From: Octopus sinensis
Taxonomy: Eukaryota
NCBI RefSeq assembly: GCF_006345805.1
Contig: NC_043015.1
Span: 46,190,001-46,254,000, forward strand
Length of the DNA: 64,000 nucleotides
Direction: 5' to 3'
Of this stretch, positions 1 through 64,000 are shown one piece after another. The notes below the pieces were generated by a model. That model searched no databases and was not told the origin of the DNA. It saw only the letters and a program-made list of their open reading frames with translations. How positions within the stretch are numbered: position 1 is the stretch's first letter; every line of letters starts with the position of its first letter. The position numbers were made by a program, and so were the translations under genes.

Positions 1-1080
1 CCGTGAGTGTAGTGGGTGCTTTTTACGTGCCACCGGCAGTTACATATTAATCTTTACTGAATCACTAAATCATGTTTTTGATATAAATGGTCACAGTTCA
101 GTACACATGAGCACAGACACTGATACATAGATACAACTTAATCTGTAGCATGGTTTAACATCTTGAGAACCTTTTAACAATGTCCATTCTGTGGCAAGCT
201 TCCAAGCCAAATCTCCAGTTTGTAGGTAACTTTCTCCAACCTCCAGCAATTCTCAGACGGCCCTGCAAAGTGCCACAGGTACTGCTTTCCCTCCAGAATA
301 GAAAAATCGCACACACACACACACACATACACAGATCAAACGATCAAATTCCAGTGGATTGAGGGACAAAATATTTATTCCATATGTTGATAGGTGTTCT
401 GTAATCTGTATCCAATTAAATCATCAGCACAAAAGAATCCAACACACTTTGCTGTTGGTGATGTAACTGGACTCAGATTATGAAACAGCTGTCGATATAT
501 GGGATAAATATTTTATCTCCCACTTCTCTGAAATTTAATTAATTAATTAATTTTTATATACTCTCCATTACTGTCATCTTGATAGGCATACACCCTGTGG
601 AGAGCTTGCCATGAGTTATATTTGATCCTTTGAATCCTTATTCCTGCTCTATGTGTATTTGTGTGTGTATATTATAGGATTCCATGCAGTTTCCATTTAT
701 TAAATTCCCCTCAAATCATCGGTCAGTTCTAGCTACTGTAGAAGTATCTAAGGTGGTGTACAGAGGAATCCCCCACAGCCAGACATGTTTTTGCAGAATA
801 CTGGAAATGACTGATACTGCTTGTATGATAGTGACACTCATTTACAACTCTCTCTCTCTCTCTCTCTCTTTTACGCTTTTACTTGTTTCAGTCATTTGAC
901 TGCGGCCATGCTGGAGCACCGCCTTTAGTCGAGCAAATCGACCCCAGGACTTATTCTTTGTAAGCCCAGTAATTATTCTATCGGTCTCTTTTGCCGAACC
1001 GCTAAGTGACGGGGACGTAAACACACCAGCATCGGTTGTCAAGCAATGCTAGAGGGACAAACACTGACACACAAACATAT

Positions 1081-1117
<37 letters not shown>

Positions 1118-1494
1118 CGACAGGCTTCTTTCAGTTTCCGTCTACTAAATCCACTCACAAGGCTTTGGTCAGCCCGAGGCTATAGCATAAGACACTTGCC
1201 CAAAATGCCACGCAGTGGGACTGAACCCAGAACCATGTGGTTGCTTTGCAAGCTTCTTACCGCACAGCCACTCCTGCGCCTAACTGTCATGCGATATCAT
1301 CTGTCAAATCCAATCGATGCTTTGGTCAGCCCAAGGCTTTAGCACAAGTGTGATACACAAGATGTCACACAGTGGGACTGAACCCAAAGCCACATAACTA
1401 GGAAACCAACTTCTTAATTATACACACTGTTCTTTGACTAGCCTCAGTCATTAGACTGGTTGTACTAGGGTACCTCCTTCTTGAACAAAGTCAG

Positions 1495-1825
1495 TCAGTC
1501 AAGGCGGCGCTGGCATCGGCCATGCACCATCCGAATCGTGACCGATGCCAGCGCCGCCTTGACTGGCTTCCGTGCCTGTGGAACATAAAATGCACCAATC
1601 CGATCGTGGCCGTTGCCAGCCTCGCCTGGCACCTGTGCCGGTGGCATGTAAAAAGCACCCAAAACACTCACGGAGTGGTTGGCGTTAGGAAGGGCATCCA
1701 GCTGTAGAAACACTGCCAGATCAGACTGGAGCCTGGTGCAGCCTCCTGGCTTCCCAGATCCCCGGTCGAACCGTCCAACCCATGCTAGCATGGAGAACGG
1801 ACGTTAAACGATGATGATGATGATG
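1495..1825 (+). mobile_element. Isolated RTE 3' UTR copy with (GAT)n tail. Similar pieces at 1-38, 3000-3300, 3545-3840, 20060-20635, 22450-22870, 30500-30585, 32090-32350, 33015-33505, 38595-38800, 44275-45680, 54945-55620, 63465-63805
   Basis: Matches the 3' UTR attached to the RTE at 59856-60400. Confidence 0.85.
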
Positions 1826-2024
1826 AGTTCAATGAGGATGAAAGGTGAAAGGTAACATGAATCTGGGTAGCTTCTTGAACTGAGGACACAAAGAGACAAG
1901 CAAATATTCCAAGGTATTTTATCTGATTCTCTAACAATTCAATCTCCACCTGACATAAATACTTTATTAATTTCTGGTTTTCTTCTTTTACAGAGTGAAA
2001 AACAAACAAAATTTGGTTTTCAAA

Positions 2025-2750
2025 ATGGAAGATCATGATGTAGTGTGCCACAAGTGTGGGATACGGGTACGTCCACCGGCACTTATTATAACTTATTCCT
2101 ATTCTTCGAGTGAGAAAATCAGACGAAGGACCATGCCTCTGCGCTTTTTCAATGCTAAATCCAAAATAGAGACCATCTCCGAAGAACTGCTGAACAACCC
2201 ACGCCATCAAAAGTTTGTCAAAAAACTTCCCCGCACACAGCTCGAGAACTTACTCAATATGCTAAAAGACTGCTTGAACGGTTCCACAATCAAAGAGTAT
2301 GTTCAGAGAAAGCAATTGGAAAAGCGTTTATTAGTTAACCCCGACGAAGACTTAAACAAGCTTGGGGACGAAGATCTGAACGCGAGGAAAGCCATCATGG
2401 AGAAACTTTTTGAGAAGAACGCAACAAAGCCAACAGACAAAGATTTCATCTACGATATTCAGATCGAATATAGCAACTCGGATGCTGAGCCCTGTAGCTG
2501 GGACTGCATATATGATGCCGACGCTATATCCGTTATCGTAGGAACTGATGATAAACGCAACGGAAGTGACGATGAATTCGGGGGTGGTAGCGGAGGAAGC
2601 GGTGGTGGTGGTCGTGACATCAAAAAGCACGACGGCGATGATGTTGTCAATTACGATACTGGTGATGATGATTATGATCTCGATGATGAAGATGACCACG
2701 ACGACGATAAGGACGAGGATTCTGCAGCCAATGCTGATGATGAAGCTTAA
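2025..2750 (+). CDS. CEP19: Centrosomal protein of 19 kDa (CEP19) homolog, 241 aa, whole CDS in one exon
   Basis: Motifs KCGIRVRPPALIITY, IRRRTMP, LLNNPRH, PDEDLNKLGDEDL..RKAIMEKLFEKN, DFIYDIQIEY and CSWD align with recalled human CEP19. Pyrimidine tract plus cag acceptor at 1992-1993 lies just upstream of ATG 2025. Confidence 0.93.
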   Translation: MEDHDVVCHKCGIRVRPPALIITYSYSSSEKIRRRTMPLRFFNAKSKIETISEELLNNPRHQKFVKKLPRTQLENLLNMLKDCLNGSTIKEYVQRKQLEKRLLVNPDEDLNKLGDEDLNARKAIMEKLFEKNATKPTDKDFIYDIQIEYSNSDAEPCSWDCIYDADAISVIVGTDDKRNGSDDEFGGGSGGSGGGGRDIKKHDGDDVVNYDTGDDDYDLDDEDDHDDDKDEDSAANADDEA

Positions 2751-3949
2751 ACTTTATATGTTATTGCAAGCAAGTCAATAGGCATGGGTGTTTTTTTTTT
2801 ATTTTGTTTATCTCGTCTTTTTTGTATACTATTGTAAATGTAAAAAAAAAAAAAACATCAATTATTTACAAGGAAAAGAAAAGAAAAAATACAATATATT
2901 TATTTCGAAGTATGCCTTGATGTTGTTGTATATTAATTTTTTTTTTTTTTGCAGTTTTTTTACTTTAAAAAATTTTTTTTTATTTTAAACTCTTTAGTGC
3001 CACCTGACTAGCACCTGTGCCATCATCATCATCATCATCATCGTTTAATATCCGTTCTCCATGCTAGCATGGGTTGGACGGTTCGACCGGGGATCTGAGA
3101 AGCCAGAAGGCTGCACCAGGCTCCAGTTTTATCTGGCAGTGTTTCTACAGCTGGATGCCCTTCCTAACGCCAACCACTCCATGAGTGTAGTGGGTGCTTT
3201 TTACGTACCACCAGACCAGGGATCCTGGCTGGTTCAATTCGATTTCGATTTCCCCAACATGTCTTCGCAAGCAAGGGGGTTGGCATGTGGCACGTAAAAA
3301 GCACCATTCGAGTGTGACCAATGCCTATTTCTTTATTACCCACAAGGGGCTAAACATAGAAGGGACAAACAAAGGCAGACATAGGTATTAAGTCGATTAC
3401 ATCGACCCCAGTGCATAACTGGTACTTAATTTATCGACCCCGAAAGGATGAAAGGCAAAGTTGACCTCGGCGGAATTTGAACTCACAACGTAACGACAGA
3501 CGAAATACGCCTACGCATTTCGCCCGGCATGCTAACGTTTCTGCCAGTGGCACCTTTGCCGGTGGCATGTAAAAAGCACCATTCAAGTGTGACCAATGCC
3601 AGTGCTGCCTGACTGGCACCTGTGCCGGTGACACGTAAAACGCACCATTTGAACATGGTTGATACCAGTGCCACCTGACTGGCACCCGTGCCAGTGGCAC
3701 ATAAAAGGTATCTAGCTGTGGAAACCTTGCCGAATCAGATTGGAGTCTGATGCAGTCTCTCAGCTTGCCAATCCGCAGTCAAACCGTCCAACCCATGCCA
3801 GCATGGAAAACGGATGTTAAACAATGATGATGAAGATGATTGTCACTATATTTCTCTTGAAGTACACTGCCATTGTTTTAATTAATCTCGAAAATAAGGA
3901 AGAATTCAGTAAAACAACATTGACATTATTAAGCTGGTGTTTGCAACAT

Positions 3950-4298
3950 TGCTGATGCTGAGACCCCCTACGGTCATGACTGACCATGGGATTGCACCTA
4001 GAAAGTTACCCTCCCAGGCACAAGTCCAGGCAAGGTTGTTTATGTAAGACCAGCAGTCGCCCATGCATACTGGCCTCCCCTCTCCACACCACTGATGTTA
4101 TCCAAGAGAACAGCAAAGGGGCCGATACAACTTGGCACCTGTGAGATCGCAACTCATTTCTACAGCTGAGTGAACTGGAGCAACGTGAAATAAAGTGTCT
4201 TGCTCAAGAACACAACACGCAGCCCCGTCCGGGATTTGAACTCACAACCTCACGATCGTAAGCTCGACGCTCTAACCACTGAACCACGCGCCTTCACA
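3950..4298 (-). mobile_element. tRNA-derived SINE family E; related copy with a V-domain-like segment at 38100-38340(-)
   Basis: ggttcagtggttagagc and gagttcaaatccc boxes; shared tttcacgttgctccag; ctgcgatggactggcgtcccgtccag in the second copy. Confidence 0.7.
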
Positions 4299-5305
4299 TT
4301 AACATGAAATTTTGATGGACAGTTTCGATTAAGATTACATTAGCTCTTTAACATTTAAACCAGCCATTTCTGTCCAAAATACTCTACCTGTTTTACGTTC
4401 AAACTGGCCAGATCTGACCTTTCACCCCAGCCCTACAATATCATTCTAAACTTAGCAGTTACCTCTTCAAAATGTCAGTGCTGTTAGCAGGTGACCGCCA
4501 TCAAACCCTACCAGTGATCTGTAAAGAAATAAAAATCAATGAACTCCATCATTGCCTTATGAAAACAAGACATTTGTACTACAGAGCCAGGGCCGGTATC
4601 GAAAGGGTTAACTATGTCCATTCTGTTGCAAGCTTCCAAGCCAAATCTCCAGTTTGAAGGTAACATTCTCCGACCTCCAGCAATGGCCATGATCGGTTGG
4701 TGCTTTTTATGTGCCACCGGCAGTTACATATTAATCTCTACTGAATCACTAAATCCTGTTTTTGATATAAATGGTCACAGTTCAGTACACATAAGCACAG
4801 ACACTGAGACATAGATACAACTTAATCTGTAGCATGGTTTAACATCTTGAGAACCTTTTAACAATGTCCATTCTGTGGCAAGCTTCCAAGCCAAATCTCC
4901 AGTTTGTAGGTAACTTTCTCCGACCTCCAGCAATTCTCAGACGGCCCTGCAAAGTGCCACAGGTACTGCTTTCCCTCCAGAATAGAAAAATCACACACAC
5001 ACAGATCAAATGATCAGATTCCAGTAGATTGAGGGATAAAATATTTATTCCATATGTTGATAGGTGTTCTGTAATCTGCATCCAATTACATCACCTGCAC
5101 AAAAGCATCCAACACACATTAGTGTTGGTGCTGTAACTGGGCGCATATTATGAAACAGCTGTCGATATATGGGATAAATATTTTAAACTTTTTAGCATTT
5201 AAACTGGCCATATCCAGCCAAAATATTCTCCCTGTTTTGTGTTCATCTAGCCAGATCCAACCTCTCACACCTACCCTATAATGTTAGTCTATAAGATATA
5301 TTACA

Positions 5306-5718
5306 GCGTAGGAGTGGCTGTGTGGTAAGTAGCCTGCTTACCAACCACATGGTTCCGGGTTCATTCCCACTGCGTGGCATCTTGGGCAAGTGTCTTTTAC
5401 TATAACCTCGGGCCGACCAAAGCCTTGTGAGTGGATTTGGTAGACAGAAACTGAAAGAAGCCCATCGTATATATGTATATATATATGTATGTGTGTGTAT
5501 ATGTTTGTATGTCTGTGTTTGTCCCCCCAACATCGCTTGACAACCGATGCTGGTGTGTTTACATCCCCCATAACTTAGCAGTTCGGCAAAAGAGACCGAT
5601 AGAATAAGTACTAGGCTTACAAAGAATAAGTCCTGGGGTCGATATGCTCGACTAAAGGCGGTGCTCCAGCATGGCCACAGTCAAATGACTGAAACAAGTA
5701 GAAGAGTAAAAAAAGAGT
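5306..5718 (+). mobile_element. tRNA-derived SINE family A (~400 bp, internal (TA/TG)n, (AAGAGT)n-like tail). Other copies ~860-1280(-), 30843-31237(+), 31700-32045(-), 32403-32798(+), 33697-34101(+), 35740-36148(-), 36925-37312(+), 43887-44272(+), 54178-54495(-)
   Basis: A box ggctgtgtgg, B box ggttca.tccc, CORE-like cttgggcaagtgtctt; many near-identical copies. Confidence 0.9.
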
Positions 5719-5849
5719 ATGATATAGTCAACAAGGTTACAAGATAATGCAGGATGAATTCAAATCAGTGTGAATAAGCATTACTTTTGACAATGATCTG
5801 AATGCTAAAGGGTCAAATCATCAGACTGGACCAAAATGAACCCTTAAGA

Positions 5850-6324
5850 CAGTGCTTTTCAAACTTTTTGCTGGTGCGGAACCCTAAGGAAACATTCCAC
5901 TGGCTTGAGGAACCCCTGCAGTGGAGAAGGCTAGCCACTGGATTTGGCTAAAAAGAGACGATGAGCGATGGCTAGAAGTATATTGAGTTCTTCATAACCA
6001 GCTGATCTAGCAAACGGGGCCTCATATCAGTGAGGGGGGGCCCGGTGCACATTGATGCCCTCGAGAGGTAGGCCCCGAAACGGCGCGCATTCTCTCCTGA
6101 TGACCCCATACACTAGCTAGCTTCCGGTATACGGAGCTTTTAACTGGTAGCACTTGCATGTGCAAGTTGTTTGCAAGACATCTAAGATTGTCTTATGCAC
6201 ACATATCTGCACAGGAGAATTAAAAATTACTGTCGATTTTAGCGTTTTTGTAACTTCTTGCGGAACCTCTGGACTGTACTGGCGGAATCCTAATGTTCCG
6301 CGAAACCCTGGTTGAAAACCACTG
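5850..6324. mobile_element. Same hAT MITE, expanded by an internal insertion
   Basis: TIRs; TSD ccttaaga/ccttaagg. Confidence 0.8.
5921..6158 (+). mobile_element. HERO/NeSL-like non-LTR retroelement 3' end inside a hAT MITE
   Basis: AVEKASHWIWLKRDDERW* followed by a GC-rich structured UTR. Confidence 0.55.
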
Positions 6325-6491
6325 CCTTAAGGGTTAATCCATCAACTGAAATGCTCATTTGACCACATTGCTTCAAATCAATTTTATATTATCTCATGAT
6401 TTTGACGATGTGATAGTCTATGTTTAGAATGACATTGTAGGGTAGGTGTGAGAGACCAGTTTGAACATGAAACAGATATTTGGGACAGATG

Positions 6492-8503
6492 GGCTAAATG
6501 GATGCCCAGAAGATGACCATCAAGGAGAAGAAGGGTCTGGTGACTTAAAGATCCTGCAAATGGACAGAGATTTAGAGTCATATTACTCGAAGCCTTTGAC
6601 AAAATAGAAGGGGATATAGCTTCACATGGTATAGAAGACAACTGGAGGTTCCTACAGGACAACCTGCTAAGGGCCACTGACCAGATCTGTGGATGGTGCA
6701 AAGTCCCCTCCCGACCCAAAATAACGTGGTGGTGGAACAATGTTGTTTACAGGGCTATTAGACAAAAGAAACAGGCTTGAAAGAACGGTGGTAGCAGGGA
6801 AGTGTATCAGACTGCCAGAAGGGAAGCTAGGAGGCAGGTATATTTAGCCAGAGGGGAAGCAGATAAGAAAAAAATTGCCAATGTTCTGTGCCGTGAGGAT
6901 GAAAGACTTGAGGTATTTTGTGTTGCAAGACAGTGTGTCAGAGAGAATCGTGATGTGGTAGGAGGGAAATGTGTTCGCATGGATGATGGCTCACTTGCAC
7001 TGAATGAGGATGCAAAGAGAGAGGTTTGGAGACGCCACTATGAAAGGTTGCTGAATAAAGAAAATGGATGGGATAAAGAGAGTCTGCCGAACGTCGACCC
7101 AACAGAGAGACCAGCTATCCGAGTTGACAGTTCATTGGTAGTTAAGGCAATTAAAAGCATGAAGACAGGGAAAGTCCCAGGCCCATCAGGAATTACTGCA
7201 GAGATGCTCGAAATATCTGGCAGTGTCGGCTATAGCCTAGTCACCCGTATAGTTAACCAGGTGATACACGAAGGAGTCATACCCAATGACTGGTGTAGCT
7301 GCATAATAGTCAACTGGTACAAAGGTAAGAGGTATCAAGCTGTTGGATCAGATAATGAAGGTTATGGAGAGGGTCATAGCCCAACTGATTAGGGAGAGAG
7401 TCAGCTTGGATGAGATGCAGTTTGGTTTTGTGCCAGGGAAAAGCGCCACTGATGTCATATTTCTGGTAAGACCGCTGCAGGAGAAATACCTAGCCAAAGA
7501 TAAGCCCCTGTACCTGGCTTTTGTTGACATGGAGAAAGCCTTTGACAGGGTCCACCGATCCCTTATCTGGTGGTCAATGAGGAAACTAGAGATAGATGAA
7601 TGGTTAGTGAGAGCTGTGCAAGCCATGTACAGGGATGCTGTAAGTAAGGTGAGGGTTGGCAACGAGTACATTAAAGAATTCAGGGTAGACGTTGGGGCCC
7701 ACCAAGGCTCAGTCCTCAGCCCCCTCCTATTTATCATAGTCCTCCAAGCAATAACGGAGGAATTTAAGACAGGATGCCCCTGGGAGCTACTCTGTGCTGA
7801 TGACCTTGCTCTAATTGCTGAGTCACTATCAGAACTAGAGGCGAAGTTTCAAGTGTGGAAACAAGGATTAGAATCGAAGGGCCTTAGAATCAACCTAGCT
7901 AAAACCAAAGTCCTAATATGTAGGAAGGCAGGCAAACCACAAATCCCTTCAGGTAGATGGCCCTGCTCAATCTGTAGTAGAGGTGTAGGTAGAAGCTCTA
8001 TAAGATGCACCCAGTGTAAGCTATGGACACATAAGAGGTGCAGTAATATCAAAGGGAGGCTAACGGGGAAGATAGTTTTTGCATGTGGCAGATGCTCAGG
8101 AACAATAAACACTGAAAATGTGCAGAGAACAACTTCCACCACATTCCAGGGAGAGAAACTAGAATTGGTTGATAGCTTCTGTTATTTAGGGGACCAAGTC
8201 AGTAGCGGAGGTGGGTGCGCTGAAAGTGTAGCTGCTAGAATAAGAAAAGCTTGGGTAAAGTTCAGAGAGCTCTTACCTCTGCTGGCGACAAAAGGCCTCT
8301 CGCTCAGAGTAAAAGGTAGACTGTATGATGCTTGTGTATGAACAGCCATGCTATATGGCAGTGAAACATCGGCTGTGACTGCTGAGGACATGCGTAAGCT
8401 CGTGAAGAATGAAGCCAGCATGATCCGATGGATGTGTAATGTCTGTCCAAACTCGACAGAGTGTAGGTACCTTGAGAGAAATGTTGGACCTAAGAAGCAT
8501 CCA
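6492..8503 (+). mobile_element. RTE-superfamily LINE, truncated at both ends and frameshifted (RT plus PHD-like finger)
   Basis: ORFs 6802-7392 and 7343-8341 contain QFGFVPGKS, AFVDMEKAFDRV, HQGSVLSPLLF and LCADDLAL (degenerate YADD). Confidence 0.95.
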
Positions 8504-8710
8504 ACCTGGGTTCTCATTCGTAAGGTATTTCTCGATGTTGTTGTTGTTATTATTATTATTCAGGTCACTGCCTGGAATCGAAGTCAGAATCTTGGGGTTT
8601 GTAGCACGTGTTCTTAACCACTACGTAGTGGTTAAGAGTGGACATATGTCATAGTAGTTAAGGGCACGGGCTACTAACTCCAAGATTCCGAGTTTGATTC
8701 CAGGCAGTGT

Positions 8711-8755
<45 letters not shown>

Positions 8756-8960
8756 TGATAACAATAAAAATGATAATAATAATAATAATAAAAATGATAA
8801 TGATAATAATAGTAACGATAATAATAATGATAATGATAATAATAATAATAACAACAACATCGAAAAATATCTTAGGAATGAGAATCCAGGTTCGAAATTT
8901 CCTCCAAGATACTTAAAGAAGGCTGGAGGGTATATCAGCTGAAATGTGTTAACAACAAAC
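8500..8960. mobile_element. Inverted pair of tRNA-headed, (AAT)n-containing SINE-like elements
   Basis: 8500-8628(-) and 8648-8960(+) share head, AAT tract and aacatcga.aaata.cttacgaatgagaa.ccaggtt. Confidence 0.7.
8717..8860. repeat. (AAT/GAT)n microsatellite
   Basis: Seen directly. Confidence 0.95.
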
Positions 8961-9059
8961 AAGATGAGGACAAATATCCGTCAATTGTAAATAATTCAAA
9001 TGAATCTTAATTGTATTTTATATATACACACACATAGAAAGAGAGAAAGAATGTTAGTT

Positions 9060-9478
9060 ATATTTCTTTACTACCCACAAGGGGCTAAACACAGAGGAGA
9101 CAAACAAGGACAGACAAACGGATTAAGTCGATTACATCGACCCCAGTGCGTAACTGGTACTTATTTAATCGACGCCGAAAGGATGAAAGGCAAAGTCGAC
9201 CGACCTCGTCGGAATTTGAACTCAGAACGTAACGACAGGGGAAATACCTATTTCTTTACTACCCACAAGGGGCTAAACATAGAGGGGACAAACAAGGACA
9301 GGCAAAGGGATTAAGTCGATTACATCGAGCCCAGTGCGTATCTGGTATTTATTTAATCGACCCCGAAAGGATGAAAGGCAAAGTCGACCTCGGTGGAATT
9401 TGAACTCAGAACGTAACGACAGACGAAATACCGCAAAGCATTTCACCCGGCGCGCTAACGTTTCTGCCAGCTCGCCGC
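9060..9478 (-). mobile_element. Tandem multimer of SINE B
   Basis: One head plus repeated 3' units; the whole array is flanked by aagaatgttag(g)ttata. Confidence 0.85.
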
Positions 9479-9801
9479 AATAAGAATGTTAGGTTATAGC
9501 CAGTTCATAGTGTTACACAGGGTTTCGCTTTCATAAAACGCGTCACTTCTCACACGTCTCGTCCAACCCTTAATGCCTGGTGACCCGTAACCTTTGTTGA
9601 AGTCGGAGGAAGAAAAGGCTTCGTGGTTAGTTTTTCTGACATAGGACAAGAGAGGAAAAGTCAAGCGCAAGGAATTGTCTCCCTTAGACCACTATCTGGA
9701 ATCCACTCACCCTGCTTCCGTATCCTAGGATTTCAGTAGGAATCGCCCGAAGTGTAAACAGGGTCCGAAGGGTTCTGTCCCTGGAATTTAAGATGTTCCT
9801 T

Positions 9802-10216
9802 GGAGCTTTTCGGTTTGACCGGCAGTTTTTAAAATAATTTCCACGTAACTAAACACTTTTAAACTTCGTATACTGGTAGAATGAGTTTATAAAACATCTT
9901 TTTCTCTTGGCTTTATTGAGAGAATTCTATAGTTTGTAAGATATTTGTTGTTTTTTTTTCTTCAATTTCTGCAATTTCAACCAATCAATGACGTCTATTG
10001 AGGTAAAAAAACATTCTGTGCCGTATGAATATGTCCCTCGTTTAAGAAACAGATTGGGTTTATTTACATTTGTGAAGAAAAAAAGATACCCTTCCCTCCA
10101 CACCTAACCCTAAAACAGATTGAAATGCAACAGATCGATACTAGAGTCATAATTATGGGTGACAATTTCATATGACACCGCTAGAAAAAAAACTGCCGCT
10201 CAAACGGAAAAGATCA
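9802..10216. mobile_element. Merlin-like MITE, family 1
   Basis: TIR GGATCTTTTCGGTTTGA (degenerate); 8-bp TSD tgttcctt/tattcctt. Confidence 0.75.
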
Positions 10217-10447
10217 TATTCCTTTACTTCAGACCCTATATTATCCGAAATTTATAGTATTATATGACCATCACGGCTGATTTTACCAGTTGGTAAGATC
10301 AGCCGTTATGGATGTTTTATACTATAAATTTCAGAAAATATACCCTAACTCCGACTTATGGTCCCTTAGACGACTCACACACCTATAATAGATTATATTT
10401 AAAGGGCACATGTATTTTCTTGTTGAATTTTCTATCACGGAACAGTG

Positions 10448-10481
<34 letters not shown>

Positions 10482-10710
10482 ATAATTTATATAAATAAGG
10501 ATAAGTTCGTTATTTAAAATACTGATCTTATCATGTGGCTAGGATGGGAATAAAAACCTTTATTATTAATATAATTATATAGATAGATAGAATATATAAC
10601 TTTATAAGTATATTATATTATAAATATACTTATAAAATTATATATTTTCTTAATTTTTTGTTTGCCTTAATTGGTTATTACATACTGACTACTTGATAAA
10701 ATCAATTATA

Positions 10711-11223
10711 TCTATATATATAAAACTGTAGTTGTGTGAGTGTCTGTCCCCTTCGATTTAGATTCCTAACTACTCCCACATTTTGCGGTGCAGTTTAACC
10801 AAATTCGGGTATCTTATAGTTGTGATTCATACCGAGCCCGTCTGGCTATTAGCGCGCGTTTACGATGAGTCTACGATTTTAAAAATAATTTAACATAATT
10901 TTTTGTTCCATTTTAATGCATAATTTTTCGTGTGTCAATGGCGGCGGAGTTGGCGTCCATGGTCACACCTGCACCTGTTTGCTTCTCCCCCTTCTTCCTT
11001 CCCTCGTGAAGCTGTGGGGAAGGGAGTGTAAGGAAATCAACGTCGTAATGCGTTGTCAAGGAGACCAGCGTTCTTTTAGAACAACGACTTCATGGCTTGA
11101 AGACACCAAAACAGAAATGGCTAAGAAAGCCCGAATTGGCATCTATAAGGGAAGTAACTCTCTAAAAATGCTTATATAGTTATTTCCCTTACAAACCCGA
11201 GCAACGCCGGGCGATACTGCTAG
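10711..11223 (+). mobile_element. Non-autonomous Helitron, family A
   Basis: 5' TC-TATATATAAAA; 3' hairpin cccgagcaacgccggg then CTAG; inserted between A and T. Confidence 0.85.
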
Positions 11224-12047
11224 TATATATATATATATATATATATATATTGTGGTGCATCTGAGCACTGTATACAATAATTTCATTGTTATTATTATTA
11301 TTATTATTTATTTTTACACACACACACACACACACACACATACATACATACATACAACTGCAGCGTGGAAGGTGTTTATATATTTCTTTACTACCCACAA
11401 GGGGCTAAACAGAGAGGGGACAAACAAGGACAGACAAACGGATTAAGTCGATTATATCGACACCAGTGCGTAACTGGTACTTAATTTATCGACCCTGAAA
11501 GGATGAAAGGCAAAGTCGACCTCGGCGGAATTTGAACTCAGAACGTAACTGCAGACAAAATACGGCCAAGCATTTCGCCCGGCGTGCTAACGTTTCTGCC
11601 AGCTCGCCGCCTTGGAAGGTGTTTATAATCCATTTAAGAAACGCATAAAAACCGTTAGATTCACATCAACATTTAAATTTAATTTGCCAAAATATTTTTG
11701 TCGCTTTGAGATTGCGACGTGTTCACCGACAAAATTCCGTGTGTATATATATTTAATATATACACAGCCGAAATTGCGAGGATGATCTGGTTCTTGACTG
11801 AAGATTGAAGGCTTCGAATTTCTCGTCCGTGTTTTTTGTATCGTCTTCTAAATGTTTTACGTTCTTGTCCCAGTTTGTATTTTTCTACATATAATATATA
11901 TATATCACTTGATTTCAAATTTTCCCAAAGTGAAAGCCAAACTGAAAAGATCTTAATTCATTTTAATGGAATACTTTTCCAACAGTGGAAGACGGCATCA
12001 TCATCATTCCATAAGATGTGTTTTATGGCGAGAAAAATATTGTAGAA

Positions 12048-12439
12048 CTAGCAGTATCGCCCGGCGTTGCTCGGGTTTGTTTCGACCCTTTAGAATTGGA
12101 ATTTTTGAAAAGTAAACATTTTGCATTATGTAGCTTGTTTATTCTCTTTAAGTGAACATTTTTCTGGTTGAAATACACCGAAAAATGGTGACACAGCAGT
12201 CAAAAAATCGTAAAAATTAGGGATTTTCATAGAAAAAAAGCACCTCTTTGATGTAAATAATATTTGGTGTTAACATGGTCCGATTTGAATTTTTTCTTCT
12301 ACAGAAGAAAGAGTAAGCCTTCTTCTATCATACTCTCAATTTTGGTCAACTTGCGCCTCAGGGGTCTCGGAGGAGATAGTGTTAGTTGAAGGCTACCAAA
12401 TCTGCCATACACAGACAACTTCAGCTTTATATATAAAGA
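12048..12439 (-). mobile_element. Non-autonomous Helitron with a different body
   Basis: Minus-strand TCTTTATATATAAAG start; cccgagcaacgccgggcgatactgctag end. Confidence 0.8.
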
Positions 12440-12842
12440 TGACAAAGAAACGAGGAATATTGTCGTGGGATGTGCTTGAAACAAGTTTTATCTCCTTTAA
12501 AACACCTTTTCGACTTAAAATTGTTTTGAAATTATAAGCAGAAACAAATTACAGATTTGGGAGTGTGTCTGTATTATAAAACTATGATTAAATAAAAATT
12601 TCGAAAACGGGACAAAAATTTAGAATTTCAGGATCCAGCAATGTTTATGTAAATTTAAAACAACGAATTTCGCTGTTGTTTTTCAGTTGTGTTTTATTTT
12701 CTGCTGGAAAATAAAGGAATTGCGGATTATAATGGTGATCGCCGATTTCCAGTTTTCCCCCCCCCCTTCTAGCCTTCAAGGCTTTTCCCCATCGTTTTTA
12801 CATGAGTTGTGTAAAAAACAAAAAAACAAAAAAAAAAAAACA

Positions 12843-13457
12843 GGATCTTTTCGGTTTGACCGGCAGTTTTTAAAAAATAATTTCCACGTAACTAAACACT
12901 TTTAAACTTCGTATACTGGTAGAATGTGTTTATAAAACATCTTTTTCTCTTGGCTTTATTGAGAAAATTCTATGGTTTGTAAGATATTTGTTGGGGTTTT
13001 TTTCTTCAATTTCTGCAATTTCAACCTATGGGATCTTTTCGGTTTGAATGGTTGTTTTTTCTAGCGGTGTCATATGAAATTGTCACCCATAATTATAACC
13101 CTAGTATCGATCTATTGCATTTCAATTTGTTTTAGGGTTAGGGGTGAGGTTAGGGTTAGAGGTGGAGGAAGGGTATCTTTTTTCTTCACAAATGTAAATA
13201 AACCCAATCTGTTTCTTAAACAAGGGACATATTCATACAGCACGGAATGTTTTCACCCCAAATGGAGGTCAGCGATTGGTTAAAATTGCCGAAATGCTCG
13301 ATTTTAAAGTGGAAATATGTTACAACATATAGAATTTTCTCAATAAAGCCGAGAAAAAATGATGTTTTATAAACACATTCTACCAGTATACGAAGTTTAA
13401 AAGTGTTTAGTTTACTAGAAATTGTGTTGACATCTGCCGTTCAAAAGGAAAAGATCC
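12843..13457. mobile_element. Half copy plus inverted full copy of Merlin-like MITE family 1
   Basis: 12843-13026 is the left half; 13031-13457 is a full copy in the opposite orientation. Confidence 0.75.
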
Positions 13458-13476
13458 CATGCATACATACATACTT

Positions 13477-13511
<35 letters not shown>

Positions 13512-13639
13512 TACATACATGGTGGCTGCCCCCTCGTTATCGAGTATGGCCATTGCACGAAGCTTAATCAATGTTGTTATCGTGCAATGCCTGTGCAAGA
13601 ATTTTTTTAAAGTGAGGAAAGGCTGTGCACTGAGTCAAT

Positions 13640-14090
13640 CATACATGCATGCATGCATACATACATGCATACAAACATATATACATACGTGCATGTATGC
13701 ATACATACATACATACATACATGCATGCATACATACATACATGCATATAAACATACATACATACAAACGTACATACATACCTACGAACGTACATACATAC
13801 ATACATGCATGCATACATACATGCATACAAACATACATACATACATAACATACATACATACATGCATACAAACATACATTCATACATACATGCATACAAA
13901 CATGCATACATACATACATGCATACATACATACATACAAACATATATACATACGTACATACATGCATACAAACATACATACATACAAACATGCATGCGTA
14001 CATGTATACATACATACATGCATACATAGATACATGCATGCATACATACAAACATACATACAAACATGCATACATGCATCCATACATACA
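13640..14090. repeat. (CATA)n/(CATG) compound microsatellite
   Basis: Seen directly; accounts for several spurious ORFs. Confidence 0.97.
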
Positions 14091-14909
14091 GACAGACAGA
14101 CAGGTAGTGTGCGTTTGTCTCCCACCACTTAACGATGTTGGTTTGTTGATGTCCCCGTATGCTAGTGAATGAGCAAAAAGAGTGGCCAGTATACAGTTTG
14201 AGACCCGTTAACGAAAATGAAAATAACACCCAGTCTACAAAGTTTGAAAAAAATGTGTAAGAAACGATTATCTAAAAAAAAAAAATTGAGCAAACGGAAG
14301 GACTTTCGGAAAATTCACACGATCCGATTTCTTCCCTCATAATTTCCAGGAAAAATATTTTTCCACACAGATTTCTTAATACTCATAATCTACGCCTTTT
14401 GAAAGAGGTTTCTGTAAAATTTCATCAAAAGATATTCATTTTCCTGAGGGATAAAAACGGATCATGTGAATTTTTTTTCTCTTTCCTATTAATTTTCTAC
14501 ACATTTTTTTACACCTGGTAGGCTGGTTTTTTTGGTTTTTTTTTTTTCGTTAACGAGTCTCAAACTGTATATTGACCAAAAGAGTTGGAGAGAATAAGTA
14601 CAAGATTTTAATAAACGAATAAACAATGAAATGGGTTGATTTATTCGATTAATCTCTTCAAAGCGGGGTCCCAGCATTTCCTCAGTTCAACAACGAAAAC
14701 GGTAAAGAGAAAAAGTTTACTAGTATGAGTTATCGCCCTTCCACTGATAACCTACAAAACTATCGCAATTCGGCGACGAAATTCTGTATCGCTTTGACAT
14801 TTACTTCGAGTTACATCCATTTCAACCTCCTCCTCCTCCTCATCATCATCATCCTAGTCAGGTGTCGCACTATGCGATGCTGTGGTCATCACGATGTCTC
14901 GCCACCTTC

Positions 14910-15319
14910 GGATCTTTTCGGTTTGAACGGCAGTTTTTAAAATAATTTCCACGTAACTAAACACTTTTAAACTTCGTATACTGGTAGAATGTGTTTATAG
15001 AACATCTTTTTCCCTTGGCTTTATTGAGAAAATTCTATGGTTTGTAAGATATTTGTTGTTTTTTTTCTCTTCAATTTCTGCAATTTCAACCAATCAATGA
15101 CGTCTGTTGAGGTGAAAACATTCTGTGCCGTATGAAAATGTCCCTCGTTTAAGAAACAGATTGGGTTTATTTACATTTCTGAAGAAAAAAAGATACCCTT
15201 CCCCCACCCCGAACCCTAAAACAGATTGAAATGCAATAGATCGATACTAGGGTCATAATTATGGGTAACAATTTCATATGACACCGCTAGAAAAAACTGC
15301 CGTTCAAACCGAAAAATCC
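14910..15319. mobile_element. Merlin-like MITE, family 1
   Basis: TIRs; 8-bp TSD ccaccttc/ccgccttc. Confidence 0.78.
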
Positions 15320-15359
15320 CCGCCTTCTCCTGTCCTCTACCCCATGGACAGCTGAGAAT

Positions 15360-15930
15360 AAAGACAATTCTGTAGCTGTGAGATCTTTCAGCCAAGAAAT
15401 GGCTAGTCTGCCTCTTTTACGTCTGCCGTTCCCCTTGCCAGTTATGATCGTTCACTCAAGTCCATCCCGGTGCATGACGAGGCCAAAGAACCGTAGCTTC
15501 TGCTTCGTGATGTTTCGCCAAAGTGTCATCACGCAACCGAGCTTTTCTAGTGCCCAGTTGTTCGTCCTTCTCTCCTCCGTCCACGAGACTCTAAGGCAGT
15601 GGTTTTCAACCAGGGTTCCGCCAGTACAGTCCAGGGGTTCCGCAAGAAGTTACAAAACTGCTAAAATCGGCAGTAATCTTTAATTCTCCTGTGCAGATAT
15701 GTGTGCATAAGACTATTAAATTATTGCACAGGGGTTCCCCGAGCCAGTGAAATGTTTCCTTGGGGTTCCGCTCCAACAAAAAGGTTGAAAAGCACTGCTC
15801 TAAGGACTCTGCAGTAACACCACATTTCAAAAGCGCTCACTCTTTTCTCGTCTGCCTTCAACATTGTCCACGACTCGCAGCCATACGTCGCAATAGAGAA
15901 AGCGGCAGCCCGCAGTAGCCCTGTCTTCAA
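15360..15930 (-). mobile_element. RTE/BovB-like ORF2 C-terminal remnant interrupted by a hAT MITE
   Basis: FSIATYGCESWTMLKADEKRVSAFEMWCYCRVLR continues after the MITE. Confidence 0.75.
15597..15797. mobile_element. hAT-type MITE (201 bp)
   Basis: CAGTG(G/C)TTTTCAA TIRs; perfect 8-bp TSD ctctaagg. Confidence 0.85.
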
Positions 15931-18289
15931 ACCTTCTCAAAACACGTAAAATATATTAAATTGAGTTTCCATTTATTTATTGAGGTGTCAAAGTTTCCAT
16001 CTCATAAACACGACAGGTCACTCGATGCCACTAAATTCTGCCAGCTTAGATACAGAAAATATGAATTAAATGTGTTTTTTGTTTTAAGATAATACCTTTT
16101 GAAATGTGAGAGAAACAAGTCTATAATTTTTAATTTTAGACCTTCTACTTCATTTGTGTATATGTGTACCCATTTAACCCATAAAGTGTTAGGATTTGCA
16201 TTTACATAGCATGGACTGCTGGGCACATTTTTTGGATCTTTTCCTTTTGATGGACGGAATTTTGTAGTTAACTAAACAATTTGAAACTTCGTATACTGGT
16301 AGAATGTGTCAAAAGAAAACATTATTGTAAACAAACTTGAAAACAAAATTGTAATTTGTAAGTTTAATGTAGTTTAATTCTTCGAATTTTAACCAATGAA
16401 ATACCAGCATTTGAGCTCAAATCATTTGCTGCGTCTATTGAGACTACCATGCACATATGAAAAAAAACATAAAGTTGTTGAAATATCTTCTTAGTATATA
16501 ATAGTGGCAAGTTTTACATCATTTAAAAGTTCATTAGTTGAATTATTAGTCCTCCTGCATTCTGGGAGACATCGGAGTGTTTGAGTAACATTAGACCCCA
16601 ACAAACGCCCATGCATCTATCTGGGTCATGATCGTGGCTTGTCGACCTGTGTCTGATGACTACGATCGTGGCCCGTTGCGTTTTATGTGTTATGACAACA
16701 GTTTTACATTTAGTGGAAACTGTGGACTGTCAAGCCAACGATTGCACTCATGTGTGAAGTATTGGAAAACTTTTTGGCTCCCAGCATCAAATAGAAAAAT
16801 GCACAAGAAATTATGGAAACCCATTTGCGCTGAGAAAACAATTCTTAATTTTACTATTCATAGATATACAACTTATATTAAATTAATTGCAGCGTGGAAG
16901 GTGTTTGTAAGCCCTTTAAGAAACACACAAAAGCCGTTCGATTCACTTCAACATTTAAGTTTAATTTCTCAAAATATTTTCTTCGCTTTAAGACCGCGAC
17001 CTGTTCACTGACAAAAATCCGTGCTGCATCTCCTTTGTCAGTGAACAGGTCGCGGTCTTAAAGCGAAGAAAATATTTTGACAAATTAAACTTAAATGTTG
17101 AAGTGAATCGAACGGCTTTTGTGTGTTTCTTAAAGGGCTTACAAACACCTTCCACGCTGCAATTGTTTTCGTTCCAGCACACGATCTCAGATCAAATCAC
17201 TTGCTATGCGAGTACATCTCCTTATATTAAATTACTGTTTTATTTGTGAGGCCATTTTTCTTTCTCTTCGTTTAGGTGTTTGACATTTACTTTGAATTAT
17301 AGCCATTTCAACCTTCTCATCATCATCATCACCACCACCACCATCATCACCATCACCACCATCATCATCATCATCATCCTAGTCAGGTTTCAAGTTCATT
17401 AGTTGAACTATTAGTCCTTTAGCATTCTGGGAGACATCGGAGCGCTTGAGTGACATTAGACCTCCCTCAACAAATGCCCATGCATCTATCTGGGTCACGA
17501 TCGTGGCTTGTCGACCTGTGTCTGACGACCACGATCATCTTTGGACGGTTTCAAATCTGAATGAGGGTGAAAAGTTTCTCACCTTTGTCATCACTCAACT
17601 TGGTAGAAAATAATGGTGAAATCTCCCTTCAAATCACATCCTACTATCTTTATTCTTTATTTTTGTTTTGTTTTGTTTTTCGTGTTTGGTGTGTACACTA
17701 AAGATCAGTTGTGGACAACCTGCAGCCCACGGGATTTTTTGAGCAACGCTCCAAACAAAAAATTACCTTTGTAGCATAGCTGATATCCTCACTGTTTGAG
17801 AGATATATCAGAAATGATCTTGTGTTAGATAACAACCATCTTCGGCTATTTTGACCCTGTTGTGTCCACTGCTCTGATTGGTTGGCATTTGGTAAGCAAG
17901 CTACTTACCACACAGCCACTCCAGTATGTATGTGTGGATCTATAAATATTTAAACGAGGAAACAAAATCCTTAATTACAACAATGTAATATGATAGGCAT
18001 TTCAAACAGCAGCTGTTAACCGAGTAGAAAGAATGAAAGAGTTGTAGGCGAGGGTGGATCATAGTTTTTGTTTCTTTAGTGTTATTCACAAATATCTCTT
18101 ATCATCATTTTTATAAAATCGAACTCAGGTGTTACAATATTTCATTATGTTGCCACTAAAATATCAGATCATGAACGTGGGTGTATGTATATGGCCTAGT
18201 GGCTAAGAAATTTGCTTTAAACCTGCATGGCTTTAGTCTTAATCTCCCTGTGTGGTACCTTAGCCAACTATCTTATATGTTAGTTTCAT

Positions 18290-19400
18290 CTGTTATTTCT
18301 TTATTGCCCACAAGGGGTTAATCATAGAGGGGACAAACAAGGACAGACAAAGGGATTAACCCTTTCGTTACCAACCCAGCTGAAACCGGCTCTAGCTCTT
18401 TAGTACAAATGTTTTGTTTTCATAAGTTTTGAATTAAAATCTTCCACCAAACCTTAGTCACAATTTATATTCCTAACATTAGCTTAATGATAACTTAGTT
18501 ATTTTACTAAATTCTTTGTTATATTTAAAGTAATTGAAAGAAACACAGAGCATCTCAAAATAAATACAGTAACAAAAGGGTTAAGTCGATTACCTCGACC
18601 CCAGTGCGTAACTGGTGCTTATTTAATCGACCCCGAAAGGATGAAAGGCAAAGTCGACCTCGGCGGAATTTGAATTCAGAACGTAACGGCAGACGAAATA
18701 CCTATTTCTATTTCTTTACTACCCACGAGGGGCTAAACACAGAGAGGACAAACAAGGACAGACAAACGGATTAAGTCGATTACATCGACCCCAGTGCGTA
18801 ACTGGTACTTATTTAATCGACCCCGAAAGGATGAAAGGCAAAGTCGACCTCAGCGGAATTTGAACTCAGAACGTAACGGCAGACAAAATACCTATTTCTT
18901 TACTACTTACCATGGGCTAAACATAGAGGGGACAAACAAGGACAGACATAGGTATAAGTTGATTAGATCGACCCCAGTGCGGAACTGGTACTTAATTTAT
19001 CGACTCCGAAAGGATGAAAGGCAAAATCAACCTCGGCGGAATTTGAACTCACAACGTAACGGCAGACAAAATACCGCTAAGCATTTCGCCCAGCGTGCTG
19101 ACGTTTCTGCCAGCTCGCCGCCTTATTCTACCTTGGCAGAATTTGAACTCAGAACGTAGTGACAGGTGAAATACCTATTTCTTTACTACGCGCGAGAGGC
19201 TAAACACAGAGGGGACAAACAAAGACAAATGGATTAGGTTGATTACATCGATCCCCCTGTGCGAAGCTGGTACGTATTTAATCGACCCCGAAAGGATGAA
19301 AGGCAAAGTCGACCTCGGCGGAATTTGAACTCAGAACGTAATGGCAGACAAAATACCGCTAAGCATTTCACCCGGCGTGCTAACGTTTCTGCTACCTCGC
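18290..19400 (-). mobile_element. Tandem array of about five SINE B units
   Basis: Units join at gaaatacctatttc junctions; head present only at the right end. Confidence 0.85.
18360..18580. mobile_element. piggyBac-type MITE inserted in the TTAA of a SINE
   Basis: TTAA|CCCTTTCGTTAC ... GTAACAAAAGGG|TTAA; the host SINE has a single TTAA at this site. Confidence 0.85.
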
Positions 19401-20360
19401 AGTTTCATTTGTATTAGGTGTGGGCGTGGCTGTGTGCCGAGAAGTTTGCTTCCCAGCAACACTGTTCCCCTCCCACACCTCCACACACCCTTCCACATTG
19501 CTCGGTGGTCAGCCTGACATGCGCTCACACTGCACCTTGTTTTCCTATCTCCTGACTTTCATTTACGTTTGTTGTCCTAAGGCTTAACCCTTCACACGCC
19601 AGCTTAACCTAACTTGTCCTTTTCATCAAAAGACACCTGTTGTTATTTTTGTTGTTTGTATTTGTAATTGTGAAGCTTTTTCTCATTTTCTCATTTTTTT
19701 TTTTTTGGATGTCCTTAGCTTACATTCATGGAAAGCTATGAATGTTCTGTCCTGGCTTTCCTGTCCGTCTTTGTATTCTCCATCTGTCTGTATATTTTTA
19801 TTGTCATCCATTACATTCTTGTTCCATTTTTTGGATCTATATGTATATATATATATATATCACACATGCATATATATATGTTGCTCCATCTATACCGGAT
19901 GTCGCTTCTCCCACCACCATTATAGGTGTCTACTCTTCGAACCCCCCCTTCAATACGCTATTTCACCATGCATTACCCCTCTCTCGATATCCTACATTCT
20001 ACTTGCCTAGAACCTGTCATCATTTCTCTGAACCACCCCTCCCCTGGTGCTCCCCTCTATTTCTGCACCCCCCCCACACATAAAAGCACCATCCGAACGT
20101 GGCCGATGCCAGACCCCTCTGGCACCTGTGCAGGTGGCACGTAAAAAGCACCCACTACACTCGCGAGTGGTTGGCGTTAGGAAGGGCATCCAGCTGTAGA
20201 AACACTGCCAGACTAGACGGAGCCTGGGGCAGCCCCGAGCTCCCCAGACCCCGGTCGAAACCGTCCACCCGTGCTAGCGCGGAAAACGGACGTTAAACGA
20301 TGATGAGATGATGATGATGATATATATATACAAACATGCATATATATACATACATGTATG

Positions 20361-20397
<37 letters not shown>

Positions 20398-20639
20398 ACA
20401 TACATCATGCCCGTGCCGGTGGCATGTAAAAAGCACCATCTGATCATGACTGTTTGCCAGCCTCGTCTGGCACCCACGATACTCACAGAGTGGTTGGCGT
20501 TAGGAAGGGCATCCAGCCGTACAAACATTGCCAGATCAGACTGGGCCTGGTGCAGCCTTCTGGTTTCCCAGACCCCAGTTGAACCGTCCAACCCATGCCA
20601 GCATGGAAAGCGGACGCTAAACGAAGATGATGATGATAT

Positions 20640-21012
20640 ATGGAAGCACTCCATCGGTTACGACGATGAGGGTTCCGGTTGATCCGAATCAACGGAACAG
20701 CCTGCTCGTGAAATTAACGTGTAAGTGGCTGAGCACTCCACAGACACGTGCACCCTTAACGTAGTTCTCAGGGATATTCAGCGTGACACAGAGAGTGACA
20801 AGGCCGGTCCTTTGAAATACAGGTACAACAGAAACAGGAAGTAAGAGTGAGAGAAAGTTGTGGTGAAAGAGTACAGCAGGGATCACCACCATCCCCTGCT
20901 GGAGCTTCGTGGAGCTTTTAGGGGTTTTTGCTCAATAAACACTCACAACGCCCGGTCTGGGAATCGAAACCGCGAGTCCGCTACCCTAACCACTGGGCCA
21001 TTGCGCCTCCAC
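20640..21012 (-). mobile_element. tRNA-derived SINE family D. Other pieces 24921-25040(+), 37610-37820(-), 42710-43250(-), 45750-45870(+)
   Basis: tggcccagtggttaggg A box; tttcgattccc B box. Confidence 0.8.
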
Positions 21013-21339
21013 TGATGATATATATATACTTATATATGCTTGCAGGTCCACTCATTTATTCAAATTATTCTTCTGGTCTTTTACTTCTTGTCAGGAATTT
21101 AGGTTATCACAAACCAATCTAAATATTTATTCCTCCTTGTTTACTAATTACTCTAAATCACATATAATTTGGTTAATTAGCTCTCTTATTTATATATCAT
21201 TAGTCAACTAGTCAACACGGTGGTTGACTAGGCAGTTTGATTTCAATCTCACTGGAAAGCAAGATAATGGTTGCTGATAAATGCAAAGATTTTCTCTGAA
21301 GAATGTACCTTCCAGCATAGATTAGTCATCAAAGACTTT

Positions 21340-23665
21340 AGGCTAGAAGGATTCCAAGAAATAGAACAATCTGGAAAAGGATTTGGAAGTTTAGGGATCC
21401 TTTAAATTGTAAAAGATTTAAGGACACCCTAATTTTGAAATTTAATGAGCAGGAAGAACTGTAGACTTGTACTATAGAGGACAAATGGAAGTTTCTACAG
21501 GCCAGATCTGTGGCTGGTGCAAAGTGCCAACCAAACCAAGAATGATGTGGTGGTGGAACGGTGCTGTAGACAAGGCCATTAGAGTGAAAGAGAAACCTGG
21601 ATGAATGGTGGTAATAGACAAGCAATGTCTGGAATCAAAGGGCTTTCAGGATAATTTAGCAATGACCAAAATCGTAATTAGTAGGAAAACAGACAAATCA
21701 CTGATTCCTTCAGGGAGATGATCCTGTGTGATATAATAATATAATAATAATGAAATTATTGTATACAGTGCTCAGGTGCACCACAACTTGTCAGAAAGTG
21801 TGTATAAAGTGTATGCAGTAATGTACAAATGTCTGGAAAGCGAACAATGTATGAGTCAGATATATGCTTGCGTGTGTATGGAGGGGAGAAAATCAGGTGT
21901 AGTGTTGGCGAATCTCAGGAAGCATGGAAGTTTTGAAGGATGCAGTGCTCCGACAACTAACAACTGATGCCGGCAGTTTGTTCCATGCTTCAGCAGCTCT
22001 CAGCGTGAAAAAAATGTTTCCTAAAGTCATGGGAGCTGTGCTGCTTTCTGACTTTGTAAATATGTCCACGGGTGCTAGACGGGTGGAGTTTGAAAAGGTG
22101 CTCAGAGTTATTGTTTGTAAGATGGTTAATAATTTTATGGGTGTCTGCCAAGTCAGCTGCCAGACGTCGGAGTTTCAATGTGTCCATGCCCAGGGAAGTA
22201 AGGCGTTGAAAAGGTGTCAGTAGAAACTCCATTCAATATATCCTGTGCAAGCTATAGGCACATAAGAGATGTAGCAGTATCACTGGAAGATTAACAGAGA
22301 AAAATGAGTTTGCAAGTGACAGATACATTAAACACTGGGAATGCACAGAAAATAGACTCCCTATGTCCAGGGAGAAGTCCTTCGAAGGAGTAGACAGTTT
22401 CCATTACATAAGAGACTGAGTTAGCAGTGGTAGAGGTTGTTCCAAAAGTATCATCATCATCATCGTTTAACGTCCGTTTTCCGTGCTAGCACGGGTTGGA
22501 CGGTTCGACCAGGGTCTGGGAAGCCAGGAGGCTGCACCAAGCTCCAGTCTGATCTGGCAGTGTTTCTGCAGCTGAATGCCCTTCCTAACGCCAACTACTC
22601 TGTGAATGTAGTGGGTGCTTTTTACGTGCCACCGGTACAGGTGCCAGGGGAGTCTAGCAGCGGCCATGATCAGTAGGTGTTTTTTACATGCCACCAGCAC
22701 AGAAGCCAGTTAAGGTGGCGCTGGCATCGGATGGTGCTTTTTACGTGCCACCGGTACAGGTATCACAACTACTATTTCCATTTGATATTTATTTCGATGT
22801 TCATGTACCTGACTCAATAGGTCTCCTCAAGCACAGCAGGTTGTTCTGAAATCCAAGGTACTTTGAATGGGCTGGGCAAAGTTCAGAGAGCTACTATCTG
22901 CTAGTAACAAAGGGCCTCTCCCTCAGAGTGAAAGGCAGATTGTACGGTGCCTGTATATGAATAGCTATGCTACATGGTAGTGAGACATGAACTGTGAGAA
23001 TAAGATGTGAAGGCATGAAAGAAATGAAGTCAGCATGCTCCACTGGATGTATATACTACAGAATGTGATTTGAAAGAAAAACTGGACATATGAGGCATCA
23101 GATGTGGTATGCAAGAGAGAAGACTGCACTGGTATGGTCATGTGATGCACATGGATGAGGATGGTAGCGTCAAGAAGTGCTGATCTCTAATTGTGGAGGG
23201 AGTTTGACAAAGGGGTACACCCAGGAAAACATGGGACAAATAATCTTGAAATGTTGGGCCTCACAGAAGGGATGACAAGGGACCAAGACTTCCGGTGGTT
23301 TGCTGTGCTCTTGAATCATGGCCGATGCCAGCGCCGCCATGACTGGTTTCCGTGCCGATGGCACGTAAAAAACACCATCTGAATCGTGGCCGATGCCAGT
23401 GCTGCCTTGACTGGCTTCCGTGCCGGTGGCATGTAAAATGCACCAATCCGATCGTGGCCATTGCTAGCCTCGCCTGGCACCTGTGCCGGTGGCACGTAAA
23501 AAGCACCCACTACACTCACGGAGTGGTTGGCGTTAGGAAGGGCATCCAGCTGTAGAAACACTGCCAGATCAGACTGGAGCCTGGTGCAGCCTTCTGGCTT
23601 CCCAGACCCCCGGTCGAACCGTCCAACCCATGCTAGCATGGAGAACGGACGTTAAATGATGATGA
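21340..23665 (+). mobile_element. Highly degenerate RTE LINE with own 3' UTR, interrupted by a CR1-like piece and an antisense RTE UTR
   Basis: Nucleotide similarity to the 6492-8503 and 60.4-61.2 kb copies (ggcaaagttcagagagct, cagagtgaaaggcaga). Confidence 0.75.
21738..22215 (-). mobile_element. CR1-like LINE 3' fragment with (ATT)n tail
   Basis: LKLRRLAADL..THKII..STRGH.YKV.K..FRKHFF. Short tail copies occur at ~11250-11300 and ~46320-46380. Confidence 0.8.
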
Positions 23666-24387
23666 TAGATATTAAGCAAACTGTGTAAAAAACACCCAGT
23701 ACAATGGTTAGTATTAGGAGGTCATCAAACCGTTGAAACCAGGGAAAAACCGTGCCAATGGCATCTAGGCAGCTCCTATGAAACTGTCCAACCCATGTCA
23801 GTATAGAAAACAGACATTAAATAATGATGATGATGATGATGATACTACACACATATGATGAGCTGCCACACAGTTTCCAGCACCCAAATTCAACCACAAG
23901 GCACTGGTCAGCTCAGTGCTGTAGCAGAAAATATTTACCCAAGATGCCATGTAGTGGGACTGACCCTGAAACCATATGGTTGCAGAGCGAACTTCGTAAC
24001 CACACAGCCATGCCTGCAACAGGAAAACACAAAAAGAAAAAAAAAAAGAAATCTAAGAGTGACCCCCCCAAATCCTGTTGTCCGAAGAGGACATCAGTCT
24101 TAGCCTCTGACCCACAACTTCAAAGAATGAGATAAAAAAAAAAAAAACTCCAAAAAACATTACAGAAAATAATTTTATTTAAGGCAATTCGAAAGCAGTG
24201 TTGGTCAAGATTCAATGTTCATGGAATGTAGTTTTTGTTTTTAGTTGTTTGTCGTTCTCTTTGTTCAGTATGAAAGGCTGAGAGTTGTGATCAAGTGCCA
24301 AGTGATATTTTATTTATATACTGATGTATGTCGTACCACTCATTCTTACATGTGATATACATATGTACTAAGACTGTTGTCTAATCA

Positions 24388-24426
<39 letters not shown>

Positions 24427-24750
24427 ATTTTTTGGCTCAAAAAGCCAAAAGCAAGGCCATGTAGAGGGACATGGAGTTATGTACAGGGTGGTGTTCATGT
24501 AAAGGGTTCAGGCCATTTGTGGTCAAGGGAGACTTTGAACCGAACAGTCATCGGTTGGGTAGGACTCTCCTCAACACCAACACTGACAGAATAAGCATGG
24601 ACACACAGACATTTTATGTCAGAACAATAAAAAGATAGCGGAATGTTTGTATGGAGGTCACTGTGGAACATATCTTCAGTTTCTTTTAAAATATTAAATA
24701 TTATTATATACACTGGAATGCTTAACCACCTTTTCATTTTTACAATATAT
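24388..24750 (-). mobile_element. CR1-like LINE 3' remnant with (TAAC)n tail
   Basis: Tail matches 52250-52305; RFKVSLD motif. Confidence 0.7.
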
Positions 24751-24791
24751 ACACACACATTATATATATATATATTATATTATATAATATA

Positions 24792-24912
<121 letters not shown>

Positions 24913-25336
24913 TACACTAGCTGATGGAGGTGCAATGGCCCAGTGGTTAGGGCAGCGAACTCGCGGTTTTAGGATTGCGGTTTCGATTCCCAGACCGGGC
25001 ATTGTGAGTGTTTATTGAGCAAAAACACCTAAATTTCACATATCGGGTATTGGTTGATCTGAGGCTATCACAGAGGACACTCACCTAAAGTACCGTGCTG
25101 TTGGATGGAACTCAGTATCATAGAATTCCAAACTTAACTTCATAACCACACAGCCGTGCTTGCATTTAATGTATGCATTAATAAGAAAGATAACTTATTT
25201 CTGAAGATGAAATTAATAGTTCAAATAACAATGATGATCTTAACTTTTTTCACTCATGTAAACTAAATTTCAGATTTCCTGCCTCAGCACTTCCAATTTT
25301 CTAATTTATACAAACATTTTAGCATTTACTTTTCTA

Positions 25337-25696
25337 CTAGCACTATGACCTGGCGTTGCTGGGTCATAGTGCTAGTGCATGCATATACAGCTGCATGCAT
25401 GTGCATATACACGTGAGTACTGTCCAAATCTCCAACTAATCACATACAGCCAGCTGGCATTCAACTGGCGTATCAAGTTTTGGGCACTTTGATTGGATTT
25501 TGTATAGAAAATTCACAAAAAAGTCACTTCTATTGATTTTTTAATGGCTTTGCGGGGTGACTGGGGAAATGTAAAGATGTGCACGACCACCCTTGGACGG
25601 TTTTGAATGACCGTAGAAAGTGCGAGCCCTCTAACTGAAAAATTGTGGATTTGTATAAAGGATACACACACAGACATTTTGCCGTTTATATATATA
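25337..25696 (-). mobile_element. Non-autonomous Helitron, family B
   Basis: Reverse-complement match to 34189-34558; terminal palindrome ctagcactatgacc...gggtcatagtgctag. Confidence 0.8.
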
Positions 25697-26540
25697 CTAG
25701 CAGAATTGCCCGGCGTTGCTCGGGGCTGAATTGCTTGAAAGTACTGTTAATGATTGCACTGAATTATGATGATTATTCAGGCAAATATTGATATAAGTTT
25801 ACGGTGGGAGATAAGGACTTAACAATCAAACGTGTGCCATTGCATTGTTTTGGGGGAACCAAATTTCTGATGAGCATTATAGGAGCACCAACTTTAAGTT
25901 TGAGAAAGTGTGGTGGTAGTCCGGGGTGCTCAAAGGAATTGAGTACCTCTATTGGATAGTTGATGACGTCCTCTGGGTCAGGAGTTGTATCGATAGACTG
26001 ATATACATAGACTTCCCCAGGAATGAGTTTTAGCATTTCATCATTAATATGGTGAACAGTTTTATTCCTCGGGGCCAGTATAGCCTTTTTGCCAATCCAA
26101 TCCATATTCTGATAATTAGCTTGTAGATCTGGGAACACTGCATCTCTGAGATCAGAAGGCGTCTTAACAATGGTACAAATGGAATCGATGGCAATATTAC
26201 CATTTTCATCCCCTGGTATTTTGCCTTCGCCAAGTGCAAGGAGGGTGTGAGGAAATGCTGCTGATGTGATATTACGTCGCATATGAGCACGCATATTGGT
26301 GTGAAGTTTGAGAGTTACTTCCGTTTATTTTTAAAATATGCATTAAAATGGAAAAAAATGATGGTAAATTATTTGTAAAATCATAGACTCATCGTAGACG
26401 CGCGCTAATACCCAGAAGGGCTCGATATGAATCACGACTATAAGATACCCGGTTTTGGTTAAACTGCATCGCAAAATGTGGGAGTAGTTAGGAATCTAAA
26501 TCGGAGTAGACAGACACACAACCTTTCTTTTATATATAAA
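25697..26540 (-). mobile_element. Helitron family-A termini enclosing a PIF1 helicase fragment
   Basis: Family A 5' body, ORF 25773-26294, hairpin plus CTAG at 25697. Confidence 0.88.
25773..26294 (-). pseudogene. Helitron RepHel PIF1-helicase fragment (173 aa open)
   Basis: AILAPRN..V..IN, YQSID, YPIEVLNS..PGLPPH.LKLKVGAPIMLIRNL..CNGTRLIV. Confidence 0.9.
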
Positions 26541-26542
26541 TA

Positions 26543-27028
26543 TTTTGTCCTAAAAAACTTTGTATGGATTGAATGGTTACCTCTATGGAAATATATACAC
26601 GCACATTATACATACATGTGTGTATAGATGAATATATAAATACATTTAAATATCTATATACACTTTTGGGCGATCTTTCTGTTTCTTAGAGATAACTTTA
26701 GATCTTATTTTCGTGCTAAAAAACTTTGTATGGAGTGAAAGGTTACCTCTATGGAAATATATACACACACGTTATACATACATGTGTGCATAGATGAATA
26801 TATAAATACATTTATATATCTATATACACTTTTGGGCGATCTCTGTGCTACTTAGAGATAACTTTAGATCTTATTTTCGTCCTAAAAAACTTTGTGCGGA
26901 GTGAATGGTTACGTGTATGGAAATATATACACACACATTATACATACATCTGTGTATAGATGAATATATAAATACATTTAAATATCTATATACACTTTTG
27001 GGCGATCTTTCTGCTACTTGGATATAGG
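26543..27028. repeat. Same satellite, about 3 more diverged units
   Basis: Same unit sequence; right end interrupted by a MITE. Confidence 0.95.
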
Positions 27029-27460
27029 GGCGATGTTTCGCTTGTCGTAGCACACGTTTCCGTCGATTTCCGTAAAAAATGTAAACACTGAATCGGCCAT
27101 ACATACATACACACACACACACATACATACACACACACACACATACATGCATACATACATATACACATACACCGAATAAAAAAATTCAGTTATCTCTCTC
27201 TTTCACACATTACTCTCTCTGTCTCTTCACACAGAAGCACTTCACTTACACACATACTGTCTGTCTCCCACACTCCATCAAACACACACACACACATACA
27301 TGTACATCAATGCGTCCCATGCACGGTAACTTCAAAAGAACTTCCCTCGTCATACAATCGCTCTCTCTCAGTCTCTTTCGCTCTCATTACTTATGTAAAA
27401 AAATAAAAGTTTTTTACGGAAATCGACGGAAACCTGTGCTACGACAAGCGAAACATCGCC
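27029..27460. mobile_element. Merlin-like MITE, family 2, inserted in a satellite unit
   Basis: ~45-bp TIR GGCGATGTTTCG..; 8-bp TSD gatatagg/gatatggg. Confidence 0.78.
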
Positions 27461-27469
27461 GATATGGGT

Positions 27470-27949
27470 CTTATATTCGTCCTAAAAATCTTTCCTGTCA
27501 CACACTCACGCACACGCACGTACACACACACACACACACACGCACCCTCACACACACACACACGCACACACACACTCACACACACGCACGTTAGCTTACA
27601 ATTTTATTTATATATTTGCGTGTCTATGTGTGTAAACAGGAAGTGGCAGACTGAAAGAGTCACTCACTACAAAAGGTGAATTACTTTCATTTAATTCGTT
27701 GCACACTGTGTGTGTGCGTGTGCGTGTGGTGTAAACCACATTAAGAAAAGCATTTGACATACACACCAGAATGTGAGTTTTCTGTAAATTTTGCTTAATT
27801 GGAGTTTAAATTTTAAAAAGTGGACCTGGCAAAACCCGATGCATTCTACTCTTAAAAATGCTAAGTAAATTGTAATTGAAGAAATCCTATATTATATTTC
27901 TATAACTGACAAAGGGGGGCAGATAAAATCTGCCTTTTATAATAAGAGA
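27470..27949 (-). mobile_element. Helitron-like family C 5' body (copy 1), adjoining the 160-bp satellite
   Basis: Minus-strand TCTCTTATTATAAAAGGCAG start; near-identical to 30060-30496; no own 3' hairpin seen. Confidence 0.6.
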
Positions 27950-30059
27950 TATTTTCGTCCTAAAAAACTTTGTATGGATTGAATGGTTACCTCTATGGAA
28001 ATATATACACACACATTATACATACATCTGTGTATAGATGAATATATAAATACATTTAAATATCTATATACACTTTTGGGCGATCTTTCTGCTACTTAGA
28101 AATAACTTTAGATCCTATTTTCGTCCTAAAAAACTTTGTGTGGAGTGAAAGGTTACCTCTATGGAAATATATACACACACATTATACATACATCTGTGTA
28201 TAGATGAATATATAAATACATTTAAATATCTATGTACACTTTTGGGCGATCTTTCTGCTACTTGGATATAGGTGTTATATTCGTCCTAAAAAACTTTGTA
28301 TGGAGTGAAAGGTTACCTCTATGGAAATATATACACACACATTATACATACATCTGTGTATAGATGAATATATAAATACATTTAAATATCTATATACACT
28401 TTCGGGCGATCTTTCTGCTACTTGGATATAGGTCTTATATTCGTCCTAAAAAACTTTGTATGGAGTGAAAGGTTACCTGTATGGAAATATATACACACAC
28501 ATTATACATACATCTGTGTATAGATGAATATATAAATACATTTAAATATCTATGTACATTTTTGGGCGATCTTTCTGCTACTTGGATATAGGTCTTATAT
28601 TCGTCCTAAAAAACATTGTATGGAGTGAAAGGTTACCTCTATGGAAATATATACACACACATTATACATACATCTGTGTATAGATGAATATATAAATACA
28701 TTTAAATATCTATATACACTTTTGGGCGATCTTTCTGCTACTTGGATATAGGTGTTATATTCGTCCTAAAAAACTTTGTATGGAGTGAAAGGTTACCTCT
28801 ATGGAAATATATACACACACATTATACATACATCTGTGTATAGATGAATATATAAATACATTTAAATATCTATATACACTTTCGGGCGATCTTTCTGCTA
28901 CTTGAATATAGGTCTTATATTCGTCCTAAAAAACTTTGAATGGAGTGAAAGGTTACCTCTATTGAAATATATACACACACATTATACATACATCTGTGTA
29001 TAGATGAATATATAAATACATTAAAATATCTATATACACTTTCGGGCGATTTTTCTGCTACTTGGATATAGGTCTTATATTCGTCCTAAAAAACTTTGTA
29101 TGGAGTGAAAGGTTACCTCTATGGAAATATATACACACACATTATACATACATCTGTGTATAGATGAATATATAAATACATTTAAATATCTATATACACT
29201 TTCGGGCGATCTTTCTGCTACTTGGATATAGGTCTTATATTCGTCCTAAAAAACTTTGTATGGAGTGAAAGGTTACCTCTATGGAAATATATACACACAC
29301 ATTATACATACATCTGTGTATAGATGAATATATAAATACATTTAAATATCTATATACACTTTTGGGCGATCTTTCTGCTACTTGGGTATAGGTCTTATAT
29401 TCGTCCTAAAAAACTTTGAATGGAGTGAAAGGTTACCTCTATGGAAATATATACACACACATTATACATACATCTGTGTATAGATGAATATATAAATACA
29501 TTTAGATATCTATATACACTTTTGGGCGATCTTTCTGCTACTTGGATATAGGTCTTGTATTCGTCCTAAAAAACTTTGTATGGAGTGAAAGGTTACCTCT
29601 ATGGAAATATATACACACACATTATACATACATCTGTGTATAGATGAATATATAAATACATTTAAATATCTATATACACTTTTGGGCGATCTTTCTGCTA
29701 CTTAGAGATAACTTTAGATCCTATTTTCGTCCTAAAAAACTTTGTGTGGAGTGAAAGGTTACCTCTATGGAAATATATACACACACGTTATACATACATC
29801 TGTGTATAGATGAATATATAAATACATTTAAATATCTATGTACACTTTTGGGCGATCTTTCTGCTACTTGGATATAGGTCTTATATTCGTCCTAAAAAAC
29901 TTTGTATGGAGTGAAAGGTTACCTCTATGGAAATATATACACACACATTATACATACATCTGTGTATCGATGAATATATAAATACATTTAAATATCTATA
30001 TACACTTTTGGGCGATCTTTCTGCTACTTGGATATATGTCTTATATTCGTCCTAAAAAC
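27950..30059. repeat. 160-bp tandem satellite, about 13 units
   Basis: cttggatatagg recurs at 28261, 28421, 28581 and 28741 (period 160). Confidence 0.97.
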
Positions 30060-30496
30060 TTTCCTGTCACACACTCACGCACACGCACACACACACACAC
30101 ACCCTCACACACACTCAGACACACGCACGTTAGCTTACAATTTTATTTATATATTTGCGTGTCTATGTGTGTAAACAGGAAGTGGGAGGCAGAGTGAAAT
30201 AGTCACTCACTACAGAAAGTGAATTACTTTCACTTTATTCGTTGCACACTGTGTGTGTGTGCGTTTGCGTGTGCTGTATCCCACACTAAGAGAAGCTTTT
30301 GACTCATACACCAGAATGTGAGTTTTCTGAAAATTTTGCTTAATTGGGGTTGAAATTTTAAAAAGTGAACCTGTCACGACCCAATGCATTCTACTCTTAA
30401 AAATGCTAGGTAAATTGTAATTGAAGAAATCCTATATTGTAGATTTCTATAACTGACAAAGGGAGGCAGATAAAATCTGCCTTTTATAATAAGAGA
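30060..30496 (-). mobile_element. Helitron-like family C 5' body (copy 2)
   Basis: Same terminus; body grades into the satellite unit at tattcgtcctaaaaacttt. Confidence 0.6.
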
Positions 30497-31325
30497 TAGA
30501 TGCTTGCAGTGGCTTCCCAGACGCCAGTTGAACCGTCCAACCCATGCTAGCATGGAAAGCGGACGCTAAACGATGATGATGATGATTCACAGAAAACCGA
30601 GAAATCCTAAATTTCACTCCTAAGCTATTAGTTTAGTTCTGAGTGGATACACGAGTTTACCAAATCCACTCACAAGACCCTGGTCCGCCTGAGACCACGT
30701 GTGTGTGTCTTTGTCCCCTTGATATGTCTCCATGTTACTTAACAACTGGTGTTTGTTTGTTTATGTCCCCCATAGCTTTGTCGTTCAGCAAAAGATACCA
30801 AAAGGCCAATTACAAGATTTAAGAACAATATTGATACTTATAGGCGTAGGAGTGGCTGTGTGGTAAGTAGCTTGCTTACGAACCACATAGTTCCGGCTTC
30901 AGTCCCACTGCGTGGCACCTAGGGCAAGTGTCTTCTACAATAGCCTCAGACCGACCAAAGCCTTGTGAGTGGATTTGGTAGACGGAAACTGAAAGAAGCC
31001 CGTCCTATATATGTATATATATATGCATTTGTGTGTCTGCGTTTGTCCCCCTAGCATTGCTTGACAACCGATGCTGGTGGGTTTATGTCCCCGTAACTTA
31101 GCAGTTCGGCAAAAGAGACCGATAGAATAAGTACTAGGCTTCCAAAGAATAAGTCCTGGGGTCGATCTGCTCGACTTAAGGCGGTGCTCCAGCATGGCCA
31201 CAGTCAAATGACTGAAACAAGTAAAAGAGTAAAGAGTTATCGTAATCCAGGGTGAATAGGGGCAATAGTTTCTCCTGGTGACTGTCCCTATTTACCCTGG
31301 ATTACGGTAGTTGTTCAAGTAAATC

Positions 31326-31392
31326 CTACAAGGCAGGTGTATCATCTTGTTCTTTATCTTCAGCAGTTTTAGACCGAATATGTTTTAAACAC
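31326..31392 (-). CDS. Terminal exon of hidden gene: (L)CLKHIRSKTAEDKEQDDTPAL*
   Basis: Long polypyrimidine tract ending ttcattttag, stop TAG at 31328-31326. Confidence 0.75.
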
Positions 31393-34300
31393 CTAAAATG
31401 AAGAAAAAAAATCAAAAATAGAAATAAAAATATTTTATTACTTCTACGTTTAACAAAAAAAAACAAAAAAAACATTTTCATTTTCAAAATTAAAAAAGTT
31501 AGAAATTTTAAATATATTGGCACAGGACATGGCTGTGTGGAAAGAATGTTGCTTTCCAGCCATATGGTTCCATTCCAAGTTCAATCCCACCGTGTAACAT
31601 TTTGGGCAAATGTCTTCTGCTATAGCCTCAGGCTGACCAAAGACTTGTGAGTGGATTTGGTAGACAGAAACTGAAAGAAGCCTGTAGCGTGTGTCTTTTA
31701 CTCTTTTACTTGTTTCAGTCAGTTGACTGCGGCCATGCTGGAGCACCGCCTTTAGTCGAGCAACTCGACCCCGGGACTTATTCTTTGTAAGCCCAGTACT
31801 TATTCTATCTGTCTCTTTTGCCGAACCGCTAAGTGACAGGGATATAAACACACCAGCATCGGTTGTCAAGCAATGCTAGGGGGACAAATACAGACACACA
31901 CACGCATATATATATATATATACATATATACAACGGGCTTCTTTCAGTTTCCATCTACCAAATCCACTTGCCCAAGGTGCCACGCAGTGGGACTGAACCC
32001 GGAACCATGTGGTTGGTAAACTAGCGACTTACCACACAGCCACTATTGGACAAGATATAAGCATCTTGTCTAATAATATATCAGATCATCATCATCATCG
32101 TTTAGCGTCCGCTTTCCATGCTAGCATGGGTTGGACGGTTCGACCGGGGTCTGGGAAACCAGAAGTCTGCACCAGGCCCAGTCTGATCTGGCAATGTTTG
32201 TACAGCTGGATGCCCTTCCTAACGTCAACCACTCCGTGAGTGTAGTGGGTGCTTTTTACATGCCAGACGAGGCTGGCAAACGGCCACGATGGGATGGTGC
32301 TTTTTACGTCCAACCCATGCTAGCATGGAAAGCGGACGCTTTACGATGATGATGATGATGATCCGATATATTATTAGACAAGATACTTATATCTTGTCCA
32401 ATAGTGGCTGTGTGGTAAGTACTTGTTTACCAACCACATGGTTCCGGGTTCAGTCCCACTGCGTGGCACCTTTAGCAAGTGTCTTCTACTATAGCCACGG
32501 GCCGACCAAAGCCTTGTGAGTGGATTTGGTAGACGGAAACTGAAAGAAGCCCATCGTATATATGTATATACATATATGCGTGTGTGTGTTTGTGTGTCTG
32601 TATTTGTCCCCCTAGCATTGCTTGACAACCGATGCTGGTGTGTTTACGTCCCCGTCACTTAGCGGTTCGGCAAAAGAGACCGATAGAATTAGTACTGGGC
32701 TTACAAAAGAATAAGTCCCGACGTCGAGTTGCTCGACTAAAGGCGGTGCTCCAGCATGGCCGCAGTCAAATGACTGAAACAAGTAAAAGAGTAAAGAGTA
32801 TATAATATATGAAAGACCAATCTCACCTCAGTGTAATTTCAAACTAAAACATAACAATCCAAAACAAATGATGCAGGGCAGTTTGTCTGACATTCTAATG
32901 ATTCTACCAATTTGTCAAGACATCGATTGGGGGTGGGAGCTGGCATATTGTTGATGAAGCTCTCGTGATGGCAGTGATAGTCTTTGCTTTTGATATTCTT
33001 TTTTTTTTTGATATAGGCCCTGCCCATTCAAAGTACCTTGGATTTCAGAACACCCGCTGTGCTTGAGGAGACCTATTGAGTCAAGTACATGAACATCGAA
33101 ATAAATATAAGTGGAAATAGTAGTTGTGATACCTGTGCCGGTGGCACGTAAAAAGCACCATCCGAACGTGGTTGATGCCAGCTCCGCCTTGACTGGCTTC
33201 TGTGTCGGTGGCACATAAAAAGCACCAACCAAACGTGGCCGATGCCAGCGCCGACTTGACTGGCTTCTGTGTCGGTGGCACATAAAAAGCACCAACCGAT
33301 CGTGGCCGCTGCCAGACTCCTCTGGCACGTAAAAAGCACCCACTACACTCGCGGAGTCGTTGGTGTTAGGAAGGGCATCGAGCTGTAGAAACACTGCCAG
33401 ATCAGACTGGAGCCTGGTGCAGCCTCCTGGCTTCCCAGACCCCGGTCGAACCGTCCAACCCGTGCTAGCATGGAGAACGGACGTTAAACGATGATGATGA
33501 TGATAGGAAAGAAGAAAAAAAAATTACTTACAAGCCAAAGACCATTGGAATACTGAGTTGGGTTATATCTTTCGGTACTTAATAGTTATGGTATGTTTTT
33601 TTTCATTTAGCTGTCATAAAAGAAAAATAATTATTATGACTACATTTGTGAGAAGATTAATTAGTCAGAAAGAAAATAAACAGAAACGTTTAATAAGGCG
33701 CAGGAGTGGCTGTGTGGTAAGTAGCTTGCTTACAAACCACATGGTTCCGGGTTCAGTCCCACTGCGTGGCATCTTGGGCAAGTGTCTTCTACTATAACCT
33801 CGGGCTGACCAAAGCCTTGTGAGTGGATTTGGTAGACGGAAACTGAAAAAAGCCCGTCCTGTATATGTATATATATATATGCGTGTGTGTGTTTCTGTGT
33901 CTGTGTTTGTCCCCCTAGCATTGCTTGACAACCGATGCTGGTGTGTTTGCGTCCCCATTACTTAGCGGTTTGGCAAAAGAGACCGATAGAATAAGTACTG
34001 GGCTTACAAAAGAATAAGTCCCAGGGTCGAGTCGCTCGATTAATGGCGGTGCTCCAGCATGGCCGCAGTCAAATGACTGAAACAAGTAAAAGAGTAAAGA
34101 GTTAATCCCGAGCAAAGCCGGGTTATACTGGTAGTACATACATATATTTATATGTGTGTGTGTTTGTGTGTATATATATATATCTATATCTATATATATA
34201 AACAGCAAAATGTCTGCCTGTGTGTGTGTGTATCCTTTATACAAATCCACAATTTTTCAGTTAGAGGGCTCGCACTTTCTATGGTCATTCAAAACCGTCC

Positions 34301-34574
34301 AAGGGTGGTCGTGCACATCTTTACATTTCCCAGTCACCCCGCAAAGCCATTAAAAAAATCAATAGAAGTGAATTTTTTGTGAATTTTCTATCCAAAACCC
34401 AATCAAAATGCCCGAAACTTGATACACCAATTGAATGCCAGCTGGCTGTATGTGATTAGTTGGAGATTTGGACAGTACCCGCGTGTACATGCGCATGCAC
34501 GCAGCTGTATATGCATGCGCTAGCACTATGATCCTGTGTTGCCGGGTCATAGTGCTAGTATATATATACATATA

Positions 34575-34608
<34 letters not shown>

Positions 34609-37600
34609 CTAGAACTATGACCCATTCAAAATGTGATCGTGTGTGTACCATTGGCAATTTTTTTTCTTTGTCTTCCCATCTCTGGACCTAACCTTCTCCT
34701 ATGTTTCCGACGAAGAGCTCCGCTCGAAACGTTAAACCCTCCTTCTTTCCTGAGCGTCCAATAATACTATATTTGTTCCACGTCCTCCCGTTGTGTTTTT
34801 TGTGCTTTCTTGTTTGGATTAACTATATATATATATATGTATATATATGTTTGTGTATGTGTGTGTATATATATATACACACACATATATATGTGTGTGT
34901 ATATATAAATTTTCCATTTACCAACTCCACTCACAAGTCTTAGTCTACAGAGCTTGGGATAAGTAGAAGATATTTGCTCAAGTTGCCGATGCCACGCAGT
35001 GGGACTGAACCAGCAGCCAAATAGTTGTTGAGCAAGTTTCTTAACTACACAGCCATGCATGACTACAATGTAAAAATAATAAGAATACTTACTGTTGGTA
35101 TCGCTTCATAACCTTGTGCAAGATGTCTACCCAAGTCAAGTCGGTAATATTTCACCTCTCCACCAATTTCAATTTTACCAATGAGATCATTGCTGTAAAA
35201 TGAATTATGAATCTGACAAACACTAGAATCATATACATCATCATCGTTTTAATGCCTACTTTTTCCTTACTAACCTGAGATTTATTGAGGCAGGTCCTTC
35301 TACAACTGAACGCTCTTCCTGTCATTAACCTTCATTGGTTTCTGAATATTATTTTCATTTTCTCACTCAAAAACTGCACATATTTCAGCAACAAATAATA
35401 TAAACAATGACTCCGCTTAATACAAGGACATTGCTTTTCACACAGTGTGCAAACAATATCAAGACACCCCCGTCACTTAGCGGTTCGGCAAAAGAGACCG
35501 ATAGAATAAGTACTGGGCTTACAAAAAAAGAATAAGTTCTGGGATTCGAGTTGCTCGACTAAAGGCGGTGCTCCAGCATGGCCGCAGTCAAATGACTGAA
35601 ACAAGTAAAAGAGTAAAGGATGCAAAAGGATGTTGTATTGCAATCCTGTTTAACTCATACCAATAATGGAAGAAAAAAAATCAGCCAAAATTTTAACCCT
35701 TTAGTGTTCACATTATTCTGCCAAAATTACTCTTTCTCCCTTTTACTCTCTTTTACTTGTTTCAGTCATTTGACTGCGGCCATGCTGGAGCACAGCCTTT
35801 AATCGAGCAACTCGACCCCGGGACTTATTCTTTTTGTAAGCCCAGTACTTATTCTATCGGTCTCTTTTTGCCGAACCGCTAAGTGACGGGGACGTAAACA
35901 CACCAGCATCGGTTGTCAAGCAATGCTAGGGGGACAAACACAGACATACAAACACACATACATACATATATATATACATATATACGACAGGCTTCTTTCA
36001 GTTTCCATCTACCAAATCCACTCACAAGGCATTGGTCGGCCCGGGGCTATAGCAGAAGACACTTGCCCAAGATGCCACGCAGTGGGACTGAACCCAGAAC
36101 CATGTGGTTGGTTAGCAAGCTTCTTACCACACAGCCACTCCTGCGCCTTTAATCGGAAATTAATGCTTTTTCATCCACATTGTTTTGAACTAATCAGGCA
36201 TTTTCTTGTAGCTATGAGATTTTGATGAGGTAGCTGTTAATTTTTCAAATGATATTGTAGGGTTGGTGTGAGAGACCAGATCTGGCCATTTTGAACATAA
36301 AACAGGTAGAATACTTTTGGCCGGATATGGCCGGTTTAAATGCTAAAGGGTTAAACCAATGATGCAGATGATGATTGTGATGATGATGATGATAGTGAGG
36401 ATTGTGACAAAGATGGTGATTAATAGAAATTAAATATTTCACCTACCCTTCTATGTATGCATCGGGATCTGAACCAGTTTTCATATCTGACCATTTTACA
36501 GTCTGCTTGGATGGGAAGGTACCAGTTACTGAAATGGTTAATAATAAAAATAAAATGAAAAGAAAGACAGAAAAAATTGCTTTGACAAACTGACTAAAGT
36601 TTAAGTAAATAAAGCAGGCTTGTGTTGCCATAGCTGTTAAAAAAGTTTGTTCACAGTTATGTACTTTTGGGTCAATCACAAAGCATGGTACCTTGGGCAA
36701 GTCTCTTCTACTATAGTCTTGTTAGTGGATTTAGTAGATGGATGCAGAAAGTAGCCTATCATATGTGTCTGTGCATATATGTATATATATATATCTATGG
36801 GTGTATGTGTTTGTATTTGTCCACCACCATTGCTTGAAATAAGAAAAAGATGATAATGGTAAATTAGACAAAAAAGAAAAGACAAAAATAAGCAAAGAGG
36901 GAAGAGAGACAGCAATTAACAAAGAAGGAGTGGCTGTGTGGTAAGTAGCTTGTTTACCAACCACATGGTTCCGGGTTCAGTCTCACTGCGTGGCACCTTG
37001 GACAAGTGTCTTCTACTATAGCCTCGGGCCGACCAAAGCCTTGTGAGTGGATTCGGTAGACGGAAACTGAAAGAAGCCCGTCGTATATATGTATATATAT
37101 ATGTGTGTGTGTGTGTTTGTGTTCGTCCCCCTAGCATTGCTTGACAACCGATGCTGGTATGTTTATGTCCCCGTTACTTAGCGGTTCGGCAAAAGAGACC
37201 GATAGAATTAGTACTGGGCTTACAAAAGAATAAGTCCCGGGGTCGAGTTGCTCGATTAAAGGCCGTGCTCCAGCATGGCCGCAGTCAAATGACTGAAACA
37301 AGTAAAAGAGAGAGAAGGTAAAGAGGAAAAGCAAGGCAAAAGGAAAGGAAGAAAGGAAGAAAGCAAGCTGGAAGGAATCAAAAAAGCAAACACGCGAAAT
37401 AGGGAAAGATGTATATATTTAAGAGTTACCATCATCAAATGAATAATAGACACGGCCAGCCATCACGCAGATCTTTTAATGAACTGTTGGAGGAAAAAAA
37501 AAATACAATATAAGACAATAAGCACAAAAAAGAAGACAACACAGGAGGGAGAAGTTTTGAGAAATGTATTTGTTTAAAAAAGGGATAGACATGATTCTAA

Positions 37601-37998
37601 CTCAGTGGTTCTCAAGCGAGCAGGCCAACAGAAGAAAGAGTGAGAGAAAATTATGGCGAAAGTGTACAGCAGGGATCGCCACCACCCCCTGCTGGAGACT
37701 CGTGGAGCTTTAAGTGTTTTCCCTCAATAAACACTCACAACGCCCGGTCTGGGAATCGAAACCGCAATCCTAGGACCGCGAGTCCGCTGCCCTAACCACT
37801 GGGCCATTGTGCCTCCACCTGATATATATATATAAATTAAATTAGAGATAAAACCACCATTAGGCAAAACAATATATATATTTCTTTACAACCCACAAGG
37901 GGCTAAACATAGAGGGGACAAACAAGGACAAAGGGATTAAATCGATTACATTGACCCAGTGCTAACGTTTCTGCCAGCTCGCCGCCATATATATATAT

Positions 37999-38035
<37 letters not shown>

Positions 38036-38345
38036 CTTGGGTGTGTTTCTACGTAAATATATATACGTGTGTGTGTCTATATATATATATATAAAAAAAT
38101 AAATGCGGCCTTTTTAAAGCCTAGCCAGACTCATGGGCCCGGTTACCCAGTTTCTATGGTGAATGTGTTCCCCAGCTGGACGGGACGCCAGTCCATCGCA
38201 GCGTTACTCATATTTGCCAGCTGAGTGGACTGGAGCAACGTGAAATGAAGTGTTTTGCTTGAGCAAACACAACGTGTCGCCCGGTCCAGGAAGCAAAACC
38301 ACAATCTTACAATCATGATGCTGACACCCTAACCACTAAGCCTAT

Positions 38346-38392
<47 letters not shown>

Positions 38393-40227
38393 GTGTGTGT
38401 GTGTGTGTGTGTATTCCTCATTTATATACTTTTTCATTCCTACAAAACTGCATTGTCCCTAACCTAGATTGATTATTTAAATTCCACTATTATTTCTCTT
38501 TTCTCTGTTAATACTTTATCTAATAAGAATACACCTAATAATAATAATAATTGATTCCACTGAATCCATATACATATGCATGCATGCATGCATCCGTCGT
38601 CGTTTAACGTCCGTTTTCCATGCTAGCATGGGTTGGACGGTTCGACCAGGATCTGGGAAGCCAGAAGGCTGCACCAGGCTCTAGTCTGATCTGGCAGTGT
38701 TTCTACAGCAGCATGCCCTTCCTAAAGCCAACCACTCCGTGAGTGTAGTGGGTGCTTTTTAAGTGCCAGGCGAGGCTAGCAACGGCCACAATCGGATTGT
38801 AAACGGAACCCTTCCTCACTTTAAACAAACATCCTCAACAAATGTCTTTCAGAGGATGTTTGATTCCGGTTATATCGAAATTAAGGTGGGGAAAAAAATT
38901 TTAAATGATGGGCAGGCATTATACATACTGGCAGGTATTGCAATATTTTACAAAATGGATCTTTTCGGTTTGAACGGCAGCTTTTTAAAATAATTTCCAC
39001 ATAACTAAACACTTTAAAAATTCGTATACTGGTAGAATGTGTTTATAAAACATCTTTTTCTCTAGGCTTTATTGAGAAAATTCTATAGTTTGTAAGATAT
39101 TTGTTCTTTTTTTTTCTTCAATTTCTGCAATTTCAACCAATCAATGACGTCTATTGAGGTGAAAACATTCTGTGCCGTATGAATATGTCCCTCGTTTAAG
39201 AAACAGATTGGGTTTATTTACATTGCTGAAGAAAAAAAGATACCCTCCACCCCCTAACCCTAAAACAGATTGAAATGCAATAGATCGATACTAGTGTCAT
39301 AATTATGGGTGACAATTTCATATGACACCGCTAGAAAAAACTGCCGTTCAAACCGAAAAGATCCTACAAAATTTCAAGTCTTATTCTGTAGTTTCATTTG
39401 AGATGTATCTCTATGTATGTTTGTGCCCCACTTTTTTTCCCCCCATTAAATTCCGATATAATTGTAACTTTAAAAAAAAATATCCATTTTACTGAAAGTT
39501 ATGAAGAAACAAATTCGAGGGCGATCTTTCGTCTCTAGTAGACCTTTCCGTCGATTTCCGTAAAAAAATGTTTTTTTAAACATGGGCTTGCGGGAACTTT
39601 TGAAGTAATATACATACATATACACATACACCGAGTAAAAAATTTCAGTTATCTCTCTCTTTCACACATTACTCTGTCTCTTCACACACGCTAACAGAAG
39701 CACTTCACTTACACACACATACTGTCTGTCTCCCACACCCCATCAACACACCACACACACACACATGTACATCAATGCTTCCCCTGGATGGTAACTTCAA
39801 AAGAACTTCCCCTCGTCATAAAATCGCTTTCTCTTAGTCTCTTTCGCTCTCATTACTTCAAAAGGTTCCCGCAAGCCCATATGTAAAAAAAAAATTTTTT
39901 TTACGGAAATCGACGGAAAGGTCTACTAGAGACGAAAGATCGCCTATATAATATATATATATATATATATATAATATATATAATATATATATACACACAA
40001 ACATGTATGCGCGAATCTTTCATTTGCATACGCGCAAGTCGTTGAAATTAATTAATAAAATATATAAAATTCCAAAATTAAATATTTAAATTAAAGTTAA
40101 AATTAATAATTTAAACTTATAATATTTAAATATAATATATATATTTTTATTTATTTATTTATTTTGGATTTACTCCCTAATATTATTATTATATATATAT
40201 ATATATAGATGTGTGTGTGTGTGTGTG

Positions 40228-40262
<35 letters not shown>

Positions 40263-40264
40263 AT

Positions 40265-40329
<65 letters not shown>

Positions 40330-40359
40330 TATATATATATATATATATATATAATATAT

Positions 40360-40390
<31 letters not shown>

Positions 40391-41433
40391 ATATATTTAG
40401 AGGGAAACCCTGTGTGGACACCCATATGCTAGAAATAGATCCGCTACGGTCTCACCACGAAGAAATGTTCTCAAGAAAAATTAGCAAAACAACCAAAAAC
40501 GAATCGAGCAAGACAAAGAAAAGTAATAAAAATGTGGATTATAAATATATATATATATACATAATATATATAATATATATAATATATATATACATATATA
40601 TATAAATATATATATATATATTATATACATATATATATAATATATATATTATTATATATATATATATGCATATATAATTTGGTGTGTATGTGGTAGACAC
40701 TATAATATACAATTCTCTCTCTATCTCTCACTCCTGCTGTTCATAAATCTCTTTAACTTTGATTGTTATATTTATTATTCATTCCTATTTCCAGGGTTGG
40801 AGGTTCCACCTTCGGTTTTTAAACTTCTTAGAGATTTAAAATTCACAAATTCAAGATTTTCGAAATAATTTCATATCCCACGGAGAAATGGCTAAATCAG
40901 TCGAAGACACTCATTAATATTTAATGTTATGCTTTGCTGTTGTTTTTACTTTTAAATCTTTTGGATTCGAGGGAGAAGAGTTTCGGATAATTCACACAAC
41001 TCGAATTGGCGATCGCCGTACTCAAATACCCGGGGTAGGGTAATATGCTTTATTTAAAAGCAGCAGAAAATCCAACAAAACCTGTTACTCGGAGTTTCAC
41101 GTTCCCCGTTCGTCGGACAGTTTTGTTAAAATAGAACCGATATGACAATTCTATCAAGACTAGAATAAACGTTACACCTTTAAAAATGGACTTGTATATA
41201 TATATATATATATATATATAATTTGGTAAACAACAAAATGTTCAGATAACTGTCTTAAACATTTAGACAAGCAAATACATATTTCAAATGTGTGACACGA
41301 GGCATTATTCCCTACAAATATCCATGTATTTATATATTAAGGGTTAGATCAGGGCTTTTCGACCTTTTTGCAGGACCGGAACCCCAAGAAAACATTTCAC
41401 TGGCTCGAGGAACCCCTGTGCAATAATTTTATA

Positions 41434-41470
<37 letters not shown>

Positions 41471-41784
41471 ATAAATAATAAGGGTGAAATTAGAATTTGG
41501 AATAATCATTAATTTCACCAAGTAGATTTCGGCATGTAAAAGCCCCATTCAAGGAAGGTTTAAGTAATACAAATTCGGTGTGTGGTGAGGCAAATCGTTG
41601 CTAAACCCTTAATTACTTAGTATATATATATATATATATATATTATAGAAGGAGCTTCTACAGGACTAGAACTGTTTCATTCAAATGAAATCATCAAGCT
41701 CCTTCTATAAAATAACTTAATTTACTCTGCCATGTATTGAGTACCTTATTTACTGTGGTTTAAACCCCGACTCAACCCGGGACC

Positions 41785-41828
<44 letters not shown>

Positions 41829-41968
41829 GTGTGTGTGTGTATGTATGTATACATAAAAAGCGCAACAAATTATACGATTGAAAACCTTTGCGTAGCCGTG
41901 TTTTTAGTAGAAATAAAAGAAAGAAGTGGATAATAGACTTTACCTTCTGTCTTTTTCGGATTTCTCAT
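31326..41968 (-). CDS. Five-exon gene for an unrecognised ~117-aa protein (MRNPKKTEVTGTFPSKQTVKWSDMKTG...DDTPAL); one apparent 1-bp frameshift in exon 4
   Basis: Exons 41944-41968, 36447-36528, 35093-35192, 33532-33610 and 31326-31392 have canonical GT-AG sites. Phases join in frame for exons 1-4; joining exon 4 to 5 needs +1 nt. Confidence 0.75.
33532..33610 (-). CDS. Exon 4 of hidden gene: LNEKKHTITIK then VPKDITQLSIPMVFG in a shifted frame
   Basis: Acceptor tttttcttttatgacag, donor CTT|gtaagt, 79 bp; 80 bp would keep the frame. Confidence 0.75.
34189..34558 (+). mobile_element. Non-autonomous Helitron, family B
   Basis: TC-TATATATAAAC start; long 3' hairpin ending in CTAG. Confidence 0.8.
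34703..34737 (+). ncRNA. Minimal type I hammerhead-like motif (Penelope style)
   Basis: gttt-CCGACGA-A-gagc tcc gctc-GAAA-cgtt-aaac; palindromic ACGT stem III. Confidence 0.6.
35093..35192 (-). CDS. Exon 3 of hidden gene: NDLIGKIEIGGEVKYYRLDLGRHLAQGYEAIPT
   Basis: Acceptor aattcattttacag, donor ACA|gtaagt, 100 bp, open in the frame set by exon 2. Confidence 0.85.
35699..36351. mobile_element. piggyBac-type MITE, family 2, interrupted by a SINE
   Basis: Same termini; SINE A at 35740-36148 lies inside. Confidence 0.72.
36447..36528 (-). CDS. Exon 2 of hidden gene: VTGTFPSKQTVKWSDMKTGSDPDAYIEG
   Basis: Acceptor ttattaaccatttcag, donor AGG|gtaggt, 82 bp. Confidence 0.8.
38957..39364. mobile_element. 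Merlin-like MITE, family 1
   Basis: Perfect terminal TIRs; perfect 8-bp TSD tacaaaat. Confidence 0.85.
39520..39944. mobile_element. Merlin-like MITE, family 2
   Basis: ~50-bp TIR GGCGATCTTTCGTCTCTAGTAGACC..; interior shared with 27029-27460; no TSD visible. Confidence 0.72.
39945..40680. repeat. (TA)n-rich tracts; similar at 24760-24905, 43255-43385, 43705-43885, 45870-46220, 59705-59855, 63260-63465, 63805-64000
   Basis: Seen directly. Confidence 0.95.
41074..41127 (-). ncRNA. Type I hammerhead ribozyme-like motif (CCGACGA core)
   Basis: Stem I aacaaaactgt/acag-g-ttttgtt; stem II acg/cgt; GAAA; stem III act/agt; triplet GUA. Confidence 0.7.
41944..41968 (-). CDS. Exon 1 (coding part) of hidden gene: MRNPKKTE+G
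   Basis: ATG at 41968, donor AAG|gtaaag, phase 1 matches exon 2, CpG-containing flank. Confidence 0.65.
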
Positions 41969-42200
41969 GAAGACTGTCTATTCAAAAACAACGACCAAGT
42001 GGAAGCGGCCACCGACTGCCTAATTAACGCTGTGTGCTGAGGCGGGGGGGGGGGGGGGTAGATGAACGAGCTGAAGGAGAAGAGAAAGGACCAATCGATG
42101 GATGCTTTGTAAGTGGTGGTGGTCTGTGAGAGATGCTAAGAGCAGGCGCGAGGCGATTGTGAAACGAGAGTAAAGCAACAAATGAATATGAAATTAAACA
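41969..42200 (-). promoter_or_regulatory. Putative 5' UTR/promoter of hidden gene
   Basis: Locally GC/CpG-rich unique sequence with a long G/C run, upstream of the ATG. Confidence 0.45.
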
Positions 42201-42657
42201 TGGAATAACATTTCGTCGGATCTAAAATATGTAAATAAACACACACGCGCGCAAACACATTTGTGCATTCACACACACGCATAGATGTACATAAATGGGT
42301 ATATATGAGTGTATGTGTGTATATGTATATATGTATATATATATATATATATTATATATATATATATATATATCAACAATTGAGGGTAAAATTAATTAGT
42401 TATTAATCAATTTCACCAAGTATTCAGTATGTAAAAGGACCATTTAAGGCGAATTCAAAATATTACATTATATAATTAGGGCTTAGTAAAATAAATTACT
42501 TTGCCACATACTGAACTTTCTAGAATAGCAGCCAAAAAGTTTTTTAGCCATTTCCACTACTTTCTTTAAGTAGGGAAATGGCTAAAAAACTTTTTTGGCT
42601 GCTATTTCTAGAAAGTTCAGTATGTGGCAAAGTAATTTATTTTACTAAGCCCTAATT

Positions 42658-42702
<45 letters not shown>

Positions 42703-43267
42703 GTGTGTGTGTGTCACGTAATCACGTGACCGACTAGGCTATCAGATGTTGTTACACATCGCTGGTCACATTGTTTTAGCCTTCAAACGAGGCCACCACG
42801 CCGCTGGCTAAGTGAGCAGGCCAACAGAAGAAAGAGTGAGAGAAAGTTGTAGCGAAAGAGTACAGCAGGGATCGCCACCACCCCCTGCCGGATACTCGTG
42901 GAGCTTTAGGTGTTTTCGCTAAATAAACACACAACACCCGGTCTGGAAATTATAACCTGTTTCTTTATTGCCCACAAGGGGCTAAACATAGAGAGGACAA
43001 ACAAGGACAGACAAACGGATTAAGTCGATTATATCAACCCCAGTGCGTAACTGGTACTTAATTTATCGACCCCGAGAGGATGAAAGGCAAAGTCGACCTC
43101 GGCGGAGTTTGAACTCAGAACATAACGGCAGACGAAATACCGCTAAGCATTTCGCGCCCGCGTGCTAACGGTTCTGCCAGCTCGCCGCCTTGCTCGTCTG
43201 GAAATTATAAACCGCGAGTCCGCTTCCCTAACCACTGGCCATTGCGCCTCCACACACACATATATAT

Positions 43268-43329
<62 letters not shown>

Positions 43330-43335
43330 TATTAT

Positions 43336-43389
<54 letters not shown>

Positions 43390-43753
43390 GCAAAATTAAG
43401 GAACGGCCATAATAGGCCATTCAACCCACTAGAAATAACAGCCAAGGCTTCAACCGCAAAACAATATTAATTCCGTAAAAAGTATTACAGGGTGAATGTT
43501 TTTAAAATTTCTCCTGTTTACGGAATTAATATGTTTTGCGGTTGAAGCCTTGGCTGTTATTTCTAGTGGGTTGAATGGCCTATTATGGCCGTTCCTTAAT
43601 TTTGCTGTTGAATTTATAAATGGTCTATGACTATTTACTTTTTTCCCACTAGACCGCTGGTGGCAAAAAAATTCTGCGAAATTTTTTGCCACCCTATATT
43701 AATTAATTATATATATATATATATTACATATATATCCATATATATATATATAT

Positions 43754-43793
<40 letters not shown>

Positions 43794-43830
43794 ATATATA
43801 TATATATCCATATAATATATATATATATAT

Positions 43831-43877
<47 letters not shown>

Positions 43878-45160
43878 ATATATATAGGCACAGGAGTGGC
43901 TGTGTGGTAAGTAGCTTGCTTACCAGCCACATGGTTCCGGGTTCATTCCCACTGTATGGCACCTTGCACAAGTGTCTTCTACAATAGCCACGGGCCGACC
44001 AAACCCTTGTGAGACGGAAACTGAAAGAAGCCCGTCGTATATATGTATATATATATGTATGTGTGTGTATATGTTTATGTGTCTGTTTGTCTCCCCAACA
44101 TCGCTTGACAACCGATGATGGTGTGTTTGCGTCCCCATAACTTAGCAGTCCGGCAGAAGCGACTGATAGAATCAGTACTAGGCTTACAAGTCCTGGGGTC
44201 GATTTGTTTGACTAAAGGTGAGGCTCCAGCATGGCCACTGTCAAATGACTGAAACAGGTAAAAGAGTAAGAGTACTATCATCATCATCATCGTTTGACGT
44301 CCGCTTTCCATGCTGGCATGGGTTGGATGGTTTGACTGGGGACTGGTGAGCCAGATGGCTGCACCAGGCTCCAATCTGATCTGGAAGAGTTTCTACAGCT
44401 TGATGCCCTTCCTAACGCCAACCACTCTGAGAGTGCAGTGGGGGCTTTTACGTGCCACTAGCACGAGGGCCAGTGAGGCGGTACTGGCAAAGGCCACGCT
44501 CAAATGGTGTTTTTTATGTGCCACCTGCACAGGAGCCAGCCCAGTGGCACTGGCAATGCCCTCGCTCCAATGTTGTTTATCATGTGCCACTGGCACAAGT
44601 GCCAGTAAGTCGACGCTGGTAATGATCACGCTTAAATAGTGCTTTTTACGAGGTGGCCTCCATGCCGGTGGAACATAAAAGCACCCACTACACTCTTGGA
44701 GTGGTTGGCGTTAGGAAGGGTATCCAGCAGTAGAAACTCTACCAGATCAGATTGGAGTTTGGTTCACCAGACCTCAGTCAAATCGTCCAACCCTTGCTAG
44801 CATGGGAAGCAGACATTAAACAATGATGACGATATATATATATATATATGTGTGTGTGTGTATATATATATATATCATCATCATCGTCGTTTAACGTCCG
44901 TTCTCCATGCTAGCATGGGTTGGACGGTTCGACCGGGGTTCTGGGAAGCCAGAAGGCTGCACCATCCTCCAGTCTAATTTGGCAATGTTTCTACAGCTGG
45001 ATGCCCTTCCTAACGCCAACCACTCCGTGATGTAGTGGGTGCTTTTACGTGCCACCTGCACAGGTGCCAGGCGGGGCTGGCAACGGCCACGGTCAGATTG
45101 GTGTATTTTATGTGCCACCGCACGGAAGCCAGTCGAGGCGGTGCTGGCATCGGCCACAAG

Positions 45161-45680
45161 TCGGATAGTGCTTTTTACGTACCACCAGACCAGGATCTGG
45201 CTGGTTCAATTCGATTTCGATTTCGCTTGCCCCAACATGTCTTCACAAGCAAAGGGGGTTGGCAAGGGTGCCTGTCGTACGGTCGCATTGGAGTATTTTA
45301 CGTGCCACGGCCACGAGTCGGATAGTGCTTTTTACGTACCACCAGACCAGGGATCCTGGCTGGTTCATTCGATTTCGATTTCGCTTGCCCCAACATGTCT
45401 TCACAAGCAAAGGGGGTTGGCAAGGGTGCCTGTCGTACGGTCGCATTGGAGTATTTTACGTGCCACGCCACGAGTCGGATAGTGCTTTTTACGTACCACC
45501 AGACCAGGGATCCTGGCTGGTTCATTCGATTCGATTTCGCTTCCCCAACATGTCTTCACAACAAAGGGGGTTGGCAAGGGTGCCTGTCGTACGGTCGCAT
45601 TGAGTATTTTACGTGCCACGGCCCCGAGTCGGATAGTGCTTTTTACGTACCACCAGGCCAGGGATCCTGGCTGGTTCAAT
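45161..45680. repeat. ~157-bp tandem repeat (about 3.3 units) within an RTE UTR
   Basis: tcggatag recurs at 45161, 45318, 45475 and 45629. Confidence 0.9.
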
Positions 45681-45695
45681 TCATATATATATATA

Positions 45696-45740
<45 letters not shown>

Positions 45741-46115
45741 ATATATATATATGTGGCCTGCTCGCTTAGCCAGCGGGGTGGCATCATTCGAAGGCTAAAA
45801 CAATGCGAACGCATTGTGACCAGCGATGTGTAGCAACATCTGATGGTCTGGTTGGTCACGTGATCACGTGATATATATATATATGTATTGTATGTATATA
45901 TATATATGTATATGTATATATATATATGTATATGTATATATATATATGTATATGTATATATATATATGTATATATATATGTATATGTGTGTATATATATA
46001 TATGTATATGTGTATATATATATATGTATATGTTATATATATATATGTATATGTGTATATATATATATATATTATATATATATATATGTAATGTATATAT
46101 ATATACATACATATA

Positions 46116-46164
<49 letters not shown>

Positions 46165-46417
46165 TACATACATCATACATACATACATACATATACATAC
46201 ATACATACATACACATACATACATACATACATACATACAGAGGTGTAAATCCATTACGACCGTTTCTAACAACTCTTTAATTGATTAATGAAAACATTAC
46301 ATCATTGGAAACAAACAAATAACAATAATAATAATAATAATAATAATGAAATTATTGTATACAGTGCTCAGTGCACCACAAACAGACTGTTTTCATCAGG
46401 TGAATTCATGAACTTCA

Positions 46418-46648
46418 AGGCGGCAAGCTGGCAGAAACGTCAGCACACTGGGCGAAATGCTTAGCAGTATTGCGTCTGTCGTTGCGGTCTGAGTTCAAAT
46501 TCCGCCGTGGTCGACTTTGCCTTTCATTCTTTCGGGGTCGATAAATTAAGTACCAGTTACGCACTGGGGTCGATGTAATCGACTTAATCCGTTTGTCTGT
46601 CCTTGTTTGTCCCCTCTATGTTTAGGCCCTTGTGGGCAATAAAGAAAC
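46418..46648 (+). mobile_element. tRNA-derived SINE family B (Nin/Deu-like domain). Other copies 3310-3548, 11381-11612, 37880-37990, 42956-43192 (all -)
   Basis: B box gagttcaaattc; gcctttcat.ctttcggggtcgataaattaagtaccag; flanked by duplicated tgaattcatgaacttcaa. Confidence 0.88.
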
Positions 46649-47918
46649 AGATGAATTCATGAACTTCAAAATAAAGGACATTTTAAGTGATTTAACATAG
46701 TTAAAATCTGTTGTGCCTGGGGAGAGTCATTCTCTTTTAGTGCCTTATTATTTAACACACTCACCGGTAAAATTTCCGCTTATTTCATTTTTTTATTTTC
46801 TTAAAATTTTTGTTGCGTGTTGCAACCTTTTCAATAGTTTTGACTCTGTCCGTTATTTACACTGCGTTCCCTTTTGTTTGTTTGTGCAAATGTGTGTGGG
46901 TCAGTGTGTGTGTGTGTGTGTGCCTATACATGCATGCATGTACGTATGTATGTGTGTGTGTGTTTTAGGAGGGGGAAGGAATAATATGCTTCAGTGACCC
47001 ACTTATCTTTACCTGTAACAAGAGAGGAAGGTATGGCTCTACTTGTCTACGTTCATATATTAAAGAGCTGTTTAATGTCAACTGGTTAGTGGCAAGAAAA
47101 GATCTTCTCTAATCATTCCACCTGTGTAAAATTAATTGTCTATGCTTGCATCTGAAAGAGGAAACAATGGCTGCATCTTTTTAATTTTGTAGAATATACC
47201 AGTACTATGGAATAGTGTGTCACATTGCATATTTTAGCCATAATACCGAGAAAAAAACAGACAGAGACACCCCACCCACCAAAGGTATTGTTTGTGTTAT
47301 AATATACTAAGGTATGTATCTTTAAGAGGTAAGTAAGACAAGATAGTGAGATAATAGCTTGTTATTGTTACGAGGTAACCCTAACCCTAACCCCGAAAGC
47401 AATACAGGGACCACACCAAAGATTTTGATTGAGTGAGTGTGCTTATGATGGTGTGTTACTAAACTCTCTGGTCGAAGTGAGCATTGTGTCAATCGTGCCA
47501 TGGTACAATATTTTTCAGCTGGAATTTTGACCTCATTGCAAGCCTCACCAGTTTTTCCTCCCAAATTTTTTTTCGATTTGAGACATCAACACAACGAAAA
47601 ATGATATATCAACCTCGAAAATGGCCAGGGTGGTGTATACGACACTCTGTTACTAAACGCTTCAGTTGTAATGAATGTAAAAATGAGGATAGATGAAATT
47701 TATACCAGAGATATTAAGAGGATAAAAGTAAAAATATACTTTTGAACATATGTACCAACTGTGGGAGGGTAACAATAAGACATGTTAAATATTAAGTATT
47801 AAATACAAGGTAAATAATTAAAAATCATTTAAAATGTATAAAGTTGTGTATCCAGATATAGAAATTTAAAGACTTATTTCTTTTATAAATTTCGTATATC
47901 CTCATTTTTACCCTAATA

Positions 47919-48453
47919 TCTATATATATAAAACTGTAGTTGTGTGACTGTCTGTCCCCTTCGATTTAGATTCCTAACTCCTCCCACATTTTGCGGTGCA
48001 GTTTAACCAAATTCGGGTATCTTATAGTCGTGATTAATATCGAGCCCGTCTGGCTATTAGCGCGCGTCTACGATGAGTCTACGATTTAAAAAAATTTAAC
48101 ATCATTTTTTATTCCATTTTTAATGCATAATTTTTCGTGTGTCGATGGCGGCGGAGTTGGCGTCCACACTCAAACACCTGCACCTGTGTTTGCTTCTCCC
48201 CCTTCTTCCCTCCCTCGTGAAGCTGTGGGGAAGGGAGTGTAAGGAAATCAACGTCGTAAAGCGTTGTCAAGGAGACCAGCGTTCTTTTAGAACAACGACT
48301 CCATGGCTTGAAGACACTGAGTCAACGATTTAAAAAAAAAATTATCATCATTTTTTATTCCATTTTTAATGCCTTTTTTTGCAATAACTCTCTAAAAATG
48401 CTTATATAGTTATTTCCCTTACAAACCTGAGCAACGCCGGGAGATACTGCTAG
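47919..48453 (+). mobile_element. Non-autonomous Helitron, family A
   Basis: Near-identical to 10711-11223 with the same termini. Confidence 0.85.
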
Positions 48454-49781
48454 TTATTTATATACTATATGTTTCTTTAAAATTTTAATTTTCTTATTAC
48501 TTTTATATTTTTATTTTTCTTGTAATTTAGATACCTTTTAACTGTTTACCTATATTTAATTTTTCATTTCTCTTATTGCTATAATATCATTTCTATGCTT
48601 AATTGTAGCAGGTTCATTTTATTCCCATACAATGATTCCCAGTCACAGTTTAGAGCCTTGCCCCCATAACCCTTATTCCTTTATCCTTCAAAGTCTCCTT
48701 TTATTAATATTGTGGTAATTAGTAACAGTTAGTCAGCTTTATGTTCCCCTTATCCTCCCTCCCCTATCCATCACTTCCTTATTACTGCCCATGGAGATAG
48801 AGCTTGTATGTTTGGTTCTATAAAAATTATCGCCCTTAGACCCTTCATTTATTTTTGAAATGTGATTTTGTACATGTAGGGCTGCTAGAAACTCAGAACC
48901 ACTTCCATTGCCTTCATTGTGAAATTGTATACAAGAATTAATTTTTAGTTTTTACATTGATGTTGTAGTTTTTCTTCCTGTAGGTGGACAGACATACACA
49001 GACATCTATTTTTATTATATATATACATGTATATATATGTGTATACACACACACACACAATAATAATAATATGCCAAAACGAATTTCTGTTTGTCAGTGT
49101 CTCAGACTTTGACCCTCCTCTCTCACTATTCAATGACACTTCTATTATTCCTCATGTTGGGGTGAGAGAAATAGTAGGCATAGAGATGGTGAGGGTTGTA
49201 GTAAAATGACAACTGTGATAGTAATTGTTCATGAGCTGTAGTTGTGATAGAGTTGGAGGCGATAGTGATGATGGTGATAGTAAGTGATGTGAAAGAGAAT
49301 GGTGATGAAGGTGGAGGGAAAGGCAGCGAAGTCAAAGGAATTGATGGTGATGGCGTCATAATGGTGTGTGTATGGCAGTTGTAGTAGTGGTGGTGATAGT
49401 TAAAAACAATCAGCAGAAAGAGAGAAAGAGAAAGCGATTAGATGGAAAAAAAGATTGTACTGACCCCCCCAGTGGGAAGAAAAAATGTTTATCTTGCAGC
49501 TTTGCAACAAGTCGACAAATTATATCATTGTTTTGATGAAAATTGTTCATTGCTTGAAAAGCATTGGTCAAGTTTAATAAAATTTAATATGTACTCAATG
49601 CATGAAGTGTCATTGTTGGGCCCAAGATTCAATGAAGAGCCCTCCACAGGAGCTAGATTCAAAGCTGCTAATAGGACAGCTTTTAAGCTAGTATATGTAT
49701 ATATATAGAACGCCATGATTGATCGTTAGCTCCTACACGCATTTTTTTCTCTCCTTGTTTCTCTCCTTTTTTTTCTGTGTA

Positions 49782-49819
49782 TCTTTCTGTCGAAGAGCGT
49801 AGGCTCGAAATGTAAAAGA
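49782..49819 (+). ncRNA. Degenerate minimal hammerhead-like motif
   Basis: tcttt-CTGTCGA-A-gagc gtag gctc-GAAA-tgta-aaaga; core A6 is mutated. Confidence 0.45.
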
Positions 49820-49915
49820 CTTGTTCTATTTCTATTCCTGAGTGCCATACTAATACATTTGTTTGTTTGTACTCCACCTGCCTTCATCTTTCGTTTATTT
49901 TCGTAAACCTTCCCG

Positions 49916-49946
<31 letters not shown>

Positions 49947-50167
49947 ATAGTAAAAAGTGAAAAAACTACAGAAGGCTTGTTTTAAAAGGTTGAAAAATAT
50001 ATATTTGAGTCAATATGTCTGAAGAATGTTATAATTTTTTTTCATACAATGACATAGTTTTTAAAACAAGCCTTCTGTAGTTTTTTCACTTTTTACTATT
50101 TTCTATATATTCAACCACGTGTTTTCACACACCAACTTTCTCACCTGTATATATATATATATATATA

Positions 50168-50295
50168 CAGGGTGATTCAAAAGGCACCATGCATAAGAAC
50201 AATTTATTTTTTTATAAGAATCAGTTTTTTTTTTATTTAACTGTTACTTATAAAAAAAAAATTTTACTATGTATGGTGACTTTTGAATCACCCTG
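50168..50295. mobile_element. Tc1/mariner-type MITE (128 bp)
   Basis: TA|CAGGGTGATTCAAAA ... TTTTGAATCACCCTG|TA. Confidence 0.8.
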
Positions 50296-50519
50296 TAAAA
50301 ATATTTTTTATACCCTCAATAAACATTGGATATAAATTAACAAAGCAGAGGTAAAAAATCAATGTGTTTACACGATATTATTAGGGATTGTATTAAAAAA
50401 TTGTTGAAATATTTTGAGTACTGTAGAAGCACAGCTGAGTTATTGCAGATGAGGGCACATAGCTCAGTGGTTAGAGTGTCAGGCTCACAATCCTGAGGTA
50501 GTGAGTTCCATTCATACAA

Positions 50520-50770
50520 GTTTAGGATAAACTTGCCAGGCACAGCCTTCAGTGACAGCCCACTTGCCCAAGATGCAAGCAGAGCTGGGAAACTGTTCTG
50601 CATGCTATTTTGCAGTGTCTGAAGTTATTGAAGTTGTGGGTTTATGTCGAACACCTGCTGTCACGTTTAAGAAGAGTACAGGTGTCTTCCAAGTCTATTA
50701 TAAAGATTGTTCCTCCAGCCTCTCTGAAAAGGAGGAGAAGGTCTATTTGTTCATACCAGTGACTTTCAGA
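50520..50770 (+). mobile_element. L1/Tx1-like ORF2 C-terminal zinc-knuckle remnant
   Basis: Translation PTCPRCKQSWETVLHAILQC (CCHC). Confidence 0.65.
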
Positions 50771-50796
50771 ATCACAATTTGAAATGTAGTACTTAA

Positions 50797-51016
50797 CCCT
50801 TTAGCATTCAGATTACTCTATCAAATGTAAAACCTGTTTAATCACATTGTTTTAAATTAATTGTACAGCATCTTGTAACTCTGAGATTTTGATGATGTCC
50901 CTGTTTATTTTTAGAATGACTTTGTAGGGTAGGTGTGAGAAGTCAGAGCTGGCTGGTTTGAGCATAAAACAGGAAGACAATTTTGGCCTGATATGGCCGG
51001 TTTAAACACTAAAGGG
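50797..51016. mobile_element. piggyBac-type MITE, family 2
   Basis: TTAA|CCCTTTAG ... CTAAAGGG|TTAA. Confidence 0.8.
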
Positions 51017-51849
51017 TTAAATTTGTAAAGAAAATTGTGGTGATCTGCCTTGAAACAACCACAAAGATATTGGTGATTACCCACAACACATTTTTGATGC
51101 AAAGTGGGCTCACTCTCAGACTCATTTTCACGAACTACACATCACAACTCCACCATTTGGGCTATGAGGGCCTCAAGGCTGCAGTTTCTTGCAAGGGCAC
51201 GAATATCCTTTGATTGCTGTTGGATGTGACCCTAGTGCTGCTGGTTGTAAAGGGGGCCCCTATAACATTTTAAGCTTCAGGGCCCTAATATTATAGATCC
51301 ACCACTGCTATAAAGTAAAACTAGTTTGTAAGAGTACAACAAAGAAGGGAAGCTACTTGGTTCTAATACTGACAGGTCACACTTCAGTACATAAAGTGAA
51401 TTAATTACAAAGATAGAATGCGCGTTCTAGCATTCGATCCTCAGATGAGGATGTGGTGTATGCGAGAGATTCGAAATAAAGGCACCTACCTTCTCTTCGC
51501 TCAGAGGGAGACCCTTCAGCGGTAATGGATCCTTCAACGCAGCCCGACCCAAACGCTAGAAATAGCAGCTGCTTCTCCCAACCTTAACAACGTGCTGACC
51601 CCGTCTTACCTGCTCGGCGACCTGCCATGAAAAGGCAGAATGCTGCCCTTCCTGCACGCACATCACTGCTGCCCCTTCTGGTCAGTCCCAAGTTCCGGTC
51701 AGCTCCCCAGCTGCTGACGTCATCCCACAGAGGAGAAGGTGGTCAAAAGCCCAAAAGATATATTTTCAATTCAGTGTTTTGTGCCCATCCTCACCTATTA
51801 AAGAAATTTTCTTGAAAGGAAAGTACCTGTCCCCTGATTCTGTTTCAGA

Positions 51850-52305
51850 CTCTTTCAACATCAACATTACAAAAAGAGGTTGCCCACACCAGGTTGAAGA
51901 CGCTCGACCTTTATTCTCTAGAAAAACGCTGCCGCCGTGGTGATCTCATTCTCGCTCACAACATCATAAGCGGAAAGTGTAACCTCTCGAAAGAGCTGTT
52001 CTTCACTCCTGCTCCAGAGCGTCGGCTGCGGGGGCACTCCGAAAAGCTCTATCTGCGACAATTTCATCTCAATCGAAGGAGAGAGGCTTTCTCCGTCCGG
52101 GTTGCAGATCCGTGAAATAAGCTGCCGGATGAGATAGTGAAGATGCCGATGACTGCTCGGTTCAAAGTCTCTCTTGACCAGAAATGTCCTGAACTCTTTG
52201 CATGAACAGAAATGGCATGAACTCTTTGCATGAACACCCTCCATGTCCCCTTATATGGCCTTGCTTTTTGCTTTTTGAGCCAAAAAATTAACTTAACTAA
52301 CCTGC
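51850..52305 (+). mobile_element. CR1-like LINE 3' fragment
   Basis: LDLYSLEKRCRRGDLILAHNII..RLRGHSEKL..RREAFSVRV; ends ttaacttaactaac. Confidence 0.85.
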
Positions 52306-52309
52306 TTTT

Positions 52310-52723
52310 GACAAAGTAATCTTATATGCAGATAAATGATCTCCTTGCTTTGATTCACTCATGATTTTATCGATTTTTTCTGATGGTAAGGTATTGCATG
52401 GAAAACTAACATAAGAATTAAGTTCCTTAGGGTAACATTAAGCTTCACCATGAGTTTGGTGAAAATCGATTGCAAGTTGCGAAAACTACAACGGAAAATG
52501 TGTTGCATGTGATAAGCTTAGATTTTCGACCCCGTGTCGAATTTATCGATTTTTTTCAGAACTGGGGGAACTTTTCAAAATTTTCGCTGCGTTAGTTTTG
52601 AATTATGACATTGGGCTATGTGTGTGTCAAGTTTCATCAGAATCGGTTGAAAGCCGTGTTCAGGATGAGAGTACAACCTGACAGACACACAGACAGACAA
52701 ACTGCCTTTTATATATAGAGAGA
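52310..52723 (-). mobile_element. Helitron-like 5' part with no 3' end found
   Basis: TCTCTCTATATATAAAAGGCAG terminus on the minus strand. Confidence 0.5.
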
Positions 52724-52763
52724 TGATTAACAAAGGGATGAAGTACATGCTGCTCTTCTCAAA

Positions 52764-53161
52764 TCTTTATATATAAAAGTGAGGTTGTGTGCTGTCTGTC
52801 TCCTACGATTTAGATTCCTAACTACTCCCACATTTTGCGGTGCAGTTTAACCAAAAGCGGGTATCTTATAGTCGTGATTCATATCGAGCCCTTCTGGGTA
52901 TTAGCGCGCGTCTACAATGAGTCTACGATTAAAAAAAAAAATTACCATCAATTTTCCCCATTTTTAATGCATTTTTGGCATATATAAGGGAAGTATCTCT
53001 CTAAAAATTTATTATTAAATCTCAGAACGTAAAAAGCTACAGTAACACCCCCCCCCTTTGTGGTTAGCCATATTGAGATGGCTATTATACTTTACATCTC
53101 TAAAAATGCTAATATAGTTATTTCCCTTACAAATCCGAGCAACGCCGGGCGATACTGCTAG
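52764..53161 (+). mobile_element. Non-autonomous Helitron, family A variant
   Basis: TC start, shared body, hairpin plus CTAG end. Confidence 0.8.
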
Positions 53162-53204
53162 TTATATATGAAAGAAAGTAAATGCTCTTAATGTTGAGTT
53201 TCAA

Positions 53205-53684
53205 TTGGAACACTTTCCACTGCATCTGTTGCATATGCTTGTATCCGATGAATATAAAAGTATCCTTAGTTGCTTTGTAAAAGAGGATGTTTTAGCTGTA
53301 TCTAAATTATCAGATATTGATCTTAATAACACAACAAATCACAAAGATATGGGTGATATTTACCTTGGTGGATGCGCAATGAGATATCTAGAACAAAACC
53401 CCATCATTGGTGACTCGGCTAGATTAAAAACTGATTGCAAACATTTTTTAATAGAATTATACTCTCAAATAAAAATGTGCTTTCCTCTCAATGAAACTGG
53501 AGTGTTTGCCCTCTTAGAAATACTTGATCCAAAAGTAGTGCATGACTTCACTAACTCTCCTCAGTCGATAATTCTCTTGGCATCAGACTTTCCAGCAATT
53601 CCACCACAAAACGCACTTGATGAACCAGATGATGAGTGGAGATTATTTCAGCAATATAAAGATATTCCTCGTAAAGTATACTAG
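53205..53684 (+). pseudogene. hAT-type transposase C-terminal fragment
   Basis: IYLG..C..FLIELYSQI..FP..LEILDP..LASDFP..DDEWR pattern; no N-terminus or TIRs. Confidence 0.7.
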
Positions 53685-54170
53685 CCGTCTCAATATGGCT
53701 AACCACTAAGGGTGGGTGTTACTGTAGCTTTTAGCCCCAGGAGATCATCATCTCCAGCTGGCTTTAGGCACACTTTCTGTGCCCTTATGATATTTGCAAA
53801 GGGAGGTCATCCCTCTCTCGTAAACCTAAGTGATATGAACGGACTGCAGTTTCGAGGTATTTGCCTCTTGTCAACGTACGGTAATCACCGGTTTTCGATG
53901 AAGAGAGACCTGTTTGCGAATATCTATTTAATGTTTTTCCCAGTAACCACTGTCACTGATTTCGAAAAACTGTCTGAAAGCAATAATAAATCTCTGAACG
54001 AGATGTAAACAGTAACCTGTTTCCTCAAAAACCATCGCTGAATTCTGGTATTTCTTAAAGACGGGCTTGACCACACTAAAATTTGAGAGGCCGTCGCAAT
54101 TCATGACTAATTTAATGGTGTTACCTCATTCAACAGCATGCATAGGGTGCATATTTTCCCAAGTAAATTG
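53682..54170 (-). mobile_element. Helitron-like 3' fragment
   Basis: Shares cagtaacacc..tggttagccatattgaga with 53040-53085 and ends in CTAG. Confidence 0.4.
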
Positions 54171-54739
54171 CACAAAGACCCAGTACTTATTCTATCGGTC
54201 TCTTTTGCTGAACCGCTAAGTGACGGGGACGTAAACACACCAGCATCGGTTGTCAAGCAATGCTAGGGGGACAAACACAGACACACAAACATATACACAC
54301 ACATACACACATATATATATATATATACATATATACGACAGGCTTCTTTCAGTTTCCGTCTACCAAATCCACTCACAAGGCATTGGTCGGCCCGAGGCGA
54401 TAGCAGAAGACACTTGCCCAAGATGCCACGCAGTGGGACTGAACCTGGAACCATGTGGTTGGTTAGCAAGCTACTTACCACACAGCCACTCCTGTGTCTT
54501 GTCATCGTAGATATCCGAGTAGATTGAACTTCAAAAAGGAGTGAATGAAGATGATATGGATATGTACAAAACTGACAATTAGCTGCCATATGATATAAAG
54601 TATTAAATTCTGTATTGATTTTGTCATATTTTTCATCATTAAATTACCAATTATATACCTATCTTCTAACATCTCGGTTTATAAAATAGGATCTGGGTTT
54701 TTTTGCAGCAGATAATTTGGGTGTTTTATTATTTGATGA

Positions 54740-54900
54740 GTGGCAGCCCAGATTAGAAGTAGTAGATAATTTCTGCTATCCGTGGGACCAAATTGGTAGT
54801 GGGATAGGATGCACAGAGAGTATGATAGCTACAATAAGAATAGGGTGGAGGAAACTCAGAAAGCTGTTATCTCTGTTGGCCATGGAAGGTTTCATATTAT
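54740..54900 (+). mobile_element. Short degenerate RTE ORF fragment
   Basis: LEVVDNFCYPWDQIGSG..C.ES resembles LELVDSFCYLGDQVSSGGGCAES of the longer copy. Confidence 0.7.
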
Positions 54901-55121
54901 CCAAAATTCTGACTACCTTTGTGTGTGTATATATATATATATCATCATCATCATCATCATCATCGTTAAACGTCCGCTTTCCATGCTAGCATGGGTTGGA
55001 CAGTTCAACTGGGGTCTGGCAAGCCCGAAGGCTGCACCAGGCCAGTCAGATCTGGCAGTGTTTCTACAGCTGGATGCCCTTCCTAACGCCAACCACTCCG
55101 AGAGTGTAGTGGGTGATTTTA

Positions 55122-55500
55122 TGTGCCACCAACACAGGTGCCAGACGAGGCTGGCAGACGGCCACGCTCGGATGGTGTTTTTTATGTGCCACCGACACAG
55201 GTGCCAGACGAGGCTGGCAGACAGCCACACTCGGATGGTGTTTTTTATGTGCCACCGACACAGGTGCCAGACGAGGCTGGCAGACAGCCACGCTCGGATG
55301 GTGTTTTTTATGTGCCACCGACACAGGTGCCAGACGAGGCTGGCAGATGGCCACGCTCGGATGGTGTTTTTTATGTGCCACCGACACAGGTGCCAGACGA
55401 GGCTGGCAGACGGCCATGCTCGGATGGTGTTTTCTTATGTGTCACCGACACAGGCGCCAGACGAGGCTGGCGAATGGCCACGCTCGGATGGTGTTTGTTA
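55122..55500. repeat. 63-bp tandem repeat (about 6 units) within an RTE UTR
   Basis: Translates as repeating PPTQVPDEAGRxPxSDGVFYV. Confidence 0.9.
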
Positions 55501-56059
55501 CGTGCCCTCAGCACGGAGGCCAGTCGATGCGGTACTGGCTACGGTCACGTTTGGATGGTTTTCTTATGTGCCACCGGCACTGGTACCACAAGGATACAAA
55601 TTCCATTGATGTTCATCTATTTTGGTTTGATTTGATTTGATTTGATTTGATATATATATATATATATATACACACACATTCATTCATATGTGTGTAGCCA
55701 GTCAAACTAAACCTTTATCGTCAGTAGTACTATGTCATGGTCATGTTGGCCGAATAGGTATTAATTATTATTAGTTTCCCATTGGTTAAAGTTACTGCCC
55801 ATATTTGAATTCTAAATCTTTCATGAAATACAGTTCTTACAATTCAGATATGAGCAGTTATAAAAACCCTGATTTTTATTTTAAAAAATTAGTGTTCGTT
55901 GGTTTTCACTCGATTCCACAACACTCACTCTCTTGAAATATTGGCTATTGCCATGCCATATCTTTTGCCATATTCTTGTTTCTGCAGTGAACTTAGGTTC
56001 TCTGGATAGATTTCCTTTTTTTCTTTTGGTGATGCTGGTGGAGGTCTTTTCCGCCACAT

Positions 56060-56760
56060 CTCTATAATGTCCATATCATCCTCCTTCTTTTTCTTTTACG
56101 GACTCTTCGGTGGTGAGTTCACACATTCTTTTCTTTTTTTTCCTGGCCACCTCCATAAATGCTTCCTCTGCTTCCTCCATGCATTTATCACTTACTGGGG
56201 CCGCCACTTCGGTACTCTGCTCTTGTTGGCCTTCCTCACAGACTCTCTGGGGGCACCTCACTCTCATGTGTCCCTTCTCTTCGCATTGATAGCAGGTTAG
56301 TGGTCATCCTTCCACCACTGCTCTCAACCTTATGTACTCCGGTAAAATTACCTCTTTCCCGATTTCGTTCAAATCTTTTTGTAGAACCTGAATGACCATT
56401 TCAAGGCCATATCCCCTACAGTTTACTTTCTTTGTCCTCGTTACCTTCAAAATTTTGGCGTCCTCTTTGGTTTTATGCATCACGTCTGCCACCAGCCACC
56501 CTTCTTTGATTTCAAAGGGTATTCTTCCTATTCTCACTCTTGCGACCCTTTTGCCGCAGTAAGTCAGCAAGAGTACCTACTCTTGTGATTTATCGCCTCT
56601 TGTTTGTTGGCGAACCTCACCTCCACTGTGCCATATTTTCTTCCTCTTGTGTAGAATGTTGTCAGGTTTCTTATCTCTGCTACACCTTCTTCTATCGTTT
56701 CTACGTAGGCTATTTCGATTTACTTAGTTGTTGTAGACAGTGTTTATAAACAACTGTTCA
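56060..56760 (-). mobile_element. L1/Tx1-like ORF1 remnant with frameshifts
   Basis: TRGRKYGTVEVRFANKQEA, GKRVARVRIGRIP, RAVVEGR and a degenerate knuckle EGHMRVRCP. Confidence 0.6.
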
Positions 56761-57779
56761 TTTCAGTGTACTGGTTCTGACTTCCGGCGGGATCAGCTTT
56801 AGACTGGATCCTTCCTTCTGAATCAGCCTGTTAGACTTTTCAGTTTTTTCTGCTCAATTTTGACCTCTCATACCTTGGTTCATCTTGATTATCTCACTCC
56901 CATTTCTTAATATATAATTAACCTAAGATATTTTTACCTAACTAATTAACTTTTATCCGCAGGTAGTAAATTTTATTTCCTATAGATCCTATATTTTAAT
57001 TCATTAATATCAACTCACTATCCATGAAATTTGAATAATTTACTCTTCTAAATTACCTCTCTTCATATTATAAAATATCGCATTCTACTAAAACCTATGA
57101 ATATCTTCCTTCTTTGATTTTCCCTCTTCCATCTTTCTTAGTATATATTTTGACCCCCAATATGTTCACTTGATTAATAAGGCTTTTTCCCCCAGTTAAT
57201 GAGTACTATTTTGACCTCTCATACCTCTGTGCGTCTGTAGTTGTACCCTTTCCAGCCACTGAAGCATAACTCCTGGCCTGTTCTGGAACTGGTTCACAAT
57301 CCATTTTCTCCATTTTTTTCCCTGCTTCACCCCAAAACAGGGACGAAGACAAACGCAAAAATCACAAGCTTGCAGGTAAAATTAGTAACAGTATTTAACA
57401 AATTCAACAGTTCAAATCATAGGTTCACCCTCATATGAGACCCTCCAACAAGTATACTACAAAGCACAATAAAACTCATGTCAACTGGAATAAAAAAAAA
57501 TTAAACACCAAAAAAAAAAAAACTTTGCCGGACCCATCCTACTGACTGTCAGACCACTATATATTAGTAGTGGACCAGGCCACTTCCCACATGGGGGCAT
57601 CTGCAACATGTTGCCAAGCAATTTTTACGATAGGATTTCTTATCTAAATTTTTGTTTATTCCATGCCACCCATGCCTTCCCCAACAAAAAACTTCTAAAG
57701 TAAGTGAAAAATTAACAAATTCGGGTGGAGTTAAATTCGTATTGGGGTGGGTTTAAATTTAGACTGCCAGCTTTTCTTT

Positions 57780-57972
57780 TCTTCTTTTTTTTTTTACAGA
57801 TATGGAATCTCCGCACTCGATAACCCACAACATGGGCGGTTTATTGTAATTACTTCTGCCTTGGTTCGTCCAATCACTACTCTCCTTACGTAGCACAGAG
57901 GCCATTAGGCATTCCGTGGTCGCTTGATCTTGGTCGTTGCTTTGAACAGTCTCCACGTGAAGAACCCTCCAA
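57780..57972 (+). promoter_or_regulatory. Putative promoter/first exon homologous to the hidden gene's leader, in inverted orientation
   Basis: attaggcattccgtggtcgcttgatcttggtcgttgctttgaacagtct resembles the reverse complement of 41969-42030. Also GGGCGG, CCAAT, CACGTG and a possible donor aa|gtaaat at 57973. Confidence 0.45.
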
Positions 57973-58157
57973 GTAAATTCTGCTCGAAAAAACTAAAGGT
58001 AACGTGTATTATCACTTCTTTCTGTTATTTCTACAAAAAAAAAAAAACACAGCTGCATAAACATTTTGAGTCGTGTTGTTTGTTACTAGATACGAGTAAG
58101 TTGTACAAATACATGCATATAATCATGTGTGTACGTATACATACATATATACATACA

Positions 58158-58204
<47 letters not shown>

Positions 58205-58862
58205 ACATTTATATTATATTGAGGGTACTACTATTCGTAGATACCAACACGCTAAGAGGGACCAATGCGGTCAAAACTACTAAAAATAAACAAAATGGCG
58301 GGCTCATTCGCAATGCATTTCGAGAAAAAATCCAGCGTGCCATTTTCATAGATATATAAAGATAAACATTCGGACATGCTACGACGAATTCTACGGTTGG
58401 CTATCGAGCTTGTAATGTTATGTTTTTCTATTATATTTCTTGAGTTTGTTGCCTGATGAACATAGAAATGCATATTCTGCATTTAAATGCGAAATCACAT
58501 GTGGTATGTAACTGAATTCTTTTTAAAATGATGTGTTTTGAAGTTTTGCATTCGGTTAAAATTTTGTTTATTTTTAGTAGTTTTGACCGCATTGGTCCCT
58601 CTTAGCGTGTTGGTATCTACGAATAGTAGTACCCTCAATATAATATAAATGAATATTTTCAAAGAGGAAGAATTTACGGATTTTTTCTCTTACGAGGTTT
58701 TTCACGCTGACTACTGATAATTTCTTTTAAAGATTTTATCCTCAATTGTTAACATATATATGTATATATATGTATCAAAAGAAAAACAGGACACAAAGGA
58801 TTTTGTGGTATTATATCCTATCACCTATACAGGTGCTTACATTTATCAGGTATTCACCCTGA

Positions 58863-58911
<49 letters not shown>

Positions 58912-59713
58912 CGAAATCCTCGAGTATAATCCGCAAGAAGAAAATGGAGGGGATCAAGAGGTGGTATTCAACTTTTAGATATTATATTATGTCTGTTTAT
59001 TATTTTAAAAAAAAATTATAATATACATACATGTATAACAGATTGTTTTACATATATAAAAAATACCAGTATATAACGTAGAACGTAGAGAGTAGAATAG
59101 TTTCTTACAACCGTTTCAACCAAGAGGTCACAGTACCCTACTTCCATTCCTTCAGTGAACTGAAGTATTTGGTAGATAAAATTAAGGTACTTGGGTGTGC
59201 CTGGGCTTCGTCAGAGAGTTCAGAAAGTTCATAAGGTTAAGTTATAAATATAAATAATACATAAACATAAATACATATCTATATATACTGTAAATCCTCG
59301 AGTATAATTCGCATTTCCCCCCCAAAATTGAAAGGTCAAAATCACTAGTGCGTACTATATACGAGGTTGAAAAGGAAAAATATTTTCTAAACAATGTCCG
59401 GGTCTCTGTTTGCTGTCTGGCAATGTTTATTCAGACATGTTTTGTGATGTCGGGCGTGAAAATACCTTAAGCTAAGCCTGAAAGCAATGAAGTCATAAAA
59501 TATACATCCATAACTTGCAGTAAGCAACATTTATTAAAATAAAAGTATTCAGAAGACAGAATAACATATAACAAAACAATTTGCAAACATATTTACATTC
59601 CCGTATGTAAATTAAGAACATCACTATTATTGTATTATGCATACGCGGAAGTATATATATGTATATATATATAGATGAGTGTATTTTTACCTTGTTAACA
59701 ATTAACATATATA

Positions 59714-59748
<35 letters not shown>

Positions 59749-59855
59749 GTGTGTATGTATATATATGTGTATATATATGTGTATATATATGTGTATATAT
59801 ATGTATATATATGTATATATATATGTATATATATGTATATATATATGTATATGTA

Positions 59856-62800
59856 TCATCATCATCATCATCATCATCATTTAGCGTCCGTTTTCCATGC
59901 TAGCATGGGTTGGACGGTTCTACTGGGGTCTGTGAAGCCAGAAGGCTTCATCAGGCCCAGTCAAATCTGGCAGTGTTTCTACGGCTGGATGCCCTTCCTA
60001 ACGCCAACCACTCCGTGAGTGTAGTGGGTGCTTTTTACGTGCCACCCGCACTGGTGCCAGACAGAGCTGGCAACGGCCACGAACGGATGGTGCTTTTTAT
60101 GTGCCACCGGCACGAGGGCCAGGCGAGGCTGGCAACGGACACGAAACGGGGCGGTGCTGGCAACGGTCGCGAAACGGAAAGTTCTCTTACATGCCACCGG
60201 CACTGGTAACACATCTGCAATTTCCATTGATCGATTTCCATTGATCGATTTCGATTCTGATCCTCACTTGCCTCAATGGGTCTTCACAAGCAGAGTTTCG
60301 ACATGCCACCGGCACTGGTAGCACATCCGCAATTTCCATTGATCGATTTCGATTCTGATCCTCACTTGCCTCAACACGTCTTTACAAGTAGAGTTTTGTG
60401 TCCCAAGAAGGGAAGGTATGCATACGTAGGCTGGCTCCATCCCATGTAGAAGGCCACGGGTTGTGGACTCACTTGTCCTGCCGGGTCTTCTCGCGCACAG
60501 CACACTTCCAGAGGTCTCGGTCTCTAGTCATTTCCTCAGTGAGACCTAAAGTTCGAAGGTCGTGCTTCACCACCTCGTCCCAGGTTTTCCTGGGTCTGCC
60601 TCTTCCACAGGTTCCCTCAACCGCTAGGGTGTGGCACTTTTTCACACAACTATCTTCATCCATTCTCGCCACATGACCATACCAGCGCAAACGTCTCTCT
60701 TGCACACCAACTGATGCTTCTTAGGTCCAGCTTTTCTCTCAAGGTACTTACACTCTGCCGAGTGTGAGTACCGGCATTACACATCCATTGGAGCATACTG
60801 GCTTCATTTCTAGCGAGCTTACGCATATCCTCAGCAGTCACGGCCCATGTTTCACTGCCATGTAGCATGGCTGTTCGTACACACGCATCATACAGTCTGC
60901 CTTTCACTCTGTGCGAGAGGCCTTTTGTCACCAGCAGAGGTAAGAGCTCTCTGAACTTTGCCCAAGCTATTCTTACTCTAGCAGTTACACTTTCAGCACA
61001 CCCGCCCCCGCTGCTGACTTGGTCACCTAGGTAACGGAAACCATCAACTATTTCTAGTTTTTCTCCCTGGAAAGTGACGGAAGTTGGTCTCAGAGCATTT
61101 TCAGTGTTTATTGTTCCTGAGCATCTGCCACATACAAAACCATCTTCCTAGTTAGCCTTCCTTTGACATTGCTGCATCTCTTATGTGTCCATAGCTTACA
61201 CTTGGTGCATCTTATAGAGTTTCTACCTACACCTTTTCTACAGATCGAGCAGGCCATCTACTACTGAAGGTGTTTGTGATTTGTCTACCTTCCTACTGAT
61301 TACGACTTTGGTTTTAGCTAGATTGACTCTGAGGCCCTTCGATTCTAATCCTTGTTTCCACACCTGAAACTTCTCCTCCAGTTCTGATAGCGACTCAGCA
61401 ATTAGAGCAAGGTCATCAGCATAGAGGAGCTCCCAAGGGCATCCTGTCTTGAATTCCTCCGTTATTGCCTGGAGGACTATGATAAATAGGAGGGGGCTGA
61501 GTACTGAGCCTTGGTGGACCCCTACCTCTACCCAGAATTCTTCACTGTACTCATTTCCAACCCTCACCCTACTAGCGGCGTCCCTATACATGGCCCGCAC
61601 AGCTCTCACTAACCATTCATCTATCCCTAGTTTTCTCATTGCCCACCAGATAAGGGATCGGGGGACCCTGTCGAAGGCTTTCTCCATGTCAACAAAAGCC
61701 AGGTACAGGGGCTTATCTTTGGCTTGGTATTTCTCCTGCAGCTGCCTTACCAGGAATATAGCATCAGTAGTACTTTTCCCTGGCACAAACCCAAACTGCA
61801 TCTCATCTAAACTAACTCTCTCTCTAATTTGTTGGGCTATGACCCTCTCCGTAACCTTCATCACCTGGTCCAACAGCTTGATACCTCTGTAGTTATTTGT
61901 ATCTAGGGCATCACCTTTACCTTTGTAGCAGTTGACTATTATACTGCTACACCAGTCATTGGGTATGACCCCTTTGTGTATCACCTGATTAACTATATGG
62001 GTGACTAGGCTATAGCCGACACTACCAGACATTTTGAGCATCTCTGCAGTGATTCCTGATGGGCCTGGGGCTTTCCCTGTCTTCATGCTTCTAATTGCCT
62101 TAGCTACCACAGAACTATCAACTCGGATAGCTGGTCCCTCTGTTGGGTCAACATTCGGCAGACTCTCTTTATCCCATTCATTTTCTTCATTCAGCACCTT
62201 CATAGTGGCATCTCCAAACCTCTCTCTTTGCATCCTCATTTAGCGCAAGTGAACCATCTTCCATGCGAACACACTTCTCTCCTACCACATCACGATTCTC
62301 TCTCACACACTGTCTTGCAACACGAAACACCTCCAGTCTTTGGTCCTCACGGCGCAGAACATTGGCAAATTTTTTCTTATCTGCTCCCCTCTGGCTAAAT
62401 AAACCTGTCTCCTAGCTTCTCTTTTGGCAGTCTGATACAATTCCCTGCTACCCCCATTTTTCCAGACCTTCCAAGCCTGTCTCTTTCTCTAATAGCCCTG
62501 TCTACAATATTGTTCCACCACCACGTTATTCTAGGTCGAGAGGGGACTTTGCACCAGCCACAGATCTGGTCAGTGGCTCTCAGCAGGTTGTCCCTTAGAA
62601 ACGTCCAGCTGTCTTCTACCCCCTGTGATGCTCTATCCCTTCTACTTCATCAGAGGCTTCAAGTAATATGTCCCTAAATCTCTGTCCATTTGCAGGATCT
62701 TTAAGCTTCCAGATCCTTCTTCTCCATATTTGTCGTCTTCTGGTTGTCCTCCTAGTCCTGATCCTAAAGTCACTAACTACCAGTCTATGTTGTGGGGTAC

Positions 62801-63260
62801 ATTCTTCACCTGGGAAGGTTTTGGCATTTATAAGCAGCCATCTCTCCCTTTGCCTTGTAAGGATGTAGTCAATTTGGCTGGTATGTTGGCCCGATTGGTA
62901 AGTGACTAGGTGGCTGGTAGGTTTCCTGAAGTTAGTGTTGCAAATCATAAGATTATTTGCATCGCAGAACTCCAGCAGCCTGGTTCCCTCCTCGTTGCGG
63001 GAGCCATAGCCATAGCCTCCATGTACGCCATGGAAGCCCCCAGCATGTCGTCCAACGTGACCATTGAAGTCACCAGCCATAAAGATAAGGTCTCTGTCGT
63101 TCGTCAATGAGGTAGTCTGCAATAGAGTGTCATAGAATCGGTCTTTCTGTCCATCGGGTAGCCCCGACTGAGGAGCATAGGCTGATATAATGGTTGCTAA
63201 ACTATGATGAAGCACTAATCTAATCTTAAGTATTCTGTCACTTACTCTGATTACCTCAAT
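59856..63260 (-). mobile_element. RTE-superfamily LINE, 5'-truncated, with APE endonuclease, RT, C-terminus, long 3' UTR and (GAT)n tail
   Basis: EN motifs [21 protein letters not shown] and PQHRLVV; RT motif LYADDLAL; sequence is continuous into the repeat-containing UTR and tail. Confidence 0.95.
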
Positions 63261-63280
63261 GTATATGTATATATATGTAT

Positions 63281-63331
<51 letters not shown>

Positions 63332-63400
63332 GTATATGTATATATATATGTATATATTTATGTGTGTATATATATATATATGTATATATATATTGTGTAT

Positions 63401-63448
<48 letters not shown>

Positions 63449-63816
63449 TGTATATATATATATGCATCTGGCTTCTGTGCCGGTGGCACATAAAAAGCAC
63501 CATCCGAACGTGGCCGTTGCCAGCCCCGCCTTGGCTGGCTTCCGTGCAGGTGGCACGTTAAAAGCTCCAACCGATCGTGGCCAATGCTGGACCCCCCCTG
63601 GCACCTGTGCAGGTGGCACGTAAAAAGCACCCACTACACTCGCGCAGTGGTTGGCGTTAGGAAGGGCATCCAGCTGTAGAAACTCTGCCAGATCAGACTG
63701 AAGCCTGGTGCAGCCTCTGGCTTCCCAGACCCCGGTCGAACTGTCCAACCCGTGCTAGCGCGGAAAACGGACGTTAAACGATGATGTTGATGATGATGAT
63801 GATATGTATATATATA

Positions 63817-63856
<40 letters not shown>

Positions 63857-64000
63857 TATATATGTATATATATATATGCATATATATGTATATATATATG
63901 CATATATATGTATATATATATATGCATATATATGTATTTATATATATGCATATATATATGTATATATATATATATGCATATATATGTATATATATATGCA

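Follow-up and report, generated by a model that had tools for sequence, protein, structure and literature searches.

Gene A, a spliced gene on the minus strand of Octopus sinensis chromosome CM016877.1 (~46.19-46.25 Mb), is probably a true protein-coding gene confined to the Octopus lineage, the ortholog of O. vulgaris CAI9736933/CAI9736934. The window analyzed here is a stretch of 64,000 nucleotides in which an initial annotation had drawn a five-exon gene encoding a 117-aa protein. A multi-exon gene does lie at that place, but two of its five exons (1 and 4) had been misdrawn. The peptide pieces of the 117-aa model are all present on the minus strand at the positions assigned to them, each with AG/GT borders; the assembled sequence, in contrast, starts with the wrong N-terminus and includes 16 spurious residues that stem from an invented base. 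In the corrected structure, the order on the minus strand would be a probable non-coding leader at ~41.95 kb, exon 1, exon 2, exon 3, an alternative exon 4, and exon 5. Neither the 104-aa nor the 79-aa product predicted from this structure occurs in a collection of 15 billion proteins and hence gene A has no coding annotation in O. sinensis. A protein record for the gene thus appears to be lacking in this species, and its correct model requires a 32-nt micro-exon with a weak donor.

The description of these exons as buried in repeats was borne out: of positions 31000-42100, 55% recur elsewhere in the window, whereas the exons themselves are single-copy. An interspersed element of ~400 bp occurs about eight times inside gene A and has 15 copies in the window. 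A representative intron copy lies at 33696-34101, with further copies at 30842-31236, 31697-32044, 32403-32798, 35748-36148, and 36926-37310 in addition to fragments. ARAGORN detected no tRNA-like (SINE) head in this repeat.

A cluster of paralogs with divergent exons

Exons 2 and 3 and the coding part of exon 5 (31326-31392) had been drawn exactly, as judged against annotated Octopus homologues. Exon 2 (36447-36528, minus strand; 82 nt) encodes (V)TGTFPSKQTVKWSDMKTGSDPDAYIEG, and exon 3 (35093-35192, minus strand; 100 nt) encodes NDLIGKIEIGGEVKYYRLDLGRHLAQGYEAIPT, which contains the invariant core KYYRLDL. Homologous exons with equal borders occur in loci L001-L004 (34, 82, and 100 nt, with 79 instead of 82 nt in paralog C), and the phases of gene A agree exon by exon with the annotated proteins P0001, P0003, P0004, and P0008.

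The O. vulgaris ortholog is deposited as CAI9736933.1 (P0008) and CAI9736934.1 (P0001), with 93% identity over 104 aa and seven amino-acid differences; its locus (L004) matches the window at ~95% across gene A. It has the five coding exons, phases, internal exon-4 donor, and exon-5 frame in common with gene A, is syntenic, and likewise adjoins paralog B. Four nucleotide differences between the species in exon 2 make O. sinensis A more like paralog B. The latter comprises O. sinensis LOC115222236 (XP_029648254.1, P0003) and O. vulgaris CAI9736932 (P0002), and paralog C is O. vulgaris CAI9736931 (P0004). The three genes are clustered, with A in the window, B head-to-head with it ~30 kb away, and C beyond B in O. 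vulgaris, where the accessions of the cluster run consecutively (931-934). Window positions 57526-64000 are 100% identical to L001 1-6475, and the paralog B locus adjoins the window; B itself is on the other strand and outside the window, and its start codon would fall at window-equivalent position 67526, past the window end. Paralogs B and C are 60-66% identical to A. They share its exon 1-2-3 structure and invariant core motifs; their exon-4 cassette is homologous to that of A, with the acceptor and the strong donor conserved, and so is the acidic tail encoded by exon 5. Paralog C carries an in-frame 3-nt deletion in exon 2, and a 1-nt deletion at the exon-1 donor breaks the canonical frame of O. 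vulgaris B. Similarity, exon structure and phases, and cluster position all place gene A in this LOC115222236-like A/B/C family.

Between paralogs, the exons are 3-13 times more divergent than the adjacent introns. A and B differ at 38 of 216 sites in exons 1-3 vs 33 of 584 sites in the ±100-nt flanks (p = 6e-7). Across all paralog pairs, the exon 1-2 block differs by 10-14% in exons vs 0.8-3.5% in introns (p from 5e-4 to 2e-8), and exon 3 has 25 differences from paralog B between near-identical immediate intron flanks. This roughly three-fold excess of divergence in exons 1-3 over the flanking introns points to selection on the protein. Paralog dN/dS ranges from 1.25 to 1.7, not significantly above 1. 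Synonymous sites also exceed the intron rate, and conversion tracts that skip the exons are therefore an alternative to adaptive substitution. Exons 4 (short form) and 5 are conserved islands (16-25%) within otherwise unalignable introns. Between the two species, gene A has an exon divergence of 2.86% vs an intron divergence of 2.82% and a dN/dS of 0.97 (seven nonsynonymous and two synonymous changes); there is no sign of purifying selection at this time scale.

The between-species dN/dS of 0.97 and the equality of exon and intron divergence are what would be expected if the locus were transcribed and its open reading frame had no protein function, i.e., if it were a young proto-gene, a lncRNA, or a duplicate in decay, with the protein records as by-products of TransDecoder/EVM and Gnomon. 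Such a reading would also accommodate the frame-breaking exon 1 deletion in O. vulgaris B, whose gene model borrows an unrelated upstream ORF, together with the four different C-termini among the gene models, the lack of a coding annotation for gene A in O. sinensis, the poor AlphaFold confidence, and the confinement of homologues to two sister species. However, neutral decay cannot produce exons that diverge 3-13 times faster than adjacent introns, nor can it leave short exon 4 and exon 5 alignable amid unalignable introns. The frame is intact in A of both species, in B of O. sinensis, and in C: five of the six copies run for 216-315 nt without a stop or frameshift although they have diverged by 11-25%, C carries an indel that preserves the frame, and splice sites are kept in all copies. 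We consider a locus without protein function unlikely, although a serious alternative; were it to be correct, A/B/C would serve as a cautionary example on octopus hypothetical proteins.

Properties and predicted fold of the protein

The product with the short exon 4 would comprise 104 aa (MAGRVYYSFDDVTGTFPSKQTVKWSDMKTGSDPDAYIEGNDLIGKIEIGGEVKYYRLDLGRHLAQGYEAIPTLNEKKHTITIKCLKHIRSKTAEDKEQDDTPAL). This sequence is acidic and hydrophilic (11.7 kDa, pI 5.9) with one cysteine, and a simple hydropathy check found neither signal peptide nor hydrophobic segment (maximum Kyte-Doolittle score of 0.85 over 11 residues). Family members contain zero or one cysteine and hence lack the cysteine framework of secreted toxin-like peptides.

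The protein had been called unrecognised and possibly lineage-restricted. Its restriction is upheld by searches of 5.8 billion proteins and 1.84 billion representatives, in which only O. vulgaris and O. sinensis proteins were accepted as homologues (E-values of 2e-30 to 9e-21 in the 5.8-billion search and 1e-34 to 1e-49 in the profile search). It is also unrecognised in the sense that it matches no known family, but its ortholog and paralogs were already in the databases as hypothetical proteins (CAI9736931-34, XP_029648254). None of 8.3 million full texts mentions LOC115222236, nor does it appear in the supplementary material of two octopus transcriptome papers. Pfam scans found no match that was consistent across the 117-aa protein, its corrected form, and the paralogs; sub-threshold matches to NADH_B2, MoCoBD_1, and Rubredoxin_C varied from member to member and were rejected. 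Sequence and profile searches of the PDB returned nothing below E = 0.3. Three repeat proteins, P0005 (Ig_7 repeats), P0006 (PPC repeats), and P0007 (AIR9-type Ig repeats), were likewise rejected as homologues, since their E-values arose only from summing 5-20 repeats; their best single-repeat scores were 4.7-13.6 bits and each matched a different part of the query. In hhalign comparisons, PPC (P0006) reached a probability of 81.6% over 29 columns and AIR9 Ig one of 22.9%, and the PPC domain (PF04151) had no Pfam match at E ≤ 10, with a best single-repeat HMMER score of 12 bits.

AlphaFold2 models built on shallow family alignments were both beta-rich, with pLDDT values of 44.8 and 48.6 (the latter for the 104-aa protein), and Foldseek found nothing at E ≤ 0.001 for either model. 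The initial annotation had taken a beta-rich pattern ending in TITIKVPK as reminiscent of HSP20/CS-type folds. That cue spans the exon 4 artefact and the actual sequence is TITIK/CLKH. An alpha-crystallin (HSP20) or CS-type beta-sandwich that has diverged strongly and serves as a small binding module of chaperone or co-chaperone type would nevertheless agree with the size of the protein, its predicted seven to eight strands, and the top Foldseek matches of the low-confidence 104-aa model (pLDDT 48.6): the HspB1 alpha-crystallin domain (3q9q_A; E = 0.067, TM 0.42/0.53, 76 columns), 3q9p likewise, and the Shq1 CS domain (2mnw; E = 0.25, TM 0.34). Against this reading, the model has a low pLDDT and no match at E ≤ 0.001, and small beta-sandwiches readily match one another. 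Moreover, the paralog B model gave unrelated matches and did not reproduce the HspB1 match. The HSP20 profile (PF00011) had no match at E ≤ 10 for the 117-aa protein, the 104-aa protein, P0008, P0003, or P0004, the CS domain (PF04969) had no Pfam match, with neither profile nor fold comparison placing the protein in it, and the PDB offered no sequence or profile match. On this balance, membership of either fold family is doubtful.

Leader, start exon, and alternative exon 4

The block at 41944-42024 (minus strand; its 5' end is provisional) is a candidate non-coding leader exon ("exon 0"), recognized by its paralogous alignment with a counterpart upstream of paralog B (57904-58203, plus strand). 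Its last 25 nt (41944-41968) are what had been drawn as exon 1. The donor AAG/GTAA is kept in all four copies without a conserved ORF, and judging from these alignments the block is probably a non-coding exon. The ATG proposed within it is ACG in paralog B, which also has a 19-20-nt indel, and a 1-nt deletion in O. vulgaris gene A alters the reading phase (24 vs 25 nt). An inverted-repeat or MITE origin of the 41944-41968 segment was rejected, given that only AT/GT microsatellites flank it. A resemblance between its read-through, GKVYYP, and MAGRVYYSFDD was judged to be chance, the block being paralogous instead to the region upstream of B.

The coding start proposed in this block, with its unconserved ATG, was replaced by exon 1 at 37430-37483 (minus strand), in which the conserved start codon occupies 37463-37461 and the coding part (37430-37463; 34 nt) encodes MAGRVYYSFDD plus 1 nt. 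By tblastn, O. vulgaris P0001, P0008, and P0004 begin with exactly this peptide. A polypyrimidine tract and CAG acceptor precede the exon (37484-37500), its donor is G/GTAACT, and the block is 94.7% identical to paralog B.

In exon 4, the short form (33579-33610, minus strand; 32 nt) encodes LNEKKHTITI(K) and has an equivalent exon in O. vulgaris P0008. Its donor, AA/GTACCG at 33579/33578, lies 47 nt before the exon end drawn initially, with the acceptor unchanged, and its use gives an open frame without any edit and with the C-terminal tail in frame. P0008 (CAI9736933, 104 aa) is reproduced only with a 32-nt exon (L004:15431-15462, ending ATTAA/GTAC). The window and O. vulgaris sequences are identical at this internal donor, and similarity to paralog B stops at 33580. 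GTACCG is a weak donor vs the conserved GTAAGT downstream.

The extension of exon 4 to the strong donor GCTT/GTAAGT (33532-33578, minus strand) corresponds to VPKDITQLSIPMVFGL of the 117-aa model. Read without an edit, the long exon gives LNEKKHTITIKYRKI followed by an in-frame TAA at 33563-33565. The paralogs retain the strong donor, and their long form likewise runs into a stop (P0002: LNKRNHTITLTYGSWCMLF and stop); the O. vulgaris ortholog differs from the window in the extension by a 2-nt indel and four substitutions. On the reading of these sequences, the 16 residues VPKDITQLSIPMVFGL belong either to the intron or to the end of a long exon form that contains a stop. The G that had been added as a correction is absent from the window, the O. 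vulgaris ortholog, and the paralogs; the apparent frameshift goes back to a wrongly placed exon border and not to a sequencing error.

The coding part of exon 5 (31326-31392, minus strand) reads (K)CLKHIRSKTAEDKEQDDTPAL after short exon 4, ends in TAG at 31326-31328, and is homologous to the paralog B tail VIKHIPFETAEDEEQD. Paralog B lacks an internal GT donor in exon 4 and reaches the tail by skipping this exon, whereas A reaches it through the 32-nt exon 4 and a 1-nt insertion in exon 5. The A-specific insertion is thus offset by the 32-nt exon and the tail remains homologous to that of B. Skipping of exon 4 in A leads to VFKTYSV and a stop, which would yield a 79-aa form with this ending, while use of the long exon 4 would yield a form stopped within exon 4. 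Alternative forms entered the O. vulgaris annotation through PASA updates based on RNA-seq and Iso-Seq (PMC10700109); together with the two isoforms at the O. vulgaris gene, this implies transcript support.

It is very improbable that the original model is right after all, with a start ATG at 41968, one G lost from exon 4 by the assembly, and a 117-aa product. In its favour, AG/GT borders flank each of the five pieces, whose phases are compatible, the frame with the added G continues into exon 5 such that homology to the paralog tail is kept, and single-base indels are conceivable in the long-read-based O. sinensis assembly. Against it, ATTAAGTAC recurs without an extra G in the independent assembly of O. 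vulgaris, where a further 2-nt indel would break the frame of the 117-aa model, the paralogs align gap-free at the proposed G site, the 32-nt exon of annotated P0008 restores the frame unedited, the ATG is not conserved in B, the exon-0 phase of O. vulgaris A would put TAA first in exon 2, and a conserved start exon is present at 37430-37463.

Proposed role and comparison with known systems

The paralogs probably exchange intron sequence by gene conversion, while exons 1-3 stay, or are driven, apart. With the gene taken as protein-coding, a small cytosolic beta-rich binding module engaged in a fast-evolving interaction is a possible, although less than probable, account of the mechanism as a whole. 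An invariant core (TVKWSDMKTGS..AYIEG..LIG.I.I.G..KYYRLDL.R.L.QG) would bear variable surface patches that track a fast-evolving partner, and splicing of exon 4 would decide the presence of the last two strands and the acidic tail. More tentatively still, we suggest that A/B/C were born in the Octopus lineage, either de novo or by divergence past recognition, and encode intracellular beta-rich proteins with diversifying exons 1-3, homogenised introns, and exon 4 splicing as a C-terminal switch. If true, this would suggest a role in molecular conflict or recognition, e.g., antiviral or anti-transposon defence or gamete interaction.

Cephalopod novelties are believed to rest on taxon-restricted genes, yet to our knowledge very few such genes have any evidence of selection. 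With three copies in two sister species, A/B/C already give a clear signal of exon-fast divergence, mosaic gene conversion, and a compensated frame change, and they represent a tractable case for how a young small protein gains and diversifies function.

Among known domains, the hairpin motif of bacterial PPC (PF04151) is resembled by the A stretch G-x-I-x3-G-x3-YYRLDL-x-R, a likeness that aligns 29 of ~70 domain positions and was picked post hoc from 1.84 billion proteins. In the venom PLA2 isozyme genes of crotaline snakes and in conotoxins, exons evolve faster and introns are conserved; in the primate red/green opsin genes, gene conversion homogenises introns while exons are kept distinct. 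Unlike the venom PLA2 and conotoxin genes, A/B/C have no signal peptide, one cysteine only, and no sign of secretion, and they depart from the pattern of all three systems in comprising only three copies and in showing the opposite pattern in exons 4 and 5. What they have in common with these systems is an exon divergence 3-13 times that of introns, a dN/dS of ~1 or higher, and a synonymous rate above the intron rate. If the proposed role is correct, the exon-accelerated mode of venom and recognition genes would here operate in a non-secreted protein.

Exon structure and start codon of gene A

The initial annotation had proposed a hidden spliced gene of five exons, buried in repeats and encoding an unrecognised small protein of 117 aa. 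The gene itself, here gene A, is borne out. Every piece of that protein was found on the minus strand in its proposed place, with an AG acceptor and a GT donor on each: the proposed exon 1 (41944-41968), exon 2 (36447-36528), exon 3 (35093-35192), the proposed exon 4 (33532-33610), and the exon 5 coding sequence (31326-31392), whose borders were likewise checked. Sequence searches of Pfam and the PDB returned no match. The repetitive setting was also correctly described: the window has 39% G+C and abundant interspersed repeats, 55% of 31000-42100 has further copies within the window, and a ~400-bp element occurs about eight times inside gene A; all gene A exons are single-copy in this within-window comparison.

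The 117-aa sequence as given does not stand, since it needs an inserted base and its start codon is wrong. Spliced unedited, the five proposed exons read ...LNEKKHTITIKYRKI*, with a stop inside exon 4, and the longer protein is obtained only with a G inserted after ATTAAG. This G is absent from the Octopus vulgaris ortholog and from the paralogs. The 104-aa ortholog protein P0008 reads ...AIPT|LNVKKHTITIK|CLKHIRSKTAEDKEQDDIPAL, and it is reproduced from its genomic locus (L004) only with a 32-nt exon 4 ending ATTAA|GTACGA. The same internal donor is present in the window (ATTAA|GTACCG), and an exon 4 at 33579-33610 yields an open 104-codon frame from the unedited sequence, with a predicted product that reads HLAQGYEAIPTLNEK across the exon 3/4 junction and HTITIK|CLK across the exon 4/5 junction. 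The VPKDITQLSIPMVFGL segment of the initial model, within which the ortholog has a 2-nt indel, is intronic or else the end of a stop-carrying long exon-4 form; a strong downstream exon-4 donor (GTAAGT) is kept in the paralogs, and the long form stops there too in P0002, the O. vulgaris protein of paralog B. Skipping of exon 4 gives a 79-aa form ending VFKTYSV, as in the O. vulgaris isoform P0001. The start of exon 5 carries a 1-nt insertion relative to paralog B; the 32-nt exon 4 compensates for it, so that the tails CLKHIRSKTAEDKEQDD and VIKHIPFETAEDEEQD share a frame.

An exact MAGRVYYSFDD exon lies at 37430-37463 (minus strand), with the 34-nt length and phase of exon 1 in the ortholog and paralogs, and 20 nt upstream of its ATG there is a CAG acceptor with a pyrimidine tract. 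The proposed exon at 41944-41968 is inside a ~240-bp island paralogous to 57904-58203, upstream of paralog B. Its donor (AAG|GTAA) is kept in four of four copies; its ATG is ACG in paralog B, which also shows a 19-20-nt indel, and a 1-nt deletion in O. vulgaris gene A means that the proposed ORF would run into a TAA as exon 2 begins. On the simplest reading of these sequences, it would be a candidate non-coding leader exon spliced to the MAGRVYYSFDD exon.

Other features were observed in the window. Transposon remnants lie at 6802-8341 (plus strand), 61238-63503 (minus) and 25773-26294 (minus); two of the three are ORFs for reverse transcriptase (RVT_1), in one case adjoined by an endonuclease-RT domain, and the remaining one is a fragment of a Pif1 2B domain, as is typical of Helitron-like elements. 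Long ORFs at 13635-14229, 45401-46228, 55113-55640 and 62616-63503 are artefacts of extended microsatellite or minisatellite tracts; among these tracts are TG/TA-rich repeats, translated as (C/Y/M/V)n, and tandem copies of a 63-bp unit at ~55.1-55.6 kb. An uninterrupted 251-aa ORF at 1995-2750 (plus strand), with an acidic, low-complexity C-terminal tail, matches the CEP19-like family PF14933 over the full domain length (E 1.4e-41) and could be a CEP19 gene that lacks introns, or else a retrocopy.

Homologues and the paralog cluster

A search of 5.8 billion proteins returned three matches, all from Octopus: P0001 (O. vulgaris, 79 aa), P0002 (O. vulgaris, 138 aa) and P0003 (O. sinensis LOC115222236, paralog B, 112 aa). 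One further Octopus protein, P0004 (paralog C), came from a profile search of all 1.84 billion cluster representatives; three bacterial repeat proteins in that search were rejected as homologues, as their E-values arose only from summed repeats (best single-repeat scores 4.7-13.6 bits). Cluster look-up identified P0008 (CAI9736933, 104 aa) as the second isoform of the P0001 gene. Neither the 104-aa nor the 79-aa O. sinensis product was found in a 15-billion-protein collection. The family is already deposited as hypothetical proteins, and the window copy is an unannotated ortholog within this uncharacterised family. Alternative forms entered the O. vulgaris annotation solely via PASA updates, which drew on RNA-seq and Iso-Seq (PMC10700109); the presence of two isoforms at the gene A ortholog thus implies support from O. 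vulgaris transcripts. Short fast-evolving proteins often seem lineage-restricted merely through homology detection failure (PMC7660931); confinement to Octopus thus denotes the lack of a detectable relative and does not demonstrate that the family arose de novo.

The O. vulgaris accessions run in sequence, with paralog C at 931, paralog B at 932 and gene A at 933/934. The O. sinensis paralog B locus (L001; GCA_006345805.1, CM016877.1:46247526-46275378) overlaps the window, its first 6475 bases matching 57526-64000 at 100% identity, which puts the window at about CM016877.1:46190001-46254000. Gene A is on the minus strand; the start of paralog B, at window-equivalent 67526, is on the plus strand, and the two are head-to-head. 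In O. vulgaris there is a third copy, C, on the far side of B, with a Glyco_transf_11 (fucosyltransferase-type) gene directly after it (L003 31896-35519). Paralog C is a mosaic: exon 1 is identical to that of A, exons 3 and 5 are identical to those of B, and exon 2, which has lost 3 nt in frame, is peculiar to C. An unnamed 87-aa gene model (L004 24559-27474) is located 6.6 kb downstream of O. vulgaris gene A; its window equivalent would fall near 21.8-24.7 kb, minus strand.

In paralog B of O. vulgaris a single nucleotide is lost at the exon-1 donor (GATAGCG|GT to GATAGG|GT; L002 24746-24779 compared with L001 10001-10034), leaving a 33-nt exon 1 and placing TAA first in exon 2. The deletion, a point against function, may be truly disabling or may be an indel of the assembly. 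It is probably why the P0002 model has its start 15 kb upstream, in an unrelated ORF (53235-53408): the model seems to borrow a 159-aa ORF at 53205-53684 (plus strand) because the canonical exon 1 is frame-broken. Over residues 11-68 this ORF shares 98% identity with P0002's first coding exon; it has no Pfam match, and a transposon remnant and a real exon are both candidate origins.

Divergence of exons and introns

Between O. sinensis and O. vulgaris, gene A differs at 9 of 315 exonic sites (2.86%; seven nonsynonymous, two synonymous) and 169 of 5999 intronic sites (2.82%). The dN/dS is 0.97. Strong constraint on gene A is excluded for this species pair (P = 0.0007 for omega = 0.2). Intron divergence between the species was six-fold lower at paralog B, ~30 kb away (0.45% compared with 2.8% at gene A), and the intergenic DNA between A and B is ~2-3% divergent; these comparisons covered window 31250-37620 against L004 and L001 9850-17900 against L002.

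Among the paralogs, the most interesting result, and one worth follow-up, is that exons diverge faster than introns. A and B differ at 38/216 sites in exons 1-3 and at 33/584 in the ±100-nt flanks (p = 6e-7). In the 1.26-kb exon 1-2 block, all paralog pairs show 10-14% exon divergence against 0.8-3.5% in introns (p 5e-4 to 2e-8), as for B and C in O. vulgaris (12/112 exonic, 9/1141 intronic; p = 2e-8). Exon 3 of A and B has 25 differences, in patches about an invariant KYYRLDL, between 60-90 nt on either side that are almost identical. For the short exon 4 and exon 5, A and B differ by 16-25% in exons and 42-56% in introns, which are essentially unalignable.

Neutral decay does not explain this pattern. 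Gene conversion may homogenise the introns while selection removes converted exons; alternatively, conversion may have been followed by adaptive divergence of the exons. Either reading requires selection on the encoded protein. Paralog dN/dS is 1.25-1.7, not significantly above 1, and synonymous sites also exceed the intron rate.

Predicted product and likeness to known folds

The 104-aa product (11.7 kDa, pI 5.9) is hydrophilic, with one Cys and no hydrophobic N-terminus, and is therefore not a classical secreted peptide. As a tentative working mechanism, which we consider possible though rather doubtful, it might be a small beta-rich binding module of the cytosol that carries variable patches and whose C-terminal part would be switched by splicing. 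AlphaFold2 models were beta-rich and of low confidence (pLDDT 44.8 for B, 48.6 for the 104-aa form of A). Foldseek with the low-confidence A model put the alpha-crystallin domain of HspB1 at the top (E 0.067, TM 0.42/0.53) and a Shq1 CS domain fifth, in keeping with the HSP20/CS-like fold guessed initially, with no match at E ≤ 0.001; the B model returned unrelated matches only, with no HSP20/CS. The HSP20 and CS Pfam profiles did not match the gene A or paralog proteins, and neither did the PPC profile. The motif G-x-I-x3-G-x3-YYRLDL is like a hairpin of the PPC domain, with hhalign giving 81.6% probability over 29 columns in a comparison chosen post hoc.
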